Shown here: positions 1 to 64,000 of the stretch, piece after piece | Position numbering within the stretch: the stretch's first letter is position 1 | How the letters are laid out: each line of letters starts with the position of its first letter | Notes under the pieces: generated by a model | Told to the model about the DNA's origin: nothing | Databases searched by the model: none | Seen by the model: the letters and a program-made list of their open reading frames with translations, nothing else | Position numbers and translations under genes: made by a program | NCBI GenBank assembly: GCA_023144005.1 | Contig: JAGLGN010000020.1 | Coordinates: 10,941 to 74,940, forward strand | DNA length: 64,000 nucleotides | Source of the DNA: a bacterium | GTDB taxonomy: Bacteria > AUK180 | Direction: 5' to 3'

Positions 1-420
1 CCCGCAAATTTCTCGTCGTATCTCATAAAGAGCCCCCTTTATGTTTAAGTATAAAACTTTTAAGTGAATAAATCAAACTTCACTATATTTATATTTTCTA
101 CCATAAACGACTTTAATGCTGGAGAAGTACTATAACTTCGCCAACATTGGGGGTGATCGACCCTCACTCTATTTGAATGCTTCCATGACATTCAAAGAGC
201 ACTGGCTTTGTTGCATATACATTTCTTCCAATAAGGAAGGTATATCAGTGATCATCCCTGAGTGCGCCGAAAAAGAACGGTTTCTTATCTCTATCCGGGG
301 TCGAGCTGCTCTTGAAGAATTTACCGCCTTCAAGAGACCTCTTTCTCAGATAGCAGGCCAAAGTAAATAAAAAGAAATGGAAAAAGGTCAATACCAAAAG
401 GATACTGATCTCGTACACAG

Positions 421-1215
421 CTATTTCCCTATACCGAAAAAATTCAATACACGCTTCATGCGGGATTTCCTGACATTTTTATATGGAAAAGGATAGATGA
501 TCTCACCCGCAAGCATCCTTTTTGGGTATGTTTCAAGGATGATATCTTTCAATTCGGGATTTACACAATCCTCAAATACCTCAAGCGCATCTTTGATATA
601 ATTGCCTCTCTTCCCGTCACAGTGACAATCCGTCCCGATGAAATGTATCATATCCGATTGCAGCAGATGCTTTGCCGTATGCTGTATCCTTCCGCCGAAT
701 TGCCCGGCAAGACTGCCGAGGTTCATCTGCGTAAGGACATCCAGATCAATATAAGTTTTCAATATTTCGGGATTCTCACATATCTTGGTATTCCTCTCCG
801 GATGAGCCCAGATAAGCATGTATCCATTGTGCTGAAGGACCTTTATCATTTCCTCGAGATTAGGCAGAATAAATGAAAAATCCGTTTCAAATAATATGTA
901 TCTGCCATTATTGTTCATGGTCAGAACCTTCTTCTGCAGTATCAGGTCTAGCGTTTCCTCTGAAAGGTAAACCTCGGTTCCCGGGAAAAATTCCATCGAA
1001 TCCTGAAAGTATTTCTTCATATAAGAAGCGATCTCTTTGGTCAATTTAAGTGTTTTTTCAGGTGATGTTTCAAAAAAACCAGGATAAAAATGCGGCGTAA
1101 GGACCACGCCTTTGAAACCCAATTGCTTAAAAGTTTTCAGGTATTTAAAGCTCTCGCCCAGACTCTTAGACCCATCATCAATACCGGGAATAATGTGGGA
1201 ATGAATGTCTATCAT
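421..1215 (-). CDS. CpsB/CapC (YwqE)-family PHP-domain protein-tyrosine phosphatase
   Basis: N-terminal MIDIHSHIIPGIDDG, followed by LTPHF and AHPER metal-binding motifs typical of PHP-fold CpsB phosphatases. Its start overlaps the rnfB stop by 4 nt. Confidence 0.7.
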   Translation of the reverse strand: MIDIHSHIIPGIDDGSKSLGESFKYLKTFKQLGFKGVVLTPHFYPGFFETSPEKTLKLTKEIASYMKKYFQDSMEFFPGTEVYLSEETLDLILQKKVLTMNNNGRYILFETDFSFILPNLEEMIKVLQHNGYMLIWAHPERNTKICENPEILKTYIDLDVLTQMNLGSLAGQFGGRIQHTAKHLLQSDMIHFIGTDCHCDGKRGNYIKDALEVFEDCVNPELKDIILETYPKRMLAGEIIYPFPYKNVRKSRMKRVLNFFGIGK

Positions 1216-2273
1216 CTCTTCACATACTCTTTATTTGTCCTATTATACTTCTTATCCTTATAAAATTCAATTGTTTTCGGCCTTTCTTTCACAAGGTCGA
1301 TGGCATCGAAACGGCATACATCATAACATTTCAGACAGCCGATGCACTGCTCTTCCTTTATCACATGCTTTTCTTTGGGTTTACCCCCGATTATAGCATC
1401 TACCGGACATTTCCTGTAACAAAGGGTACAGCCGTTACATTTCTCCTCATTGATCACCGGGATCTTTCTCTCTTGTGACCTTTTATCCGTGATACTGTTC
1501 TTGGGACAGACCTGAGCGCATATTCCGCAATCGACACATTCCTCATAATGCATTATCGCCAGATTGTCTTCCATTGTGATCGCGCCGTCGATCGGGCATG
1601 CTCGGAAACACATCGAACAGGAGATACAGCCGACCTTACATTCCTTCATCACATCCTTGGCGGGCTCATGATTGACACAGCGGATCAGGACCTCTTTACC
1701 CAATGGCTGAAGTATCAATACATTCTGAGGACAGGCGACAATACATTTTCCACAGGCCGTACACTTCTGCTCATCCACCTCGGGAAGGCCGTTTTCCATG
1801 ATATGAATGGCATCGAACGGGCAGACATCTTCGCAGTCACCGTAACCGAAGCACCCGTAAGAACATGATTTATCGCCACCGCCGACAAGTTTAACCTCTG
1901 CGCACGACTTAACACCCGTATATTCTGACCTGCGTGGTGCGAGTTCGCGATCTCCCTGACATATAAGATACGCGATCCTGCGGGTCTTTTGTTTACCGGC
2001 TTTCTTGCCCATGACCTCGCTTAGAGCAGCAATAGCGTCCTTACCTCCGGGAGTACATTTATCGATTTCCTCTCCCTTGATAACTGCTTCCGCATAGGCG
2101 GCGCATCCGGGATATCCGCACGCTCCGCAATTGGCTCCCGGAAGGGACTCCTCTATCTTCGCGATGCGGGGGTCTTCCTTTACATAAAATACCTTGTTCG
2201 CGACACCGAGAGCAATTCCGAAGAGCACTCCCAGCGAAACAAGTACCACTATGGATATTAGTATAAGTGTCAT
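1212..2273 (-). CDS. rnfB: Rnf electron-transport complex subunit B (poly-ferredoxin)
   Basis: N-terminal membrane anchor plus the CGACGYPGC Fe-S motif characteristic of RnfB. Multiple CxxCxxCxxxCP 4Fe-4S ferredoxin motifs follow. It is the last gene of the rnfCDGEAB order. Confidence 0.85.
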   Translation of the reverse strand: MTLILISIVVLVSLGVLFGIALGVANKVFYVKEDPRIAKIEESLPGANCGACGYPGCAAYAEAVIKGEEIDKCTPGGKDAIAALSEVMGKKAGKQKTRRIAYLICQGDRELAPRRSEYTGVKSCAEVKLVGGGDKSCSYGCFGYGDCEDVCPFDAIHIMENGLPEVDEQKCTACGKCIVACPQNVLILQPLGKEVLIRCVNHEPAKDVMKECKVGCISCSMCFRACPIDGAITMEDNLAIMHYEECVDCGICAQVCPKNSITDKRSQERKIPVINEEKCNGCTLCYRKCPVDAIIGGKPKEKHVIKEEQCIGCLKCYDVCRFDAIDLVKERPKTIEFYKDKKYNRTNKEYVKR

Positions 2274-2276
2274 TTT

Positions 2277-2879
2277 CTACTCCGCGATCAGACCGGAAAA
2301 ACCGGTGAAGGACAGCGACATAAGCGCCGCGACTATCAGAGCGATGGCAATGCCCTTGAATACCTTAGGCACCTTCGCCGACTCAAGCCTTTCACGAATG
2401 CTCGCCATCATCAAGAGCGCTAATGTAAAACCGACTCCAGCGGAAATACCGAATACGATCGATTCTATCAGATTGTAATCGTTCTTGATATTCAGCAAAG
2501 TCACGCCGAGTATCGCGCAATTGGTCGTAATAAGCGGAAGATAGATACCCAATGCCTTATAAAGGTCCGGCATCGCTTTTTTCATAACTATCTCAACGAA
2601 TTGCACCAATGCGGCTATGGTAAGAATGAAAGCAATGGTCTGAAGAATATCTGTGAGATCATACTTCCCGGATGGCGGGGCAAGCAGAAAATGCTGAACT
2701 ATCCAGGTAATGAAGGAAGCAAGCGTCATAACAAATATTACGGCAATTCCCATTCCCAAAGCTGAATCCCACTTCTTTGAAACACCAAGATACGGACAAA
2801 TACCAAGGAATCTGGCCAGAACAAAGTTGTTCACAAAAATTGCGGATATGGCGATAACGAATAATCTTCCAAAATCCAT
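2277..2879 (-). CDS. rnfA: Rnf complex subunit A (RnfA/NqrE-type integral membrane protein)
   Basis: 200-aa polytopic membrane protein. Paralogous to the adjacent RnfE-like ORF and in the fifth position of the operon. Confidence 0.8.
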   Translation of the reverse strand: MDFGRLFVIAISAIFVNNFVLARFLGICPYLGVSKKWDSALGMGIAVIFVMTLASFITWIVQHFLLAPPSGKYDLTDILQTIAFILTIAALVQFVEIVMKKAMPDLYKALGIYLPLITTNCAILGVTLLNIKNDYNLIESIVFGISAGVGFTLALLMMASIRERLESAKVPKVFKGIAIALIVAALMSLSFTGFSGLIAE

Positions 2880-3479
2880 TTATGCCTCCTTTTTCCTTGA
2901 TGAGATCCAATTGAAAAATGCCAGAAGAACTCCCATGGTAAAGAAGCCCCCAGGTGAAAGAATGAAGAACAACATGGGTTTATAGCTCTGCGGCAGAACA
3001 AGATATCCGAAGAAGGTGTTCGAGCCGAGAATTTCTCTGACACCGCCGATCAATGTGAGAGCAAGTGTAAATCCGATACCCATCGCTATGCCATCAACCG
3101 CAGCAAGGAAGGTGTTATTCTTGCTGGCAAAGGCCTCTGCGCGGCCCATAATGATACAGTTGACAACTATGAGCGGAATAAACAGGCCCAGACTCTTGTT
3201 GAGTTCGGGAAGAAATCCAGCCATAACAAATTGAACGATAGTAACAAATGTCGCTATTACAACGATGAACGCTGGTATGCGCACCTTCGCGGGAATGAAT
3301 CCCTTGATCATTGAAACGATGACATTCGACATGACAAGAACAAATGTTGTGGCAAGCCCCATACCGATGGCATTATTTGCCGAAGTAGTTACAGCAAGCG
3401 TGGGACAAAGTCCCAGCAGCAGACGGAAAACCGGGTTTTCCGATAATATTCCATTCTGTATTATCTTTAAGACCTTCAT
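2880..3479 (-). CDS. rnfE: Rnf complex subunit E (RnfE/NqrD-type membrane protein)
   Basis: 199-aa polytopic membrane protein carrying the LLLGLCPTLAVTT motif of the RnfE/NqrD family. Sits between rnfG and rnfA. Confidence 0.8.
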   Translation of the reverse strand: MKVLKIIQNGILSENPVFRLLLGLCPTLAVTTSANNAIGMGLATTFVLVMSNVIVSMIKGFIPAKVRIPAFIVVIATFVTIVQFVMAGFLPELNKSLGLFIPLIVVNCIIMGRAEAFASKNNTFLAAVDGIAMGIGFTLALTLIGGVREILGSNTFFGYLVLPQSYKPMLFFILSPGGFFTMGVLLAFFNWISSRKKEA

Positions 3480-4093
3480 TTGCTTCCCTCCCTTTCGAGA
3501 AGTTTCCCGATACCGGCCTTAATTGCGTCCACCGCGGCCTGAGAGGAGATCGTAGCGCCGGTCAGCGTTTCGATCTCTCCACTCCCCTCCTTGGGGGGTT
3601 CTTTTACTACTCTTAATTCACCATAGGATTTCCCGAAGAACTGCTCCTGGAAAAAGGGAATAGGTGAAACAGCTTCTCTCTTTTTGCCTGTTATAAAATC
3701 CCATATGTATTTATTGGTCTGGACAACTTCCATATTCGCGCCCAATCCCGGGGTTTCCGCCTGGTCGATGACCTTTATCTTAATGATCCGGCCGTCTTCG
3801 GTGCATCCCGCGATGATCTTAATAGTGCTGGAAAAACCGGGTGCCTCACAGAGAACGGCGTATCCGGAAAAAACACCTTTATCATCAGTGCCCTTCCAGT
3901 ATTTCAGGCCGTCTTCTTCAAATTTCTCGATCTCAGCGGGATCATCGAGAACGAAATTAATAGCGTCATTCTCCGCCGCTTTTTTCTGTGCTTCTATCTT
4001 ATCCTGTACCTTGGAATAAAGAAATGACAGCACAAAGGCGGAGATCAGTGTTACCAAAAGCAAAGTGATCACAAATTTCATGGTATCTTTCAT
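3476..4093 (-). CDS. rnfG: Rnf complex subunit G (FMN-binding)
   Basis: N-terminal TM anchor and an FMN-binding domain with the conserved TGATISS flavin-attachment motif. 4-nt overlaps with rnfD and rnfE. Confidence 0.8.
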   Translation of the reverse strand: MKDTMKFVITLLLVTLISAFVLSFLYSKVQDKIEAQKKAAENDAINFVLDDPAEIEKFEEDGLKYWKGTDDKGVFSGYAVLCEAPGFSSTIKIIAGCTEDGRIIKIKVIDQAETPGLGANMEVVQTNKYIWDFITGKKREAVSPIPFFQEQFFGKSYGELRVVKEPPKEGSGEIETLTGATISSQAAVDAIKAGIGKLLEREGSK

Positions 4094-5166
4094 TTGCTCA
4101 CCTCCTTCACATAACCAAAGGGTTTGGGTTTCGTAAATCTATCAATTATAGGAACGAACGCATTCATTATCAAAATGGAATAGCAGACGCCCTCGGGGTA
4201 TCCGCCGTATCTTCTTATCATTACCACAAGCACACCTGCAAGAAATGCGTATATCATCTTGCCATTGCTGTACATCGGGGATGTAACGAGGTCTGTCGCC
4301 ATAAAGAAAGCGCCGAGAAATACACCGCCGGCAAAAATACTAAAGAGGAAACTCCCATCCATCAGTCCTTTTCCGCCGAAAACCCAGCTTAAAAGACCTA
4401 TTGTGAGAATATACACAACGGGAATATGCCAAGTAATGATCTTCTTCCAAAGAAGGTAAAGGCCGCCTATAAGCAGAAGCAATGCGGATATTTCACCCAG
4501 GGAACCGCCGATATTTCCAAGAAAGAGATCCAGTATGCTTTCCTTTGAAGATAGCGCACCCGTCACGGCATCCAATTGAGCGCCGTCGATAACTCCCTGA
4601 GTATTGAGACTGAAGGCCTGACCCAAAGCACCCAGCGGGGTCGCGCTTGTGATCGTATCAACGGCTTCCGCTGGAATAGTAGAGGTCAGGGTACCCGCGG
4701 CTTCCGCGGAAATTGACGAAAGAGCGCCGACCGTGGGCTCTTTCCATGTAATGACGGCAACAGGCCATGAAGCCGCCAGAAAAGCCCGGCCTATAAGCGC
4801 GGGGTTGAATGGATTGTATCCCAGTCCCCCGAATACCGCTTTTCCGAAGCCGATAGCAAAAAACGCACCTACGATCAGGAAGATTATCGGCATTCCCGGA
4901 GGCAATGTCATTGACATCAAAAGTCCGGTCAAAAAAGCCGAACCGTCCCAGAGACGGATCTTCTGTTTAAACAATTTAGCAAAAAGCCATTCTGCGAGAA
5001 CAGCAGCGGTAATGGCGACGAGCATCGAAATGAACGCATCCATTCCAAATCTGAGGATCGCCCAGACAGCTGCAGGAAGAAGGGCAAGATTAACATTCCA
5101 CATGACCTTTTTGACAGAATCCCGGGAGAATACATGAGGAGAGGTCGACATATAGAACTTTTTCAT
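4090..5166 (-). CDS. rnfD: Rnf complex subunit D (RnfD/NqrB-type membrane protein)
   Basis: 358-aa polytopic membrane protein of the NqrB/RnfD family. In the second position of the operon. Confidence 0.85.
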   Translation of the reverse strand: MKKFYMSTSPHVFSRDSVKKVMWNVNLALLPAAVWAILRFGMDAFISMLVAITAAVLAEWLFAKLFKQKIRLWDGSAFLTGLLMSMTLPPGMPIIFLIVGAFFAIGFGKAVFGGLGYNPFNPALIGRAFLAASWPVAVITWKEPTVGALSSISAEAAGTLTSTIPAEAVDTITSATPLGALGQAFSLNTQGVIDGAQLDAVTGALSSKESILDLFLGNIGGSLGEISALLLLIGGLYLLWKKIITWHIPVVYILTIGLLSWVFGGKGLMDGSFLFSIFAGGVFLGAFFMATDLVTSPMYSNGKMIYAFLAGVLVVMIRRYGGYPEGVCYSILIMNAFVPIIDRFTKPKPFGYVKEVSK

Positions 5167-6482
5167 TTGGCCGCCTCCTTTCTTCTCTGCTCAGTGATCT
5201 TTGCTTTTTCCGCCTTTATGAATTGTATCATCGGGCGTTTGGAAGGGCATGTATAAACGCAGGAGCCGCATTCTATGCAGTCCATCACATTCCATTGCTC
5301 TGCCTCTGTGTACAGTTTCTGCTCGCCCAATTCAATGTATTTGTATGGCGAGAGGTACATGGGACATACATCGATACATTTACCGCATCTTATACATACA
5401 TCGTAATCTTCCTTCATCACCTCATTTTCAGTTAGGACCAAGATCCCTGAAGTACCTTTATTTACTGCGATCTTCAGATTATCGACTGAGAATCCCATCA
5501 TCGGGCCTCCCATTATGACCTTCGCCGCGTCATCTGTCAATCCGCCTGCCTGTTCGATGGCGAATTCTAATGTGGCGCCGACCGGGAAAATAAAATTGCC
5601 GGGCTCTTTGACACCGTTTCCGGTTACGGTCACTACCCTTTCAAACAGGGGCTTCCCTTCCGAAAAGAGTTCATCCACAGCAGCGGCAGTACCGGAATTC
5701 TGAACAACGACTCCGACATCCATCGGGAGTCCGCCGGCGGGAACCACACGTTTCAAGATCGCGTATATAAGCTGTTTTTCAGCACCCTGGGGATATTTGG
5801 TCTGAAGTAAAGAAACTTCCATGTCATCCCTGTCTTTCAAGAGCTCCGAAAATATACCGTGAACATCTTTCTTATTGGCTTCAATACCAATATAGCCCTT
5901 CTTGGCGGAAACAGCTTTCATAAATATTTCAAGGCCCGCGACTACTTTTTCAGGGGTTTCCAGCATAAGCCGGTAATCACTTGTAAGATAGGGTTCGCAT
6001 TCCGCCCCGTTTATGATAATGGTATCTATCGGTTTATCCGCTGGCGGAGAAAGTTTCACATGGGTCGGGAAGGTGGCGCCGCCCATTCCCACGATACCGC
6101 CGGCAAGAATACCGGGTACGATCGTTTCAACTGCGGATGGTTTCACCGGGTCAAGATAGGCCTTTTCATTCTTTCCGTCATTCTCTATTACAACCGTCTG
6201 CACCTTTGTTCCGAATACGGTGGGATGATCTATTACCGCTTTCACAATGCCCGATACAGGAGAATGGATATTTGTGGAAACAAATCCGCCTTTTTCTCCG
6301 ATCAGCGATCCTGCTTTCACCTCATCTCCCTTGTTTACGACGCATTTTGCCGGTGCTCCTATGTGCTGACTCATAGGCACATATAGCTCCTTTGGTGCTT
6401 CAATGCGCCGGATCTTTTTTTCCTTTGCCAGGAATTTCATATCCGGGGGATGTATTCCCTTTTTAAAAGTTAAGAGTCCCAT
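5163..6482 (-). CDS. rnfC: Rnf complex subunit C (NADH-binding, 2x[4Fe-4S])
   Basis: 439 aa. N-terminal RnfC barrel-sandwich region, a glycine-rich NADH-binding region (GGATFPTHVK), and two C-terminal ferredoxin motifs (CIRCGKCIDVCP and CIECGSCVYTCP). First gene of the operon. Confidence 0.85.
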   Translation of the reverse strand: MGLLTFKKGIHPPDMKFLAKEKKIRRIEAPKELYVPMSQHIGAPAKCVVNKGDEVKAGSLIGEKGGFVSTNIHSPVSGIVKAVIDHPTVFGTKVQTVVIENDGKNEKAYLDPVKPSAVETIVPGILAGGIVGMGGATFPTHVKLSPPADKPIDTIIINGAECEPYLTSDYRLMLETPEKVVAGLEIFMKAVSAKKGYIGIEANKKDVHGIFSELLKDRDDMEVSLLQTKYPQGAEKQLIYAILKRVVPAGGLPMDVGVVVQNSGTAAAVDELFSEGKPLFERVVTVTGNGVKEPGNFIFPVGATLEFAIEQAGGLTDDAAKVIMGGPMMGFSVDNLKIAVNKGTSGILVLTENEVMKEDYDVCIRCGKCIDVCPMYLSPYKYIELGEQKLYTEAEQWNVMDCIECGSCVYTCPSKRPMIQFIKAEKAKITEQRRKEAAK

Positions 6483-6525
6483 AAACGCTCCTTTTCCCTA
6501 TTAATATTTGAAAAATTACCGAATA

Positions 6526-6554
6526 ATTATAACCTATTAATATGGGAAAATCAA
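6526..6554 (-). promoter_or_regulatory. Candidate sigma70-type promoter of the rnf operon (-35 TTGATT, 17-nt spacer, -10 TATAAT)
   Basis: Read on the minus strand, ~40 nt upstream of the rnfC ATG. An AAGGAG RBS lies 8 nt before the start codon. Confidence 0.4.
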
Positions 6555-6821
6555 CAGATCAACTGCCTCAAATTGGGGACGGTGATTGCAAGAGTCGCAC
6601 CTTCACCAGCACTCTCCTCATACTGCCCCTTCATTGACACATTTAACACCTTTTTAAGTTTAACATTGAGATATTGCTCCATGTAGCTAATACCACCTTG
6701 TACTACATTCAATACCATACATATTCAAGCCAATATAATATGAATTATATCATCCTAAATCCAAATAATTTTAGGCCGTGCAACTTTCGCAACCTCCGTC
6801 CCTTTTTTCTCCCTATTACCT

Positions 6822-7526
6822 TCATATTCTTATTGCTCCTCTTACACCAAATTTAGTTCCTTGCCAAAAAGGTTCTATCACAAGCCTCTTGTATGAGAAA
6901 TAAAATGACATTTCCACTAATTGTTCGCCATAATAAGGAATCATAGGCACCAAATATCCAGAAAGAGAAATTCCAAAACAATCAAATATCAAATAACTAA
7001 CCTTTATAGATGTGAATACTAAGGGAAATGTAAAGCCCAAATGTATTTTTATATTTTGAAAATCGAAATTGAGATTGATCAATTCTGCTTGAATGTATTT
7101 AAGATCCATACTTCCATCATCGAAATATTGACGAGAAGGGAAGTATCTCATTTTGTATCGTAATCCTAAAGAAATGATTCTATTGATATTCCAGGTAATC
7201 GATGGAGTGAATCCAAAAAAGTGATCTTCACCAGATTCTTGATAATTTTCATAAGAAAAATACTTGCCGTTCAATTCAAGTTTTAGATTGAGTTTCTGCT
7301 CTATATTATGTGATAGAGTAAGTGTTATATCGGTATATGACTTGAACTCGACATAGCCTCTTAACCCATTGTCTCTTAAATGTTCTTCGAAACCAACAAA
7401 ATCATATTCTGAATTATCTAAATATCCAAGATCTAATTGGATATCAATACAGGTTGAAGAAATTGCTAGTAGCAATAACAGAATAATTCCTACTTTCTTC
7501 ATAGTTCTCCTCCGTCCCCTTTTCAC
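6822..7526 (-). CDS. Hypothetical secreted/outer-membrane protein (predicted beta-barrel)
   Basis: Signal peptide MKKVGIILLLLLAISSTC. Alternating hydrophobic/aromatic dyads consistent with a small OM barrel. Directly downstream of the STAND cyclase gene. Confidence 0.45.
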   Translation of the reverse strand: MKRGRRRTMKKVGIILLLLLAISSTCIDIQLDLGYLDNSEYDFVGFEEHLRDNGLRGYVEFKSYTDITLTLSHNIEQKLNLKLELNGKYFSYENYQESGEDHFFGFTPSITWNINRIISLGLRYKMRYFPSRQYFDDGSMDLKYIQAELINLNFDFQNIKIHLGFTFPLVFTSIKVSYLIFDCFGISLSGYLVPMIPYYGEQLVEMSFYFSYKRLVIEPFWQGTKFGVRGAIRI

Positions 7527-7529
7527 TTT

Positions 7530-10500
7530 TCAGAGAGATAAATGCTTCAATGCGAGACGGTATCTATAGGCTGAATGAGCCTTGTTCAGCTTGGTATAAA
7601 TGCGTATAGCCGCCTTTCTGCTCTTGTCATCGGCAGCTATTTCCCAGATCAGCTTATAAACGCTTGCAAGGTCTTCCTGATCCGTAGTCTCGTCCAGAAA
7701 TTTTGTTGCTCTTTTTACAGCATCGGAGACCTTTCCCTGGGTGGCCTCCAGACGCAATCTCAGCATATTGATCTGGAATATCATTCCTGATTGAGAAAGC
7801 TCTTTCGCAATAGAGCCACCCTCATTAATATCTTTCAATACCTCGTCATACTTTTTCAGATGTATGAGGCTCTCCCCGCGATGGCAATAAAGCGTCGGCA
7901 GCACTCCCCTGGCTCCCGCAATAGTTGCCATTTCAACGGCCTTGTCACAATATGCCGCCGCCTTTGTAAACTCACCAGCCTCTTTGAAGAGATTAGCCAG
8001 ATTATCAAAGCTGATGATCTGCGCCATTTTATTGCCTATTTTCTTTGCGATGGATATTACCCTTAGAAAATGCTCTTTTGCGGCGGGAATGTCATCCGAC
8101 TCGATGCAGGCTATCCCGAGATTGCCGAGAGCATATGCGATCTGGCCCGGGTCTTTGAGCTTTTCCGCGATACGCAGTTTTTCCTTGAGATACCCCACTG
8201 CTTTCTCATAATTGCCCCTTTGGAGATTTATCACGCCAAGATTGCCTATGGATATGCTTTCACCGTTCAGATCACCCAATTCCTTGGCGACCGTATGATA
8301 TTTCTGAAATGACCGCTCCGCCTGATCCAATTGCCCAAGCTCCCAATAGGCATTGCCCAGATGACCGACCGCACTGCTGATCCTGGAACGGTCACCTATG
8401 CGCTTTGAGAACTTGAGTTGTTTTTTGAATTGCGTCATTGCACCTTGAATATCACCTTGATCTAAAAGGACCAGGCCAAGATTGCCGATCGCGGAAACAC
8501 TGCCTGACAGATCACCCGACCTCTCATCCAAATGGATCTTTCGGCTGAAATTCTTATGCGCTTTGTCCAGATCTCCCTTCTTATAGAACACCAGTCCCAG
8601 ATTTCCCAGAGCGGTTGAAATGACGGCCTTATTATTCAATTTCTTCGCAATATCATATTCCTTCTCATAGGAAATGATCGCTTGCGCGTATTTACCCTTC
8701 TTATAATGAATTATACCAAGATTGCCTTCTGCTACCGCCTCCGCTAAGGGATCCTTACCGGTTTTCGCGTTCTTTAAGACCTTTTCATAAAGCGTCTCCG
8801 CTCTATCATACTCCCCCTTTGCTCGCAGCAGAGAACCTAGGTCGCTTCTCGCTTTATCGATAATCAAGAGTACATCATGTTTTTCTGCCAGCAAAAGGTT
8901 ATCCTCAAAGATCTCTTGCGCTCTTTTCCAATGTCCAAGTGTCTGATTGATATCACCTATCTTGGAGCGGATACCCAATTCTTCCCCGCGGTCTGCGACA
9001 AGCGGCAGAAGGTCGGAATAATGACCGAGCGCATCCTCGTTCTTGTATTTTGAAAGCGCATCATCAGCGGCCAGCAGTAAATACTTACGCGCCTTATTAT
9101 CATCTTCTCCCCTTTGATAGTGAAAAGCAAGAACAGAGTAGTATTCAGGCAGACGGGCTTTGTACTTTCTCTCAATGGAATGAGCGGCGAGCAGATGAAG
9201 CTGCTTCAAGGTTTTTTTCAATTGCATTTGATAGGCGGCATCACGGAAAAGAATGGACCTGAAAATGTAATTCAATTCATTAAGTGGCACCCATATACCG
9301 TACTGTTCGCCTCGTTCAAGGGAATCATCGTCAAATTCACCCCTGAGCATCAGAGAGAGTATATCCACCGGGAATTCTCTTCCCAATACAGCGGCGGTAT
9401 GCACCATATGTCTTATCTCATGCTCCAGGCGGTCCATTCGGGAAATAAGGATTGAGCTTATCTTATCGGGGATCTCAAGGTTTTTCTGCTTCAGGTACCA
9501 TACACTGCCGCGTTTTTCGATCGCATCAGTTTCCTGAATAAAGAGCGCGGTTTGCTCAAAGTAAAATGTATTTCCGGAGCTTCTTTCCTTAATCGATTTA
9601 AAGAGACGGTCGTCAACCTTTCCGCCGAGGCGGTCTTCCACTATTTTTCGGGCTTGAGACGCAGGCAAGCTTTCAAGAGACATCCGCTCGACCTGAGTAT
9701 CTCCCAGGTCAAAATCCATTGCCTGACCCTTCTCATCATACCTGCATTCCGAAATAACTCCCAGGGAGTTCTTTTGAGATGCCCTGAAAAGTTCTTTAAA
9801 GAAGTTCACAGTATCGGAATCTACCCATTGCCCGTCATCTAACTCTATAATGAGCGGCCTCATCCAGCTTATCGCCCTGAAGAGGCATTTCAAACCCGTA
9901 ATTGTGTTTTCACGGCGCGCTTTCGCGTCAATCTTCTCATAAAGCGTGCCTTTTGTGCTGATACCCAATAATGCGGCGACGAAGCTCTTTGTCCTTATCA
10001 GCTCTCTTCTCAATTCACCATCTTTTATTGAATCCGCGATCTGATGGAAGCGGTTTGAAAAATTACGGCCGGACGCGGCGGATGAGAGCGAACTCCTCAA
10101 GGAAAAATAATCCTTCAACCCGGATATGATCGGATTGTACCCATCTCTTATCATCTCATCGCACGGCATCTTGATCCACTGAATACCCTCTCCGTTCAAT
10201 TGCCTGAATCGATGGACTAAACGGCTCTTTCCTAAGCCGCCGGCGCCGTCCACATATAAGAAGCCCGGATCACTTCCTTCAATGACCCGTTTAAGCCATT
10301 GCTCCAATTGTTGAAGATGTGTCTCCCGGCCAAAGAAATTTCCCAGGAACGATCTGTCGGATGAAACCTTTTTCTCGAGTATCCGGCGAACCGTAACAGG
10401 CTCTGAAAACCCCTTGAATACGGTTTTACCCAGATCATCGGTAGAAAATTCTCCCTCGGATCTGCTATAGGCGTTTTCTCCGATCAGTATTTCACCGGCC

Positions 10501-11525
10501 TTGGCTGAGGCCATCAGACGGGCAGAGAGGTTTACTACTTTGCCAAGACAGGTATATTCACTTCTATCTTTACCGCCGACAAAGCCCGCATAAGCCTTGC
10601 CGAATGTAATACCCATCTTGATCGAAGGCATACGCGAGCGCAGCCTCAAAGCGAGATCAAACGCATGAGGGACAGGCTCCTCCACCGCGGTGGGTGCACC
10701 GAAAAACACCAGTATGGATATCCCCTTATTATCTATCAGAGCTTTGTTTAAGTATCCGCCGAATGCTTCTGTTTGTGATTGGATCTCCTTCAGGACCTCT
10801 TTCAGATCAATCCCCTTTTTCTCGGCTGAAATGAAGATCGAGACCACATTCCGGAATTCGCCCTGAGTAGTGAGCGTCATTACCGATGGTTCAATGAACT
10901 TCGATATTATCGGCAACGGCAAAGGAGGTTTTCTTTCTTGCTTGATCTTCACGGTGGAATTTCTGTATTTTTCAGCGACCGCGATCTCTACTTGCCCCGG
11001 TGCGCATCGATTCTGTGCTTTAAAACTCTCCAAGGCGGCCTTGCCTTTGAAATAATAATGATGACGCTTTGTACCGGGAATTATACCCCAATACAATCTG
11101 CCGCGGGAGATACCAATTCGAACCTGCAGAGAGATATTCTCTCCGGAAACCCGTATCATTTCGATCTTATTGAAATAATCCCTTATCCTGGAAGCCGCTG
11201 AATGTGCTGATGTAAATTTTTCTCCCGGAAACACGGCCATGAAAGCATCGCCGGCAAAACCGGCAACCCAGCCGCCGCAGGAATATATTATTGAGACCGC
11301 ATCGCCCAATTTTACATTTAAAATGTCGGAAAGCACCTCTGCGCCGGATGATCCTGAAGCCATTAATTTTTCAGTAAGCGCCGTAAAACCGGATATATCG
11401 ACCGATACTATGATACCACTGAAATATCCCTTCTCTTTCCCTTTAAGGAATTGTTCTCCGATAAATTGAGGTAAAAGATTTTTCTCATTCCTATATTTAT
11501 TCAAAATGATCGAGCACATCACCAT
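7530..11525 (-). CDS. Signal-transduction protein with 2x class III adenylate/guanylate cyclase domains, STAND P-loop NTPase and TPR repeats
   Basis: Two tandem cyclase homology domains: GIIVSVDISGFTAL...GDAFMAVF, and VVSIFISAEKKG...GITFGKAYAGFVGG. A Walker A motif (VDGAGGLGKSRL) follows. The C-terminal ~550 aa are TPR repeats. 1331 aa. Confidence 0.8.
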   Translation of the reverse strand: MVMCSIILNKYRNEKNLLPQFIGEQFLKGKEKGYFSGIIVSVDISGFTALTEKLMASGSSGAEVLSDILNVKLGDAVSIIYSCGGWVAGFAGDAFMAVFPGEKFTSAHSAASRIRDYFNKIEMIRVSGENISLQVRIGISRGRLYWGIIPGTKRHHYYFKGKAALESFKAQNRCAPGQVEIAVAEKYRNSTVKIKQERKPPLPLPIISKFIEPSVMTLTTQGEFRNVVSIFISAEKKGIDLKEVLKEIQSQTEAFGGYLNKALIDNKGISILVFFGAPTAVEEPVPHAFDLALRLRSRMPSIKMGITFGKAYAGFVGGKDRSEYTCLGKVVNLSARLMASAKAGEILIGENAYSRSEGEFSTDDLGKTVFKGFSEPVTVRRILEKKVSSDRSFLGNFFGRETHLQQLEQWLKRVIEGSDPGFLYVDGAGGLGKSRLVHRFRQLNGEGIQWIKMPCDEMIRDGYNPIISGLKDYFSLRSSLSSAASGRNFSNRFHQIADSIKDGELRRELIRTKSFVAALLGISTKGTLYEKIDAKARRENTITGLKCLFRAISWMRPLIIELDDGQWVDSDTVNFFKELFRASQKNSLGVISECRYDEKGQAMDFDLGDTQVERMSLESLPASQARKIVEDRLGGKVDDRLFKSIKERSSGNTFYFEQTALFIQETDAIEKRGSVWYLKQKNLEIPDKISSILISRMDRLEHEIRHMVHTAAVLGREFPVDILSLMLRGEFDDDSLERGEQYGIWVPLNELNYIFRSILFRDAAYQMQLKKTLKQLHLLAAHSIERKYKARLPEYYSVLAFHYQRGEDDNKARKYLLLAADDALSKYKNEDALGHYSDLLPLVADRGEELGIRSKIGDINQTLGHWKRAQEIFEDNLLLAEKHDVLLIIDKARSDLGSLLRAKGEYDRAETLYEKVLKNAKTGKDPLAEAVAEGNLGIIHYKKGKYAQAIISYEKEYDIAKKLNNKAVISTALGNLGLVFYKKGDLDKAHKNFSRKIHLDERSGDLSGSVSAIGNLGLVLLDQGDIQGAMTQFKKQLKFSKRIGDRSRISSAVGHLGNAYWELGQLDQAERSFQKYHTVAKELGDLNGESISIGNLGVINLQRGNYEKAVGYLKEKLRIAEKLKDPGQIAYALGNLGIACIESDDIPAAKEHFLRVISIAKKIGNKMAQIISFDNLANLFKEAGEFTKAAAYCDKAVEMATIAGARGVLPTLYCHRGESLIHLKKYDEVLKDINEGGSIAKELSQSGMIFQINMLRLRLEATQGKVSDAVKRATKFLDETTDQEDLASVYKLIWEIAADDKSRKAAIRIYTKLNKAHSAYRYRLALKHLSL

Positions 11526-11782
11526 CCTTGGCTAAGGACCGCATTCTTGCTACCGCTCCCGGTATTGATTGTAATTGATTTTTGCTATTATTGCAAGAGG
11601 CTGAGGCGTGCAACATTGCGAGAAATGAATAATTAAAGAGGGTGAGGATTGGGGAAAAAGGGGTGTGTGGAGTGGTAATAGGAGGGGATCCGTGTTCCCA
11701 CATCCACACGCCACATTGTACCATTATTTTTTATAATGTCAAATTATTTGCATGAACCGGCAAATTCTGGCGAATCAATGCG

Positions 11783-11990
11783 AGAATTAGAGGCTAGAGG
11801 CCTATGGAGAAGTGAATAGTGAACAATGAATAGTGAATATTGGGGAGGGGAATAAATACAATTGAAAGTTGACAATTAAAAGATGGAGCACAAAGAAATT
11901 CTTTTCTCAGACGGTTTTCCGGTTACGGATGTGTTTACTTTTCCTTTACACACTTGTGCCTTGTGCACTTGTCACTTGTTTCTTGTTTGC
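11783..11990. repeat. Cluster of intergenic short-period word repeats (GAGGCTAGAGG; TGAATAGTGAACAATGAATAGTGAATA; GGTTTTCCGGTTACGGATGTGTTT; CACTTGTGCCTTGTGCACTTGTCACTTGT)
   Basis: The same modules recur in either orientation at 13234-13269, 19794-19999, 25386-25507, 26270-26360, 34588-34690, 36590-36620, 43269-43288 and 52426-52588. Confidence 0.7.
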
Positions 11991-12012
11991 TATTTTCCCC
12001 ATAGGTGATATA

Positions 12013-13150
12013 ATGCAGAAGGCAATACAAATGAAAATACTCTCATATAAAAATCCTCATAGCTTTCTTAAAGCTTCGGAAGGGATACTCCTTGCTGATG
12101 AAGCTCTGAACAGCTTGATGATCGGCATCACCATGCGCCTTCAGAAAGATCCTTCGGCATATGAGAACCCCTATTTCACATGTGGGATTATTGACGGTAT
12201 CGTGACCACACCTGCATTAATGACCCCTCCTCATCCATTGATACTTGCAGGCAAAGCAGACCCCAAGATACTTTCTGCCATTGCAGAAGATCTATTGGAC
12301 AAAGACAGGAAAGTAAATGGCGTTGTGGCTTCACGGGCTTTATCAGATAGCTTTTCCACGATATGGAAGAAGCGGACGGGATGCAGCATTGTAACATCTA
12401 TGGAACAAGGAGTTTTTCAATTGACTCATCTTAATACGATCAATATATCTCCGGGATCTCTGCGAGTTGCTGAAGAAAAAGACAGGGAACTTTTGAATAG
12501 GTGGGGAAAGAATTTTCAGATCGACATCTACGGCGAAGAAAAAGGAGCCGGACTGGAAGCGAAAAAAATAGTAGATAAAGGGCTGCGGGAGAAAAGGATA
12601 CACCTGTGGACAATTGACGGCAATCTAGGTGATCTAATTCATAAAGACGGTAACAATGGAATGTTTAGATTTGAGTCAATTCCAACGAACAATGAGTGCT
12701 GTGTACCCTTCGTGGTACATAAGCGAAGAGAGAGGAATAAATTGACCAAAGATGATATTCCCTTCGGGCTGAAGCCATTTTTCTGTCTTCTGCGTTGCTC
12801 GTCCCTTACATACCGCTACGGGTATGCGGCGCTCCTCGCGCCTTGAATACGGAACAAAGTAGCATCAGCCATTGTTACCGTATTTATGAATCAGAACACT
12901 TGCATCAATGGCCGCATCGGCGAGGCCCACAATGAACGGCGTAGCGGTGAATTTTGTCTATACCCCGCCGGAATTCCGTAAGAATGGTTACGCCTCTTCC
13001 TGTGTATGGGCATTAAGCAAGAAATTACTACGGTCGGATCATAGTTTTTGTACTCTTTTCACGGATCTTTCAAACCCGACATCGAATGCCATCTATAAGA
13101 ATATCGGTTATCAGCAAATAGACGAATTTGTTATGTACAAATTTCTCTGA
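12013..13150 (+). pseudogene. GNAT-family N-acetyltransferase disrupted by a MITE-like insertion (frameshift)
   Basis: The 5' part (frame 1, MQKAIQMKILSYKNPH... through ...TIDGNLGD) and the 3' part (frame 2, ...NGVAVNFVYTPPEFRKNGYASSCVWALSKKLL, GNAT motif A/B) are separated by a ~269-bp element. That element is bounded by inverted repeats. The ORF-track start at 11869 (TTG) would translate repeat DNA. Confidence 0.5.
12634..12902. mobile_element. MITE-like element with ~26-34 nt terminal inverted repeats (CTAATTCATAAAGACGGTAACAATGG ... CCATTGTTACCGTATTTATGAATCAGAACACTTG) inserted in the GNAT gene
   Basis: The left and right ends are reverse complements (23/26 identical). A second copy of the same ends lies at 52403-52621. 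The stretch translates to a low-complexity, non-protein-like sequence. Confidence 0.5.
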
Positions 13151-13282
13151 ACTAAAACTCTCTTATCTTAGTGTTCCGGGTTCACAAGTTGAGAATATTT
13201 GTTGGAGATCAGAATTCTCTGTGTTATATTTTTAAATTGTCAACTGTCAATTATCCATTGTCAATTTCTCTTTTTCACTTCT

Positions 13283-14188
13283 CTACATCAACATTCCTAC
13301 AGAGAGTCTATGCCAATTAACAATCTCGCCGCCGTAAGAGTAATTGTAGTCCACTTTGATTATTTTACGGCTTTTCAACTTGAAGGTATATCCGAGGCCG
13401 CCATTGAGCTGAATACCTGAATTTATTCCTATTCTGATCATAAGGTTGTCATATACGCAATATTCCGTTCCTGTAAAGAACTTGAAATTCATTCCTTCGT
13501 TCTCATTGACATCATCTTTAATGGAAATATCGATCAGGAAATTACCATTAAACTTGCCTTTTACCTTGTGATATTTATACGCAAAGCCCAACTTATATAT
13601 CTCATCTATTTTTTCATCCTTAACGCCCGCAGCAATGTTCTGGGCCGTTATTCCGAGAAACAGCGGTTTCTTAAAAAGATATCTCCACTGGACACCAATA
13701 TCCATACCGAAGCCGGAACCGCTGCCCACTGTAGAATTAATGCTGAATCCCTTAAGGTTCAAGCCTAGAGCTATTTTTCCCGGGACAAGATACAGGCCAA
13801 ATGACAATCTGTATTCATTCTCGCTGAATGTACTGGTTGCTTCATCAGCACCTTCTGATAATTGGACGGATTTTCTCAACCAGCTCAATCCGATAGAGCT
13901 ATTGAGATTCTTAAAGGATCGCATAACAGCAATATAATCCACAAAATAGTTGCTCAAACCGGGCATTAATTGATGCATCAAAGTATATTCGGTCTTATTC
14001 ATATTCTGGGCTAATCCGGCGGGATTATAATAACCGGCGTAAATGTCATCGGCAAGCCCAACAAACGCTCCCCCCATGCCCTGAACCCTGGCGCCTATGT
14101 TCATATCGATCGATGCTCCGTAGGTACTTGTGACGAATACAAAAGCAAGTATAAGCAAAGTGATTCTCATTACATTTTTAAATTTCAT
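13283..14188 (-). CDS. T9SS-associated outer-membrane beta-barrel protein (PorV/PorP-SprF-like)
   Basis: Signal peptide present. N-terminal motif GARVQGMGGAFVGLADDIYAGYYNPAGLA resembles the conserved start of PorV/PorQ-type barrels. Lies immediately downstream of a giant T9SS-CTD cargo gene, as sprF does with sprB. Confidence 0.45.
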   Translation of the reverse strand: MKFKNVMRITLLILAFVFVTSTYGASIDMNIGARVQGMGGAFVGLADDIYAGYYNPAGLAQNMNKTEYTLMHQLMPGLSNYFVDYIAVMRSFKNLNSSIGLSWLRKSVQLSEGADEATSTFSENEYRLSFGLYLVPGKIALGLNLKGFSINSTVGSGSGFGMDIGVQWRYLFKKPLFLGITAQNIAAGVKDEKIDEIYKLGFAYKYHKVKGKFNGNFLIDISIKDDVNENEGMNFKFFTGTEYCVYDNLMIRIGINSGIQLNGGLGYTFKLKSRKIIKVDYNYSYGGEIVNWHRLSVGMLM

Positions 14189-14199
14189 ATCATTCTCCC

Positions 14200-17100
14200 C
14201 TATTTAACCACACCAATTGGCTCTTTTATTATCTCCACATCACCTGCGGAATTCGTTAATTCCAGTATATAAATGTATATTCCGCTGCCGACATAACCTC
14301 CAAAGTCATTCGTACCGTCCCATCTGGCTGAATTCTTTCCCTCTTCGAAAGATACATCCTTAATAACATTACGCACCAGATCCCCTGTAACATCATATAT
14401 TGAGAGATTTACCGTTCCTTTTTCAGGCAGATCAAATACGAATGAGGTGCCGCTCTCAGGAGTAAACGGGTTTGAAGTAAGATACGCCGTCAGATCAGAC
14501 CCTGATGAGTCGGAATCAAGTCCCAGACAGAAGAGACCAAAATGGTTTACATTGAAAGAGATTTTATTATTGATCAGGTCTCTTTGCTCACCACCGACTC
14601 TAACCCATTCAAAGCCGGTCCAGTGGAATGCAATAAGTTGCGTTTCATCCCATTCATCCACCTGGTCCTGATCCGGATCAAGCTCTGCGTCTGTATAAGC
14701 CAAAGTAATTGTGATCTGTTCGTGGAAAGTCAGGTGATCTGGTGAGAATTCATGAGCAGCGCCCATCAAAATATAATCAGCATTCAATGGCTTATAGAGA
14801 TCCTCTTTGGAAACTGACACGATACAGAGATTCTGCTTATCGATTAGCGCATCTTCAGGAATTACAGCACCGGATCCGTCTGGAGATGAAACCGCCCCGC
14901 CATCCGCATTTACCACGGCGCATCCCTGAGGTACAATATAAGTAAGAGTAAATGTTTCTGAGATAGTATTGTCCAGCACATCAATTGCCGTAACCGTAAT
15001 ATCGTTGTTGCCTTCGATCAAGCTAACAATGTGGCTGAATGAATTATCATCATTAAGGATTCCGATCGGACTGTTATTAACATGATCTCCGTTTTCATTC
15101 CGCACTTCAATAATGATATTCTCAACGCCGTTGGGATTCGGAAGATCGGACACGGTGCCTGAAATTATTACTTCATTTACATATACTTCTCCATCAAGAG
15201 GCCCTGCGATCGGCGCGGGACTGACCACAACGGCGATCCCTGGGGAAGTATTGTCTATCAAAAGGCCTGTAACCGTATCCTCGGAAATGAACACTCCCAT
15301 TTCATCATAGGCCTGAACACGGATCATGAAGCCTGTTGAGTCCGCTAAACCATCTGCTGTCGTATCCCAGTCCTGTTCCCAACCGTCGGCACCATTGATA
15401 TCGCTTGTTACGCCGATAACACCAACCAGATCATACCAGGTAATACCGTCAGGTGAAATAGAGAAATCCACTCTCGATGTATCATCCGGGGCAATTGCTT
15501 CGATCTTAATAATGTCATTCATGGAATAATCCGATAACGGTTGAATAATTGTTGTAGGTTCGGGTGTATTATCAAGCTCTACACTTGTATTTGCGCTTGA
15601 AATATTTCCCGCTGAATCCTCCGCAGCAACCTCAAGCGAATATGAGCCGTCAGGTATTGTATTAGCCGCATTGATGGTATATGTGATGGTATATGTCGTA
15701 TCGGTATTATCCAATACCACCTCATCACCCGCATTATACTCACTGTCAATCGTACTGAAATCGGCAGTCACGGCCAGACCTGCTGCGTCCAGATCAGCGG
15801 TGATCGTGATAATATCACCGTCAGCATATGCACTTTGATCAGCACCGACCGAAGTAAATATCGGAGCTGTATTATCTAAAGTTATGCCGAAGTTAGAATT
15901 CACAGGGCCGTTTCCAATCTCATCCAGCGCGCTGATCACAATAATTTTCGCGCCGTCTACATTTGCATTTCCTTTAGAGATCGTATATTCTATTGTGTAA
16001 GTCGTATCGCCGTTGTCGGTTACTGTTTCCGAACCAGATACATAATTTGAGTCCACATTAATAAAGTTGGCGGTGATCAGATACCCGATACCGTCCCAAT
16101 CCGTAACCAATGTGATGGTCTCTTCATTTCTGTAGATCGTATCACTATCCGCTTGAAGAGTGGAAGTATGGGCGGGCGCGGCATTGTCCAATTCAATTCC
16201 TGCTTCAGGATTGAAGATATTCCCGACGCCATCTGTAACTACTGCAGTTAACGTCTTGAGGCCATCAGCAATCGTATTTGCTGGAGAAATAATATAATTC
16301 GCCGTGTAAATACTGTCATTGGCCGTTATATCGGGAGCAACGCCATTATCAAGAAGACTCAGATCTCCGGCTGCTGTATCGTCAAGCAGCAGGAGCTGAG
16401 CAAGAGGCATGACTACCGATAGTCCATTCTCGTACCCATAATATTTGAATTGAACCGTATCGGAATCCTTAAGTTTTGAAGGTGATGCAATTAATTCGCC
16501 AAGGGCATTTGTGTTGTCCAACCCGATACTGGTGGCTAAATTGGAAGAATTGCCTGCTGTGTCCTCTGCACCTATCAAAATTGAATATGAGCCGTCAGGT
16601 ATTGTATTGGCCGCATTGATAGTATACGTGATGGTATATGTCGTATCGGCATTATCCAATACCGCCTCATCACTTGTATTATATTCACTGTCGATCGTAC
16701 TGAAATCGGCAGTCACGGCAAGACCTGCTTCGTCCAGATCCACTATGATCGTGATGAGGTCACCATCAGCATATACGCTCTGATCTGCATCAACCGATGT
16801 AAACACAGGCGCAGTATTATCGACTATAATTGCATTATTCTCAATAGATGGTATTGGTGTGTTATCGCTCTCATCGGTAACTGTCACTCTGATCTCATAT
16901 TGAAGTTCAGCGGCAGAACCCGCGATCGAGATAATATCTGTTCGGGATACAGCGGCGCCGCCGGTAAGTCCGCTGGAGATCGTCTTTTTACCTATCTCAG
17001 TTGCGCCATCGTAGATCTCGATCAGAATAACTCCAGGATTTAATTCCGTATATGTGTAGTTTACAGAAACAGTAGAACCCGCTTTTACCGTGATCGGTGC

Positions 17101-19548
17101 AACTCCAGTCGGAGAGTTGATCGAAGTTACCTGCGGCGCAGTATTATCGGTAGTGATCTTGTCATTTACATCTTCTGCGATCAGGGCACCATATGCATCG
17201 TAAGCCCGGGCACGGACCTGATAGGCTGCACCATCGGCTAAACCGTCATTTACACTGTCCCAGTCATACTTCCAACCGTCGGACGGAGTATTATCTGTAG
17301 TAACCAGTCCCAGAACGGCCGGAGTAGCAAGATCATACCAATTAGCACCACCGTCGGGAGAAATTTCGAAAGTTACTTCCGCCGTATTATCAGGAGCCAC
17401 CGCTTCGATCGATTCTGTTCCCGAAATTGTTGTGATAGGGAGAGGAGTAATGATTGTCACGGTAGTGCTGTTATCAATATAGAAAAGTCTCAGATCGGAA
17501 ACGCCTACATTGCCATTTTCATCTACTGCTTTCACCTGGACAATGTGCGATCCGTCACTCAATAAGGTAGTGTCCAGAGAGTAGTCTCCGGCACCGCCGG
17601 TAATCGGTGGCTGTGTATCGACAGGAAGCCATACACTTCCGTCAACGGATATTTCGCAACTGTCAGTATTGAGATCCGCGCCACCCTGGGGCGTCGCAGT
17701 AAATTGAAACAGGACTGTGCCGCTGATGATCTGGGCAATTGTAGGTGAAACCATCGCAACTACCGGATCATTAGCGCTACCGCCAACATTGACTACGGTA
17801 ACTGTAATTATCTGTGTTGTATCTCTCGCAGGAATGTTGTCATCCGTGGCGCGTATGCGTATTTCATAGACACCATCAGCTTTCAGAGTAGAATTCCAAT
17901 TACCGAACCACCATTCTGTGTCTGCTACCTGAGTCATGGCAGTCCATCCCGCCTCGCCTTCAATCTGATATTCTACAGAATCAATATTCGCTCCACCAGC
18001 TGGAACTACCCATGCATCAATCGGAACAGTCCCCTGAACGGTGGTACCGTTCTCCGGATGGATCACCTGTACATAAGGTGCTCCCAAGCGAAGTAATGGC
18101 CAACCGATGGAAAGGTTGATATTACCGGTTGCATCAACATATTCTACATCAGTATTGGTACCATATTCCCAATAGAAATCTCGGCCGGTAGCATCATCAT
18201 AATATTTGATCAGAAAACCGATCAGTGAATCGGGGCCAAGCTGGTCGAGATCATAAGGATCCGGACCACCTGAGTTATATGATACCTGAAATTCATAATC
18301 CCAGTAAGTACCAATGTAAGTGGAATCTCCAATAGCATCATTAGCATCTGCAGCGGATGTATCGTCAGCCCATATCCCACCGCCGCCGGGGTTGTCAAAA
18401 TACCAATCGGTAGCAACACCACTTGTTATTCTGATCGCATTTTCCTGATTGTCATCCAGTACGTAGTCTCTGATAGAAGTAGGCCCTGGATTTTGCTGCT
18501 CTTGATATATTTGACAGTAATCCGCTGCATCTTGAACCAGGTCATGAACCCGTATGCCGAAATAGAAATCATCGGCAGCAGAATCATTTATTGAATATAT
18601 AGTGGCATCAATAGTATTTCCCTGAAAATCGGTAAAGATAATATCCCTTTCATAACTACCACGCCAGGCATCTTCTGAAATATCACCGTCAATCGTGGGA
18701 TTTCCGTTTGCATTGGTCGTTGCGGAAAATGTCATGAATTCTTTTGGCTTTCCCAGTATGATATCGGCCCAGCCTACTCCGGTACCGGGATCGATTGGTT
18801 TCGGCTCATCGGATGCTCCGGCACCCGGATCATTCAGACCATTTAGTTCATCCCAATATCTCCATTGGTCACCATTATTGAATACTGCTAAAAAAAAACC
18901 CAGCTCATCTCCGGTGAATATGCTGTCTCCGCCGTCAACCAACAGGTCAAATCCACCCAGCGTGATGGGTATCCTGAACTCCCATGTGTATATATTGGTG
19001 GCATAAGTTTCAAGCACATCGAAATCCGTATCTCCTGCCACTGCGTCATCGTCATCGCCGCTTGCATATCCAGCTCCGTCCTTCCAGCCGGTACCCGTCC
19101 AATAAAGGTCCCAGGGAGCTGCTGCTGCACGGTTTGAGGATACTGCATTCTCTTCACCGGCAGTTAGTATATCGTCATGCGTTCCCCCGCCGACACCTTC
19201 GTCAAAGTACATGATAACCCTGTTATTCGCCGAATTGTTTCCTGCAAGGCCATAAACGACACTGATATACAGATTAGATGCATCATTCATAATGTAAAGA
19301 TAGGCAGGACTTCCATTGTCCAGATATATCTCTCTACAGAAGGCGTCATCCCATTCAGCAGGGTTGCCTGTAATGTCACCGTCGATCGTCGGTGGACTAT
19401 CACACCATGCGCTATGAAGCTGTAATGCTTCTCCGTTGCCTTCCGGGACATGACCCCACATTTGACTTGGTATAAAAACAATTGCCGTTAATACCAGAAG
19501 CAAGAGAAACTTAGCAATTCCTAATTTCGAACACGCCTTTCTTTCCAT
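14200..19548 (-). CDS. Giant secreted surface protein (1782 aa): two CBM9/DOMON-like carbohydrate-binding domains, Ig-like/Big repeats, and a T9SS C-terminal sorting domain
   Basis: Signal peptide present. Two PTIDGDI...W..A modules typical of CBM9-like domains. Internal duplicated ~95-aa segments (NTAPVFTSVDADQSVYADGD... x2). C-terminal ...GIYIYILELTNSAGDVEIIKEPIGVVK is a Por-secretion CTD. Confidence 0.7.
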   Translation of the reverse strand: MERKACSKLGIAKFLLLLVLTAIVFIPSQMWGHVPEGNGEALQLHSAWCDSPPTIDGDITGNPAEWDDAFCREIYLDNGSPAYLYIMNDASNLYISVVYGLAGNNSANNRVIMYFDEGVGGGTHDDILTAGEENAVSSNRAAAAPWDLYWTGTGWKDGAGYASGDDDDAVAGDTDFDVLETYATNIYTWEFRIPITLGGFDLLVDGGDSIFTGDELGFFLAVFNNGDQWRYWDELNGLNDPGAGASDEPKPIDPGTGVGWADIILGKPKEFMTFSATTNANGNPTIDGDISEDAWRGSYERDIIFTDFQGNTIDATIYSINDSAADDFYFGIRVHDLVQDAADYCQIYQEQQNPGPTSIRDYVLDDNQENAIRITSGVATDWYFDNPGGGGIWADDTSAADANDAIGDSTYIGTYWDYEFQVSYNSGGPDPYDLDQLGPDSLIGFLIKYYDDATGRDFYWEYGTNTDVEYVDATGNINLSIGWPLLRLGAPYVQVIHPENGTTVQGTVPIDAWVVPAGGANIDSVEYQIEGEAGWTAMTQVADTEWWFGNWNSTLKADGVYEIRIRATDDNIPARDTTQIITVTVVNVGGSANDPVVAMVSPTIAQIISGTVLFQFTATPQGGADLNTDSCEISVDGSVWLPVDTQPPITGGAGDYSLDTTLLSDGSHIVQVKAVDENGNVGVSDLRLFYIDNSTTVTIITPLPITTISGTESIEAVAPDNTAEVTFEISPDGGANWYDLATPAVLGLVTTDNTPSDGWKYDWDSVNDGLADGAAYQVRARAYDAYGALIAEDVNDKITTDNTAPQVTSINSPTGVAPITVKAGSTVSVNYTYTELNPGVILIEIYDGATEIGKKTISSGLTGGAAVSRTDIISIAGSAAELQYEIRVTVTDESDNTPIPSIENNAIIVDNTAPVFTSVDADQSVYADGDLITIIVDLDEAGLAVTADFSTIDSEYNTSDEAVLDNADTTYTITYTINAANTIPDGSYSILIGAEDTAGNSSNLATSIGLDNTNALGELIASPSKLKDSDTVQFKYYGYENGLSVVMPLAQLLLLDDTAAGDLSLLDNGVAPDITANDSIYTANYIISPANTIADGLKTLTAVVTDGVGNIFNPEAGIELDNAAPAHTSTLQADSDTIYRNEETITLVTDWDGIGYLITANFINVDSNYVSGSETVTDNGDTTYTIEYTISKGNANVDGAKIIVISALDEIGNGPVNSNFGITLDNTAPIFTSVGADQSAYADGDIITITADLDAAGLAVTADFSTIDSEYNAGDEVVLDNTDTTYTITYTINAANTIPDGSYSLEVAAEDSAGNISSANTSVELDNTPEPTTIIQPLSDYSMNDIIKIEAIAPDDTSRVDFSISPDGITWYDLVGVIGVTSDINGADGWEQDWDTTADGLADSTGFMIRVQAYDEMGVFISEDTVTGLLIDNTSPGIAVVVSPAPIAGPLDGEVYVNEVIISGTVSDLPNPNGVENIIIEVRNENGDHVNNSPIGILNDDNSFSHIVSLIEGNNDITVTAIDVLDNTISETFTLTYIVPQGCAVVNADGGAVSSPDGSGAVIPEDALIDKQNLCIVSVSKEDLYKPLNADYILMGAAHEFSPDHLTFHEQITITLAYTDAELDPDQDQVDEWDETQLIAFHWTGFEWVRVGGEQRDLINNKISFNVNHFGLFCLGLDSDSSGSDLTAYLTSNPFTPESGTSFVFDLPEKGTVNLSIYDVTGDLVRNVIKDVSFEEGKNSARWDGTNDFGGYVGSGIYIYILELTNSAGDVEIIKEPIGVVK

Positions 19549-19635
19549 GAGAATATACCTCCTCGTTCATTTAATAATAGTTTTCAGATCATTATAATTT
19601 TTGAAGATTAAATCTGTAAAATAATGTTGTGAATG

Positions 19636-19664
19636 ATAATATTTCATCCCCCCCCTTATGGCAA
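19636..19664 (-). promoter_or_regulatory. Candidate sigma70-type promoter (-35 TTGCCA, 17-nt spacer containing a G8 homopolymer, -10 TATTAT) for the 1782-aa surface protein gene
   Basis: Minus-strand read: TTGCCA-TAAGGGGGGGGATGAAA-TATTAT, ~85 nt upstream of the ATG. A GGAGGT RBS lies 9 nt before the ATG. The poly-G tract spans 19648-19655. Confidence 0.4.
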
Positions 19665-19793
19665 GATTTGTGCCGCAAAGCGAATTGCTTTGATATTGGA
19701 AAAAGTCTAAAACAGCAGAACAGAAATTACATAATTTTACATTATTTTACCTATAAATATATAATATTCGATGGTAAGTTGATAGGATGGTAG

Positions 19794-19999
19794 GTGCACA
19801 AGCGCACAAGCGCACAAGGCACAAGTGTGTAAGGGAAAAGGAAACACATCCGTAACCGGAAAATTGTTTAGGATAAGAATCTCTTTGTGTTCTATCTTTT
19901 AATTGTCAATTGTCCATTGTCAATTATGTTTAGTCCCTTGTCCCTTGAGCCTTGAAACTTGTCCCCTGTCCACTTGTGCCTTGTACCTTGTGCCTTGTC
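19794..19999. repeat. Intergenic word-repeat cluster (GCACAAGC x3; AAACACATCCGTAACCGGAAAA; TTAATTGTCAATTGTCCATTGTCAATT; CCCTTGTCC/CACTTGTGCCTTGT arrays)
   Basis: Tandem 8-bp-period units. Same module family as 11783-11990 and 25386-25507. Confidence 0.7.
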
Positions 20000-21181
20000 T
20001 TACTGTCCATTCTTTGGAATGAAACTATAAGAATTGAATTTCTTATCGACGATCAATCCCTCTTTAGGGATTTCTTTATGCAGGTCATGAGGATAGACAA
20101 CGATATCGTAATCGTCGTATTTGAGTTTTGAAGCCTTCCACATTGAAAAATACGAGTCAAACTGGTTCAGAGCAGCCGGATCACCCCAGTGAATTATCTT
20201 ATTGCCCTGAATTAACACTATCCCAAAAGGCAGCGTCTTTTTCCAAATTCCGTACCCATCACTTACATCTTCATCATCAGAAACGAAGTAGATCGCCTCC
20301 TTGGCAAGGAGGGATAGGTAATACTTAAAGGAATTTCGTTCAGTTCTCGATAGCTTAATAAATTCATTGGTCAGATTCTCGACCGGCTGTGCTTTTTTAA
20401 CAAGCGCGGTGAGAGAATGTATATTTTTCTTATAATCCGCTTTGATCGCATCCAATCCGGTAAATGTAAGAAAACGAACGGGCAAGAGCGGTTTCCCGAC
20501 TAGTCTATCTCCACGCTTTACAAATCTGCATAGCATCTCGAGTCCTCTTGTGAGAAGCGGTATAATAATAGTTCCACCATCCTGTAATTGATCAAACCAT
20601 GGAATGTCAGGAGTAGCACAGGTAACGATTATCGCTTTGTAGGGGGCATAAGGCGAAAATCCCATTCCACCGTCCCCGGTAATAACTGCGATCTCTTTGC
20701 CTGCCCTTTCAAGGTTCTTTTTAGCTATTTCCGCTACTTCACTCTCAATCTCAATGCTCGCGATATTCCCTTCCCCTACGATCTCGGAGATGATCGCCGA
20801 ATTGTATCCGCTTCCGGTACCGATCTCAAGAACATGATCACCTTCTGCGATATCTGCAATATCTATCATGTAGAGGATCAAACATGGCTGAGAACAGGTT
20901 GTCAATAGTTTATTGTCCCTGATCGCGACGACGAGTGCTGAATCAGTGTAGATCGCCTTTAACATTTCCTCATCCGGTGCACTGTAGTTCAACTTAGAGG
21001 AAAACCATTTACCCGTTCCTTCATCATAACTCCATCGGAAAGGAATGAAATCCGCTCTGAATACTCTTGAATACGCCGTTATGGTCGCAGGTTTCAACGC
21101 CTTGTGGCAGATCTCCTGCACTTTCTCTTCTATTTTTACTAATAATTCCTTTTGATAACTCTCGATCATCATCTTAGACAT
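20000..21181 (-). CDS. Protein-L-isoaspartate O-methyltransferase (PCMT)-domain protein with N- and C-terminal extensions
   Basis: Central VLEIGTGSGYNSAIISEIVG (SAM motif I) and ...AIIVTCATPDIPWFDQLQDGG match the PCMT fold. At 393 aa it is roughly 180 aa longer than canonical Pcm. Confidence 0.65.
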   Translation of the reverse strand: MSKMMIESYQKELLVKIEEKVQEICHKALKPATITAYSRVFRADFIPFRWSYDEGTGKWFSSKLNYSAPDEEMLKAIYTDSALVVAIRDNKLLTTCSQPCLILYMIDIADIAEGDHVLEIGTGSGYNSAIISEIVGEGNIASIEIESEVAEIAKKNLERAGKEIAVITGDGGMGFSPYAPYKAIIVTCATPDIPWFDQLQDGGTIIIPLLTRGLEMLCRFVKRGDRLVGKPLLPVRFLTFTGLDAIKADYKKNIHSLTALVKKAQPVENLTNEFIKLSRTERNSFKYYLSLLAKEAIYFVSDDEDVSDGYGIWKKTLPFGIVLIQGNKIIHWGDPAALNQFDSYFSMWKASKLKYDDYDIVVYPHDLHKEIPKEGLIVDKKFNSYSFIPKNGQ

Positions 21182-21437
21182 ATCTTATCCTTCTTGTATC
21201 AAACATGCTTTCTCCTGTCTCTTCTGTACAGGTATTCCGTTTTTCAATGAACTTGGAAATACCGTGATTTGAAAAGACAGCATCGGTATGAGAAAACCTT
21301 CTTTATAGCAGTATGGTACCACACAAAACAAATATTTTCAATTCCTTGACAGTGGTCAAACAGTTGTTTAAATGTTTTATTATTACTTCCATCCCCAATT
21401 TATCACATAAAGGATATTGACCAGGTACCTCATATTA

Positions 21438-22346
21438 CTAATTCCTGAATCTTTTGATCTTGTAGCCCTTGGTCGCTAGCATTTTAAGCAGACCGTCATC
21501 TCCCATAATATGACCACCGCCAACTATAACAAAGCGGGTTTTATCCTCTTCCAGGTAGCCTTCCATTTTATCCAGCATTGCAAGAGTTCTCGTACCATAG
21601 AGGGTTGCCATCAGATCCTCTACTTCGAATCCTGCTCCTTCTTTCATAAACAGCTTATAAATTCTGTCAACATCGCCGTTATCCCAGCTTTTAAAAAGTT
21701 CCTCAAGATCATCTTCTAATTCATTGATATTTTTATACGAATCCTGAAGAAATGTCATTTGCTCTTCTTTTGAAAGGGAATCCAGCAATTCGAACAGGAA
21801 TTTATAACCTTCCAATACTTCAAGCTCCTTATTATCTCTTTTCGCTTTAAAGTAGAAGTAGGTTTCTATCTCAAAACCGGGGGGATATCCTATGTTTGAG
21901 ATCTTCTTTTCGGTTATCATAATTGCAATAACCCAGGGCTTAAGGGTCTTATGCTGTTCATAATCAAGGCCGATCTCACCCATCTCTTCTTTTAATTGCC
22001 ATAGTTTCTTATATGAAAGTACATCTTGAAGGGTTTTTCCTTTTTCAAACCTTCCGATATAGGAATACCGTCGTATATTTTCGGAATCAATATCCGCTTC
22101 AAGAACAAGGGAATCGGCATCATCATAGGCTTTTATTATACTTTCTGCAAGCGGGTACATTTCTTTTCTGCCAACATGTGTGGAACCCAGCAAATACACC
22201 TTTCCCGTACCCTCAATTTCCCATAATAGAGGCTCATTCCCGAAAGCGCTGCTGCAAAGCAGAAAACCCAATGCAAATACTACACTCTTAATACTCATTT
22301 TCATTTTCAAATCCTTTCCTCTACCCATTATTTTGTTATCCTTCAA
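21438..22346 (-). CDS. TraB/GumN-family protein (secreted)
   Basis: Signal peptide, then LLWEIEGTGKVYLLGSTHVG, the hallmark N-terminal motif of TraB/GumN (PF01963). Confidence 0.65.
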   Translation of the reverse strand: MKDNKIMGRGKDLKMKMSIKSVVFALGFLLCSSAFGNEPLLWEIEGTGKVYLLGSTHVGRKEMYPLAESIIKAYDDADSLVLEADIDSENIRRYSYIGRFEKGKTLQDVLSYKKLWQLKEEMGEIGLDYEQHKTLKPWVIAIMITEKKISNIGYPPGFEIETYFYFKAKRDNKELEVLEGYKFLFELLDSLSKEEQMTFLQDSYKNINELEDDLEELFKSWDNGDVDRIYKLFMKEGAGFEVEDLMATLYGTRTLAMLDKMEGYLEEDKTRFVIVGGGHIMGDDGLLKMLATKGYKIKRFRN

Positions 22347-22783
22347 TCCGGAACTTGCGAGTTTTCCAAGGCTCTTTTATATTTCGCTTTACCTGCTAAT
22401 CCCGCGATCATATCAATTACTCCAAAGAGTACGGCTCCCCAGGCGAATACATAAGTTCCGCCCTCCGAGGTGTTCACATAAGTGATCACCGTGACGGCGG
22501 TTCCAAGAACTGCCCAGATGATTCCGGTTATGATCTTTTTAGAGTTTTTCTTCACCATTTCCTTCAAATATTCGGGAGAGCTTTTATACTCTATCAATCG
22601 GCGTTCGGTTTCCTCTACAAATGGAAATGCTTCGCTCTCTTCAATACCGCGTTTCATCAGGAATTTAACTATACTTTTCTTTTTTTTCTTCTTTTCCAGT
22701 CGCTCTACTACTGCAGCAGTTATTGCTTTCCACGCTTCATCATATTTACCGGGATCAGTCGATTTCCCCTGCTTCTCGATCAT
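22343..22783 (-). CDS. Small hypothetical membrane protein (2 C-terminal TM helices, K-rich linker)
   Basis: ORF of 146 aa. 4-nt overlap with the downstream gumN-like gene. Contains an A8 run encoding a KKKKKK stretch. Confidence 0.35.
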   Translation of the reverse strand: MIEKQGKSTDPGKYDEAWKAITAAVVERLEKKKKKKSIVKFLMKRGIEESEAFPFVEETERRLIEYKSSPEYLKEMVKKNSKKIITGIIWAVLGTAVTVITYVNTSEGGTYVFAWGAVLFGVIDMIAGLAGKAKYKRALENSQVPD

Positions 22784-22812
22784 AATATTCCCTCCGTATT
22801 CTATTGTTCACT

Positions 22813-25359
22813 TCACTTATCATTGCTCATTATTGATTTTAATTTAGCAGCAAGGTCCTGGATCTTGTATGGCTTTGGCAGGAACTCCATAAACCCCAGA
22901 TCTTTGTAATTAGAAATAGCGGGGTCATTTGTATACCCGGTAGAGACTATTGCTTTGACATTAGGATCAATCTCCTGAAGGCGCGTCATAGTTTCTTTAC
23001 CGCCCATGCCGTCGGGGATAGTAAGGTCCAGTATCACCCCATCAAACGGTTCTCCGGCAGAAAGGGATTTCTTATATTCCTCAAGTACTCGTTCACCGTT
23101 ACATGTCATCATGGTTTCATACCCCAGGCGTTTCAACAGACGCGCCAGAAGGTCACGGATAGGTTTTTCATCATCCATAATAAGTATTTTACCTGAACCG
23201 ATGGGAAGTGTGAACTCTTCCTGTATCTGATCCGATTCTGAGAGATTTGAAGCAATGGGAATAATTATTCTGAATTCCGTACCTTCTTCGGGAACGGAAT
23301 CGACCGCGATATACCCGCTATGCCGTCTTATGATGGAAAATGAGGTGGCCAAACCAAGGCCGCTGCCTTTTTGCTTGGTGGTAAAAAACGGATCGAATAC
23401 GCTTTTCAGATGTTCTTTTGAAATTCCATGCCCGCTATCTTTTATTGATATCTGAACATACTCCCCGTCTTTCAGAGGATAAAGTGACTGCAATCCGATC
23501 TCGATATTTGAGATCGCTATTTTAAGTTTTCCGCCTCCCGGCATCGCCTGAATCGAGTTAATGATAATATTATTGATCACCTGATTTATCTGCCCGGGAT
23601 CCACTTCAACATGCAGTATGTCATTTGGAATATCATATTGGCATTTTACTTTCGTTCCTCTCAATACAAAATCAGCCGATTCCCTTACAAGAGCGGTGAT
23701 ATCAGAGCTCTCTTTTACAGGAACGCCACCCTTGGAAAAGGTCAAAAGCTGCTGTGTCAGATTACTTGCATTGAGAATCGCATTATTAGCCTCTTGCAGG
23801 ATATCATAAGAATTATTATCTCTTCCGAGATTCATCTCAACCAATTGGAGATTGCCGAAAATAACCGTTAGGAGATTGTTAAAATCGTGGGCAATACCGC
23901 CGGCCAGGATGCCGAGGGACTCCAATTTCTGCACCTTGAGAAGTTCGGCCTGCATCTTTTTCTCATCTGTGATATCGCTCATAGTTCCTATTATTCCAGA
24001 AGGTTTTCCGTCTTTCCCTTTGATCAATGTATTATGCATCTGCGAGGGGAAAGTACTTCCATCCTTTCTCATATGCCACACTTCACCCATGAATTCACCC
24101 GTATCAAATATCTGTTTATTTGCTTTTTGCACCAGAGGTAATTGCTCTTTTGTGTGAAATATACTCAGGTTTTCTCCATATATATCTTCAGGTTCATAGC
24201 CGTGCATATTGGCAAATGCCCGATTGATATAAATGACATCTCCCTTAAGATCCACAAGGCATAGGCCTTCGTGACTCTGATCAACAGTGGTCTTTAAAAG
24301 GCGGAGCGTCTCCTCCGATACTCGAATATCAGTGATATCAAGTGACACCACTATCATTCCAACAATATCCCCTTTCTCATTCTTCAGTGGTACCTTGTCC
24401 GTTTTCCACCATTTCTTCCCGCTTGGAGTGTCTAACTCCCTGATAATGTTCAATTGGGATTTTCCCGTATTAAGGACCTTCATGTCGCTTTCAAATATTT
24501 CTTTCCCATGATTGGGAAATGTGTCAAAGGGCGTTGAACCTATGAGCTCCTCTTCAGTTTTCCCGATATTCCGGCATAGTGCGCGGTTAACTCTGACGAT
24601 CTTGTCCTCGGTATCCTTGTAAGAGATCATCGTGGGTACGGTGTCAAGAATGTTTTGCAGTTCATCCTTCTGTTGTTTTAACTTCTTCTCGAAACTGTTT
24701 CGGCTTTGAAGGGTTTCGAAGAACCTTAATCCATATCCTATTTCCTCTCCGAGAGCGACCAGAAGGGAGAGCTCCTCCTCATGGAATTTCCCTGTAGCTT
24801 CGGAATAAATATTCAGGGCGCCGAATATTTTATTTGCATATCTTATGGGGATCGCTATAGAAGAACGGAAGCCGCAATTACGGGCCTGTTCGCGCCATAT
24901 ATTGTAAGAATCCCCCTTTTCAATATCCGCTTGAACTACCGGCCTGTTTTCCCTGATCGCTGTTCCAGTCGGGCACATCCCGGATTCCGATTCATCCCAT
25001 GTAATCTTGATTGAAGAAAGGTGCTCTGTATCACAACCGAATTGAACCTCGGGTTCAACGTCCATGCACGGAGGCGGCTTTTTCAGGCCAACCCATGCCA
25101 TTTTATAGTCACCCTGCTCTACAAGGAGACGGCAGATCCCCATAAGGAATTTTTTCCTGCCCTCCATGTTAAGAAGTGTTTTCATGGAAAGGCTCATAAC
25201 CTTCCAGCCCCTGTTTAAGCGGGCCAAACGCCTTTTGAGTTCTTCATTTTCTTTGATAAGCTCCGAGTTGCGGATATCGATATTTTTCTGATTTCCCATT
25301 CGTAATTTTAACACTTTTGCAGTTTTCGTACAAATTTGTTGGAAATTACTTGTAAACAC
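22813..25359 (-). CDS. Hybrid sensor histidine kinase (GAF + PAS domains, HisKA, HATPase_c, C-terminal receiver domain)
   Basis: HisKA region AGGIAHDFNNLLTVIFGNLQL with the phospho-accepting His. HATPase motifs follow (GGKLKI..., DSGHGI, GSGLGL). The C-terminal REC has KILIMDDE...DLTIPDGMGG. The N-terminal region has GAF/PAS features. Confidence 0.8.
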   Translation of the reverse strand: MFTSNFQQICTKTAKVLKLRMGNQKNIDIRNSELIKENEELKRRLARLNRGWKVMSLSMKTLLNMEGRKKFLMGICRLLVEQGDYKMAWVGLKKPPPCMDVEPEVQFGCDTEHLSSIKITWDESESGMCPTGTAIRENRPVVQADIEKGDSYNIWREQARNCGFRSSIAIPIRYANKIFGALNIYSEATGKFHEEELSLLVALGEEIGYGLRFFETLQSRNSFEKKLKQQKDELQNILDTVPTMISYKDTEDKIVRVNRALCRNIGKTEEELIGSTPFDTFPNHGKEIFESDMKVLNTGKSQLNIIRELDTPSGKKWWKTDKVPLKNEKGDIVGMIVVSLDITDIRVSEETLRLLKTTVDQSHEGLCLVDLKGDVIYINRAFANMHGYEPEDIYGENLSIFHTKEQLPLVQKANKQIFDTGEFMGEVWHMRKDGSTFPSQMHNTLIKGKDGKPSGIIGTMSDITDEKKMQAELLKVQKLESLGILAGGIAHDFNNLLTVIFGNLQLVEMNLGRDNNSYDILQEANNAILNASNLTQQLLTFSKGGVPVKESSDITALVRESADFVLRGTKVKCQYDIPNDILHVEVDPGQINQVINNIIINSIQAMPGGGKLKIAISNIEIGLQSLYPLKDGEYVQISIKDSGHGISKEHLKSVFDPFFTTKQKGSGLGLATSFSIIRRHSGYIAVDSVPEEGTEFRIIIPIASNLSESDQIQEEFTLPIGSGKILIMDDEKPIRDLLARLLKRLGYETMMTCNGERVLEEYKKSLSAGEPFDGVILDLTIPDGMGGKETMTRLQEIDPNVKAIVSTGYTNDPAISNYKDLGFMEFLPKPYKIQDLAAKLKSIMSNDK

Positions 25360-25385
25360 TTAAGAATCTTTTTGAATTCTAATTT

Positions 25386-25507
25386 TTAATTGTCAATTTC
25401 TCTATAATCACTGCGAAGCGTCATTCTTCATTGTATTTTCCCACTTTACACTTCACACTTTCTTTTACACTTGTCCCTTGTACACTTGTGCCTTGTGCCT
25501 TGTGTTC
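25386..25507. repeat. Intergenic word-repeat cluster (TTAATTGTCAATTTC; CACTGCGAAGCGTC; TGTATTTTCCCACTTTACACTTCACAC; CACTTGTCCCTTGTACACTTGTGCCTTGTGCCTTGTG)
   Basis: A 40-nt core (TGTATTTTCCCACTTTACACTTCACAC) is shared with 26295-26340. Both lie in upstream regions of minus-strand genes. Confidence 0.7.
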
Positions 25508-26196
25508 TACTTTGCTTTCTCTACAATAGTACTATAGTATTCCAAGCCCCATACATAAGAGTATTCAATGATCTGATTAATGATCTTCTGTGCTTCGCCG
25601 TCCAATTCCTTGCTGAATTTCTCATTCGGTTTAGGGTTTGCATCACTGATCACGACCTGCAAGTAATATGTTTCCATCGATTGCCCCCGTTCATCAAGCG
25701 CTAAACTCGCCGAGCCTTTTCTGAGTCCTTGGAACGGCAAATAGCCTTCAGCCTTAACACCTACGGATATGACTATATTTGTCTTGTCGTCTTTTTTGAA
25801 ATAATACGGCCCAAGAGAGCGTGTATTGCGGATCTTATATCCGTTCTTGCATGCCCATAAATAAAAGCTGCGCTCAATTATCGTAGCTAAATGTTCAACA
25901 TGATCTAGTTTCTTTGCTTTTATTTCGGCAATTTCGATCTTTGCTTCGGCTACTATGGAAGAAAGATTCCATTTCTTTGTTTGATACTTAATTACCAGCG
26001 CCTCGGCTTCCTGCTTGGCTGTACTGTCATGTATGCAGGGGTCTTCAATAAGCGGTACCTTTCCGCCATGCCTAAGCTCGATGTATTCAACATCAGCTTC
26101 CGGTTTGACATTCTCCGCATTCAGATAAACCAAAGTGCTTACAAGTAGTAAGAGCACACTTAATTTCAACGCTGCAAGTAATACGCTTTTCTTCAT
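25507..26196 (-). CDS. Hypothetical secreted protein
   Basis: Signal peptide MKKSVLLAALKLSVLLLLVS. No recognisable domain. Confidence 0.4.
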   Translation of the reverse strand: MKKSVLLAALKLSVLLLLVSTLVYLNAENVKPEADVEYIELRHGGKVPLIEDPCIHDSTAKQEAEALVIKYQTKKWNLSSIVAEAKIEIAEIKAKKLDHVEHLATIIERSFYLWACKNGYKIRNTRSLGPYYFKKDDKTNIVISVGVKAEGYLPFQGLRKGSASLALDERGQSMETYYLQVVISDANPKPNEKFSKELDGEAQKIINQIIEYSYVWGLEYYSTIVEKAK

Positions 26197-26269
26197 AACA
26201 ACCTCCTGTAATTAAAATATAGTTATCTCATTCCTCTTTTTCTCTTCTCTAATTCTTCATTTCTTAATT

Positions 26270-26360
26270 CTTCATTGTTCATTATTCATTGTTCATTGTT
26301 CACTGTATTTTCCCACTTTACACTTCACACTTCACACCTCACACTTTCTTCTGCACCTGT
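26270..26360. repeat. Intergenic word-repeat cluster (TTCATTGTTCA x4 tandem; CACTTCACAC x3 tandem)
   Basis: Period-8 tandem units. TTCATTGTTCATT is the reverse complement of the AATGAACAATGAA module at 11811-11841. Confidence 0.7.
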
Positions 26361-29300
26361 CTACTTGAGTATAACACACTTACCCTGGATCTGCTCGCCT
26401 GCTTCGTCGGTAATAATGTATATATATACCCCTGAAACGACCTTTTTTCCTCTGCGTGTCCTAAGGTCCCAGGTGTGATCGATCAATTCCGGCTGCATTT
26501 TAATTACAAATTCTCCTGAAATACTGTATATCGCAATACTTGAATTCTCAGTGAGATTGGCAAATGTGATATGTTCAATACCCATATTGCTGCTCCACGG
26601 AACGGGATAAACCACGACATCGCCAAGGCCTTGAGCATAATTGTTCACCGCATCAAAATCCTGTACCTGGCTTATCGTCAGGTCAATGAACTGAGCCGTC
26701 TCCGGAGTATATTTATAAAGCCCTACTTCAGGAGTAACCGTATATGTCGCGCCTGCATCAAGGTCCGTAAACAAGTAATATCCTGAAATATCAGTATAAA
26801 CTTCCGTTGTGGAAGCACCCGTAAGAACAACCTTGATATCCGCCAAAGGAGTTATCCCTGACATAATATTTCCGCTTATCGACCATGAATTCAATGTTCC
26901 GGTGAAGTCCACATCAGAAACATTCGCACTCAAAACAGTACAATTGGTATTTGCGGGGCTGAATTCATAATGCGTATGCGAAGGCGTGACCGTATAATCT
27001 TTGCCCGCATCAAGACCGGCAAAGGAATAATTACCGCTGCCGTCAGTCGTCGTTGATGCTGTCGCATAACCGCTCAGATCCACGGTAGCACCGCTTATCG
27101 GATTTGTGCCGTCGGTGATGTTCCCTGAGATATCCCATGTATTCAGAGTTCCCGTAAAATCAGAGCTCGAGATATCCGAGCTGATATTATTATACGAATT
27201 GCTGGGAGCCGCAAAGGTGTAATGCGTCATTGACGGTGTAACCGCAAAGTCCTCACCCGCATTCAAACCGGCAAAGGAATAGTTCCCACTGCCGTCTGTC
27301 GTAGTTGTAGCAGAGGCATAGCCGCTCAGATCGACCGTAACACCGCTTATCGGGTTCGCGCCATCTGTTATCGTGCCTGAAATGGTCCATGTATTCAATA
27401 TGGCAGTGAAATCAGTTGAGGTTTCATCCGCGCTCAAATCTGTATGCTCTGTACTTGTAGGAGCAAAGGAATAATGCGTGAGTGATGGAGTAACGGTATA
27501 ATCTCCGCCAGCGTCAAGGCCGGCAAAGGAATAATTGCCGCTGCCGTCGGTAACAGCAAAGGTAGTCGCTGAGCCGGTGAGATCCACGGTGACACCAGAA
27601 AGCGGGGTAGCCCCATTAGTAATGGTGCCCGAGATATCCCAGGTTTTCAATGTACCGGTAAAATCATTTCCGGTATCATTCGCGCTGAGATCCAGGATCG
27701 AAATATTCACGGGAGCAAATATATAATGCGTATGAGATGGTGTCATGGTATAATCACCACCTGCGTCAAGATCGGCAAAGGAATAATTACCGCTGCCGTC
27801 AGTAACAGTCGTGGCGGTAGCCGAGCCAGAAAGGTCGACTGTAACGCCGCTTATCGGGTTAGTGCCGTCGGTGATCGTCCCAGAAATGTCCCATGTATCG
27901 ATCGTCCCTGTGAAATCGGTATTGTTGCGATCGCCTCCCAAATTAAAATGGGTGGTCCCTGAAGGTACGAACATGTAGTGTGTGTATGACGGTGTAACCG
28001 TATATGTCGCTCCCGCGTCAAGCCCGGCAAAGGAATAATTACCGCTGCCGTCGGTCGTAGTTGATGCTGACACATAACCGCTCAGATCGACCGTAACTCC
28101 GCTTAACGGATCAGTGCCGTCTGTGATCGTGCCTGATACATCCCATGTATTAAGAGTTCCAGTGAAATCGGTCGCGGTTTCATCCGCGCTAAGATCGGTA
28201 TATGTGGTACTTATAGGAGCGAATGTATAATGCGTGAGTGACGGCGTGACCGTATAATCACCGCCCGCATCAAGCCCGGCAAAGGAATAATTACCGCTGC
28301 CGTCAGTTGTCGTTGTAGCAGTTGCCGAACCCGAAAGATCGACAGTAACTCCGCTTAACGGATTAGCGCCGTCCGTGATCGTTCCCGAGATATCCCATGT
28401 ATTAAGGGTTCCTGTAAAATCAACTGATGTCTGATCGCTGTCCAATGAAGCGATATCCGTAAATGACGGTGAGAACGAATAATGTGTAAATGATGGGGTG
28501 ACAGTATAGCTTTCACCATGAGGGACATCCGCGAACGAATAATTTCCGCTGCCATCAGTAACGGTGGAAGCCGAACTGTATCCGCTCAGATCAACCGTAA
28601 CTCCAGCCATCGGAACTGCACCATCGGTTATCGTGCCCGAGATGGTGTGCGGAAGAGATTTTGTGATTACATCAAGCTCATCCGAAGCATCCCTTGAAAG
28701 AGGGATGCAATTCTTGGCTACGACCAAGTAAAAATATCCTGTCGCGGGTGTCAAGCCAGAGTCAGCAAATGTCAAAGCATTGGTATCCGAAGCGAGCAGA
28801 GTCGCAGTAATAGTATCCACCGGCGTCGTGCCGCTTCTGTAAAGATCGTATATAACCTCTTCTATCGTCTGCTGGGCATCTGTTGCCGCATCCCAGACAA
28901 TAGTTATCGCATTGTAAGTAACAACAGTCGAATCTATATTAGAAATACCTGAAACAGCCCAGTCTGGTGCGGTTGTATCCGCAGGATCACATGCAGGCAA
29001 AGTTGCAATCGCTAGCTCGTCCGATGCCTCCCTTTCAAGCGGCACACAATTGCGTACGACAACTTTATAATAATATGTCGTCTCCATTGTCAGTCCCGTA
29101 TCCAGATATGTATTTGCTTCAGTATCTTCAACTATCGGTGTCAATGAACTTGTGTCAGAAATTGTAACGGTATCTCTGTACAGATCATAGGTAAGAGGCA
29201 ATGTGTCGTTCTCAAGATCAGAGGCCGCATCCCATTCCAAGTCAATAGATGTGTGGGATATTGCCGTTGAACAGATATTCGAGACCCCTGAAACTGTCCA

Positions 29301-32300
29301 ATCCGCAGCGGTAACATCGGCGGGATCGCAGATGACAGGTAGCGGAGCGGTATTTATATCGGCTACTGAACGGGGGTTCAATCTATAATAATCGTATCCG
29401 TATAATAACACACCCGTTAATTGACTTATCGTCTGGCCTGCCGTCATCTCGGCATGGTAAAAAGCATCATCACAGCCGAGTATCTTGGTTCCAGCGGAAT
29501 CCCTGAACTCCCAATAGCCGTGATTTCCGGTGGTCGAACTCACCACAACATCATAGAATGTCACAAGGACACCTTCATACGCTTCAGGTACGAGATCGCA
29601 ATTGGCGCCTTCCGGATCATTGTCTCCGATCTCTTCCACAGTTGTAGTGGTCGCATTTGTGGAATTGCCGGAAGAATTCACGGCATAAGCTGTAATCGTG
29701 TTGATCTGAGAAAGCCCGAAATACTCGTCAACCGTACCGGTAATGGTAATATTATCCCCTATAACAGGGAAATTTGTGAAGTCATAGACATAAATACCGT
29801 TCCAAGCGCCATCGGCATCGGTAATAATATATTTATTCGTACCGACCGCAGTAACATTCCCCGTCAAGGTAACTTCTTCCGCTTCTCTTGGAGAATCGTA
29901 GCATTCCGATCCGACGCTTCCTGTAAATTGTATACTGTAGATAGTATCAACCGGAACGGCCGGCGTAATAACGGTCAGCTCATCAGAGGAATCCCTTGAA
30001 AGCGGAACACAATTGGAAACCGTGACAAGATAATAATATGTATTGGAAGCGGAAACCGTATTGTCAGCGTATGTAGTAAGAACCGTATTATTGGCAAGTA
30101 ATGTTGCGGTTGTCGTATTGAGCGGCGTTGAATTACTTCTATAAAGATCGTATGTCAATGCCTGCGTATTGTTATCACTGTCGGATGCGGCATCCCATGA
30201 AAGCGCAACGGATGTCTGCGAAACAGAAGTGCTATCCAGATTGGAGATCCCTGAGACAGTCCAATCAGGCGCTGTAGTATCCGAATCATCACAAAGAGAA
30301 GCCCCGGAAGTGTCAATATCGGCTGCTGAGCGGGGGTTCAATCTATAATAATCGTATCCGTATAATAACACACCCGTTAATTGACTTATCGTCTGGCCTG
30401 CCGTCATCTCGGCATGGTAAAAAGCATCATCACAGCCGAGTATCTTGGTTCCAGCGGAATCCCTGAACTCCCAATAGCCGTGATTTCCGGTGGTCGAACT
30501 CACCACAACATCATAGAATGTCACAAGGACACCTTCATACGCTTCAGGTACGAGATCACAATTGGCGCCTTCCGGATCATTGTCTCCGATCTCTTCCACC
30601 GTTGTTGTAGTGGCGTTTACAGGATTACCGGAAGAATTCAAGGTATATGAAGTGATCGTAGTAAGTTCAGTCAAACCGAAATACTCATCTACCGTGCCGG
30701 TAATAGTAATATTATCCCCTACCGTAGGAGTGTAATTGGAGTCATAAACATATAAGCCGTTCCATGCACCATCCGCATCGGAGATAACATATTTTCCGGT
30801 TGCGATTGCCGTAACAACACCTGTAAGGGTGACCTCTTCCGCATCCCTGGGAGAGTCATAACATCCGGATCCAAGAGTTCCTGTAAATTGCACACTGTAG
30901 ATAGTATCCCCTGCCGGGCCGGCGGGAGTTGTAGTTTTAACCTCATCGGAAGCTTCCTTTTCAAGAGGCACACAGTTCTTTGCCGCTATTTTGTAATAGT
31001 ATGTATTTTCAGGAACCACTGTGCTATCCGCATATGCTGTACCCGTAAGATTCGATGCGACAACGGTAGCTGTAGATGTATCGACAGGCGTAGAACCGCT
31101 TCGGTAAAGGTCATAGGTCACGGCTTCTGTCGTATTTTCAGTATCCGCGGCAACTCCCCAACTGAGAGTTATCGAGCTTGATGCGGTATTTGTAACGGCG
31201 ATATCCGATACTCCGCTCACCGTCCAATCTGGAGGTGTCGTGTCACTGTCATCACAGGCAGCAAGCGTCTCCCTCTGAATAAATTCATCCCAATTGCTTG
31301 TAGTAGCGATCAGCGTCGAGTCATAATACGCGTCATAATCCAATTCATCTAAGGGATAATAGATACCGGTCCCGTAACAATCATTTCCCGTCTCGGCAAA
31401 ATTATTTGTGACCGCATTAGTAATGGCCGTTCTAACTGCTGCAGAGCTGTCCTTCAAAGATTGCGGTACCGCCTGGGCCTCTAATTTCAAACAGAAATCG
31501 TAAAGATCTATCTGATCGTAATAAGGGTAAGAAGAGTCAAGTTCAAAGGTATTGGCTCTTGCGTTTTGTATCTGCGTGCCATATGAGCTCAAATTCTGTC
31601 TGAGCTTGATCGCGAAAGAATTGATCGCGGGTGTCAGGCCTGAAGATACCTGCGCGAGGTCCAGGGCAGATTGTGTCCATCCGTTTGATCCACTTTCTCC
31701 CGCAGCATATGCGTCAACTACCGAATTTGCCAATGCCACAGGTGTAATTGTCCCTCCACTGCTCACAATATCATTCAGAAACGGTGTATAAGACCATCCG
31801 TCAAGCCACTCCGACATCTCTGATGCCACCATATAATCAAAATACGGAGCTGATTCCGCATTATTTTCCCACATCTGGTCAAGACATACATCATAACCCA
31901 CTATGTCGAGTTTTGAGCCGTAATAAGTATATATCTCTTTAAAAGCCGTACCAAGTTCACCGAGCATACCCGGAGTGCCTGAAGTGAAATATAAGTAATC
32001 GCCACTTGTATCATCCGAGGAAGCGCCCTTGTAAGAGGCAAGATTATCCTCGACTTTCCGCCAGCCGTCACCATGATCCCAGATCACCAGCATATAATGC
32101 TCGGCGGGGTAATTATCCCTCACCCATTTTCCGAAGGAGACCAATGTATCGCCATCTCCCATATTTGCCTCTCCGATATCCGAAACAGCGTTTGCAATTG
32201 TCGGAGTCATCCCGGAGGTAATATAATATCTCTTAGTTGAGGTCCAGTCGTCGTATAATGAAGAATAACCACCGATCCTGTCCATCTGGACAACGATATT

Positions 32301-34532
32301 CAGATTAGCATCAGAACCGACAGCGGACATTTCCAGAAAATCATCAATGCCGTCTGCTTCAAGATTATTGTCACAGTTAAGAAACACCGCGACGGTCCAT
32401 TTCGGCAATACGCTTTCGGGGGTATTTATCTCTACTTCATCGGAGGCAGTCATAGAAAGCGGAACACAATTGGATGCCACTACTTTATAATAGTAAGTGG
32501 TGCCGCCGGAAAGAGAGCTGTCCGTATAGGAAGTTGAAGTGATCCCTGCGGTCATCAATATCGCCGTTGTAGTATCCACAGGTGATGTCTCACTTCTATA
32601 AAGGGCATAAGTTATGGCCTCTGTATCATTTTCCGCATCCGTTGCGGAATCCCAGGCCAATGCCGCGGATGATGATGTGATCAAGGTTGAATCGATGTTT
32701 GAAACACCTGAGACCGACCAATCCGGAGCAGTTGTATCTCCATTATCACAAGCATTCACTGAAGGGCTGGTATCTATATCCGAAGCGGAGCGGGGATTCA
32801 ATCTGTAATGATCATAAGTGTAAAGGAGAACTCCCGTGATCTGTGAAATAGTCTGGCCGTTCGCGAGATCGGCAAGGTAGAAACTATCGTCACAGCTCAA
32901 TTCAAGGGTTCCCGACTGATCCTTGATCTTCCAATATCCGTAAGTACTTAAAGGCGAGCTGACAACAACATCATAAAGCGTCACAAGAACACCCTCATAC
33001 TCCTCCGAGTCGGCATTACAGTCCGCTCCCCATTGGGAAGAGCCGCCGATACTTTCACATGTAACGGTAGCAGGAGTTACAGAATTTCCCGAAGAATTCA
33101 AGGTATATGAAGTAACAGTCGCGATCTCGGTAAGGCCGAAATATTCATCCACTATACCGGTTATTGTAATATTGTCTCCAACGGATGGGGAATAATTGCT
33201 GTCATAAATATAAACCCCGTTCCATGCGCCGTCAGCATCGGCGAAAACATATTTTCCAGTGCCTATTGCGGTAACGATGCCTGTCAGGGTAACCTCTTGT
33301 GTTTCTCTGGGGGAATCGTAGCATTCACTTCCCACAGTCGCCGTGTTCTGAACACTATATATCGTATCTGTGGTCTCCGCGGGAGTTGTTATCTCGATCT
33401 CGTCTGAAGCGGTTCTGGTCACAGGTACGCAATTTGATGCCACGACCTTGTAGTAATATGTTGTTTCTGCTGAAACAGTATTATCCGTAGCACTGGTGGA
33501 TGTGGTTCCAGAAGCTACCAGAGTTGCCGTAGCGGTATCAACAGGAGATGTTCCACTTCTATACAGGTAATATGAAATTGCAAATGTATCATTCTCAACT
33601 TCGGAGGACGCGTCCCACATAAGCGTGACCTGATCCGCCAGAAGTGAGGATGTCTCAATGTTTGACACTCCTGAGACCGCCCAGTCCGGAGGTGTCGTAT
33701 CGGAATCGTCGCACCCGGCGCATGTACCGCCCCATACATCACATACCCATTCGGGGTGATCTATATACGGATTTCTGTTGCCCTGGATCGCGTAAACCGC
33801 GTCGTTTCTGTCTATTTCCTTCTGGCTGACCGGATCTGCGTTATGCCATTCCAGGAACATATCATACGCCCAGGCCTGAAATCCGGGATATGATGTACCG
33901 TTGAAGCTGGTATCGGTCGTGTCCCAGGAATCGATCCGGTCTTCGTACCTTGTCACAGTATAGAAATAGGTTCTTGCAAAATCGCCCTTATATTCATCAA
34001 TGGGTTCAAATATCGCTCCAGAATAACCCGCGTATGAACAACTTCCGACCTTCGAACCATTCGTCGATGTCCAGGTCGGGCTTGAGGTTTCACCGAAGGG
34101 GTAATTTGATCTTCTCCCGTTGACATATCCATCGGTCGGATATACCATAAAAAGATCAGTGTACATGGGAGAAGAGCTCCCGAACCAGCTTGAAGGGATA
34201 GAATGCTCTCTATTATAGCAATCCGCTTCACTGTTATAGGTTCCGCATTGATTCGAACCATGTGTATAAGTGTATGCGGGAGTGCCGCCGGGAACAGTGG
34301 AGTACATATCCCATACGGTATTCGCGCCCGTATTATCAGTGGTCTGATAGGCGATATAAAGGGAATCATAGCTCTGACTGGAATGTCCGTCAATAATATA
34401 GTGAAGATTCGTCTTTAATGTAGCTCCGGTACCCGTAGCTGTATCATAATAGCCTGCGGGAATAGCCGCAAACAGAAGCTGTGAAAACGCGAAAAATGCA
34501 AGAAAGATCAACTTGGTAACTTTCATAGACAC
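26361..34532 (-). CDS. Giant T9SS-secreted multidomain protein (2723 aa): N-terminal Endonuclease I (EndA/Vvn family) nuclease, Fn3 and beta-sandwich repeats, clostripain-like (peptidase C11) domain, ~10 CarboxypepD_reg-like repeats, and a Por-secretion C-terminal domain
   Basis: Endonuclease I motifs: NREHSIPSSW (cf. EWEHVVPAW), VNGRRSNYPF (cf. VNGDRSNFNF), KGDFARTYFYT (cf. RGSIARTYLYM) and GNRNPYIDHPEW (cf. GNHNPFV). C11 motifs: NCDNNLEADG, VIWDHGDGW (catalytic His) and VGYDVCLDQM (catalytic Cys, near nt 31885). Repeated ISGTITDG...GVTVDLSG...TDGSGNYSF units. C-terminal ...VSGVYIYIITDEAGEQIQGKCVILK. The likely true start is the ATG at 34526 (MKVTKLIFLAFFAFSQLLFA signal peptide); the ORF-track start at 34532 is GTG. 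Confidence 0.8.
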   Translation of the reverse strand: MSMKVTKLIFLAFFAFSQLLFAAIPAGYYDTATGTGATLKTNLHYIIDGHSSQSYDSLYIAYQTTDNTGANTVWDMYSTVPGGTPAYTYTHGSNQCGTYNSEADCYNREHSIPSSWFGSSSPMYTDLFMVYPTDGYVNGRRSNYPFGETSSPTWTSTNGSKVGSCSYAGYSGAIFEPIDEYKGDFARTYFYTVTRYEDRIDSWDTTDTSFNGTSYPGFQAWAYDMFLEWHNADPVSQKEIDRNDAVYAIQGNRNPYIDHPEWVCDVWGGTCAGCDDSDTTPPDWAVSGVSNIETSSLLADQVTLMWDASSEVENDTFAISYYLYRSGTSPVDTATATLVASGTTSTSATDNTVSAETTYYYKVVASNCVPVTRTASDEIEITTPAETTDTIYSVQNTATVGSECYDSPRETQEVTLTGIVTAIGTGKYVFADADGAWNGVYIYDSNYSPSVGDNITITGIVDEYFGLTEIATVTSYTLNSSGNSVTPATVTCESIGGSSQWGADCNADSEEYEGVLVTLYDVVVSSPLSTYGYWKIKDQSGTLELSCDDSFYLADLANGQTISQITGVLLYTYDHYRLNPRSASDIDTSPSVNACDNGDTTAPDWSVSGVSNIDSTLITSSSAALAWDSATDAENDTEAITYALYRSETSPVDTTTAILMTAGITSTSYTDSSLSGGTTYYYKVVASNCVPLSMTASDEVEINTPESVLPKWTVAVFLNCDNNLEADGIDDFLEMSAVGSDANLNIVVQMDRIGGYSSLYDDWTSTKRYYITSGMTPTIANAVSDIGEANMGDGDTLVSFGKWVRDNYPAEHYMLVIWDHGDGWRKVEDNLASYKGASSDDTSGDYLYFTSGTPGMLGELGTAFKEIYTYYGSKLDIVGYDVCLDQMWENNAESAPYFDYMVASEMSEWLDGWSYTPFLNDIVSSGGTITPVALANSVVDAYAAGESGSNGWTQSALDLAQVSSGLTPAINSFAIKLRQNLSSYGTQIQNARANTFELDSSYPYYDQIDLYDFCLKLEAQAVPQSLKDSSAAVRTAITNAVTNNFAETGNDCYGTGIYYPLDELDYDAYYDSTLIATTSNWDEFIQRETLAACDDSDTTPPDWTVSGVSDIAVTNTASSSITLSWGVAADTENTTEAVTYDLYRSGSTPVDTSTATVVASNLTGTAYADSTVVPENTYYYKIAAKNCVPLEKEASDEVKTTTPAGPAGDTIYSVQFTGTLGSGCYDSPRDAEEVTLTGVVTAIATGKYVISDADGAWNGLYVYDSNYTPTVGDNITITGTVDEYFGLTELTTITSYTLNSSGNPVNATTTTVEEIGDNDPEGANCDLVPEAYEGVLVTFYDVVVSSTTGNHGYWEFRDSAGTKILGCDDAFYHAEMTAGQTISQLTGVLLYGYDYYRLNPRSAADIDTSGASLCDDSDTTAPDWTVSGISNLDSTSVSQTSVALSWDAASDSDNNTQALTYDLYRSNSTPLNTTTATLLANNTVLTTYADNTVSASNTYYYLVTVSNCVPLSRDSSDELTVITPAVPVDTIYSIQFTGSVGSECYDSPREAEEVTLTGNVTAVGTNKYIITDADGAWNGIYVYDFTNFPVIGDNITITGTVDEYFGLSQINTITAYAVNSSGNSTNATTTTVEEIGDNDPEGANCDLVPEAYEGVLVTFYDVVVSSTTGNHGYWEFRDSAGTKILGCDDAFYHAEMTAGQTISQLTGVLLYGYDYYRLNPRSVADINTAPLPVICDPADVTAADWTVSGVSNICSTAISHTSIDLEWDAASDLENDTLPLTYDLYRDTVTISDTSSLTPIVEDTEANTYLDTGLTMETTYYYKVVVRNCVPLEREASDELAIATLPACDPADTTAPDWAVSGISNIDSTVVTYNAITIVWDAATDAQQTIEEVIYDLYRSGTTPVDTITATLLASDTNALTFADSGLTPATGYFYLVVAKNCIPLSRDASDELDVITKSLPHTISGTITDGAVPMAGVTVDLSGYSSASTVTDGSGNYSFADVPHGESYTVTPSFTHYSFSPSFTDIASLDSDQTSVDFTGTLNTWDISGTITDGANPLSGVTVDLSGSATATTTTDGSGNYSFAGLDAGGDYTVTPSLTHYTFAPISTTYTDLSADETATDFTGTLNTWDVSGTITDGTDPLSGVTVDLSGYVSASTTTDGSGNYSFAGLDAGATYTVTPSYTHYMFVPSGTTHFNLGGDRNNTDFTGTIDTWDISGTITDGTNPISGVTVDLSGSATATTVTDGSGNYSFADLDAGGDYTMTPSHTHYIFAPVNISILDLSANDTGNDFTGTLKTWDISGTITNGATPLSGVTVDLTGSATTFAVTDGSGNYSFAGLDAGGDYTVTPSLTHYSFAPTSTEHTDLSADETSTDFTAILNTWTISGTITDGANPISGVTVDLSGYASATTTTDGSGNYSFAGLNAGEDFAVTPSMTHYTFAAPSNSYNNISSDISSSDFTGTLNTWDISGNITDGTNPISGATVDLSGYATASTTTDGSGNYSFAGLDAGKDYTVTPSHTHYEFSPANTNCTVLSANVSDVDFTGTLNSWSISGNIMSGITPLADIKVVLTGASTTEVYTDISGYYLFTDLDAGATYTVTPEVGLYKYTPETAQFIDLTISQVQDFDAVNNYAQGLGDVVVYPVPWSSNMGIEHITFANLTENSSIAIYSISGEFVIKMQPELIDHTWDLRTRRGKKVVSGVYIYIITDEAGEQIQGKCVILK
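29364..30610. repeat. Internal tandem duplication inside the 2723-aa gene: ~290-bp blocks at 29364-29650 and 30324-30610 are >99% identical (960-bp period)
   Basis: Antisense shadow ORFs 29421..29999 and 30381..30650 share identical N-termini. The encoded segments (ATTTTVEEIGDNDPEGANCDLVPEAYEGVLVTFYDVVVSSTTGNHGYWEFRDSAGTKILGCDD...) are repeated almost exactly. A third, ~75% identical copy lies near 32770-33060. Confidence 0.75.
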
Positions 34533-34539
34533 CTCAATT

Positions 34540-34568
34540 AGTTTATCTTATTTGAATTAATATATCAA
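34540..34568 (-). promoter_or_regulatory. Candidate sigma70-type promoter for the 2723-aa gene (-35 TTGATA, 17-nt spacer, -10 TAAACT)
   Basis: Minus-strand read immediately upstream of the GAGGTG RBS and the ATG at 34526. Confidence 0.3.
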
Positions 34569-34773
34569 TACCGATTAAGCAAAAAGAAGTTCCAGGTTCA
34601 AAGGTTCACAAGTGTTAACGTATGATGTGTAGCGTGTCAAGTGAAATGTAATAAATATTCACACCCGTAACCGGAAAATCGTTATTTCGTTTCTTTCATT
34701 AAAATCACCCGTTATAATAATAGAACGCCGGAGCGAAGTAAGATGTGGGACACGCCGTACTCCGCAGGAGTTC

Positions 34774-34913
34774 GACTGTCCCGATGTAAAAGTTCCAAGC
34801 AAAGAGTTGACAGGAAGCGAAGCGTGTAAACTCTTTGCCCCGTTAGAATCAAACGGAAACATTCTCCACACATCTTTGAATGTTATCCCCTTTCTCTTTA
34901 GTCATTCCCGTGC
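34774..34913. repeat. ~125-bp conserved intergenic element, copy A (contains 10-bp inverted repeat GCAAAGAGTT...AACTCTTTGC)
   Basis: About 90% identical to copy B at 36661-36779 (GACTGTCCC...CCAAGCAAAGAGTTGACAGGAAGCG[A/T]AGCGTGTAAACTCTTTGCCCCGTTAGAATCA...TTGAATGT..CATTCCCGTG). Copy A carries a 16-nt indel. Confidence 0.6.
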
Positions 34914-34990
34914 AGTTTACCCCGATTACATCGGGGATCGGGAATCCATCTTACTCCACCTTTCAACTTTTGAACTTTTGAACATTCTTT

Positions 34991-35863
34991 TTACAGATTG
35001 GCCAGGAAAAGAAGGGAGCCGATCGCTAAAATGAAAAGCGCACCGATGATCTCCAGGATTTTCTGCAGGAGATTCATTGTTTTGCTCTGACTTGACGCGA
35101 GTTTCATTGCGCTCTTCTTTGAGAGCACGGTCGCTACACCGACCAGGGAAATAGTAGTGCCCATCCCTATGCCCATTGATAGGACCGCAGCGACACCAAG
35201 AAGCAGAAGCCCGATCGAGACGCAAAATATCATTATAAGGATCCCACCGGTACATGGAATTATTCCGATCGCGATGATTAGAGGTAAAACGCTTTTCTGG
35301 GATTCGTGTTCAATGTCAGCTGTCGATTCTTTGACAATCCGTTTTTTCAAGGCGAATCTCACGAGCAGAGCAAATCCGATGAGTGCGATGACGCCGTAAC
35401 TGATCAACTTTATTATTCTTTCAACATTCTGTATCGAATGAAAGAACGCCGCTTTCAAAAGAAAGTACATCAGAAGAACTACCACTATCGAAGAGATCGA
35501 GTGAAGGACGCCAATGGACCCGCCGCTCAGGATCCCTTTTTTTATCGACCCTTCCTCTGAAAGAAAGTATGAGAAGATCAGGGTCTTGCCGTGCCCCGGC
35601 CCTACCGCATGTATTACGCCGTATAGAAAGGAAAGCAGCAGGATTATAATAATGGTCTTGGGAGACTTGTCCTCCTTGATCTTACGGGCCAATATAGCTA
35701 TCTTGTCGTTGATCTTTTTCTGTACGGGAGCGATCGTTTCTACGATCTTTCTGATAAATGTTGGATATATCGATTTTTTCTTCTTTGGGAAATACTGCTT
35801 GTTCTGAGCAAAAACAGGCAGGAGCATCATTAATAAGATTATAGCAATAATGATCTTCTTCAT
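34991..35863 (-). CDS. NicO/RcnA-like metal (Ni/Co) transporter permease (COG2215-type)
   Basis: Membrane protein with HAVGPGHGKT, the signature motif of the NicO nickel/cobalt efflux family. 4-nt overlap with the upstream DUF1007 gene. Confidence 0.6.
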   Translation of the reverse strand: MKKIIIAIILLMMLLPVFAQNKQYFPKKKKSIYPTFIRKIVETIAPVQKKINDKIAILARKIKEDKSPKTIIIILLLSFLYGVIHAVGPGHGKTLIFSYFLSEEGSIKKGILSGGSIGVLHSISSIVVVLLMYFLLKAAFFHSIQNVERIIKLISYGVIALIGFALLVRFALKKRIVKESTADIEHESQKSVLPLIIAIGIIPCTGGILIMIFCVSIGLLLLGVAAVLSMGIGMGTTISLVGVATVLSKKSAMKLASSQSKTMNLLQKILEIIGALFILAIGSLLFLANL

Positions 35864-36501
35864 TTAACTCCTGACAGTATCACAAAGATCTCCTGCAATC
35901 GTTCTTGGCCTTTGTAGGATTTTCCGGTAATCTTATCGTAGATCGTGTACTCGCGTTTTATATTCTGACCACCCTCGAAACTCACAGTATCCACGCTTGA
36001 AAGTGTAAACGCTACAAAAATAGTTTCGTCATACATAAATAATCGGATCTCCACTTCTTTCCCAAGTGCGTTGATCTCGCAGGGAATGAGGAATTCAAAA
36101 ACAACTCGATCACCCTGATAATATGCAGTGAAATCCTTTGCTTTCTTGAACTTGAAAAATTCTCCGTTAATGTATATATATGTGTAACAGTCGTATTGCT
36201 GGATGTTTTTAAAGATACTGCTTTTGATCTCCGCGATCTCCTTTTTTTCAAATTGCGAATTCTTGTTCGTGTCAAAGTCGTCGCTGACCGTGATACTGAA
36301 GAATTCGTCAAAGACCCATTTTACTTTTATGCCTGTAAGTCCGGCCTCATCAAAAACGAAATGAGCCGAATAGTCGATGAAGAGATGCGGGTGAGAAGAA
36401 GGGAGTAATTTTGCGGACAGGAAGAAGAGGAGCACAAGGGGCAATATGATAATTACCCTTTTGAAATTTGCGTACTTTAACAAGGCATGAAAGATTTTCA
36501 T
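35860..36501 (-). CDS. DUF1007-family periplasmic component (COG3683) partnered with the NicO-like permease
   Basis: Signal peptide. 213 aa. Conserved operonic pairing with COG2215 permeases. A candidate promoter (TTGGAC-17-TAAAAT) ends 7 nt before the ATG, so the transcript may be leaderless. Confidence 0.5.
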   Translation of the reverse strand: MKIFHALLKYANFKRVIIILPLVLLFFLSAKLLPSSHPHLFIDYSAHFVFDEAGLTGIKVKWVFDEFFSITVSDDFDTNKNSQFEKKEIAEIKSSIFKNIQQYDCYTYIYINGEFFKFKKAKDFTAYYQGDRVVFEFLIPCEINALGKEVEIRLFMYDETIFVAFTLSSVDTVSFEGGQNIKREYTIYDKITGKSYKGQERLQEIFVILSGVK

Positions 36502-36660
36502 TTGTTGTATTTTACATCATTTACCGGAATTGTCCAAATATGGGACAAGCTTCGCAGTGCACCAGTGGACCCAGGGACAAGTGTCCCAGTAGTGAAGGAA
36601 AAGAGAAACACACCCGTAACACAAGAAAAGAGGGACATGCCGTCGACAACTTATTGGCAC

Positions 36661-36779
36661 GACTGTCCCGGATAAAGGTACCAAGCAAAGAGTTGACAGG
36701 AAGCGTAGCGTGTAAACTCTTTGCCCCGTTAGAATCACACGGGAACATCCTCCACACATATTTGAATGTCATTCCCGTG
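36661..36779. repeat. ~125-bp conserved intergenic element, copy B
   Basis: See copy A at 34774-34913. Located ~160-280 nt upstream of the DUF1007/NicO operon start. Confidence 0.6.
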
Positions 36780-36865
36780 AAAGAGGAAATTCATCCCTCT
36801 CTACCTTGTGTTTTTGTTTCTTGTGCACTGCGAAGCATACCCACCTCGCACATCACACATTTGAC

Positions 36866-38227
36866 TTATTTAAGAAGCTCCTTTATTAGGCCTTTGACTT
36901 CCGGACTGGCGTTCTTTTTCAATTTGATAGTACCGGAGGTTTCTATTCGTGATGTCTCGACATCCACTATCTTTGCCCGTATATAATACATATTGTTTAT
37001 TAATGATATCTTGCCGATGACCATCTTGTTCACGGCAAGTATTTTACCTACTTCTACCGCGCATTCGGCTGAAACACAACCGGTTTTCTGAAACTCGACT
37101 TCATCCATTATCACTTTTAACGCGCTTCTTTCTATTACGGTGTATTTGCCGGTATCAAGGAGTTCGTCGCTGATCATATCCTCTATTACATCGCTGTAAC
37201 TTTCCGGAACCTCAGGTGCCTCAAATTCCATTATGGCGATCGAGATCATCTTTTTCGGTACTTCCTCTGCAAAAGATCTCTTTTTCTCCTTTTTGGGTTT
37301 TGATACATATTTTCTTTCAGGCATTGAAAAATCAAGGCCTGCTGAAATAAAGTGAAACCCTGTGAGATCTCCCATAGCAAAGGTATAGTCCACTTGATAG
37401 TTAGCATACATTACTCCAATACCAGCGCTTAAGCCCGAAGCCAGCTCATTTCTGTCAAGCTGATAGGCAGCACGCAGGGAAATGATATTATTAATGATGT
37501 ATTCCGCTCCAAGGCCGAATTTCATCGGTGAATCCGCCGGACCCAGGAAATATGTGCCAGCGGCGTTTATCTTCAGCGTACCGTCCAGAAAGTCCTTGCC
37601 CACACTGAGTCCAAGCCGTCCCGGCGTCATTGAGTCATCCCCTGAAGAGATAGCAATGATATCATTCAATGATAATCCCACCTTGAGAATGTCAAGTGCA
37701 TACTCCATTCCCATGGAGAGGTAGGCATAGGAGAACTTCTCCTCCGCAATATCCCCTGTTTCGGGTAATGTCTGGGACAATAATGAAAAACTGATCCCGG
37801 CCGTAAGCGCCGGCATGATCTTTCTTACATATCCCGCTCTTATTATGCTATCTCCGGTAAGAGAAGCGTTTTCATCGAGGATCTCTCCAAATTCATCTAC
37901 CGCGATATAATCAGGATTCGCGATCATCTGATAAGAGACAAAAGCGAAATTGTCCTCTCCAATGGTCATTGCAAGTGAAGTCTGATTATGAGCCCTGCCG
38001 CTGAATACACCGGGGAAATATGAAAATCTCAACGAGAACTGATCTTTGATCCTCGCGGCAGAGGCACAATTAAAGCTCAGATAAGCCAAGGGCCTGTCTG
38101 AAGTTATCCCGCCCGGAAGCGCGAGCGTCAAGCCGTCAACGGGAGTGAACATTTCGGAATACCCGAGATCACCTGCGGAAGCGAATACGCATAGAATAAC
38201 GGCACATGATAATATCATCCGCTTCAT
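36866..38227 (-). CDS. Outer-membrane protein: N-terminal predicted beta-barrel plus a C-terminal ~120-aa periplasmic alpha/beta module (CsgG/LpoB/TolB-N-like)
   Basis: Signal peptide. A K-rich linker (KPKKEKKRSF) follows the barrel. The C-terminal module has ISIAIMEFEA...GCVSAECAVEVGKILAVNKMVIGKI. Lies downstream of the LVIVD T9SS cargo gene. Confidence 0.4.
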   Translation of the reverse strand: MKRMILSCAVILCVFASAGDLGYSEMFTPVDGLTLALPGGITSDRPLAYLSFNCASAARIKDQFSLRFSYFPGVFSGRAHNQTSLAMTIGEDNFAFVSYQMIANPDYIAVDEFGEILDENASLTGDSIIRAGYVRKIMPALTAGISFSLLSQTLPETGDIAEEKFSYAYLSMGMEYALDILKVGLSLNDIIAISSGDDSMTPGRLGLSVGKDFLDGTLKINAAGTYFLGPADSPMKFGLGAEYIINNIISLRAAYQLDRNELASGLSAGIGVMYANYQVDYTFAMGDLTGFHFISAGLDFSMPERKYVSKPKKEKKRSFAEEVPKKMISIAIMEFEAPEVPESYSDVIEDMISDELLDTGKYTVIERSALKVIMDEVEFQKTGCVSAECAVEVGKILAVNKMVIGKISLINNMYYIRAKIVDVETSRIETSGTIKLKKNASPEVKGLIKELLK

Positions 38228-38230
38228 CTT

Positions 38231-41200
38231 TTACTCCTCGCCTCTTCTGAAATACACGGTCAGCACTATTGCTTCAGAACCGTCCACTGGACGGACCACA
38301 AGGAAATACACACCGGAGAGCAATTTATTACCTGACTCGTCTTCGGCTATATTCAACAGCATAGGCCCGTTTTCGGCAGATTCCCAGCTCATTAACTCTG
38401 AACCTCCCGCATCATATAGAGAAAGACCGTCGTCAGCCGCAAGATCGGTTACGCGGATAGTTCCCGTTGTGGGATTGGGGATCACGATGCATTGGTCATA
38501 TGTTTTAAAAGCGGTAAAATCACAATCGATAATTCCCGCGGAAAGATCAGTATATGTTCTGAATGCCGGGGTGTAGCTATAACCGGGAGCTGCGACCGAA
38601 ACCGTATATGTCTCTCCGGCATCAAGACCGGTGAATGTGAAAACACCCAGAATATTTGTCGAGACATTCATTTCCGCGCCACCTGTGACGGTGACAATTA
38701 GATCCGAAATGACGGAATCCGACAATTCATCGGTAACTTTTCCCTGTATGTCCCACTTATCGACCTGACCGGTGAAATCCGCATTTGATACGGATGAGGA
38801 AAGCTCGGTATAATTATGTGAGGCAGGGGTGAAAGTATAATGCGTGAGTGAAATAGTAACACTGTATGTCTCACCGCCGGGAAGATCGTCAAATCGATAG
38901 TACCCGGTGGCAGAAGTTAACAAGGATCCTGTAGAAAATCCCGACAGATCCACGCTTGCAGAAGAAATGGGATCACCCACACCATCCTCAACAATACCGG
39001 ATATGGTCCACTTGTCGTAAGCAGCCGTGAAATCGTTGGCTTCTGAATTATTGCTGAGATCAGGGACCGTTCTGGATGCCGGGACAAATGAATAATTTGT
39101 AAGTGAAGGAGTTATCGTATATGGGGACCCCGCAGGAAGATCACTGACAATGTAATATCCTGAGGCGTTCGTAGTCGTCGGCGTATCTGTAGTACCGTCT
39201 GAAACCGTTACAGTTACACCGGAAAGAGGCGAACTGTCTTCGGTGATGGTGCCGTCGAGGTACCATGTATTGATCACTGCGACATAGTCATCATCCTGGT
39301 TCGCGCTCGTATCCGAAAATGTCCTGGAAACCGGATCAAAAGTATAATGTGTCTTTGACAGTGTAACGGTATAAGTGGCATGGACAGGAAGGCCGGTGAA
39401 TGAAAAATTCCCGGAAGCATTTGTTACAGTGGTTCCGGTCGAATCACCCGAAAGGTCTGCAGTCACCCCTTCCAGAGGTGTGCTCATCGAATATCCGTCC
39501 CAAACGGTACCAGCGATGTTCATCGTCAACAGAGTCGCGTCAAATGGAGGGAAGATTAAATGATTTGTAATAAGATCGGAAATTTCCACTTCCGTTGGCG
39601 AAAACGAATACTGTAGATGAGAAGGTGTAAAGGTATAAGTGCCGCCCGCAGACAGATTTTCAAAAATGAAATATCCTGCTCCATCGGTTATTCTGCTTCC
39701 AGTGGAATCTCCTGTAAGATTAACGGCTATACCGGAAAATGGCGATCCATCAAGCTCTACATTACCTTCTACTTGGTAAAGGTGAAGCGTTCCTGTAAAA
39801 TCCTGATTCGTCATATCCCCGGAAAGATCGGGAAGTGTCCGTGAGGAGGGCGCAAAACCGTAATAAAGAGGATCAGGAGTAATAGTAAATGTTCCGCCCT
39901 GAAGAAGATTTGCGAACTCATAATAACCCGAAGCGTCAGTAATAGTGTTTCCCGTGGAATCTCCGCTTAGGGAAACCGAAACACCCTCAAGAGCAACTAC
40001 CATTGAATCCGCTATCGAGCCCGAGATCGTTGCGACGGGATCGGAAAGGGTACAGTCAAGGATGAAATACCCTCCCAGTTTGTCGCCTACAAAAATATAT
40101 TCCGAGTCGGCGTAGATGCAGTACGCCGAACCTGTAGTTTCATAATAACCCACTTCGGAAGGAGATGTGGGGTCAGAAACGTCCAGGATCCTGAGGCCGG
40201 CGGTATTGGCCGCTACATACAAATATCCGTTCTGATACCACACATCCACCGCTTCACCAAGTGTATTGTGGTAGGTTTCCAGAGACGGCGCAGAAGGGGT
40301 GGTGATATCTATTATCGCGACACCCGAATTTCCATCGGCGACAAAGGCATGATTTCCGTAGACTGCAACCCCGTTGGAAACACCGGTTGTATTATAATCT
40401 CCGACCTCAGTAGGTGAATCAGGATTTGAAACATTGAGGACCTTGAGGCCGTCAGCGCCGGAAGCCACATAGGCATAATCATTTACAACATACACATCAT
40501 ATACATACGATGGAACGGTATAAGAGCTCCGTTCCGTAGGAGAATCAGGAGTGGACACATCTATGATCCTCAAGCCGCCGGCCATATCCGCATCATAAAT
40601 ATCTGTTCCGTAGAGAAATATTTTAGTTGCCTCGTCCGGTGTATCGCACACTGCTAGGGCGGTCATTGAAGACGGATTACTGATATTCCAGACCCGGACC
40701 CCACTAATGTAGTCAGCTATATAGAGGTAATTTCCGGAGACGATAACATCCCTGGCATACCATCCGGTCGCCTTACTTTCAAGTACCTCTGGGTTATATG
40801 GGTCGGTAATGTCTACTGAAGTGATCCCCATGGAATCATTGGCAACATACAGATAATTGCCCTGACGCCAGATACCGTAAACATTTCCGGGAACATCAAG
40901 AACCGCTTTTTCAGAAACATTAGAGATATTTGTTACATCAAGAACTGAGAGTCCCCCTCTGCCGGCGGCAACATAGAGGTCGTTTCCGTTTACCGCCACG
41001 CCCCACGAGTAGCCATTCGCGTAAAATTGGTCCTCCTCCTGCATAAGGAACATCGCCATGGAATCATCCCATGTTTGTGAATAGGTCCTTATTCCGCCTG
41101 TATAATCGGCAACGAATGCCTCACTGCTGGAATTGTAAACGACATCTTTTGAGCTACTGGTAGTAAAGAAGTCCTCAACCATTGGGAAGCTGGGCACACT

Positions 41201-41884
41201 CACTATCTTACTCAGTTGGGAACCCGAACAAACCAATACAGGCTCAATACTGGCCGGATCATGTGTAATGCTCACTGCACTGCCTGGTACGGGAACACTA
41301 CCGGAATGAGTAATAGCGTAGGGATCTGAAATATCAAGACAATACATTCCGTCGGGACCGCCTGCCACATACAGCGTATTGGAAGCGAGCGATAGACTGA
41401 CGCCGTATCCTTCCTTAGCGGTATACTCGTCGGTCAGTGTAGGCGTATCGGAAGCGGTCACATCAAAGACCTTGACCCCATTGGCGGCAAAGCCGACATA
41501 GGCATAATTTCCGCTTGCCCAGACTCTCTGCGAGCTGGAAGCATAATATTCTCCCACATATGAGGGATTAAGCCGATCTGTAATATCAAGGACTACCAGA
41601 CCGTCATACAGATCAGTATAATAAAGACGGTTGCCGTCAACATAAACGTCATTTACTCTTTGAGTAGTGTCGTAGTAATTGACAAGCGCAGGATCCGTCG
41701 GAATTGATATATCATAGATACCTATGAATCCGTATGCCGCGGTATAAAGATATGTATCTGAATACGCTACTTTTTTGGGATCGCCTTCGAGCACAAAAGA
41801 TATCAGATCTACATTGGACGAGGCACCAGATACATAAGAAACACTCAGTAACATCAATATAACAAAAATAAATAATCGCTTCAT
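38231..41884 (-). CDS. T9SS-secreted LVIVD-repeat beta-propeller protein (1217 aa) with CarboxypepD_reg-like repeats and a Por-secretion CTD
   Basis: Signal peptide. Repeated ~45-aa units of the LVIVD type (...YDGLVVLDITDRLNPSYVGEY..., GLRILDVSDPTSPSEVGYY..., GVAIIDITTPSAPS...). Then six units of the form ISGSIADS...GVSVSLSGDSTGNTITDASGYYEF. C-terminal ...LLSGVYFLVVRPVDGSEAIVLTVYF. Confidence 0.7.
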   Translation of the reverse strand: MKRLFIFVILMLLSVSYVSGASSNVDLISFVLEGDPKKVAYSDTYLYTAAYGFIGIYDISIPTDPALVNYYDTTQRVNDVYVDGNRLYYTDLYDGLVVLDITDRLNPSYVGEYYASSSQRVWASGNYAYVGFAANGVKVFDVTASDTPTLTDEYTAKEGYGVSLSLASNTLYVAGGPDGMYCLDISDPYAITHSGSVPVPGSAVSITHDPASIEPVLVCSGSQLSKIVSVPSFPMVEDFFTTSSSKDVVYNSSSEAFVADYTGGIRTYSQTWDDSMAMFLMQEEDQFYANGYSWGVAVNGNDLYVAAGRGGLSVLDVTNISNVSEKAVLDVPGNVYGIWRQGNYLYVANDSMGITSVDITDPYNPEVLESKATGWYARDVIVSGNYLYIADYISGVRVWNISNPSSMTALAVCDTPDEATKIFLYGTDIYDADMAGGLRIIDVSTPDSPTERSSYTVPSYVYDVYVVNDYAYVASGADGLKVLNVSNPDSPTEVGDYNTTGVSNGVAVYGNHAFVADGNSGVAIIDITTPSAPSLETYHNTLGEAVDVWYQNGYLYVAANTAGLRILDVSDPTSPSEVGYYETTGSAYCIYADSEYIFVGDKLGGYFILDCTLSDPVATISGSIADSMVVALEGVSVSLSGDSTGNTITDASGYYEFANLLQGGTFTITPDPLYYGFAPSSRTLPDLSGDMTNQDFTGTLHLYQVEGNVELDGSPFSGIAVNLTGDSTGSRITDGAGYFIFENLSAGGTYTFTPSHLQYSFSPTEVEISDLITNHLIFPPFDATLLTMNIAGTVWDGYSMSTPLEGVTADLSGDSTGTTVTNASGNFSFTGLPVHATYTVTLSKTHYTFDPVSRTFSDTSANQDDDYVAVINTWYLDGTITEDSSPLSGVTVTVSDGTTDTPTTTNASGYYIVSDLPAGSPYTITPSLTNYSFVPASRTVPDLSNNSEANDFTAAYDKWTISGIVEDGVGDPISSASVDLSGFSTGSLLTSATGYYRFDDLPGGETYSVTISLTHYTFTPASHNYTELSSSVSNADFTGQVDKWDIQGKVTDELSDSVISDLIVTVTGGAEMNVSTNILGVFTFTGLDAGETYTVSVAAPGYSYTPAFRTYTDLSAGIIDCDFTAFKTYDQCIVIPNPTTGTIRVTDLAADDGLSLYDAGGSELMSWESAENGPMLLNIAEDESGNKLLSGVYFLVVRPVDGSEAIVLTVYFRRGEE

Positions 41885-41910
41885 CCTCTTCCTCCGGAGT
41901 TTGTTCTTTT

Positions 41911-41939
41911 ATTATATAATTCTTAAAGGGATTTGTCAA
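41911..41939 (-). promoter_or_regulatory. Consensus sigma70-type promoter (-35 TTGACA, 17-nt spacer, -10 TATAAT) for the LVIVD cargo gene
   Basis: Perfect hexamers on the minus strand. A GGAGGA RBS lies 8 nt before the ATG at 41884. Confidence 0.5.
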
Positions 41940-42050
41940 AACGGGCAAAGAAAAATATAGAGTTTGAGGTTAGTGCTGAGAAGAGATAAGACCCGATCCC
42001 TTGTTCCACTGGTCCCCTGTCCCCTGCGAAGCGTAACCTGCGAACTTCTT

Positions 42051-42761
42051 TTATCTTTTCACTTTGCCAGTCAGATATCTCTGCTGCTCTTCTTCATCGA
42101 ATTTCTCTATCGCGTATCTCAGCATTGTTCTCGGCATTTTTTGATAATGCTTTTTTAAAAATTTAACTTCTACCGCATGATCACGATTGCCGATTTCTCT
42201 AAGCATCCATCCGACTGCTTTATGGATCAGATCCTCTTTATCATGCAAAAGCTGCTTTGAGATACGCAGCGCATCGGCAAATTGGCCCTTCCTGATATAG
42301 TAATAGGTAGCTATCATTGAGATCCGGCGTTCCCATAAGGAATTAGAGCGTGATAGCTCATCAAGCACCTTTTTATCTTTGTCTTCCAGATAAGCACCCA
42401 CAATATAATGGGCGGAGGTATCGACAAGATCCCAATTATTCACATATTCGGTATTCTTCAGATACAGGTCATAGATCTTACTCTGCTCCTCTGGATCGGT
42501 TCTTGTAAAGCGGTGCACGAAAAACAGTAATGCGAATAATCTGATCTCATGATACTTGGACTGCAGAAGTTTTTCCGCCGTCTCTAATGAAGCATCTTTA
42601 AATTTTTTGACCGCTTGGCGGATGACAGGAACTCTGATACCAAGGAAGATATCTCCATATCCGTATCCGCCCTTTGCTGTTTTGAAAAATCTTTGACAAT
42701 TGGCAGCTCTTTCCTTATCACCTAGACTCAAAAGATAATCTACAATTTCCTTATATTTCAT
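42051..42761 (-). CDS. DNA alkylation repair enzyme (AlkC/AlkD-like HEAT-repeat glycosylase family)
   Basis: 236 aa. N-terminal ...LLSLGDKERAANCQRFFKTAKGGYGYGDIFLGIRVPVIRQAVKKF plus a helical-repeat architecture characteristic of PF08713. Confidence 0.65.
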   Translation of the reverse strand: MKYKEIVDYLLSLGDKERAANCQRFFKTAKGGYGYGDIFLGIRVPVIRQAVKKFKDASLETAEKLLQSKYHEIRLFALLFFVHRFTRTDPEEQSKIYDLYLKNTEYVNNWDLVDTSAHYIVGAYLEDKDKKVLDELSRSNSLWERRISMIATYYYIRKGQFADALRISKQLLHDKEDLIHKAVGWMLREIGNRDHAVEVKFLKKHYQKMPRTMLRYAIEKFDEEEQQRYLTGKVKR

Positions 42762-42834
42762 TCATATACCTTTCTTTTCTTTAGTGTACTGTTTCATCGT
42801 AGCATATTTAATCAGGATTTTCAAAGAGCGGGGC

Positions 42835-42863
42835 TTGACAAAGGACCAATAATCCGCTATCAT
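42835..42863 (+). promoter_or_regulatory. Candidate sigma70-type promoter (-35 TTGACA, 17-nt spacer, -10 TATCAT) for ORF 42901..43263
   Basis: An AAGGGAG RBS lies 7 nt before the ATG. Confidence 0.35.
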
Positions 42864-42900
42864 GTTAGTGAACATTAACTAACATTCAAGGGAGTGCTTT

Positions 42901-43263
42901 ATGGAATACACAAAATGGTCTATCAAAGAAGAAGACCTCAAAGATCTGACACTAATAGATGCTAGGAATCTCATCATCATTTGCTTTTACGAGGCCCAGA
43001 AAGAGTCGATCGCTTCAACTAAAAAAGACATGAACAGCAAGATCAATGACGGAGAAATGTATAACTCGGTATTGGCAAGAGTGAGATTCGCTTCGAAGCA
43101 ATGCGGAGGCGATTGGGAAAACCCCTCATTGGAATATCTTCTTAATATAGTGAAGTACCTTGAAAACAGTGCTTCTGCTGCAGGAACCCCTGATGACATC
43201 GTCGCTCATCATAAAAACCAGATTCTTAAAGTCCTTGAAGCATGCGATAAGCAGTGCGGCTAA
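42901..43263 (+). CDS. Hypothetical cytoplasmic protein (120 aa)
   Basis: ORF with a good RBS and an upstream promoter-like sequence. No recognisable domain. Confidence 0.4.
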   Translation: MEYTKWSIKEEDLKDLTLIDARNLIIICFYEAQKESIASTKKDMNSKINDGEMYNSVLARVRFASKQCGGDWENPSLEYLLNIVKYLENSASAAGTPDDIVAHHKNQILKVLEACDKQCG

Positions 43264-43287
43264 AGGAAAGAGGCTAGAGGTTAGAGG

Positions 43288-43815
43288 TTAATTCAGAGGG
43301 GAATATTTTTTATCGAGATAAATTGAGATGTGATTGCCTTCTATATCCCCATTTATTGTATGTATATCAACCTCTTCACCGCCATAAACAAATGCTTCAA
43401 TGATCCCGTCTTTGTCAGTATATACCTGGAAATAGGCGTATGCCATCAGAGTATTTCTACCATTATGTGTGATGGCTTCTTTTCCAATGCTCTCTTTTAT
43501 TTCATCCAAATCTCCTTCGTTTGCATGAACCCCCGCAAAGTAAGAGAGTTTTGAGCCATCGGTAAAATTTACGACAAGCTCAGGTTCGCCCCACTTTTCC
43601 GGCAGTGATTTCAATTCCTTCCCAGCCTCAAGGTCGCCATAGTGTCGATTTCGATATCTTTGAAGTTTAGTTCCAATTATTCTGGGATCCGTAAGATTAT
43701 TGTAGACTAGGAACCACACATATAACAATGGCACCGAAATTATTAAGCAAACAACAAGAAGACCGCTATCAAATTTCCGCTGTTTTCTCTTTCCGTTTTC
43801 CATATTATCGTTCAT
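43288..43815 (-). CDS. Hypothetical membrane-anchored protein (single N-terminal TM)
   Basis: ORF of 175 aa with the hydrophobic segment LLVVCLIISVPLLYVWFLVY. Confidence 0.35.
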   Translation of the reverse strand: MNDNMENGKRKQRKFDSGLLVVCLIISVPLLYVWFLVYNNLTDPRIIGTKLQRYRNRHYGDLEAGKELKSLPEKWGEPELVVNFTDGSKLSYFAGVHANEGDLDEIKESIGKEAITHNGRNTLMAYAYFQVYTDKDGIIEAFVYGGEEVDIHTINGDIEGNHISIYLDKKYSPLN

Positions 43816-43869
43816 ATTATTTTCCGTTTCCCCACTTATCCTTTGTCCCCTCTTAGTTCTTCCTTTTCT

Positions 43870-45057
43870 CTATTTCTTAATTATCTTGAAGTATTTGTTC
43901 AAATACTCCCATCTATCTTTATTTTGCGTCATCATCTCTCTCAGAGGATAAAGGGAAGGTAATGTAAAATCGACGCGTTCACCTTCATACTTCAATGACA
44001 CTAAATATTCTTGATCAGCAATTCTTGTAGGGCTGATCGGAATTCTATTTATTATAAGATATTCCATTACCATTGTACTTAGGTTCTCTCGTTTTAAGGG
44101 ATCATTTTCATTTTGTAGCAGATCCGTAAGATAAGAAATTTTGACATCTCTATCCATTTCTCCTGAATTTAGCATTAGCCTTATCAGCTCTTCTTTCTCA
44201 AAATAATACACTGACCCATCATATATAATATAGCAGAAATCACTATCCAGCTTCCGGATTTTAACCTCGGATAGAAGTTCTCCCGAAGACATAAGAATAT
44301 ACAGAAAGTAATAATCGAAACAATACACACCAATTCTGTTATCTTTAAATACTTTGATCATAGGTTCCATTCCCGGAGCGTCTGGAAATTCTCTCTCAAG
44401 GACTACACCACCATCAAGGTTCAATACTTTCAGTATCGGGTACTTATAATCGTTATATACATAATTAATTTCCTTCTTAGAATTCTTGGTTCTACCTACA
44501 AATTCTTTTCTTTCTACTTTTGAACATAAGGCATAAAGAAACAATCCTGATGAATCAAATTCTATCTCCTGATTTATAACTCCAAATCGGCTCGGGCGTG
44601 AATATTTAAACCCTTGATCGGGTGGAAGTATATACTTCCCTAGTGTTTTGCCGTTAACATCCATAATCGCAAGCCTGTTTGCCTTGGTCATTATCGCAGT
44701 TGTACCGCTATTCGCTACCGTTGGAGGGAAATAATCGGGAATTCTTCTTTTCCATCTCACACGACCGCCATTATCTACAAAGGAGTACCTGCAAATTGTT
44801 ATCGGATCAAGTTCTCTGAAATAGTACTTCCTCCTCGAAGAATACAGCGTATATTTACCGTTTGGGGATTCATATTTTCTGTATCGATTCAAATGATCCT
44901 TTGAAGAATTTATCGAGTTAAGTGCTATAAATTTAGATATATGCGGCCTTAGCTGCTCACGGAAATAATACGAGGCAGATAGCATAGTAACAAGGATCAT
45001 CGAGATGATGAAACCCTTGCTAAATCTTATTTTGAAATCGTCGCTCCTCTTTTTCAT
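43870..45057 (-). CDS. Hypothetical membrane-anchored/secreted protein (395 aa)
   Basis: N-terminal TM/signal segment (FIISMILVTMLSASYYF). No recognisable domain. Confidence 0.4.
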   Translation of the reverse strand: MKKRSDDFKIRFSKGFIISMILVTMLSASYYFREQLRPHISKFIALNSINSSKDHLNRYRKYESPNGKYTLYSSRRKYYFRELDPITICRYSFVDNGGRVRWKRRIPDYFPPTVANSGTTAIMTKANRLAIMDVNGKTLGKYILPPDQGFKYSRPSRFGVINQEIEFDSSGLFLYALCSKVERKEFVGRTKNSKKEINYVYNDYKYPILKVLNLDGGVVLEREFPDAPGMEPMIKVFKDNRIGVYCFDYYFLYILMSSGELLSEVKIRKLDSDFCYIIYDGSVYYFEKEELIRLMLNSGEMDRDVKISYLTDLLQNENDPLKRENLSTMVMEYLIINRIPISPTRIADQEYLVSLKYEGERVDFTLPSLYPLREMMTQNKDRWEYLNKYFKIIKK

Positions 45058-45218
45058 TGCTCCTTCTTATATGACTGTAACACTTTGCTCCAAGATATAC
45101 AAATATTACCGATGACGCAATCCAAGCACAAAGGTCCAGCTCTGCATATCCGATCCCCCTCTCAATCCATCATCCTATTATCCATTCCCACACCTCACAC
45201 TTCACCCTTTATTTTCCA

Positions 45219-45566
45219 CTACTTAGTTCCGACAAATATGGTTTTCTTGATCGGGGTTGGAGCTTTTACGACTAGAACCCGCAATACATCATTGCTCTCA
45301 TTGTACCAGCAGTGCACGATATCCTTCGGACTTTCTATTAAGGTATCCTTCGTGACTTCAATCTTCTCATCGCCGACCTCAACGATCCCCACACCTTCAA
45401 GTACATAGAACGCTACATCAACAGGCGTGATATGACGCTTCAATGACTGCCCGGGTTTCAAGGTGATGATTGTTATCATCGCCGTTTCCTTTTTGTACAG
45501 ATTGCGGGCGTCCACATCATGTGCATTTTCCATAATTCCAACTTCAGACAGCTTCTTCGTTATCAT
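45219..45566 (-). CDS. Cupin-domain protein
   Basis: 115 aa. ...ITIITLKPGQSLKRHITPVDVAFYVLEGVGIVEVGDEKIEV... matches the two-motif cupin beta-barrel pattern. A tandem TTATCAG x3 lies immediately upstream. Confidence 0.5.
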   Translation of the reverse strand: MITKKLSEVGIMENAHDVDARNLYKKETAMITIITLKPGQSLKRHITPVDVAFYVLEGVGIVEVGDEKIEVTKDTLIESPKDIVHCWYNESNDVLRVLVVKAPTPIKKTIFVGTK

Positions 45567-45600
45567 AGTTTTTCTCCTTATTATCAGTTATCAGTTATCA

Positions 45601-45716
45601 GGGACGTTGGTGAAGAGTGTGAAGAGTTTGAAGGTATTCAGAAAACAATATCCCCATAATTCCTATACTTATATAATATGGACTAAGCCAACTCTTCACA
45701 CTCTTCACCACCGTCC
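45601..45716. repeat. MITE-/REP-like element: 27-bp near-perfect inverted repeat (GGACG[T/G]TGGTGAAGAGTGTGAAGAGTT) around a ~60-nt loop
   Basis: Arms at 45601-45628 and 45690-45716 differ by 1 mismatch. Sits between the PP-loop gene stop and the cupin gene start. A 15/17-nt direct copy of the arm end (TTCTTCACCACCGTCCC) lies at 46784-46800, at the other end of the PP-loop gene. Confidence 0.55.
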
Positions 45717-46793
45717 TTAACTTTTAGTAAGATCCGAGAAAGTCAATCCAAGCTTTTTCAGAGTGTGTTTCATTACCTTTCTCGGAACAATGGCATTACC
45801 GATAAATAGTTTTGCCATGGCAAGCTGAACACGCCACGAAAAGCGGTTCTCCATACCCTTGCGGATCTTGAAACTGAATGAAGGGAGATGAGAATTATAC
45901 CCCAGATTTTTGTAATCCCTGTATATCATCAGCCAGTTCAATTTGCAATTCGTCACGAGCTGGCTCGAATTACCTTTGCTCAGAAGTCCACTGTCTTTCA
46001 ACTCCTGTCTGATCTTATCTGGAGAGTATTCAGGAAATACATGGAACGGCAGAAAGACCTCGGGAATGTCATCATCCTTCGTATCGGCACCATTCCAGAA
46101 TGTTTCAAGCTCGGGTCCTGTAAAGTCCTCTTTTTTCAGTAGTTCATCCGGAAACCAGTCGGATCTTAGCCGCGTATCAGCTATCTTGTAAAAATAATAT
46201 TCGATCTGATCAGGAGAATAACCGAGAATGATCATCGGGACCTTCTCTTCAACAGCGGTCTTCAGCAGGGCACTTTGCCAAATCACGGTACAGACCCTGC
46301 AAATACGGTCAACCGAATTCTTCTCATACTCCGATGTAAGAAGTTTACGATACACTTTCAAAGAGACCTGAACATGGTCTTTGAGCATACGATGATCTAT
46401 GGGAAGCAGTTCCTTTATTCTCTCTATATTCTTGAGGGCAACATCCGATTCCAGTCCATTGTCCACAGTTACGGCAAGTATCCTGAGATCACTGTTATCA
46501 AGCAGGAATTTCATAAGATAAGTACTGTCCTTTCCCCCGCTGTAAGCAAGTATACAATCGTATTTCCCCGACCCCTTCACATCCTTGAGCTTCTTCAGGA
46601 ATTCTGCGTAAAGCCGGTCTTTCTCTTCATATTGCTTTCGGACCTGAGGGTCCTTCAATACACCGAAATGGCTCTCTCCGGAACAAAATGAACATCTTCC
46701 GTCTTTATTGATCCGGACCTCCTCGATCGCGTCAACTGCCAGGCAGCTCTTACATCTTCTCATTATTCTACTCCTTCTCCATTTCTTCACCAC
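45717..46793 (-). CDS. PP-loop ATP-pyrophosphatase with N-terminal zinc ribbon (N-acetyl-sugar amidotransferase WbuX/PseA-like)
   Basis: Zinc ribbon CKSCLAVD...CSFCSG. PP-loop motif ILAYSGGKDSTYL. A second CRVC pair. The ~358-aa length fits the TIGR03573-type family, but the assignment is tentative. GTG start in the ORF track; an ATG lies 30 nt inside. Confidence 0.5.
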   Translation of the reverse strand: MVKKWRRSRIMRRCKSCLAVDAIEEVRINKDGRCSFCSGESHFGVLKDPQVRKQYEEKDRLYAEFLKKLKDVKGSGKYDCILAYSGGKDSTYLMKFLLDNSDLRILAVTVDNGLESDVALKNIERIKELLPIDHRMLKDHVQVSLKVYRKLLTSEYEKNSVDRICRVCTVIWQSALLKTAVEEKVPMIILGYSPDQIEYYFYKIADTRLRSDWFPDELLKKEDFTGPELETFWNGADTKDDDIPEVFLPFHVFPEYSPDKIRQELKDSGLLSKGNSSQLVTNCKLNWLMIYRDYKNLGYNSHLPSFSFKIRKGMENRFSWRVQLAMAKLFIGNAIVPRKVMKHTLKKLGLTFSDLTKS

Positions 46794-47754
46794 CGTCCCT
46801 AATTCCTTCTTCGGTAATAAAGGCAGTGATATTCTCCACAGGCACTATATCAAAGGCAGGATTATATACATTCGCGTTTTCAGGGACCATTTGCCTGTTT
46901 CCCGAGTAACGGATCTCTTCCTCTCTTCTGATCTCGATCTTAATATCAGCTCCCGACGGGCATTTATCATCAAATGTCGATAATGGCGCGGCAACATAGA
47001 ACGGTATATGGTGATATTTGGCAAGTACCGAAAGCGGATAGGACCCTATCTTGTTCGCTGCATCGCCATTGGCGGCGATGCGGTCAGCGCCGATTATGAC
47101 CAGATCCACTTTTCCCGCCGCCATTAGCGACCCCGCCATATTATCACAGATAACTGTATTGGGGATACCCTTTTCGCTAAGCTCCCACGATGTCAGGCGG
47201 GCACCCTGCAGCAGCGGTCTGGTCTCATCGACCCAAACATGAAGTTTCTTGCCGTCTGAATGCGAAAAGAATATCGGCGACAGCGCCGTGCCGTGATCCC
47301 CCGTTGCAAGCGATCCCGCATTGCAATGTGTAAGTACATTGGCACCCTCCGGTATCAGATCCCTTCCGTTGAGCCCTATATTTTCACATCTCTTTATATC
47401 ATCACGCTGAATAAAAAGAGCCTCTTTCAAAAAGGCATCGGTCCTATGATCTTTCTCCAGGAGCGTATAGAATCTCTCTACCGCCCAAGCAAGATTCACC
47501 GCAGTCGGACGCGCCGCGGCAATATCCTTCATTGCTTTTCTGAGTTCTTCAATATCAACGATCTCTTTAGATGCGAGATAACAGCCGAAAGCACCTGCGA
47601 TGCCAAGAGCGGGCGCGCCTCTGACCGCAAGCGTCTTAATGGCATCTATCATCTGTCTATGATCTTTTATCTCAGTGATGACCTTCTCTGAAGGCAATCT
47701 GCGCTGGTCAATTATCACAATTTTTCCTTCCGCGTAATCGATCGGCCTTACCAT
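46768..47754 (-). CDS. mtnA: S-methyl-5-thioribose-1-phosphate isomerase-like (eIF-2B-related MtnA/R15P isomerase family)
   Basis: N-terminal MVRPIDYAEGKIVIIDQRRLP and ...VRGAPALGIAGAFGCYLAS are typical of MtnA/eIF2B-like isomerases. 328 aa. Confidence 0.7.
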   Translation of the reverse strand: MVRPIDYAEGKIVIIDQRRLPSEKVITEIKDHRQMIDAIKTLAVRGAPALGIAGAFGCYLASKEIVDIEELRKAMKDIAAARPTAVNLAWAVERFYTLLEKDHRTDAFLKEALFIQRDDIKRCENIGLNGRDLIPEGANVLTHCNAGSLATGDHGTALSPIFFSHSDGKKLHVWVDETRPLLQGARLTSWELSEKGIPNTVICDNMAGSLMAAGKVDLVIIGADRIAANGDAANKIGSYPLSVLAKYHHIPFYVAAPLSTFDDKCPSGADIKIEIRREEEIRYSGNRQMVPENANVYNPAFDIVPVENITAFITEEGIRDGGEEMEKE

Positions 47755-48656
47755 CTGACTCCCCTTTTCATTCTCTTCACCATATATCCGGGCGATATCT
47801 TGATCTTCCTCTGAACAAAGATCCAGAAATGCACTCTTTCAAACATATTAAGATTTCGGTTCATTCTGAATATATGCCTGAAAAATCCATTATCCACTCG
47901 GTATTCTTTCAAATTTTCGTATAATGTCTCAGTGATATCAAGATCACGCCGGAATCCCATTTCTGAAAGCAACTCTCTGTCCGCTTGAGAAAATATCCCC
48001 TCATTTTTCATCAGCCCCCATTCAAGGATGTGATATACACGGTTCACATAATAATGATAGATTAGATGCAATGCCGCCAAAGCACCGGGCGACTCCAGCA
48101 ACTTCTGCTCCATATCTGTAGCGATCTCAAATAATCGCCAATGCAATTCGATCTGAAGCTTCATACCGCTTTTATTGCCTGAAAGGGTGATATGCGACCT
48201 TCCTTTTCTTTTTTCACCGCTGACGGATCCACTTGGAATAAACCCGTCGCTCTTTAATTTCATCAATAACGGGTCAATATCCTCCGGGGGGCATATCAGG
48301 TCAAGATCGGACATAAAGCGCATTCCGGAACGACCAGCATAGACCTTTCTAAGCAGAGAACCGCCCTTAAACGCCCTGACATTGGAGAAATCCTCGGCTA
48401 TCACATCAAGCATCTCCGAGATAATGGTGTTTCTCAGTAAGTTCACATTGTATTCATTCTCAAGGTAGGAGTACAATCGCGGACTGTCTTTCAGAAGAAT
48501 TCTGCCATCCTTGATATTTTGGAAAGCGATACCGCCGGTTTTATGAAATTCCATCATCTTCATGACCCCGATACCATCCTTTACCCTTAATTGTTCTCTT
48601 TCGCGTGGCAGGATCAGGCGGAGAAAATCACTCTCATAGTCTTTCCAGGAATTCAT
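47748..48656 (-). CDS. Pol-beta-superfamily nucleotidyltransferase (uncharacterised NTase family)
   Basis: FKGGSLLRKVYAGRSGMRFMSDLDLI matches the hG[GS]x9-13DhD NTase active-site pattern. 302 aa. 7-nt overlap with mtnA. Confidence 0.5.
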   Translation of the reverse strand: MNSWKDYESDFLRLILPREREQLRVKDGIGVMKMMEFHKTGGIAFQNIKDGRILLKDSPRLYSYLENEYNVNLLRNTIISEMLDVIAEDFSNVRAFKGGSLLRKVYAGRSGMRFMSDLDLICPPEDIDPLLMKLKSDGFIPSGSVSGEKRKGRSHITLSGNKSGMKLQIELHWRLFEIATDMEQKLLESPGALAALHLIYHYYVNRVYHILEWGLMKNEGIFSQADRELLSEMGFRRDLDITETLYENLKEYRVDNGFFRHIFRMNRNLNMFERVHFWIFVQRKIKISPGYMVKRMKRGVRW

Positions 48657-49437
48657 CTATATCCTTGACCGTCCTCCATTTAAATCGCATTGTCGACGCG
48701 AATGCACAGGGAAGCATTTCAATCCCCTCGGAGAAGTCCAGGGATGTATAGAACTCAAATGGGTGTATTATTGATTCCAGAGGCAGATCTTGCCCCCTTC
48801 TTGGCATTATAAGATGCAGGCTGCTGTCCTTGAACACCTCAACTTTTTTCGGACATTTCTCAAAAAGACAGATATCGCCGCCCATGATCTCCGAATACAG
48901 CGGTTGGACACACGGGTGATATTTCTGCGTCAGATAGAGGTCTCTCGGAATATATGAAAATCCTTCTGCTCCAATGAGAAGGTATTCGTCGGTGAAATAC
49001 TCAGCCCCTGATCTTATCATTCGCGCAGAAACCGTACTTTTACCGGAGCCGCTCAGCCCGCCGATCGCGAAAAACTTGTCTTTATACTTCAAAAGCGCTG
49101 AATGCAGGGCAAAAAACCTTTCTTTCAACCGTAGAGTTATATGATAACGGATCCAATTAGCGATTATCAGCTCCCTGTCAAAATCCAATTTCCCCGAATA
49201 GTATACATAATTAGCGTCTGAACTCTGATACAGCTCCATACCCATTATGGAAAAAAACCGACCGGCGAAACGCTCGGGGCGGCCATGGATAAAGAGGAGT
49301 GCGCCTTTATGATATGAGGGAATGCCTTCAGGGAAATTGCTTTTTACGGCAGAAACAAAACCACGGGGCCCCTGTATGGAAACAGGGACATTCAGAAGTT
49401 CAAAACCATAGTATTCTAATGCTTTAGCCATAACCAC
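48634..49437 (-). CDS. HPr-kinase C-terminal-domain-like P-loop kinase
   Basis: FFAIGGLSGSGKSTVSARMIRSGAEYFTDEY parallels the HprK Walker A region ([25 protein letters not shown]). 23-nt overlap with the NTase gene. Confidence 0.55.
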   Translation of the reverse strand: MVMAKALEYYGFELLNVPVSIQGPRGFVSAVKSNFPEGIPSYHKGALLFIHGRPERFAGRFFSIMGMELYQSSDANYVYYSGKLDFDRELIIANWIRYHITLRLKERFFALHSALLKYKDKFFAIGGLSGSGKSTVSARMIRSGAEYFTDEYLLIGAEGFSYIPRDLYLTQKYHPCVQPLYSEIMGGDICLFEKCPKKVEVFKDSSLHLIMPRRGQDLPLESIIHPFEFYTSLDFSEGIEMLPCAFASTMRFKWRTVKDIDEFLERL

Positions 49438-50954
49438 ACCAGTCCTAATAACGCGATTATCATCGCGGGAAGGGTCGAGAAGGGGTGAACACTATTTCGG
49501 GGAAACTTCTTCTTCTCGCCCTCACGGGAAAATTTCCGAAGAATTGTTTGGTATTTCTCTTCATTGAATCCCGAGTTAAGCTCCTCTATAAGCGGCGAGA
49601 GCGCGAAATACTTTCTCTTGACAGTAAAGGCGGTATTATTTCTGACACATTCCATCTCCACTTCGATCTTATCCTCGCGCGGCGTGAAGGAAAAGCCATT
49701 TTCTAATTTTCTCGCTTCCCCGCCGGAGATCTTGATATTCCTGATCTCCATATCAGATGAAATGAATACCTCTTCCCCTATATGAGGGATCACTTGTGAA
49801 AGTTCCACTCTGCGGTCCATTTTTAATTGAGTGACGAATACCTCAAGAGCCATTGTGAGTTCTTCCAGCAATGCTGAATCGGTATTTTTGATCTCATCCA
49901 CATGAAAGCCGGTCTTTGAGAAATAATAAAAATGATCGTACTTTCCGAAGATATCAAGGCCGGCAAGAGTGAATTCGCTCTTTATCTTCATATCTCCGCC
50001 GGAAACACAAATGGCAGACCTATGAGTTTCTGCCAAACCCGACATTCCTATGTGCATGACGGGAATTCTTGATCTCATTGCTGCGGGAAGATCGTAATAG
50101 ATGATCCCATCAGCGTTCTTGGGAGCTGCCTTGCCGATATATGTCGGCAGAGGTTCGCAGCCCAGATACTTCAATGTTCTGGAAACTGTACCGATATCCG
50201 CAGAGGGATATCTATAGACAATAACGACCTCGGGTTTAGCTTTGAGAACAATGATGTCCCTGTTCGCACCGTCATCGCCCGAAACTTCGTCTCCGGTATC
50301 CAGAAATACCTGAAGATTATATGTACCCGGAGCAAGCGGCCGCAATTTCAGATCACGCAGGTTCATGCCCTCAATAAGGTTCCAACTGCCCGTCTCGAGC
50401 ACCGCGCCGTCCAGATAGGATCTGTATGTGACCTCCTTATCTTCTTTTGAAAAGATGCTTATGATGACCGGGGCCATCGCATCATATATCATGCTTCCCG
50501 GCGAAAGTGAAAAAACTGTAATAGAGTTCTTCATCACAGCGAAATTTTTCTCGGGTATCAATTTCACAGGGAAGTTCCCATTATAAAGCACTTGATCAGT
50601 AAAATTAAAATCTGAATTGTATGAGACCTTTTTCCCGGACAATCCCGAATACAGACATAGGGTTATCAGGTCGGAATTGATCGGCGAACTTCCCCTCATT
50701 ATACCCTTGAATGTCTGGATCTGCCCATCTTCTATGACCTTGGATGATCTCATCCGATCCTTGTATCTGCTCATTGAATATGAATTATCGACGATCTCCA
50801 ACGCTTCTCCGGAGAAGGATCTGCTGATAATATAGAAATTGAAGAAAAGCATGGCAAGGATGATGAACGGGATCAAAGCGGGCAAACTCCGGATGTTTCT
50901 CCTGTGTGATATGAGGTAATATGTGATTACAAGCAGGAGGAATATTAGAAACAT
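49416..50954 (-). CDS. Membrane protein with von Willebrand factor A (vWA/BatA-like) domain
   Basis: N-terminal TM helices. MIDAS-like EIVDNSYSM (DxSxS). C-terminal TM (AMIIALLGLVWLWL). 512 aa. Confidence 0.5.
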   Translation of the reverse strand: MFLIFLLLVITYYLISHRRNIRSLPALIPFIILAMLFFNFYIISRSFSGEALEIVDNSYSMSRYKDRMRSSKVIEDGQIQTFKGIMRGSSPINSDLITLCLYSGLSGKKVSYNSDFNFTDQVLYNGNFPVKLIPEKNFAVMKNSITVFSLSPGSMIYDAMAPVIISIFSKEDKEVTYRSYLDGAVLETGSWNLIEGMNLRDLKLRPLAPGTYNLQVFLDTGDEVSGDDGANRDIIVLKAKPEVVIVYRYPSADIGTVSRTLKYLGCEPLPTYIGKAAPKNADGIIYYDLPAAMRSRIPVMHIGMSGLAETHRSAICVSGGDMKIKSEFTLAGLDIFGKYDHFYYFSKTGFHVDEIKNTDSALLEELTMALEVFVTQLKMDRRVELSQVIPHIGEEVFISSDMEIRNIKISGGEARKLENGFSFTPREDKIEVEMECVRNNTAFTVKRKYFALSPLIEELNSGFNEEKYQTILRKFSREGEKKKFPRNSVHPFSTLPAMIIALLGLVWLWLKH

Positions 50955-52009
50955 TACTCTTTCAGTTTAAGCACGCTTTTTAATATGATGGCTGCATTTA
51001 ATGCGAAATCCTGAAGTAAAACCTCGTCATCTCTGGAGAACTTATATTTCTCTACTGATTCCAGGTTGAGAACACCGATCACCTTAGCATCAATAATAAG
51101 CGGGGCGGCCATTTCCGAGTTCATCTTCGAATCCGCTTCAGAAATGTATCTCTTGTCATCCCTGACATTATTGATCCGAATTACTCTTTTCTCTTTTGCC
51201 GCCAAGCCGGTAACTCCGCTTCCAAACGGTATTTTGGTCGCCTTCACGAATTGGTCACTTGTTCCGTGCGCAGAAAAAATATCGAGACTGTCCTCCTTCT
51301 CATTGACCAGAAGGATCGCTGCGGATTCCGCGTTAAATATTTCGATGAGCTTCTTTACGATGAGGTCGATAACTCTTTTGGGTTCTAGATTAAGCAGCAG
51401 AAGACGGTCTATCCGGCGGAGATCTTCCAGTTCTTTCAACCTTTTCTTTTCTTTCTGATGCATCAAAGCGTTCTGAAGTATGAGCTTATAGAAGGGTATC
51501 ATGATCTCGTAAAGGCGAAGGTCATGTTCATCAAAATCCTGTCCGTCAAATCTGTCCGCGACGAAAAGATAGGCAATAACATCATTTTGAAGCATTATGG
51601 GTTCGAAGATACCGGAAAAGATATTGAAATCTGAAAACAATTTATTGAATACGGGATAATCCTTGATATTCTCCGGTGAAATGAGAAATCTCTTATTCTT
51701 CTGGAAAAGTTTTTTTATGCCTGCATTTCTTTCGGTAAAATGGGTGAATTCATTCTTGTCAATACCGAAAGTATACAGAGGCAGAAAGAGCTCTTTCTTA
51801 TCATCAAAATGATAGATAGCCGCTTTGCCGGCTCGAATAAGATGCATGACACTCGTTGCGATCCCCCATGTGGTGTCCAGAAAATTTTCAAAGGATTTCG
51901 GCAGAAGGGAATTGATCTCCTCCAATATGGCGACGATCTCCCGGGTATTGATCCTCTCTTCAAGGTCTTTTATATTAAGATTAAAAAGTTCCTTGAAGAA
52001 ATTTTTCAT
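50954..52009 (-). CDS. Tandem GAF-domain protein (no output domain)
   Basis: Two GAF-like halves. The second has ...FGSGVTGLAAKEKRVIRINNVRDDKRY...MAAPLIIDAKVIGVLNLES. 351 aa. Confidence 0.6.
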   Translation of the reverse strand: MKNFFKELFNLNIKDLEERINTREIVAILEEINSLLPKSFENFLDTTWGIATSVMHLIRAGKAAIYHFDDKKELFLPLYTFGIDKNEFTHFTERNAGIKKLFQKNKRFLISPENIKDYPVFNKLFSDFNIFSGIFEPIMLQNDVIAYLFVADRFDGQDFDEHDLRLYEIMIPFYKLILQNALMHQKEKKRLKELEDLRRIDRLLLLNLEPKRVIDLIVKKLIEIFNAESAAILLVNEKEDSLDIFSAHGTSDQFVKATKIPFGSGVTGLAAKEKRVIRINNVRDDKRYISEADSKMNSEMAAPLIIDAKVIGVLNLESVEKYKFSRDDEVLLQDFALNAAIILKSVLKLKE

Positions 52010-52347
52010 TTTACCGCTTCCACTCCTGATTCCCCTGTTCTGATCCTGACAGCATCTTCAACATTCTCGACCCAGATCTTACCATCGCCCATACGGCCTG
52101 TTTGCAGAAATTCCTGCAATTCCAAAATAATATCCTCAACTTCTTCATCAAGGACAAGGGTCTCCATTTTCATCTTTGGAAGAAGGTTTATCTTGAATTC
52201 TTTCCCTGAAATGAGCTCTTTATGGCCATATTGACGGCCGAACCCCCTAACTTCGTTGAAGGTCGCGCCTTTTATCTTAGTACCTTTAATGAATTCCAAT
52301 AATTCCAATTCATCCCTCCTTTTGAATATTACAGTAACCTTTTTCAT
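52006..52347 (-). CDS. Nitrogen-regulatory PII (GlnB/GlnK)-family signal-transduction protein
   Basis: 113 aa. The T-loop RGFGRQYGHKEL, LPKMKMETLV and TGRMGDGKIWV...VRIRTGE align to the PII consensus (GFGRQKGH...LPKVK.E.VV...TG..GDGKIFV...RIRTGE). First gene of the operon, with a 4-nt overlap to the GAF gene. Confidence 0.75.
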   Translation of the reverse strand: MKKVTVIFKRRDELELLEFIKGTKIKGATFNEVRGFGRQYGHKELISGKEFKINLLPKMKMETLVLDEEVEDIILELQEFLQTGRMGDGKIWVENVEDAVRIRTGESGVEAVK

Positions 52348-52363
52348 ATGTTTCCCACGTTAT

Positions 52364-52392
52364 ATTATGCAGAATAATGGGCAAAAAGTCAA
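52364..52392 (-). promoter_or_regulatory. Candidate sigma70-type promoter for the PII-led operon (-35 TTGACT, 17-nt spacer, -10 CATAAT)
   Basis: Minus-strand read ending ~16 nt upstream of the ATG at 52347. Confidence 0.4.
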
Positions 52393-52402
52393 ATATTAAC
52401 CT

Positions 52403-52621
52403 AGTGTTCTGATTCATGAAATAGAGGCTAGAGGTTCGAGGTTGGTGAAGGGAAGATTGTTCAAAAGTTCAAGGTTAAGGTAAAATCTCTTTTTACTCTA
52501 TCTTATAATTGTCAACTGTCAATTGTGTATAATCATCCTTTAGTTTCCCACTTGTCACTTGTGCTCTTGTCACTTGTGCTCCTATCAACCATTGTCATCG
52601 TATTTATGAATCAAAACACTG
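52403..52621. mobile_element. MITE-like element (second copy of the TIR family that disrupts the GNAT gene), with internal word-repeat modules
   Basis: Ends AGTGTTCTGATTCATGAAATA (52403-52423) and CCATTGTCATCGTATTTATGAATCAAAACACTG (52589-52621) are inverted and match the ends of the 12634-12902 element. Sits precisely between two divergent predicted promoters. Confidence 0.45.
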
Positions 52622-52630
52622 TTAAAAAAC

Positions 52631-52659
52631 TTGAAAAAAAGTTGAAAATGGTATAAAAT
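52631..52659 (+). promoter_or_regulatory. Candidate sigma70-type promoter for the 3138-aa TPR gene (-35 TTGAAA, 17-nt spacer, -10 TAAAAT), possibly giving a leaderless transcript
   Basis: The -10 ends 6 nt before the ATG at 52666 and no SD sequence is present. Confidence 0.3.
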
Positions 52660-52665
52660 TCCTTT

Positions 52666-55600
52666 ATGGGGCAGAAAGAGGAACTTCAGATCTATTTGAA
52701 CCGAGTTCAAAGCAAGGTAGCCGGGGAATCCGATTATCTTAATGCGATCCAGATATTCGCGGATCTCAAAAATTTTCCAAGGGTTATCACATTATCACAG
52801 CAGGGATTGGAGAATTTTCCGGATGAAGGGATATTCCATTACTGGTACGCCTTCGCTTCCTTTTACCTTAAGAAGTTCGAAGCCGCGTTCACAAGTGTCA
52901 ATCTCGCGGTGAACAACAATACTGAACATCTGGATTCTATTCTGCTCGGATACAGGATATCTATCGAGTCCTCTGATCCCGACAACGCCTTGATCTTTTT
53001 GAAATTAGGCGCGGATCGTTTCCCCGACGAAAGCGAAATGCATCAGACCATATTTGATTTTTTTGATAATAACGGTGAATTCGTTTCCAATCACGTCAAT
53101 CTTATTACATCGGTTTATGCCAACGGAGAAAAACGGCTGGGAAAATTCCTTCTTGACACCTTCTACTCCGGCAAGATCACCACTGAACAGGCACTTGATG
53201 TATATATCGAGAATTTCTCCCAAAAAAGCGATGACAAAGACTTCTCGAGATTCGTCTGTAGTATCATCATAAAGGATGAGAGGACGGATAAACCCGCGTT
53301 ATCGGTTCTGCAGGGTGTTTATGACAGCGGCAATAAATCAAAGGCCGTGGTCGGATATCTCTCGGATGTCTCTGCTGCCAAGGGCGCTTGGGGAGATGAG
53401 AATCAGATACTTTATGAACATGCTGTCGAACTGAACTGCGCTACTTACTCCGTTTTCAAACTTCTGGCGAATAAATATATCTTACTGCAGCTCAAAGATG
53501 AAAATTCCCTTGATGTCATTTTTCAGTATTTCCTCTTTGAACCGGACAATAAAGACACCATAACATATCTGATCCCCTTTGTTCTGAAGAAGAAAACATA
53601 CACCGAGGATGAAAAGAATTTCCTGAAGATCGCATTTCGGCTCTTTCCCGATAATTTTGATATCTTCGCGAAGCTTGTCGAGAATATGCTCTTTGATGTC
53701 AACGAAGTCATTGACAATCTGACATTTCTCCAGAGGTATATAGAGGAATTCCCCCAGTCAGAAGCTGCCATAAAACTACTTGGCTCGGCCTATCTGAAAT
53801 TAGGAAGAAAGGACTCCGAGGCGCTTTTCATCTATGAAAAATTCGTAAGGTTCAATTCGGATAGCCTTGAGTTGATCTCTATCCTTACCGAATACTATCT
53901 CTCCGAGAACCGCCGCAGCCGATTGGCGATAATCATCTATGAGAAGGCGTTCCAAATGGGGCTTACTTCCAAAGGGCTTTTCGGAATACTCGCCCTTTAT
54001 TACCTTGACAATCAATCCATTACAGACAGCAACATACCGATCTTCATCAGCGTTTTCAACAATTTAAGAAAGGATCCCCAACCCTATTCCAATTTTCTGA
54101 ATACATTGTCCGGGGCGATCCTGAAGAAAAAGATCACTATCACGGAGAATGAGTTCTTCTTCGAATCCCTGAAAGACATTATCAAGATCCTTCAGCCGCA
54201 GGAGGATATATTCTATTCCGCATTCGTAAAACTGGGCATTTCACTCCATAAGATCGACAATGACTCATTTGAGATCTACAAAAGGCTGATCGCGAAGTTC
54301 AAGGCCTCTAAGAAATTCCTCATGCTTCTTTTCGATGCCTATTCCTCGCGTAATGTCGTGGATGAAGAGGGACGCTCCGTTATGGAAGCGATCTATGAGA
54401 AACTCTCTGAATCGGACAAGCAAAAGGCAACGCTTCTTCTATCCCAGTATTACATGGATAACAAGATAAAAGACGATTTTGCGGGCGGTATTATTTCCAA
54501 AGCGAATTCTCTTATTAAAGATGGTGTTAAACTTGAAGGGAATCTCGAAAAACTGGTACAGTACGCGGTAAAGAACGAGAAAAAGGATAGCGAGACCTTA
54601 GAGCTTTACTTCAGGTACCTTCAGATCAATCAGGAGAATCCTGCGGTGTTCAGATCAGCATGTGAGCTAATTGTGGATAAGGCGATCTTTGAAAAGAAAT
54701 TCCTTTCGATCATGAAGAAGGGAATGGAGCTCTTTGATGACTGGAGAGAACTGTTCAATCATTATGCGGTCGCCTTGGCGAAGAACAAGATCCGCGAATC
54801 GGATTCTTATCCAATCTGGGAAAGATTCATTCTCTCCGGGAACAAGGACGACTCCATCGTAATCGAACTCCTGTCACATTATATCAATAAAGGCACATTG
54901 GACAGAAAAGCAGAGAGAGTATTTTCTTTTGCCATGGGCATCGGATATAAGAACGCGGAGATACTTCTTCAATACTCCCGCATCCTTGCAAAGGACGGAA
55001 ATTATAATAAACTTATCAATGTCATCAGCGATCTGATAAAATTCGACATCAAGGAAGTGGAAGATATCAAGTTCATAGCGGATACATTGCTATTTTATGC
55101 CAAATTTGATGTCCTGGAGAAATTTCTCGGTAAATACTCAGACAAATCCGAATTCATCCTTCGCTATAAATTAAGAAATCTCTTTTATTCGAATAAGCTG
55201 GCGGATAATGAAGAATGCCTGGCACGTTTTGTCTCAAAATACAAGATCAAGGACAATAACGCCGATATCTACGAATTCTACGGCGACTTTTATTTCTACG
55301 AAAAACGTGACCTTAAGAAAGCCATTCACGGATACAGTGAGTATTTGAAAATGTCGCCCAATGACGCGCTGATCCTTTATAAAGCCACCATTTGTGTCCT
55401 GGAGATAGGAGATACCTACTCCGCCCTGAAGTATGTCAAGAAGCTGCTGCTTTTCAGAGAACATGATATTGAAGCTCAGAAGATTGCGGCGAATATACAT
55501 TTCAAGCTGGGGCAATACCCCGAAGCATCGGGCTTTTATAAGAGGATCATATCGGTTGGATACAAGGATACCGAGATACTGAAGAATTACGCATTAGCGC

Positions 55601-58600
55601 TTTTCTTCTCACAGCAGTATTACTCCGCCATTGACCTCTTCAGAGAGATCCTCACCGACGACCCGAATAATCAGGAACTCCTTCTTAACCTTGCATATGC
55701 CTATACCTATATTGATTTCAAGGAAGAAGCCGAAGATACACTGAGAAAGATCATTGACAATAACCCGCAGAATAAAGAAGCGCTCTTCGCGCTTTTCGCC
55801 ATATACCTTGAAGATGTAAGAGCTGATGAACATGCCGAGGGGCTCTTCAATCTCGTATTGAAAATGGACCCCGAAAATCTCGATGCCTTAAAAATGCTTT
55901 CAATGATCTACGGAAAGCTCGGCCGAAATGATGAGCGGGCAATAAGCATTTATGTCAAGATCCTGGATTACGGAGAACCTCCCCCGGAAATAATCAAGAT
56001 ACTGGCGAATAAGCTCAATGAAGAAGGCTCCGGACTGCATGGACAGTTCAGGATCAAGATATTCTCCAGGGCCGTCGAGTTCTTCCCTTCCAATGAGAAG
56101 TACTGGGTCTCTCTGATAGATCTGATCTCCGAAGAATTGGAATTAGAACCCTTTACAAAGATACTTGAAGCCGCATATGAAAAGAAGATCAGAATATCTG
56201 TCTGCGCGGAAAAACTCGCGAAACTGGCCTATGACAAGGGCGAAATTGACAAGGCCTTGATCTATGCGAAGACCGTGCTGGCGCATAATCCGTATAAGAG
56301 CGAAATATATAACCTGGTTGGCGAGATACTGATCGAAAAAGGCTCATTGGAAGAAGCAAAGGATGTATTGAATAATGCCTTGATATATGACTCGGGAAAT
56401 TTCTACGCTTATTTGAACTCAGCCAAGGTCATGCATTTGATGAAGAATTTCCCCCTCGCTCTTAAATATCTGGAACGATCACTTAATATAAACAAGTACT
56501 ATCTTCCGGGAATACTCCTCTACGCGGAAATTTCCGTGGAAAGGAATATTAATCTTGACAATGCGAAGAACGCGCTCAAATTCGTCAAAGATATCTATCA
56601 GTCAAATTGGGAAATATCCTACTGGCTGGCCGTGATCAACAATTTAAAGGGAGATTCAGAACTTGCTTTGATGCAGATCGACGAAGCTCTCGGTTTTGAA
56701 TTGAACCTGGAATCAGTTCTACTGAAGGCGGAAATTCTGAAGCAGGACGGAAAATACCAGGAAGCTTTGGATTTTCTAAATCAACAGAAAGATGAACTTA
56801 ACGCGCCTGAACTTTTCAACGCTTTGGGGCAATTGTACTTCGATTTGGACGATATAGAATCATCAAAGGAAGCTTATTCACTGGCGGTATCGATCGATCC
56901 TAATTTTATTCAAACCCAGATAGCTTTAGCGAAACTGCATTATTCTGTGGATAAGGACCTCGAGACCGCGAAGGTAGAATTCATGAATATTCTGGAATTC
57001 AACGCCGAAAATGAAGAGGCGCAGAGATTTTTGGGCAAGATCCATTACCGCAAGAAAGAATATAAAGAAGCATTAAAAGTTTATATGCGGGTTTTTGAAT
57101 ATCTGGATTATGAGGATCTGAAATACCTCACTTCGATATACTTCATGAGAGGGCTTTTTGATGAAGTCCTTGAATTAGCGGCGAATCTTATACAGCAGAG
57201 AAGTGACGACCTGGATGTTGTCACCATTCTTTTTGAAACCTACTGCGCATTGCAGCTCTATGACAAGGCCATTGACGCTTTCCAGACCTTGAGGATAAAT
57301 GATTCTGAAAGAGCTCAGGAGTATTTCGAGAAGTATTTCGGAATTCTTATTTCTTCAGGAAATTACAAGAAACTCCGTGAAGAATTGCAGGAACTCATTA
57401 AGGATCAGAGGTACGGGGCAAAGTATGCCGAGTACTTCTTCTTTCTTGAATACATACTCTTTAACACCAAATTCGAGGATATCAAATTCCTTCTGAAGTT
57501 CCTTCTCGACAAAAAACAGGATAAGATAGATTTCAAGAAGAACAGAGACCTTATGCTTTTCCACATCCTTCTTCAGGAAAACGCCTTCTCTTCGATCGAT
57601 ACTTTCATTCATATCTTTAACAAAGAAGATGATACCATTCGTTTCCTTACAGCCATGTATTATGTCAAAAGCGGCAAGGAAAAGGGCGCGTTGAATCTAT
57701 TGAAGAGTTTTCACGAATATTGGTCAAGGCCTTATTTCACTCCATTCCTAGGCTACTCAAAAAAGATATTCGTACACCTTAAGGAAAGGTACAGGTTCAA
57801 CCGGATCTGGGAAATGCTGGCTAATCAGGATATCAGAGATGAGAAAGATTATTGGTACAAGATCTTTCTTAAATACGCTGAAGAAAAATTAGGCGAAAAA
57901 TTCCTTGAGAAGAACAAGATCGACAAGGGACTGCATACATTACACTCCCGATTGGAAAGATATGAGCTGGCAAAGGGGAAAAAGGACTCTGATCTGAACT
58001 CGGATCTCTTTTTGAAGATGTATCAGTTGTATTTCTTCCTGGAGGGGGATTTCAAGGAATGTCAGAAGATCGCCAAGAAGAATGATCAGCTACCGGGACT
58101 CCTGTTCTCAAAGGACCTCTTTACCGAACTTGCCAAGAAAAAAACTGACAATAAGAAGATCATGACATTGGTTTCCAAAGAGCTCCTCATCGATGAGGTT
58201 CCCTATTTCATTGACTTCCTGTATGAATACAAGATACCTGAACTCGCTAAAATGACGATACTTGACGCTGACAAGAAAAAATTGACAGAACATCACTCTG
58301 AGATCCTCTACAATTTATATGAAAAGGGCCTTCTGGAGCCCAATAAAGAAATAGAGGCGATATTATCCAACTCAAGATCGTGCAATGCGCGCTTCCTCTT
58401 GCGCAACGGAAGATATGAAGAGGCCTATAAGACAGTCATGGAGATGAATTATCTGGAGTTCACATCCCCGGGTAATTGCAATAGCGTCATGGAAGCAATG
58501 AGGGTCAATGAGGATTACGATCAATTGCTGACCTATCGCTTTAGATATATCGACCCTTCATTCGCCAATGACAATACCAATCTGTATTCCGCTATCGCCC

Positions 58601-61600
58601 TTTCTAAATTCTCCTTTGAGGAGCGAGCACATACACTGCTCTCGGGAATACAATTCGACAATATCGAATTCCTGAACGCTACCAGGGATATTGCCACGGA
58701 AAATCAATATCCCGGGAAACAACGCATAGAGAACTTCCTCTCAACTTCTCCTCACCCGAAACAGATCTTAGAGCTCTTCGACCTTCTCAAGGATTATGAC
58801 CGGGATCTTCTGAAACAATTTGACGGGTCATTAAAAGAAATGCTCCCTGAGCCGATGTATCTTCAGTTACAAGGCAGGGTTATCTTCATTGAAGGCGATA
58901 TGACAGGGGCTCTTGATAAATTAAAGGATTCGGAAGATTATGAAGACCTGAAACTTATCGTTTCCCTCTCCTCGGGAATGGAGGCGAAGGATATCATCGA
59001 AAAAATGGTGGCCATAGTCAATAAGAAAAAAGAATATTACGAACAATACATTACTTTTCTCCCCTTCTCTTTCAAAGAGGTATTTCTTCACGCTGCCAGA
59101 GATGACCTATTCTCTCTTAAGACGCAGCTTTTTGAGCTTTTCGCAAATCTGCATGATCTTGAAGGGAAGCTCACCGTCGGGAAAGAATTGGTAAAATTCG
59201 ATCCCACTCAGATCTATATTTACAAAGAGATATTCTATATTCTCCGGGACTTCAAGCAGGATTATGTGGGATCATTGAAAATACTGAATAAAATGCTCAG
59301 CCTGAATCCCAAGGACGCTGATCTGATCCTGGAAAAAGGCAAGCTGCTCATTCAAGAAGGGCGTGAGGAATATGCCTTGAACTTCCTCCTTGAGAACAAG
59401 GGACTTTCAAGTAAGATACTCTCCTATATCGGCGAGATCAATGAAAAGAGAAAACGGCCGTCCGATGCCATCGAGATTTACGAACAGCTCTTTGATGCAA
59501 CGGAAGATCTCATGTACTACGAGAAGGTGATCCAGCTCAAATATTCACTGGAATTATATTCTGAAATACTTGAAATGAACGAAAAGGACAGGAGAAAATC
59601 CGATCTTATCAATTATTATCTCGGAATGAGCCTTTTCCACCTTAAAGAATACAAGAAGGCAAATGAATTCCTGTCCAGCATTAAATCACCTAAATTCCCC
59701 CACAAGGATGATGTAGTGGTAACGATGGGCCTCATTTTCTTTAATCTTGGCGATTTCCAGAGATCTCAGAGTTTCCTGGAAAAAGCCATTAAGAATAAGA
59801 AAAGAGAAGACATCGCATGGGCGAAATTCGCTGAGATCCTCTATTCCAAAAAGAATATCCAGAAAGCCGAAAAAACGCTGGAAACCGCTATCGCCAAAGG
59901 ATATACGGACCCATCTATACACCTTCTCGGCGCCGAGATCTACTTCACGATGAACAATAAGCAGAAACTGGTGAAGCAATTACGCATACTCTCCGGCGCT
60001 ACTCTTCCGGATACGGTACAGAATCACTTAAGATATGGAATAATCCTTCATAAGACAGGCAAGGAGGAAAAGGCGGAATCTGAATTCCTGAGGATAATCG
60101 AAAACCTTCAGCCTGATAATCCCACCGCTTTGAAATACCTCATAGATATATATTTGAAACAGGAGGCTTATACACGTTGTCTTCCCCTGGTAACACGGGC
60201 GTTCAAAAAGGAACCGAGAGGGAATGCTTTCACTTACGCCTCCGTTCTTTATGCCATGGGTAGATTCGATGAAGCGCGTGAGATCGCACGGAATATCAAC
60301 TCCGACACAATGGAGGTCGAGCGATTCAAAGGGAAATTGTATTACGAGTTGAAATCCTATGATGAGGCATTGGCGAGATTCAACGCCATACTTGAAAAAG
60401 AACCCAAGGATTTTGAGGCCTATCTCTATATCGGAAAGATCTACTACTCACTTTTTGATATACCCAAGGCGATCGAATTCCTGAAGATCGCGGAGAACCT
60501 GGACGAGAACGACTTTGAGGTCCTGAAATTCCTCGGCCTGGCGTATAATAAGATGAGCGATACCATAAACACGATCATCTTTCTAAAAAAAGCCCTGTCC
60601 CTTAATGCCAAAGATCATGAAACGATCAGGGAGCTGGCTCAATTGTACTACTCAAAGAAACGCTATAAAGAAGCCATAAAGGAATTCAGCCGTGTAATCG
60701 CAGTTAAGTTCAACCTTCCGTCCGTACACTTTCAAATGGCAAAAGCGTACCGTCATTTGGGAGATTATGATAATGCGGAGATCCATGTGAACAATGCCCT
60801 TGAATTTACACCGGCTGAAGAGGTGTTCCTTGAGGAGAAGATCAACATACTCCAGAATCTCGAGAGACATTCGGACATTGTAACAACGCTTCAGGATTTC
60901 TCCAAGAATGCCAGTTTAGACGCGAAACTTGTTCTTACAATGGTTGAGAGCTTGAGAAAACTCAATCGCTTCACTGCAGCTCTGAAGATTGCAGAGAATT
61001 ACAAGATCCCTGAAATGGCCGCTAACGATTTCAAGAAGGAAAAAGCAATTCTGCTTTATCAATTGAAAAAATATGATGAGGCGCTTCCCCTTCTGGAGGA
61101 ATTGCACAAGAATTCGGACAGTGATGAGGTATTCATTATCCTCTGTTTCACCTTAATAGAGATGAAGAACACACAGAGATTGAGAACACTCGTTAAGAAT
61201 TATAAGGGAGAATTGCTGAAAAGTGAATATATCCCGTATATCAGAGGTTTTATTGAGATCAATGATGGCAATAAGGAAATCGCCCTGAATTACTTCTATC
61301 AATCCATCACGATGAACAAGGCTTTCGTTCCCGCTTACAGGAGGCTCAGCGACATCTATATACAGAATTCCAATTATGTAATGGCAATCGACATTCTTCA
61401 CAAGGCATTGGCCTATGAAGATACCAAGAAGAACGATCTTTATTATTTCCTTGGATATTCCTATTTGCAGCTGAACGACCTCTTCAATGCTCTCAAATAC
61501 ATCAAAGAAGCTCTGAAGTGGGATTATCTCAACTCAGCCGAACTTACCGCGGAGATCTACAAAGCACTTGGATTATTCGGATACGGGCTCATCAGCATGA

Positions 61601-62082
61601 AGAAGCTGTGGATGGAGGAAAGGGTGAATTCCGCATTCGCCTGGAAATCCATTATTTACTGCTTATTCAAATTGAACCGTGACAGGGATGCGGTCATTGA
61701 ATCATTCTACAATCTGGTCGATATCGATTCTGATATACTCATCATTGAATTCGCAAAAACACTTTTACACAAGGATAAAAAACCCTATGCGGCATATGAA
61801 GTGATCAAGGACCGCATAGATAAGGACAAGCCTAATATTGAACTCCTCTACTTGTACTTAAGTGCCGTGGGAGAAGTGAATCTTGATGTCGATATTTCAT
61901 CAATGATAAATTGGATCAAGGAGATAACAGATAAGGAGCAGAATCCCAAACTACTGGAAGCGATGGGGATCTACTACTATAAAAAGGGTAATTACATTTC
62001 AAGCTCGTCCTATTTGCAGAAGGCGATAACAGTAAATCCTGACTCCGATACTGCCATCTATTACCTCTCCCTTCTTAAATGA
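52666..62082 (+). CDS. Giant cytoplasmic TPR-repeat protein (3138 aa)
   Basis: No signal peptide. A single uninterrupted ORF. It is composed essentially end to end of TPR-like helical repeats (W-LG-Y/A-F-A-P patterns, e.g. ...ALILYKATICVLEIGDTYSALKYVKKLL...). No enzymatic motif was recognised. Confidence 0.75.
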   Translation: MGQKEELQIYLNRVQSKVAGESDYLNAIQIFADLKNFPRVITLSQQGLENFPDEGIFHYWYAFASFYLKKFEAAFTSVNLAVNNNTEHLDSILLGYRISIESSDPDNALIFLKLGADRFPDESEMHQTIFDFFDNNGEFVSNHVNLITSVYANGEKRLGKFLLDTFYSGKITTEQALDVYIENFSQKSDDKDFSRFVCSIIIKDERTDKPALSVLQGVYDSGNKSKAVVGYLSDVSAAKGAWGDENQILYEHAVELNCATYSVFKLLANKYILLQLKDENSLDVIFQYFLFEPDNKDTITYLIPFVLKKKTYTEDEKNFLKIAFRLFPDNFDIFAKLVENMLFDVNEVIDNLTFLQRYIEEFPQSEAAIKLLGSAYLKLGRKDSEALFIYEKFVRFNSDSLELISILTEYYLSENRRSRLAIIIYEKAFQMGLTSKGLFGILALYYLDNQSITDSNIPIFISVFNNLRKDPQPYSNFLNTLSGAILKKKITITENEFFFESLKDIIKILQPQEDIFYSAFVKLGISLHKIDNDSFEIYKRLIAKFKASKKFLMLLFDAYSSRNVVDEEGRSVMEAIYEKLSESDKQKATLLLSQYYMDNKIKDDFAGGIISKANSLIKDGVKLEGNLEKLVQYAVKNEKKDSETLELYFRYLQINQENPAVFRSACELIVDKAIFEKKFLSIMKKGMELFDDWRELFNHYAVALAKNKIRESDSYPIWERFILSGNKDDSIVIELLSHYINKGTLDRKAERVFSFAMGIGYKNAEILLQYSRILAKDGNYNKLINVISDLIKFDIKEVEDIKFIADTLLFYAKFDVLEKFLGKYSDKSEFILRYKLRNLFYSNKLADNEECLARFVSKYKIKDNNADIYEFYGDFYFYEKRDLKKAIHGYSEYLKMSPNDALILYKATICVLEIGDTYSALKYVKKLLLFREHDIEAQKIAANIHFKLGQYPEASGFYKRIISVGYKDTEILKNYALALFFSQQYYSAIDLFREILTDDPNNQELLLNLAYAYTYIDFKEEAEDTLRKIIDNNPQNKEALFALFAIYLEDVRADEHAEGLFNLVLKMDPENLDALKMLSMIYGKLGRNDERAISIYVKILDYGEPPPEIIKILANKLNEEGSGLHGQFRIKIFSRAVEFFPSNEKYWVSLIDLISEELELEPFTKILEAAYEKKIRISVCAEKLAKLAYDKGEIDKALIYAKTVLAHNPYKSEIYNLVGEILIEKGSLEEAKDVLNNALIYDSGNFYAYLNSAKVMHLMKNFPLALKYLERSLNINKYYLPGILLYAEISVERNINLDNAKNALKFVKDIYQSNWEISYWLAVINNLKGDSELALMQIDEALGFELNLESVLLKAEILKQDGKYQEALDFLNQQKDELNAPELFNALGQLYFDLDDIESSKEAYSLAVSIDPNFIQTQIALAKLHYSVDKDLETAKVEFMNILEFNAENEEAQRFLGKIHYRKKEYKEALKVYMRVFEYLDYEDLKYLTSIYFMRGLFDEVLELAANLIQQRSDDLDVVTILFETYCALQLYDKAIDAFQTLRINDSERAQEYFEKYFGILISSGNYKKLREELQELIKDQRYGAKYAEYFFFLEYILFNTKFEDIKFLLKFLLDKKQDKIDFKKNRDLMLFHILLQENAFSSIDTFIHIFNKEDDTIRFLTAMYYVKSGKEKGALNLLKSFHEYWSRPYFTPFLGYSKKIFVHLKERYRFNRIWEMLANQDIRDEKDYWYKIFLKYAEEKLGEKFLEKNKIDKGLHTLHSRLERYELAKGKKDSDLNSDLFLKMYQLYFFLEGDFKECQKIAKKNDQLPGLLFSKDLFTELAKKKTDNKKIMTLVSKELLIDEVPYFIDFLYEYKIPELAKMTILDADKKKLTEHHSEILYNLYEKGLLEPNKEIEAILSNSRSCNARFLLRNGRYEEAYKTVMEMNYLEFTSPGNCNSVMEAMRVNEDYDQLLTYRFRYIDPSFANDNTNLYSAIALSKFSFEERAHTLLSGIQFDNIEFLNATRDIATENQYPGKQRIENFLSTSPHPKQILELFDLLKDYDRDLLKQFDGSLKEMLPEPMYLQLQGRVIFIEGDMTGALDKLKDSEDYEDLKLIVSLSSGMEAKDIIEKMVAIVNKKKEYYEQYITFLPFSFKEVFLHAARDDLFSLKTQLFELFANLHDLEGKLTVGKELVKFDPTQIYIYKEIFYILRDFKQDYVGSLKILNKMLSLNPKDADLILEKGKLLIQEGREEYALNFLLENKGLSSKILSYIGEINEKRKRPSDAIEIYEQLFDATEDLMYYEKVIQLKYSLELYSEILEMNEKDRRKSDLINYYLGMSLFHLKEYKKANEFLSSIKSPKFPHKDDVVVTMGLIFFNLGDFQRSQSFLEKAIKNKKREDIAWAKFAEILYSKKNIQKAEKTLETAIAKGYTDPSIHLLGAEIYFTMNNKQKLVKQLRILSGATLPDTVQNHLRYGIILHKTGKEEKAESEFLRIIENLQPDNPTALKYLIDIYLKQEAYTRCLPLVTRAFKKEPRGNAFTYASVLYAMGRFDEAREIARNINSDTMEVERFKGKLYYELKSYDEALARFNAILEKEPKDFEAYLYIGKIYYSLFDIPKAIEFLKIAENLDENDFEVLKFLGLAYNKMSDTINTIIFLKKALSLNAKDHETIRELAQLYYSKKRYKEAIKEFSRVIAVKFNLPSVHFQMAKAYRHLGDYDNAEIHVNNALEFTPAEEVFLEEKINILQNLERHSDIVTTLQDFSKNASLDAKLVLTMVESLRKLNRFTAALKIAENYKIPEMAANDFKKEKAILLYQLKKYDEALPLLEELHKNSDSDEVFIILCFTLIEMKNTQRLRTLVKNYKGELLKSEYIPYIRGFIEINDGNKEIALNYFYQSITMNKAFVPAYRRLSDIYIQNSNYVMAIDILHKALAYEDTKKNDLYYFLGYSYLQLNDLFNALKYIKEALKWDYLNSAELTAEIYKALGLFGYGLISMKKLWMEERVNSAFAWKSIIYCLFKLNRDRDAVIESFYNLVDIDSDILIIEFAKTLLHKDKKPYAAYEVIKDRIDKDKPNIELLYLYLSAVGEVNLDVDISSMINWIKEITDKEQNPKLLEAMGIYYYKKGNYISSSSYLQKAITVNPDSDTAIYYLSLLK

Positions 62083-62507
62083 TGAGATCATACAGGATTT
62101 TTGCTCTCATCATCATGCTGATGATCTTTACATTGAACGGCCTGCCGGGAGATACCGTCGGAAGCAAGGGCGTGATACGAATGATGTACGCCGTCATGGC
62201 ATTTGAGAGAGCTCTTTCCCCATTGGGGTTCGCTTCTTTCCTGATCCCGATGGACGAATCCGCCGAAATACCGGAGAATGCGGATAAGCTGGTTCACTTC
62301 ACCTTATACTTTATTCTGTCGATCTTCTTCTTTCGGGGATTCTTCCGGGGAGACAAACAGGCGGCGGCCCTTTGGCTCTTTGCTATTGCGGATGAACTGC
62401 AGCAAATTCCGGTAATGGGGCGCAGTTTTTCCTTATTGGACCTGATGTTTGACACATTGGGCATAATTTTTGTATACTATTTACTGGATGAAAAGCATAA
62501 AAATTAG
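62079..62507 (+). CDS. VanZ-like family membrane protein
   Basis: LVHFTLYFILSIFFFRGF...LFAIADELQQIPVMGRSFSLLDLMFDTLGIIFVYYLL matches the VanZ (PF04892) helix pattern with the conserved D-E-xxQ...GR motif. 4-nt overlap with the TPR gene. Confidence 0.6.
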   Translation: MMRSYRIFALIIMLMIFTLNGLPGDTVGSKGVIRMMYAVMAFERALSPLGFASFLIPMDESAEIPENADKLVHFTLYFILSIFFFRGFFRGDKQAAALWLFAIADELQQIPVMGRSFSLLDLMFDTLGIIFVYYLLDEKHKN

Positions 62508-63894
62508 AATTCTCCTTATATTTCTCCTGCCGTCGATCTTCATGATACTGACTCAATGGTATTTTATAAATATTTTCATAAAGGATGCATTAGAAAAACA
62601 ATTAATAAAATTCATCACGCATGTAGGGGAATCAGCAATAAGGGACATCTCCCCCGGAGAGATGCAGGTCTTCCCGAATTACCCTGAGACCGAGACCTAT
62701 AAGAACCTGAGAGAGCGCTTATCGGGATACAGGGATAACTTCGCTATTGATAATATTCTTCTTCTGAACAGCGATAAAAGAGTCATACTTGACCTTTCCG
62801 ACATGTTCAGAAACGGCGAAGAATTCCTGATGATGGATATAAACGACAAGCAATTCCTGGCCTTGAAGAACGGACAGATCAAAAAGTCGTCTCTCTATAA
62901 GAATATGCAGAACATATACAGCGAAAATGTATATATTCCAATTATCGGGAAAAACGGAGACTTCCGGGGAGTGCTTGTGCTCTATGCATCGGTAAAATAT
63001 TTTACGAGCATCATGAATTTTCAAAGGAAGCTCATTTCTTTCTTTTTAGCAATGGTCATAATTCTGATCTTTGTTGTTTATTGGCTCGCCTCTACGATCT
63101 CCAATCCCGTTATTCGACTCTCAAAGGTCGTTGACCGTATAGGAATGGGAGAAATGGACATACATGTCCCCTACAAGACGCGCGCTGATGAGGTCGGCCA
63201 TCTGGCAGAAAATATTCAGTCCATGATGACAAAGATCGAGAACAGGGATATGTACATGCGTCAAATGTCCGCCGGCATAGCTCATGAGATAAGGAATCCC
63301 CTCACCTCGATCAAGGGCAATCTCATGCTCATTAAGCGGCGGGTGGACAATGATGATGATACCATGGAGATGCTTGAGGATAATCTGCGCGAGGTAAATG
63401 CATTGGAGAACCTTGTAAATGATTTCATGAATTACGCAAAATCGATCAAAATAGAGCTCAAGACCGGAGAGCTCTCAGATATTATATCAAGAGCTGTCGG
63501 GGAAACAATGCCGTTCATGCAGCAGAAGGAGATCGTCCTTTCACAGGATATCTCTACTTGTGTTCTGGCAGCGGACCAAGACCACCTGAAGCGGGCTTTT
63601 GTCAATATCATTAAAAACAGCATTGACGCGGTCCCCATCGGAGGGGAGATCCGCATCAGTTCAACTCTGAAAGACGGGCTGGTCAGAGTATCTTTCAAGG
63701 ATTCCGGTGAAGGCATCCCCAAGGATGACCTGATGCAGATATTCGAACCATTCGTAACCTCGAGGTCCACGGGAACAGGGTTGGGACTCACCATAGTTAA
63801 AGAAATAATAGAGAAACATAAGGGAAATATCAAGATAGCTTCGGCTGAAGGCAAAGGCACGGAAGTTACCGTCTCATTACCCTTTAGGAGATAA
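62470..63894 (+). CDS. Sensor histidine kinase (2 TM + HAMP, HisKA, HATPase_c)
   Basis: HisKA MSAGIAHEIRNPLTSIKGNL. HATPase N/G boxes (NIIKNSIDAV, DSGEGIP, GTGLGLTIVKEI). An alternative start ATG lies at 62488. Confidence 0.8.
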   Translation: MYTIYWMKSIKIRILLIFLLPSIFMILTQWYFINIFIKDALEKQLIKFITHVGESAIRDISPGEMQVFPNYPETETYKNLRERLSGYRDNFAIDNILLLNSDKRVILDLSDMFRNGEEFLMMDINDKQFLALKNGQIKKSSLYKNMQNIYSENVYIPIIGKNGDFRGVLVLYASVKYFTSIMNFQRKLISFFLAMVIILIFVVYWLASTISNPVIRLSKVVDRIGMGEMDIHVPYKTRADEVGHLAENIQSMMTKIENRDMYMRQMSAGIAHEIRNPLTSIKGNLMLIKRRVDNDDDTMEMLEDNLREVNALENLVNDFMNYAKSIKIELKTGELSDIISRAVGETMPFMQQKEIVLSQDISTCVLAADQDHLKRAFVNIIKNSIDAVPIGGEIRISSTLKDGLVRVSFKDSGEGIPKDDLMQIFEPFVTSRSTGTGLGLTIVKEIIEKHKGNIKIASAEGKGTEVTVSLPFRR

Positions 63895-63896
63895 TA

Positions 63897-64000
63897 TATG
63901 GAAAAGATCCTTCTCGTTGACGACAATCAACCGATCCGCAGGATGATAAAGAGGCTTTTTGCAGACAAGAAGTATCTCTTTCATGAAGCGGAGACCTTGA
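63897..64000 (+). CDS. Response regulator receiver domain (5' partial, runs off the window)
   Basis: MEKILLVDDNQPIRRMIKRLF... is a canonical REC N-terminus (DD pair). It begins 3 nt after the kinase stop. Confidence 0.55.

Follow-up and report, generated by a model that had tools for sequence, protein, structure and literature searches.

A probable patchwork operon around a conserved kinase, nucleotidyltransferase and mtnA core

A seven-gene run on one strand

Do seven bacterial genes that are packed end to end on one strand have to serve one function? We asked this of a run of seven consecutive open reading frames, all on the minus strand, at positions 45717–52347 of a 64,000-nucleotide stretch of contig JAGLGN010000020.1 (hereafter the window, to which all coordinates refer). 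The original prediction held that every junction overlaps or abuts and that the genes form one functional unit, perhaps a signalling-controlled module for nucleotide or sugar-phosphate modification or salvage. A listing of open reading frames reproduced all seven with their coordinates and, using the longest possible starts, the overlaps of 4, 1, 22, 23, 7 and 26 nt down the run. Gene callers on sibling contigs placed two of the starts differently: the kinase gene began at ATG 49431 (265 amino acids, 16-nt overlap) and the final, PP-loop gene at ATG 46763 (348 amino acids), 4 nt past the MtnA stop. The sequence GGAGAAGGAG stands 5' of ATG 46763, which with this good ribosome-binding site is the probable start of the PP-loop gene. 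Overlap or abutment at every junction thus holds with the longest starts, but a 4-nt gap is the likelier arrangement between MtnA and the PP-loop gene. Terminator-like sites are not in excess within the run (four, against 6.4 expected), and an Rfam scan detected no riboswitches, SAM riboswitches included.

The kinase, nucleotidyltransferase and mtnA genes

Because only three of the seven genes stay together in distant relatives, we think it probable that the seven make up a patchwork operon and not a seven-enzyme pathway. Its small conserved core would be a translationally coupled pair of kinase and nucleotidyltransferase genes, which mtnA joins in most lineages that have the pair. The first of the three (48634–49437, minus strand) encodes a putative P-loop kinase of HPrK/PEPCK type, 265–267 amino acids long. 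It matched TIGR04355 and TIGR04352 at E = 1e-7, with scores of 31 and 26 bits that are far under the cut-offs of 200. A profile search of the PDB led to HPrK/P at E = 0.003, and Foldseek, queried with a predicted model (pLDDT 60), ranked HPrK/P first and PEPCK next. Residues H112, G127-x-S-x-S-G-K133 and D150-E151 are invariant and align with the HG...GxSGxGKS...DD core of HPrK/P 1KO7. The evidence for the predicted 'HPrK-like' label is thus weak but consistent. The family is small: relatives at E ≤ 1e-10 made up only four clusters among 1.84 billion representatives, a full HMMER scan returned P0001 and P0124–P0126 as the only full-length relatives, and a genome scan found five loci.

The second gene (47748–48656, minus strand; 302 amino acids) encodes a predicted Pol-beta-fold nucleotidyltransferase (NTase), which scored 53.6 bits against NTP_transf_5 (PF14907; cut-off 31.2). 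Its motifs KG...MSDxD, RSHI and E..H are invariant over five sequences, and its predicted structural model has a pLDDT of 36. The third (46768–47754, minus strand; 328 amino acids) is, by profile and motifs, a canonical S-methyl-5-thioribose-1-phosphate isomerase, MtnA. It scored 395 bits against the NCBIfam equivalog TIGR00512 (cut-off 279), as well as 302 bits to the solved MtnA structure 1T9K and 293 bits to 2YRF/2YVK, and it retains the CNAGS and GADRIAANGDAANKIG motifs of the solved structures. With both profiles past cut-off, the original calls of a Pol-beta NTase and an MtnA-like protein are borne out. Catalytic motifs are intact in all three core proteins.

The kinase gene overlapped an NTP_transf_5 gene wherever downstream sequence was available, that is, in the window group and four other lineages, by 17–23 nt in L008, L009, L010 and L061 and by 23 nt in the window (longest starts). 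The NTase gene in turn overlapped mtnA by 7–26 nt in L009, L010 and L061 and by 7 nt in the window. A neighbourhood search for the predicted triad thus found it kept, with overlapping junctions, in the window group, in L061 (NTase 80% identical) and in L009 and L010 (kinase and NTase approximately 30% identical). L008 has no mtnA start within 164 nt past its NTase gene, where a convergent small open reading frame stands instead. Divergence of kinase and NTase runs in parallel, with approximately 30% identity to the window and 39% and 48%, respectively, between L008 and L010. The neighbours vary by lineage, with a CsgG-like gene, a CreD-like gene, a divergent Fur gene or a gene for a 365-residue protein upstream of the triad or pair, and in L009 a YggS-like gene downstream of mtnA. 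In related genomes, four of the seven genes (PII, GAF, 512-residue protein and PP-loop) are found scattered, whereas the kinase, NTase and mtnA genes are not.

The core was sampled in four deep lineages, all uncultured unclassified MAGs and possibly one clade, and with lineages so few, inherited gene order is not fully separable from selection. The three genes might share no function, the pair and mtnA lying side by side through inherited order in one little-sampled clade as unrelated, co-transcribed genes. Residual synteny near the triad between L009 and the window (a gene pair for a CarboxypepD_reg protein and a CsgG-like protein) and the missing adjoining mtnA in L008 fit this explanation, as does the narrow sampling. 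We nonetheless consider it improbable: everything else near the triad has been reshuffled, yet the NTase–mtnA overlap persists (7, 7 and 26 nt) at approximately 30% kinase and NTase identity.

Possible functions of the core

We propose that the core modifies a peptide or protein. The kinase would spend ATP to phosphorylate a hydroxyl group, which in every characterised relative is that of a Ser in a protein or peptide. The NTase would then attach a sugar or nucleotide-derived group there, as in the PsmK/PsmN pair, and MtnA would carry out its ordinary isomerization of 5-methylthioribose-1-phosphate, or a related 5-deoxypentose-1-phosphate, to the ketose-1-phosphate. That the pair stays coupled to mtnA suggests one of two links: the modification may be connected with sugar phosphates that arise as by-products of SAM use, or MtnA itself may be the pair's protein target. 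The mechanism as a whole, reasoned from homology, is tentative and may well be wrong; the patchwork architecture and peptide or protein modification, taken together, make the best explanation overall, with roughly even prospects of being correct.

The comparison with lasso peptide clusters, made in the original prediction, holds. There, an HPr kinase homologue phosphorylates a C-terminal Ser (PMC8498205), and the nucleotidyltransferase PsmN is required to add one or two hexoses to the Ser phosphate, no in vitro activity having been demonstrated for PsmN (PMC11912497). Like the lasso genes for PadeK or PsmK and PsmN, the core joins an HPrK-type P-loop kinase gene to a Pol-beta-fold NTase gene, a likeness drawn at the level of fold. 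As predicted, no cyclase, protease or precursor was found in or near the operon. The operon and its surroundings differ from lasso clusters in lacking a precursor peptide, B1/B2 protease, C cyclase, RRE/PqqD and transporter; profile searches found no PqqD or RRE domain, and no precursor-like open reading frame was present in the window. What the window's kinase shares with its relatives is a remote similarity confined to the P-loop core. The window also has mtnA attached, whereas a literature search found no lasso cluster reported with mtnA.

The same two families, kinase followed by PF14907 NTase, occur in the HprK-related kinase A/B cassettes (TIGR04352/TIGR04355), and hhalign aligned the kinases through the P-loop core at E = 7e-11 and the NTases at 1e-5. 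Polysaccharide-type loci show PqqD and PF14907 genes downstream of generic HPrK-like kinase genes; in two of these (L041 and L044), the kinase–PqqD–NTase genes lie beside sugar-transferase, DegT, epimerase and hexapeptide-transferase genes. By contrast, the window has neither a PqqD gene or domain nor a polysaccharide context, and its NTase, at approximately 300 amino acids, is shorter than those of the cassettes (416–467). None of 42 generic HPrK-like loci contained mtnA.

Alternatively, the kinase may be a non-orthologous replacement for the MTR or 5-deoxyribose kinase (MtnK or DrdK) that feeds a sugar-1-phosphate to MtnA, with the NTase an accessory acting on a nucleoside or sugar, in which case the triad would open a variant route of methionine or 5'-deoxynucleoside salvage. 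Methionine-salvage and DHAP-shunt clusters (mtnK–mtnA–ald2 and mtnKA) do place a kinase gene ahead of a canonical mtnA in one operon (PMC10986504, PMC12632272), the window's MtnA is a canonical protein with its catalytic motifs in place, PEPCK, which acts on a small molecule, has the same fold as the window's kinase, and no candidate protein or peptide substrate came to light. However, the window's kinase is of HPrK/PEPCK type, not MtnK (APH-fold), and the characterised HPrK-family relatives all act on Ser of proteins or peptides. Salvage has no known step that calls for a Pol-beta-type NTase, although no other gene accompanies the kinase gene as constantly as that of the NTase, which also stands between the kinase gene and mtnA. 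Nor did the window's open reading frames that were scanned include a nucleosidase, phosphorylase, aldolase or dehydratase gene, no SAM riboswitch accompanies the operon, and L008 carries the pair with no adjoining mtnA. Salvage is thus unlikely.

Peptide or protein modification also fares better than a type VII toxin–antitoxin or defence system, in which the NTase would be a toxin that nucleotidylates tRNA or another target, the kinase would neutralize it by phosphorylation, as the kinase TakA does the AbiEii-like NTase toxin TglT (PMC7205606), and mtnA would be a bystander. Although the kinase gene lies upstream of and overlaps the NTase gene, as genes for possible NTase modifiers do in TakA/TglT and AbiE, and the NTase gave weak PADLOC AbiEii matches (E = 6e-6, 35 residues), such a system is very unlikely, as those matches are confined to the common NTase catalytic motif, the NTase belongs to PF14907 and not to DUF1814/AbiEii, the kinase is unrelated to TakA/AbiEi and had no PADLOC match, and the pair is chromosomal, outside any mobile-element or defence-island context, and diverges jointly, in a vertical-looking manner, across deep lineages with mtnA retained, whereas toxin–antitoxin modules are sporadic.

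Genes and elements around the core

The run begins with a PII-family gene (52006–52347, minus strand; 113 amino acids), whose product passed the PF00543 cut-off (E = 7e-22) yet fell under the NCBIfam GlnB/GlnK equivalog cut-offs; its T-loop position 51 reads as Phe. A GAF-only protein follows (50954–52009, minus strand; 351 amino acids; GAF_2 E = 2e-24 in two stretches, GAF E = 1e-18), in which the C-terminal GAF domain scores strongly and the N-terminal one less so; both the PII and GAF assignments were upheld. The third gene (49416–50954, minus strand) encodes a 512-residue membrane protein of no assigned family that has two hydrophobic stretches at its N terminus and a third at its C terminus. 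Its predicted 'vWA' label is unsupported: Pfam gave no match even at E ≤ 10, NCBIfam, PADLOC and PDB searches gave none either, and the trace of vWA is limited to a DxSxS-like motif, DNSYS. It does not resemble the membrane protein whose gene precedes the kinase gene in L008. All three genes lie beside the kinase gene only on the same-species contigs L001 and L007, and not at the four distant kinase loci (L008–L011). By this distribution they are additions upstream in the window's lineage, outside the conserved core. The predicted signalling control through PII and GAF keeps its linkage to the kinase within the species but loses it in L008–L011, and would be lineage-specific at best.

At the other end, the last gene (45717–46793, probable start 46763; minus strand) encodes a predicted zinc-ribbon PP-loop ATP pyrophosphatase, with an SGGKDS motif and two CxxC pairs. 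In the call of a zinc-ribbon PP-loop amidotransferase, PP-loop and zinc ribbon stand, but the protein is WbuX-like only, matching TIGR03573 in its N-terminal half at 98 bits (cut-off 203), and membership of a shared pathway is unsupported. The gene is missing from L007, a MAG approximately 97% identical, in which mtnA is followed by a hairpin element and then a cupin gene. Seven other contigs (L054–L060) carry it; the nearest homologue (56% identity) sits at a different locus with housekeeping neighbours, and remoter homologues have unrelated neighbours. In the window it occupies a 1082-bp segment bounded on both sides by a 19-nt direct repeat (TTAGGGACGGTGGTGAAGA; chance expectation, 0.03 matches). 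The upstream copy (46784–46802, minus strand), in the 3' end of mtnA, forms the left edge of the segment, the downstream copy (45702–45720) lies in the 5' arm of the hairpin, and the breakpoints of the window–L007 alignment coincide with the repeat. On this comparison the PP-loop gene is a strain-variable, dispensable accessory segment in the hairpin's 5' arm, which may reflect an insertion in the window's lineage or a deletion in that of L007; the sequences fit either.

These findings bear on the prediction that all seven genes form one signalling-controlled nucleotide or sugar-phosphate pathway, with PII and GAF proteins sensing and the PP-loop amidotransferase acting on the product. Their shared strand, overlapping or abutting junctions and lack of excess terminator-like sites accord with it, and the arrangement recurs across several assemblies; being all of the same species (93–100% protein identity), these contigs are not independent evidence. 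The loss of the PP-loop gene in L007 and its location elsewhere in other lineages, together with the unlinking of the PII, GAF and membrane-protein genes from the pair in L008–L011, make a single seven-gene unit highly improbable.

Both elements predicted at the ends of the run are real. The hairpin (45602–45720, minus strand), which abuts mtnA in L007, has 27-nt arms (45602–45628 and 45690–45716; 96% complementary) and a 61-nt spacer, with a folding energy of −55 kcal/mol (z = −7.4). The lack of a trailing T-run sets it apart from canonical intrinsic terminators, and its Rfam matches to miRNA precursors are sub-threshold and reflect a generic long-hairpin shape. The MITE-like element (52403–52620, approximately 218 bp; no strand assigned) has terminal inverted repeats of approximately 18 nt, which matched three times within the window against none expected; further ends of the element lie in the window and in a sibling MAG. 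It lies in the divergent intergenic region between the PII gene and a gene for a 3138-residue TPR protein, and copies are present in L001 and L007, one of them interrupting the cupin gene of L007.

A conserved kinase–nucleotidyltransferase–mtnA unit

The original prediction described a tightly packed run of seven minus-strand genes at 45717-52347 and took it for one functional unit. The open reading frame (ORF) listing bore out the arrangement: PII (52006-52347), a GAF protein (50954-52009), a 512-aa protein (49416-50954), a P-loop kinase (48634-49437), a nucleotidyltransferase (NTase; 47748-48656), MtnA (46768-47754) and a PP-loop protein (45717-46793) follow one another with overlaps of 4, 1, 22, 23, 7 and 26 nt when longest-ORF starts are used. 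Two of these starts probably lie further downstream. Gene callers begin the kinase of sibling contigs at ATG 49431 (265 aa, 16-nt overlap) and their PP-loop gene at ATG 46763 (348 aa, with a 4-nt gap past the mtnA stop), the latter ATG having GGAGAAGGAG well spaced upstream. Four terminator-like sites occur within the run compared with a shuffled expectation of 6.4, which is no excess. An Rfam scan of the operon returned no family at threshold, and we therefore regard a SAM riboswitch as absent.

We scanned a genome collection with an alignment of the kinase family, which yielded five loci; look-ups added L001, a same-species contig, and L061. The loci were read by tblastn, Pfam and direct translation. 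The NTase gene came directly after the kinase gene at every locus where the sequence continues. In L061, whose NTase is 80% identical to that of the window, the kinase and NTase genes overlap by 23 nt and the NTase and mtnA genes by 7 nt. Overlapping triads were also found in L009 (20 and 26 nt) and L010 (17 and 7 nt), both about 30% identical to the window. Two further loci show about 30% identity: L008, which has a 17-nt kinase/NTase overlap, no mtnA within 164 nt and a convergent 51-aa ORF in that place, and L011, whose contig ends inside the kinase gene. The kinase and NTase have diverged in parallel. PII, GAF and 512-aa genes were seen with the kinase in L001 and L007 alone, both of them contigs of the same species; L007 belongs to a metagenome-assembled genome about 97% identical to the window. 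Elsewhere the gene upstream of the kinase changes from lineage to lineage: we found genes for a CsgG-like protein (L009), a CreD-like membrane protein (L008) and a 365-aa protein (L011), and a divergent Fur gene (L010); a YggS-like gene lies downstream of mtnA in L009.

This locus-by-locus pattern indicates that the conserved unit is the kinase/NTase pair, usually with mtnA, and not the seven-gene run. The kinase, the NTase and the MTR-1-P isomerase have been kept as one translationally coupled unit across deep divergence, whereas the remaining operon genes are lineage- or strain-specific. The three-gene linkage that the original prediction singled out for checking thus held across neighbourhoods, whereas a single seven-gene pathway was not supported, given that the PP-loop gene is missing from L007 and that the first three genes are linked to the kinase within one species only. 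Tight gene overlap is not enough to define a functional unit: near-identical strains differ in whether they have one of the seven genes.

A gene pair encoding a large CarboxypepD_reg/beta-propeller surface protein and then a CsgG-like protein of about 450 aa is common to the window (36866-41884, about 7 kb downstream of the operon) and L009 (54-3229, directly upstream of the kinase). This residual synteny suggests that the two lineages are related.

Identity of the encoded proteins

The isomerase scored 395.5 bits against TIGR00512 (equivalog cut-off 279) and 154 bits, under the cut-off of 314, against the sister family TIGR00511 (R15P isomerase). Against solved MtnA structures it scored 302 bits (1T9K) and 293 bits (2YRF/2YVK). 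Using CNxGS and GADR..NGD.ANKIG as the motif criterion, we found that THCNAGSLAT and GADRIAANGDAANKIG align with their counterparts in these structures; the Cys and Asp within the two motifs are the MtnA catalytic residues. Judged by sequence, the gene predicted to encode an MtnA-like isomerase is a bona fide MtnA equivalog, S-methyl-5-thioribose-1-phosphate isomerase.

The NTase matched NTP_transf_5 (PF14907) at 53.6 bits (gathering score 31.2) over profile positions 8-148 of 249 only; its L008 orthologue covers positions 3-248. We searched for the Pol-beta motif, hG[GS] followed after about 10-20 residues by DxD, and found K97-G98 ... S116-D117-x-D119 invariant in all five sequences, in agreement with the predicted Pol-beta nucleotidyltransferase. 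The family profile found no relative in the PDB, and a structure predicted from two sequences had a pLDDT of 36.

Support for the HPrK-like label of the kinase was modest but consistent. Part of it stood: the invariant residues H112, G127..S129..S131-G132-K133 and D150-E151 align with SLHG...GDSGIGKS...ADD of HPrK/P (1KO7), and the HPrK/P catalytic core (HG, Walker A GxSGxGKS/T and an acidic pair after the next strand) is present. The family profile matched 1KO7 at E=0.003, and Foldseek with a pLDDT-60 model placed HPrK/P and then PEPCK on top (E=4e-5, TM only about 0.3). TIGR04352 and TIGR04355 gave E=1e-7 over about 60 residues only, and their scores (26.4 and 30.9 bits) missed the curated cut-off of 200. 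The Hpr_kinase_C domain (PF07475) was unmatched even at E<=10, with just generic AAA matches at E>0.04. PqqD (PF05402) matched none of the operon proteins, and the kinase N-terminus did not align with the PqqD portion of a PqqD–kinase fusion; HprK-related kinases A and B have a PqqD-family partner, separate or fused, as do the metagenomic loci L041 and L044.

The kinase is almost an orphan. One word-indexed search with it returned a 98% copy as its sole match, and word-indexed searches with the kinase and NTase gave same-species matches plus one at 80% and no others. When 1.84 billion representatives were scanned in full with HMMER, just three more full-length kinase relatives emerged, at 31-34% identity. 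A scan of metagenomes with the kinase alignment brought up no true member of the family; its matches were all of the generic HPrK-like P-loop kind, and they served as an outgroup.

Among the strain- and lineage-specific genes, the PII call was upheld (PF00543, 78 bits, gathering score 25). The protein keeps GFGRQ.GH and TGRMGDGKIW of the T-loop and B-loop, has Phe in place of Tyr51 and misses the GlnB/GlnK equivalog cut-offs. Pfam and NCBIfam detected a strong C-terminal GAF domain and a second, weaker stretch in the GAF protein. The vWA label of the 512-aa protein found no support: Pfam gave no match at E<=10, and neither NCBIfam nor the PDB gave one.

Comparison with known pairs and possible roles

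Generic HPrK-like loci from the metagenome scan offered a comparison. The kinase gene is immediately followed by a PF14907-like ORF in at least six of 42 such loci, and mtnA was found in none of the 42. The two examined, L041 and L044, show kinase–PqqD–NTase, or a PqqD–kinase fusion followed by NTase, with sugar-transferase, DegT, epimerase and hexapeptide-transferase genes around L044; this arrangement matches the 'HprK-related kinase A' cassette of NCBIfam. Published studies of lasso peptides found that the precursor's C-terminal Ser is phosphorylated by a homologue of HPr kinase and that the nucleotidyltransferase PsmN, for which no in vitro activity has been obtained, is needed to add one or two hexoses to that Ser phosphate (PMC8498205; PMC11912497). 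The window kinase and NTase align with their lasso and PqqD-cassette relatives in the catalytic cores only. Unlike the HprK-related kinase cassettes, the operon has no PqqD, and unlike lasso clusters it has no nearby precursor, protease or cyclase. The latter absence had been noted in the original prediction. PF00733, PF13471 and PF05402 are lacking in the seven operon proteins and the 22 other window ORFs scanned, which leaves no leader protease, RRE or Asn-synthetase-like cyclase, and the intergenic regions of the window hold no plausible small ORF for a RiPP precursor. The triad differs from the known pairing in having no PqqD, no RiPP machinery and an attached mtnA. Our literature search found no paper tying MtnA to HPrK-like kinases and none describing the TIGR04352 system.

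HPrK-like kinase and PF14907 NTase pairs are widespread, yet they are understood in lasso-peptide tailoring only, and there just genetically. Here the pair is free of peptide machinery and joined to a housekeeping salvage isomerase. This makes the triad a compact three-protein system for working out the pair's chemistry, and it may uncover a connection with how SAM by-products are handled. By homology, the kinase would phosphorylate a hydroxyl, most likely a Ser of a protein or peptide, and the NTase would then derivatise the phosphorylated site further. The role of MtnA is more speculative: the modification might use or dispose of SAM-derived 5-deoxypentose phosphates, or MtnA might itself be the target. 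We consider it unlikely that the kinase, NTase and MtnA make up an enzyme system not recognised before, with a sugar phosphate or MtnA itself as the substrate of the kinase and NTase. Such a system could be a new salvage entry for 5'-methylthioadenosine or 5'-deoxyadenosine replacing MtnK or MtnP, or it could exert phospho-nucleotidyl control over the salvage isomerase; the latter, if true, would be the first function outside RiPPs for PF14907, a large family that is still uncharacterised.

Several explanations rival the homology-based mechanism of phosphorylation and further derivatisation. Simple inheritance of gene order within a clade with little sampling may account for the linkage; so far the triad has turned up only in a handful of uncultured bacteria. 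Alternatively, the kinase may be an MtnK analogue in a salvage route, as mtnK-mtnA-ald2-type clusters pair a kinase with mtnA (PMC10986504); however, known salvage steps use no NTase, and other salvage genes were not found nearby. The vertical, mtnA-linked pattern argues against a type VII toxin–antitoxin-like pair, which has a precedent in TakA/TglT (PMC7205606) and would fit the weak AbiEii matches on the NTase (35-53 residues, E=6e-6 to 9e-3); PADLOC did not match the kinase, the protein upstream of the NTase, and no cognate AbiEi/TakA antitoxin was recognised. PII as the kinase/NTase target, by analogy with GlnD/GlnE, is no general explanation because PII is unlinked outside this species.

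The 51-aa ORF of L008 (10863-11015, locus minus strand; MKKKWSKPEIMMININAKPPPPCNPAKPQTERCDATNPQYLAPCKGGIPLS) is convergent with the NTase gene and overlaps its stop. Its ribosome-binding site, AGGAG, is strong, and its product has a PqqA-like WxKPxh leader and ends in Ser, the residue phosphorylated by lasso kinases. Neither the window nor any other locus has a homologue, and the L008 contig stops at this ORF. The ORF may encode a RiPP precursor that would be a candidate substrate of the pair in that lineage. Separately, a 393-aa protein encoded at window 20000-21181 carries a protein-L-isoaspartate O-methyltransferase (PCMT) domain with a long extension; its gene adjoins one of the TraB/PrgY/GumN family. 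Some RiPPs are tailored by PCMT-like enzymes, but this gene is 25 kb from the operon.

The PP-loop segment and other features of the window

The last operon product had been called a zinc-ribbon PP-loop amidotransferase. Its PP-loop motif, AYSGGKDST (residues 83-91 of the 358-aa ORF), aligns with that of 8CNZ, and two CxxC pairs form the zinc ribbon; the amidotransferase part fared less well. WbuX (TIGR03573) scored 98 bits, below the cut-off of 203, over the N-terminal half only (model positions 1-175 of 344). The N-acetyl sugar amidotransferase 8WEX matched only at E=0.02, and PDB matches were weak and to other PP-loop enzymes.

In L007, whose proteins are 94-100% identical to those of the window, mtnA leads directly to a hairpin element and then a cupin gene, without the PP-loop gene. 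By blastn, the two breakpoints lie on a sequence of 19-20 nt present once in L007 and twice in the window (TTAGGGACGGTGGTGAAGA at 46802-46784 and TTAAGGACGGTGGTGAAGA at 45720-45702; for the 19-nt repeat, 0.03 matches are expected by chance). The additional 1082 bp of the window holds the PP-loop ORF and its ribosome-binding site. Both alleles therefore exist, seven further contigs from the same series of samples having the PP-loop gene, and the difference reflects either insertion or repeat-mediated deletion. The closest PP-loop homologue (56% identity, similar G+C) is in the same assembly as L009, with tilS-ftsH-type genes on one side and, on the other, an aminotransferase gene by miaB-type, mnmE and yidC-type genes. 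About 60 full-length members of the family occur in metagenomes; context was not conserved in the three places examined, and more distant homologues have different neighbours again.

Both flanking elements of the original prediction were recovered. The inverted repeat at the operon end is a hairpin with 27-nt arms (-55 kcal/mol, z=-7.4), its 5' arm being the downstream repeat copy; in L007 this arm overlaps the final mtnA codons. An integron cassette was rejected for the PP-loop segment: the duplication is 19 nt of one hairpin arm and not a complete 3' attC, GTTRRRY-like sites match at 6/7 positions only and no integrase is nearby. Below threshold, Rfam matched the hairpin (45592-45723) to models of plant miRNA precursors (MIR529, at 34 bits for a gathering score of 75), which reflects generic hairpin shape and not homology. 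The MITE-like element, with terminal inverted repeats of about 18 nt (AGTGTTYTGATTCATRAA), occurs in several copies (52403-52620, 12883-12900 and about 13170-13190; L007:13035-13054). One end lies within the L007 cupin gene, after codon 92, and leads to a stop (KDIVHC*). Because this gene is interrupted, the element appears recently mobile and the cupin gene dispensable.

The Cupin_2 protein (115 aa; window 45219-45566) is encoded past the hairpin that follows mtnA or, in the window, the PP-loop gene. MtnA is followed by a cupin in the MTA-isoprenoid shunt of Rhodospirillum. We set aside the cupin of the window as a partner of MtnA of the MTXu-5-P methylsulfurylase type, as L009 has a YggS-like gene instead, the gene is truncated in L007 and there is no RuBisCO-like protein.

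Elsewhere, a seven-gene minus-strand operon at 421-6482 probably encodes an Rnf complex (RnfCDGEAB), judging from the two genes checked, whose products, the two largest, are RnfC-like (Complex1_51K, RnfC_N, Fer4) and RnfD-like. The window also encodes unusually large proteins: a 3138-aa TPR-like protein divergent from the operon (52666-62082), a 2723-aa protein with Endonuclease_I, clostripain (Peptidase_C11) and many CarboxypepD_reg/SdrD_B repeats (26361-34532), a 1782-aa Big_13 protein (14200-19548) and a 1331-aa protein that joins TPR repeats to cyclase and AAA_16 domains (7530-11525).
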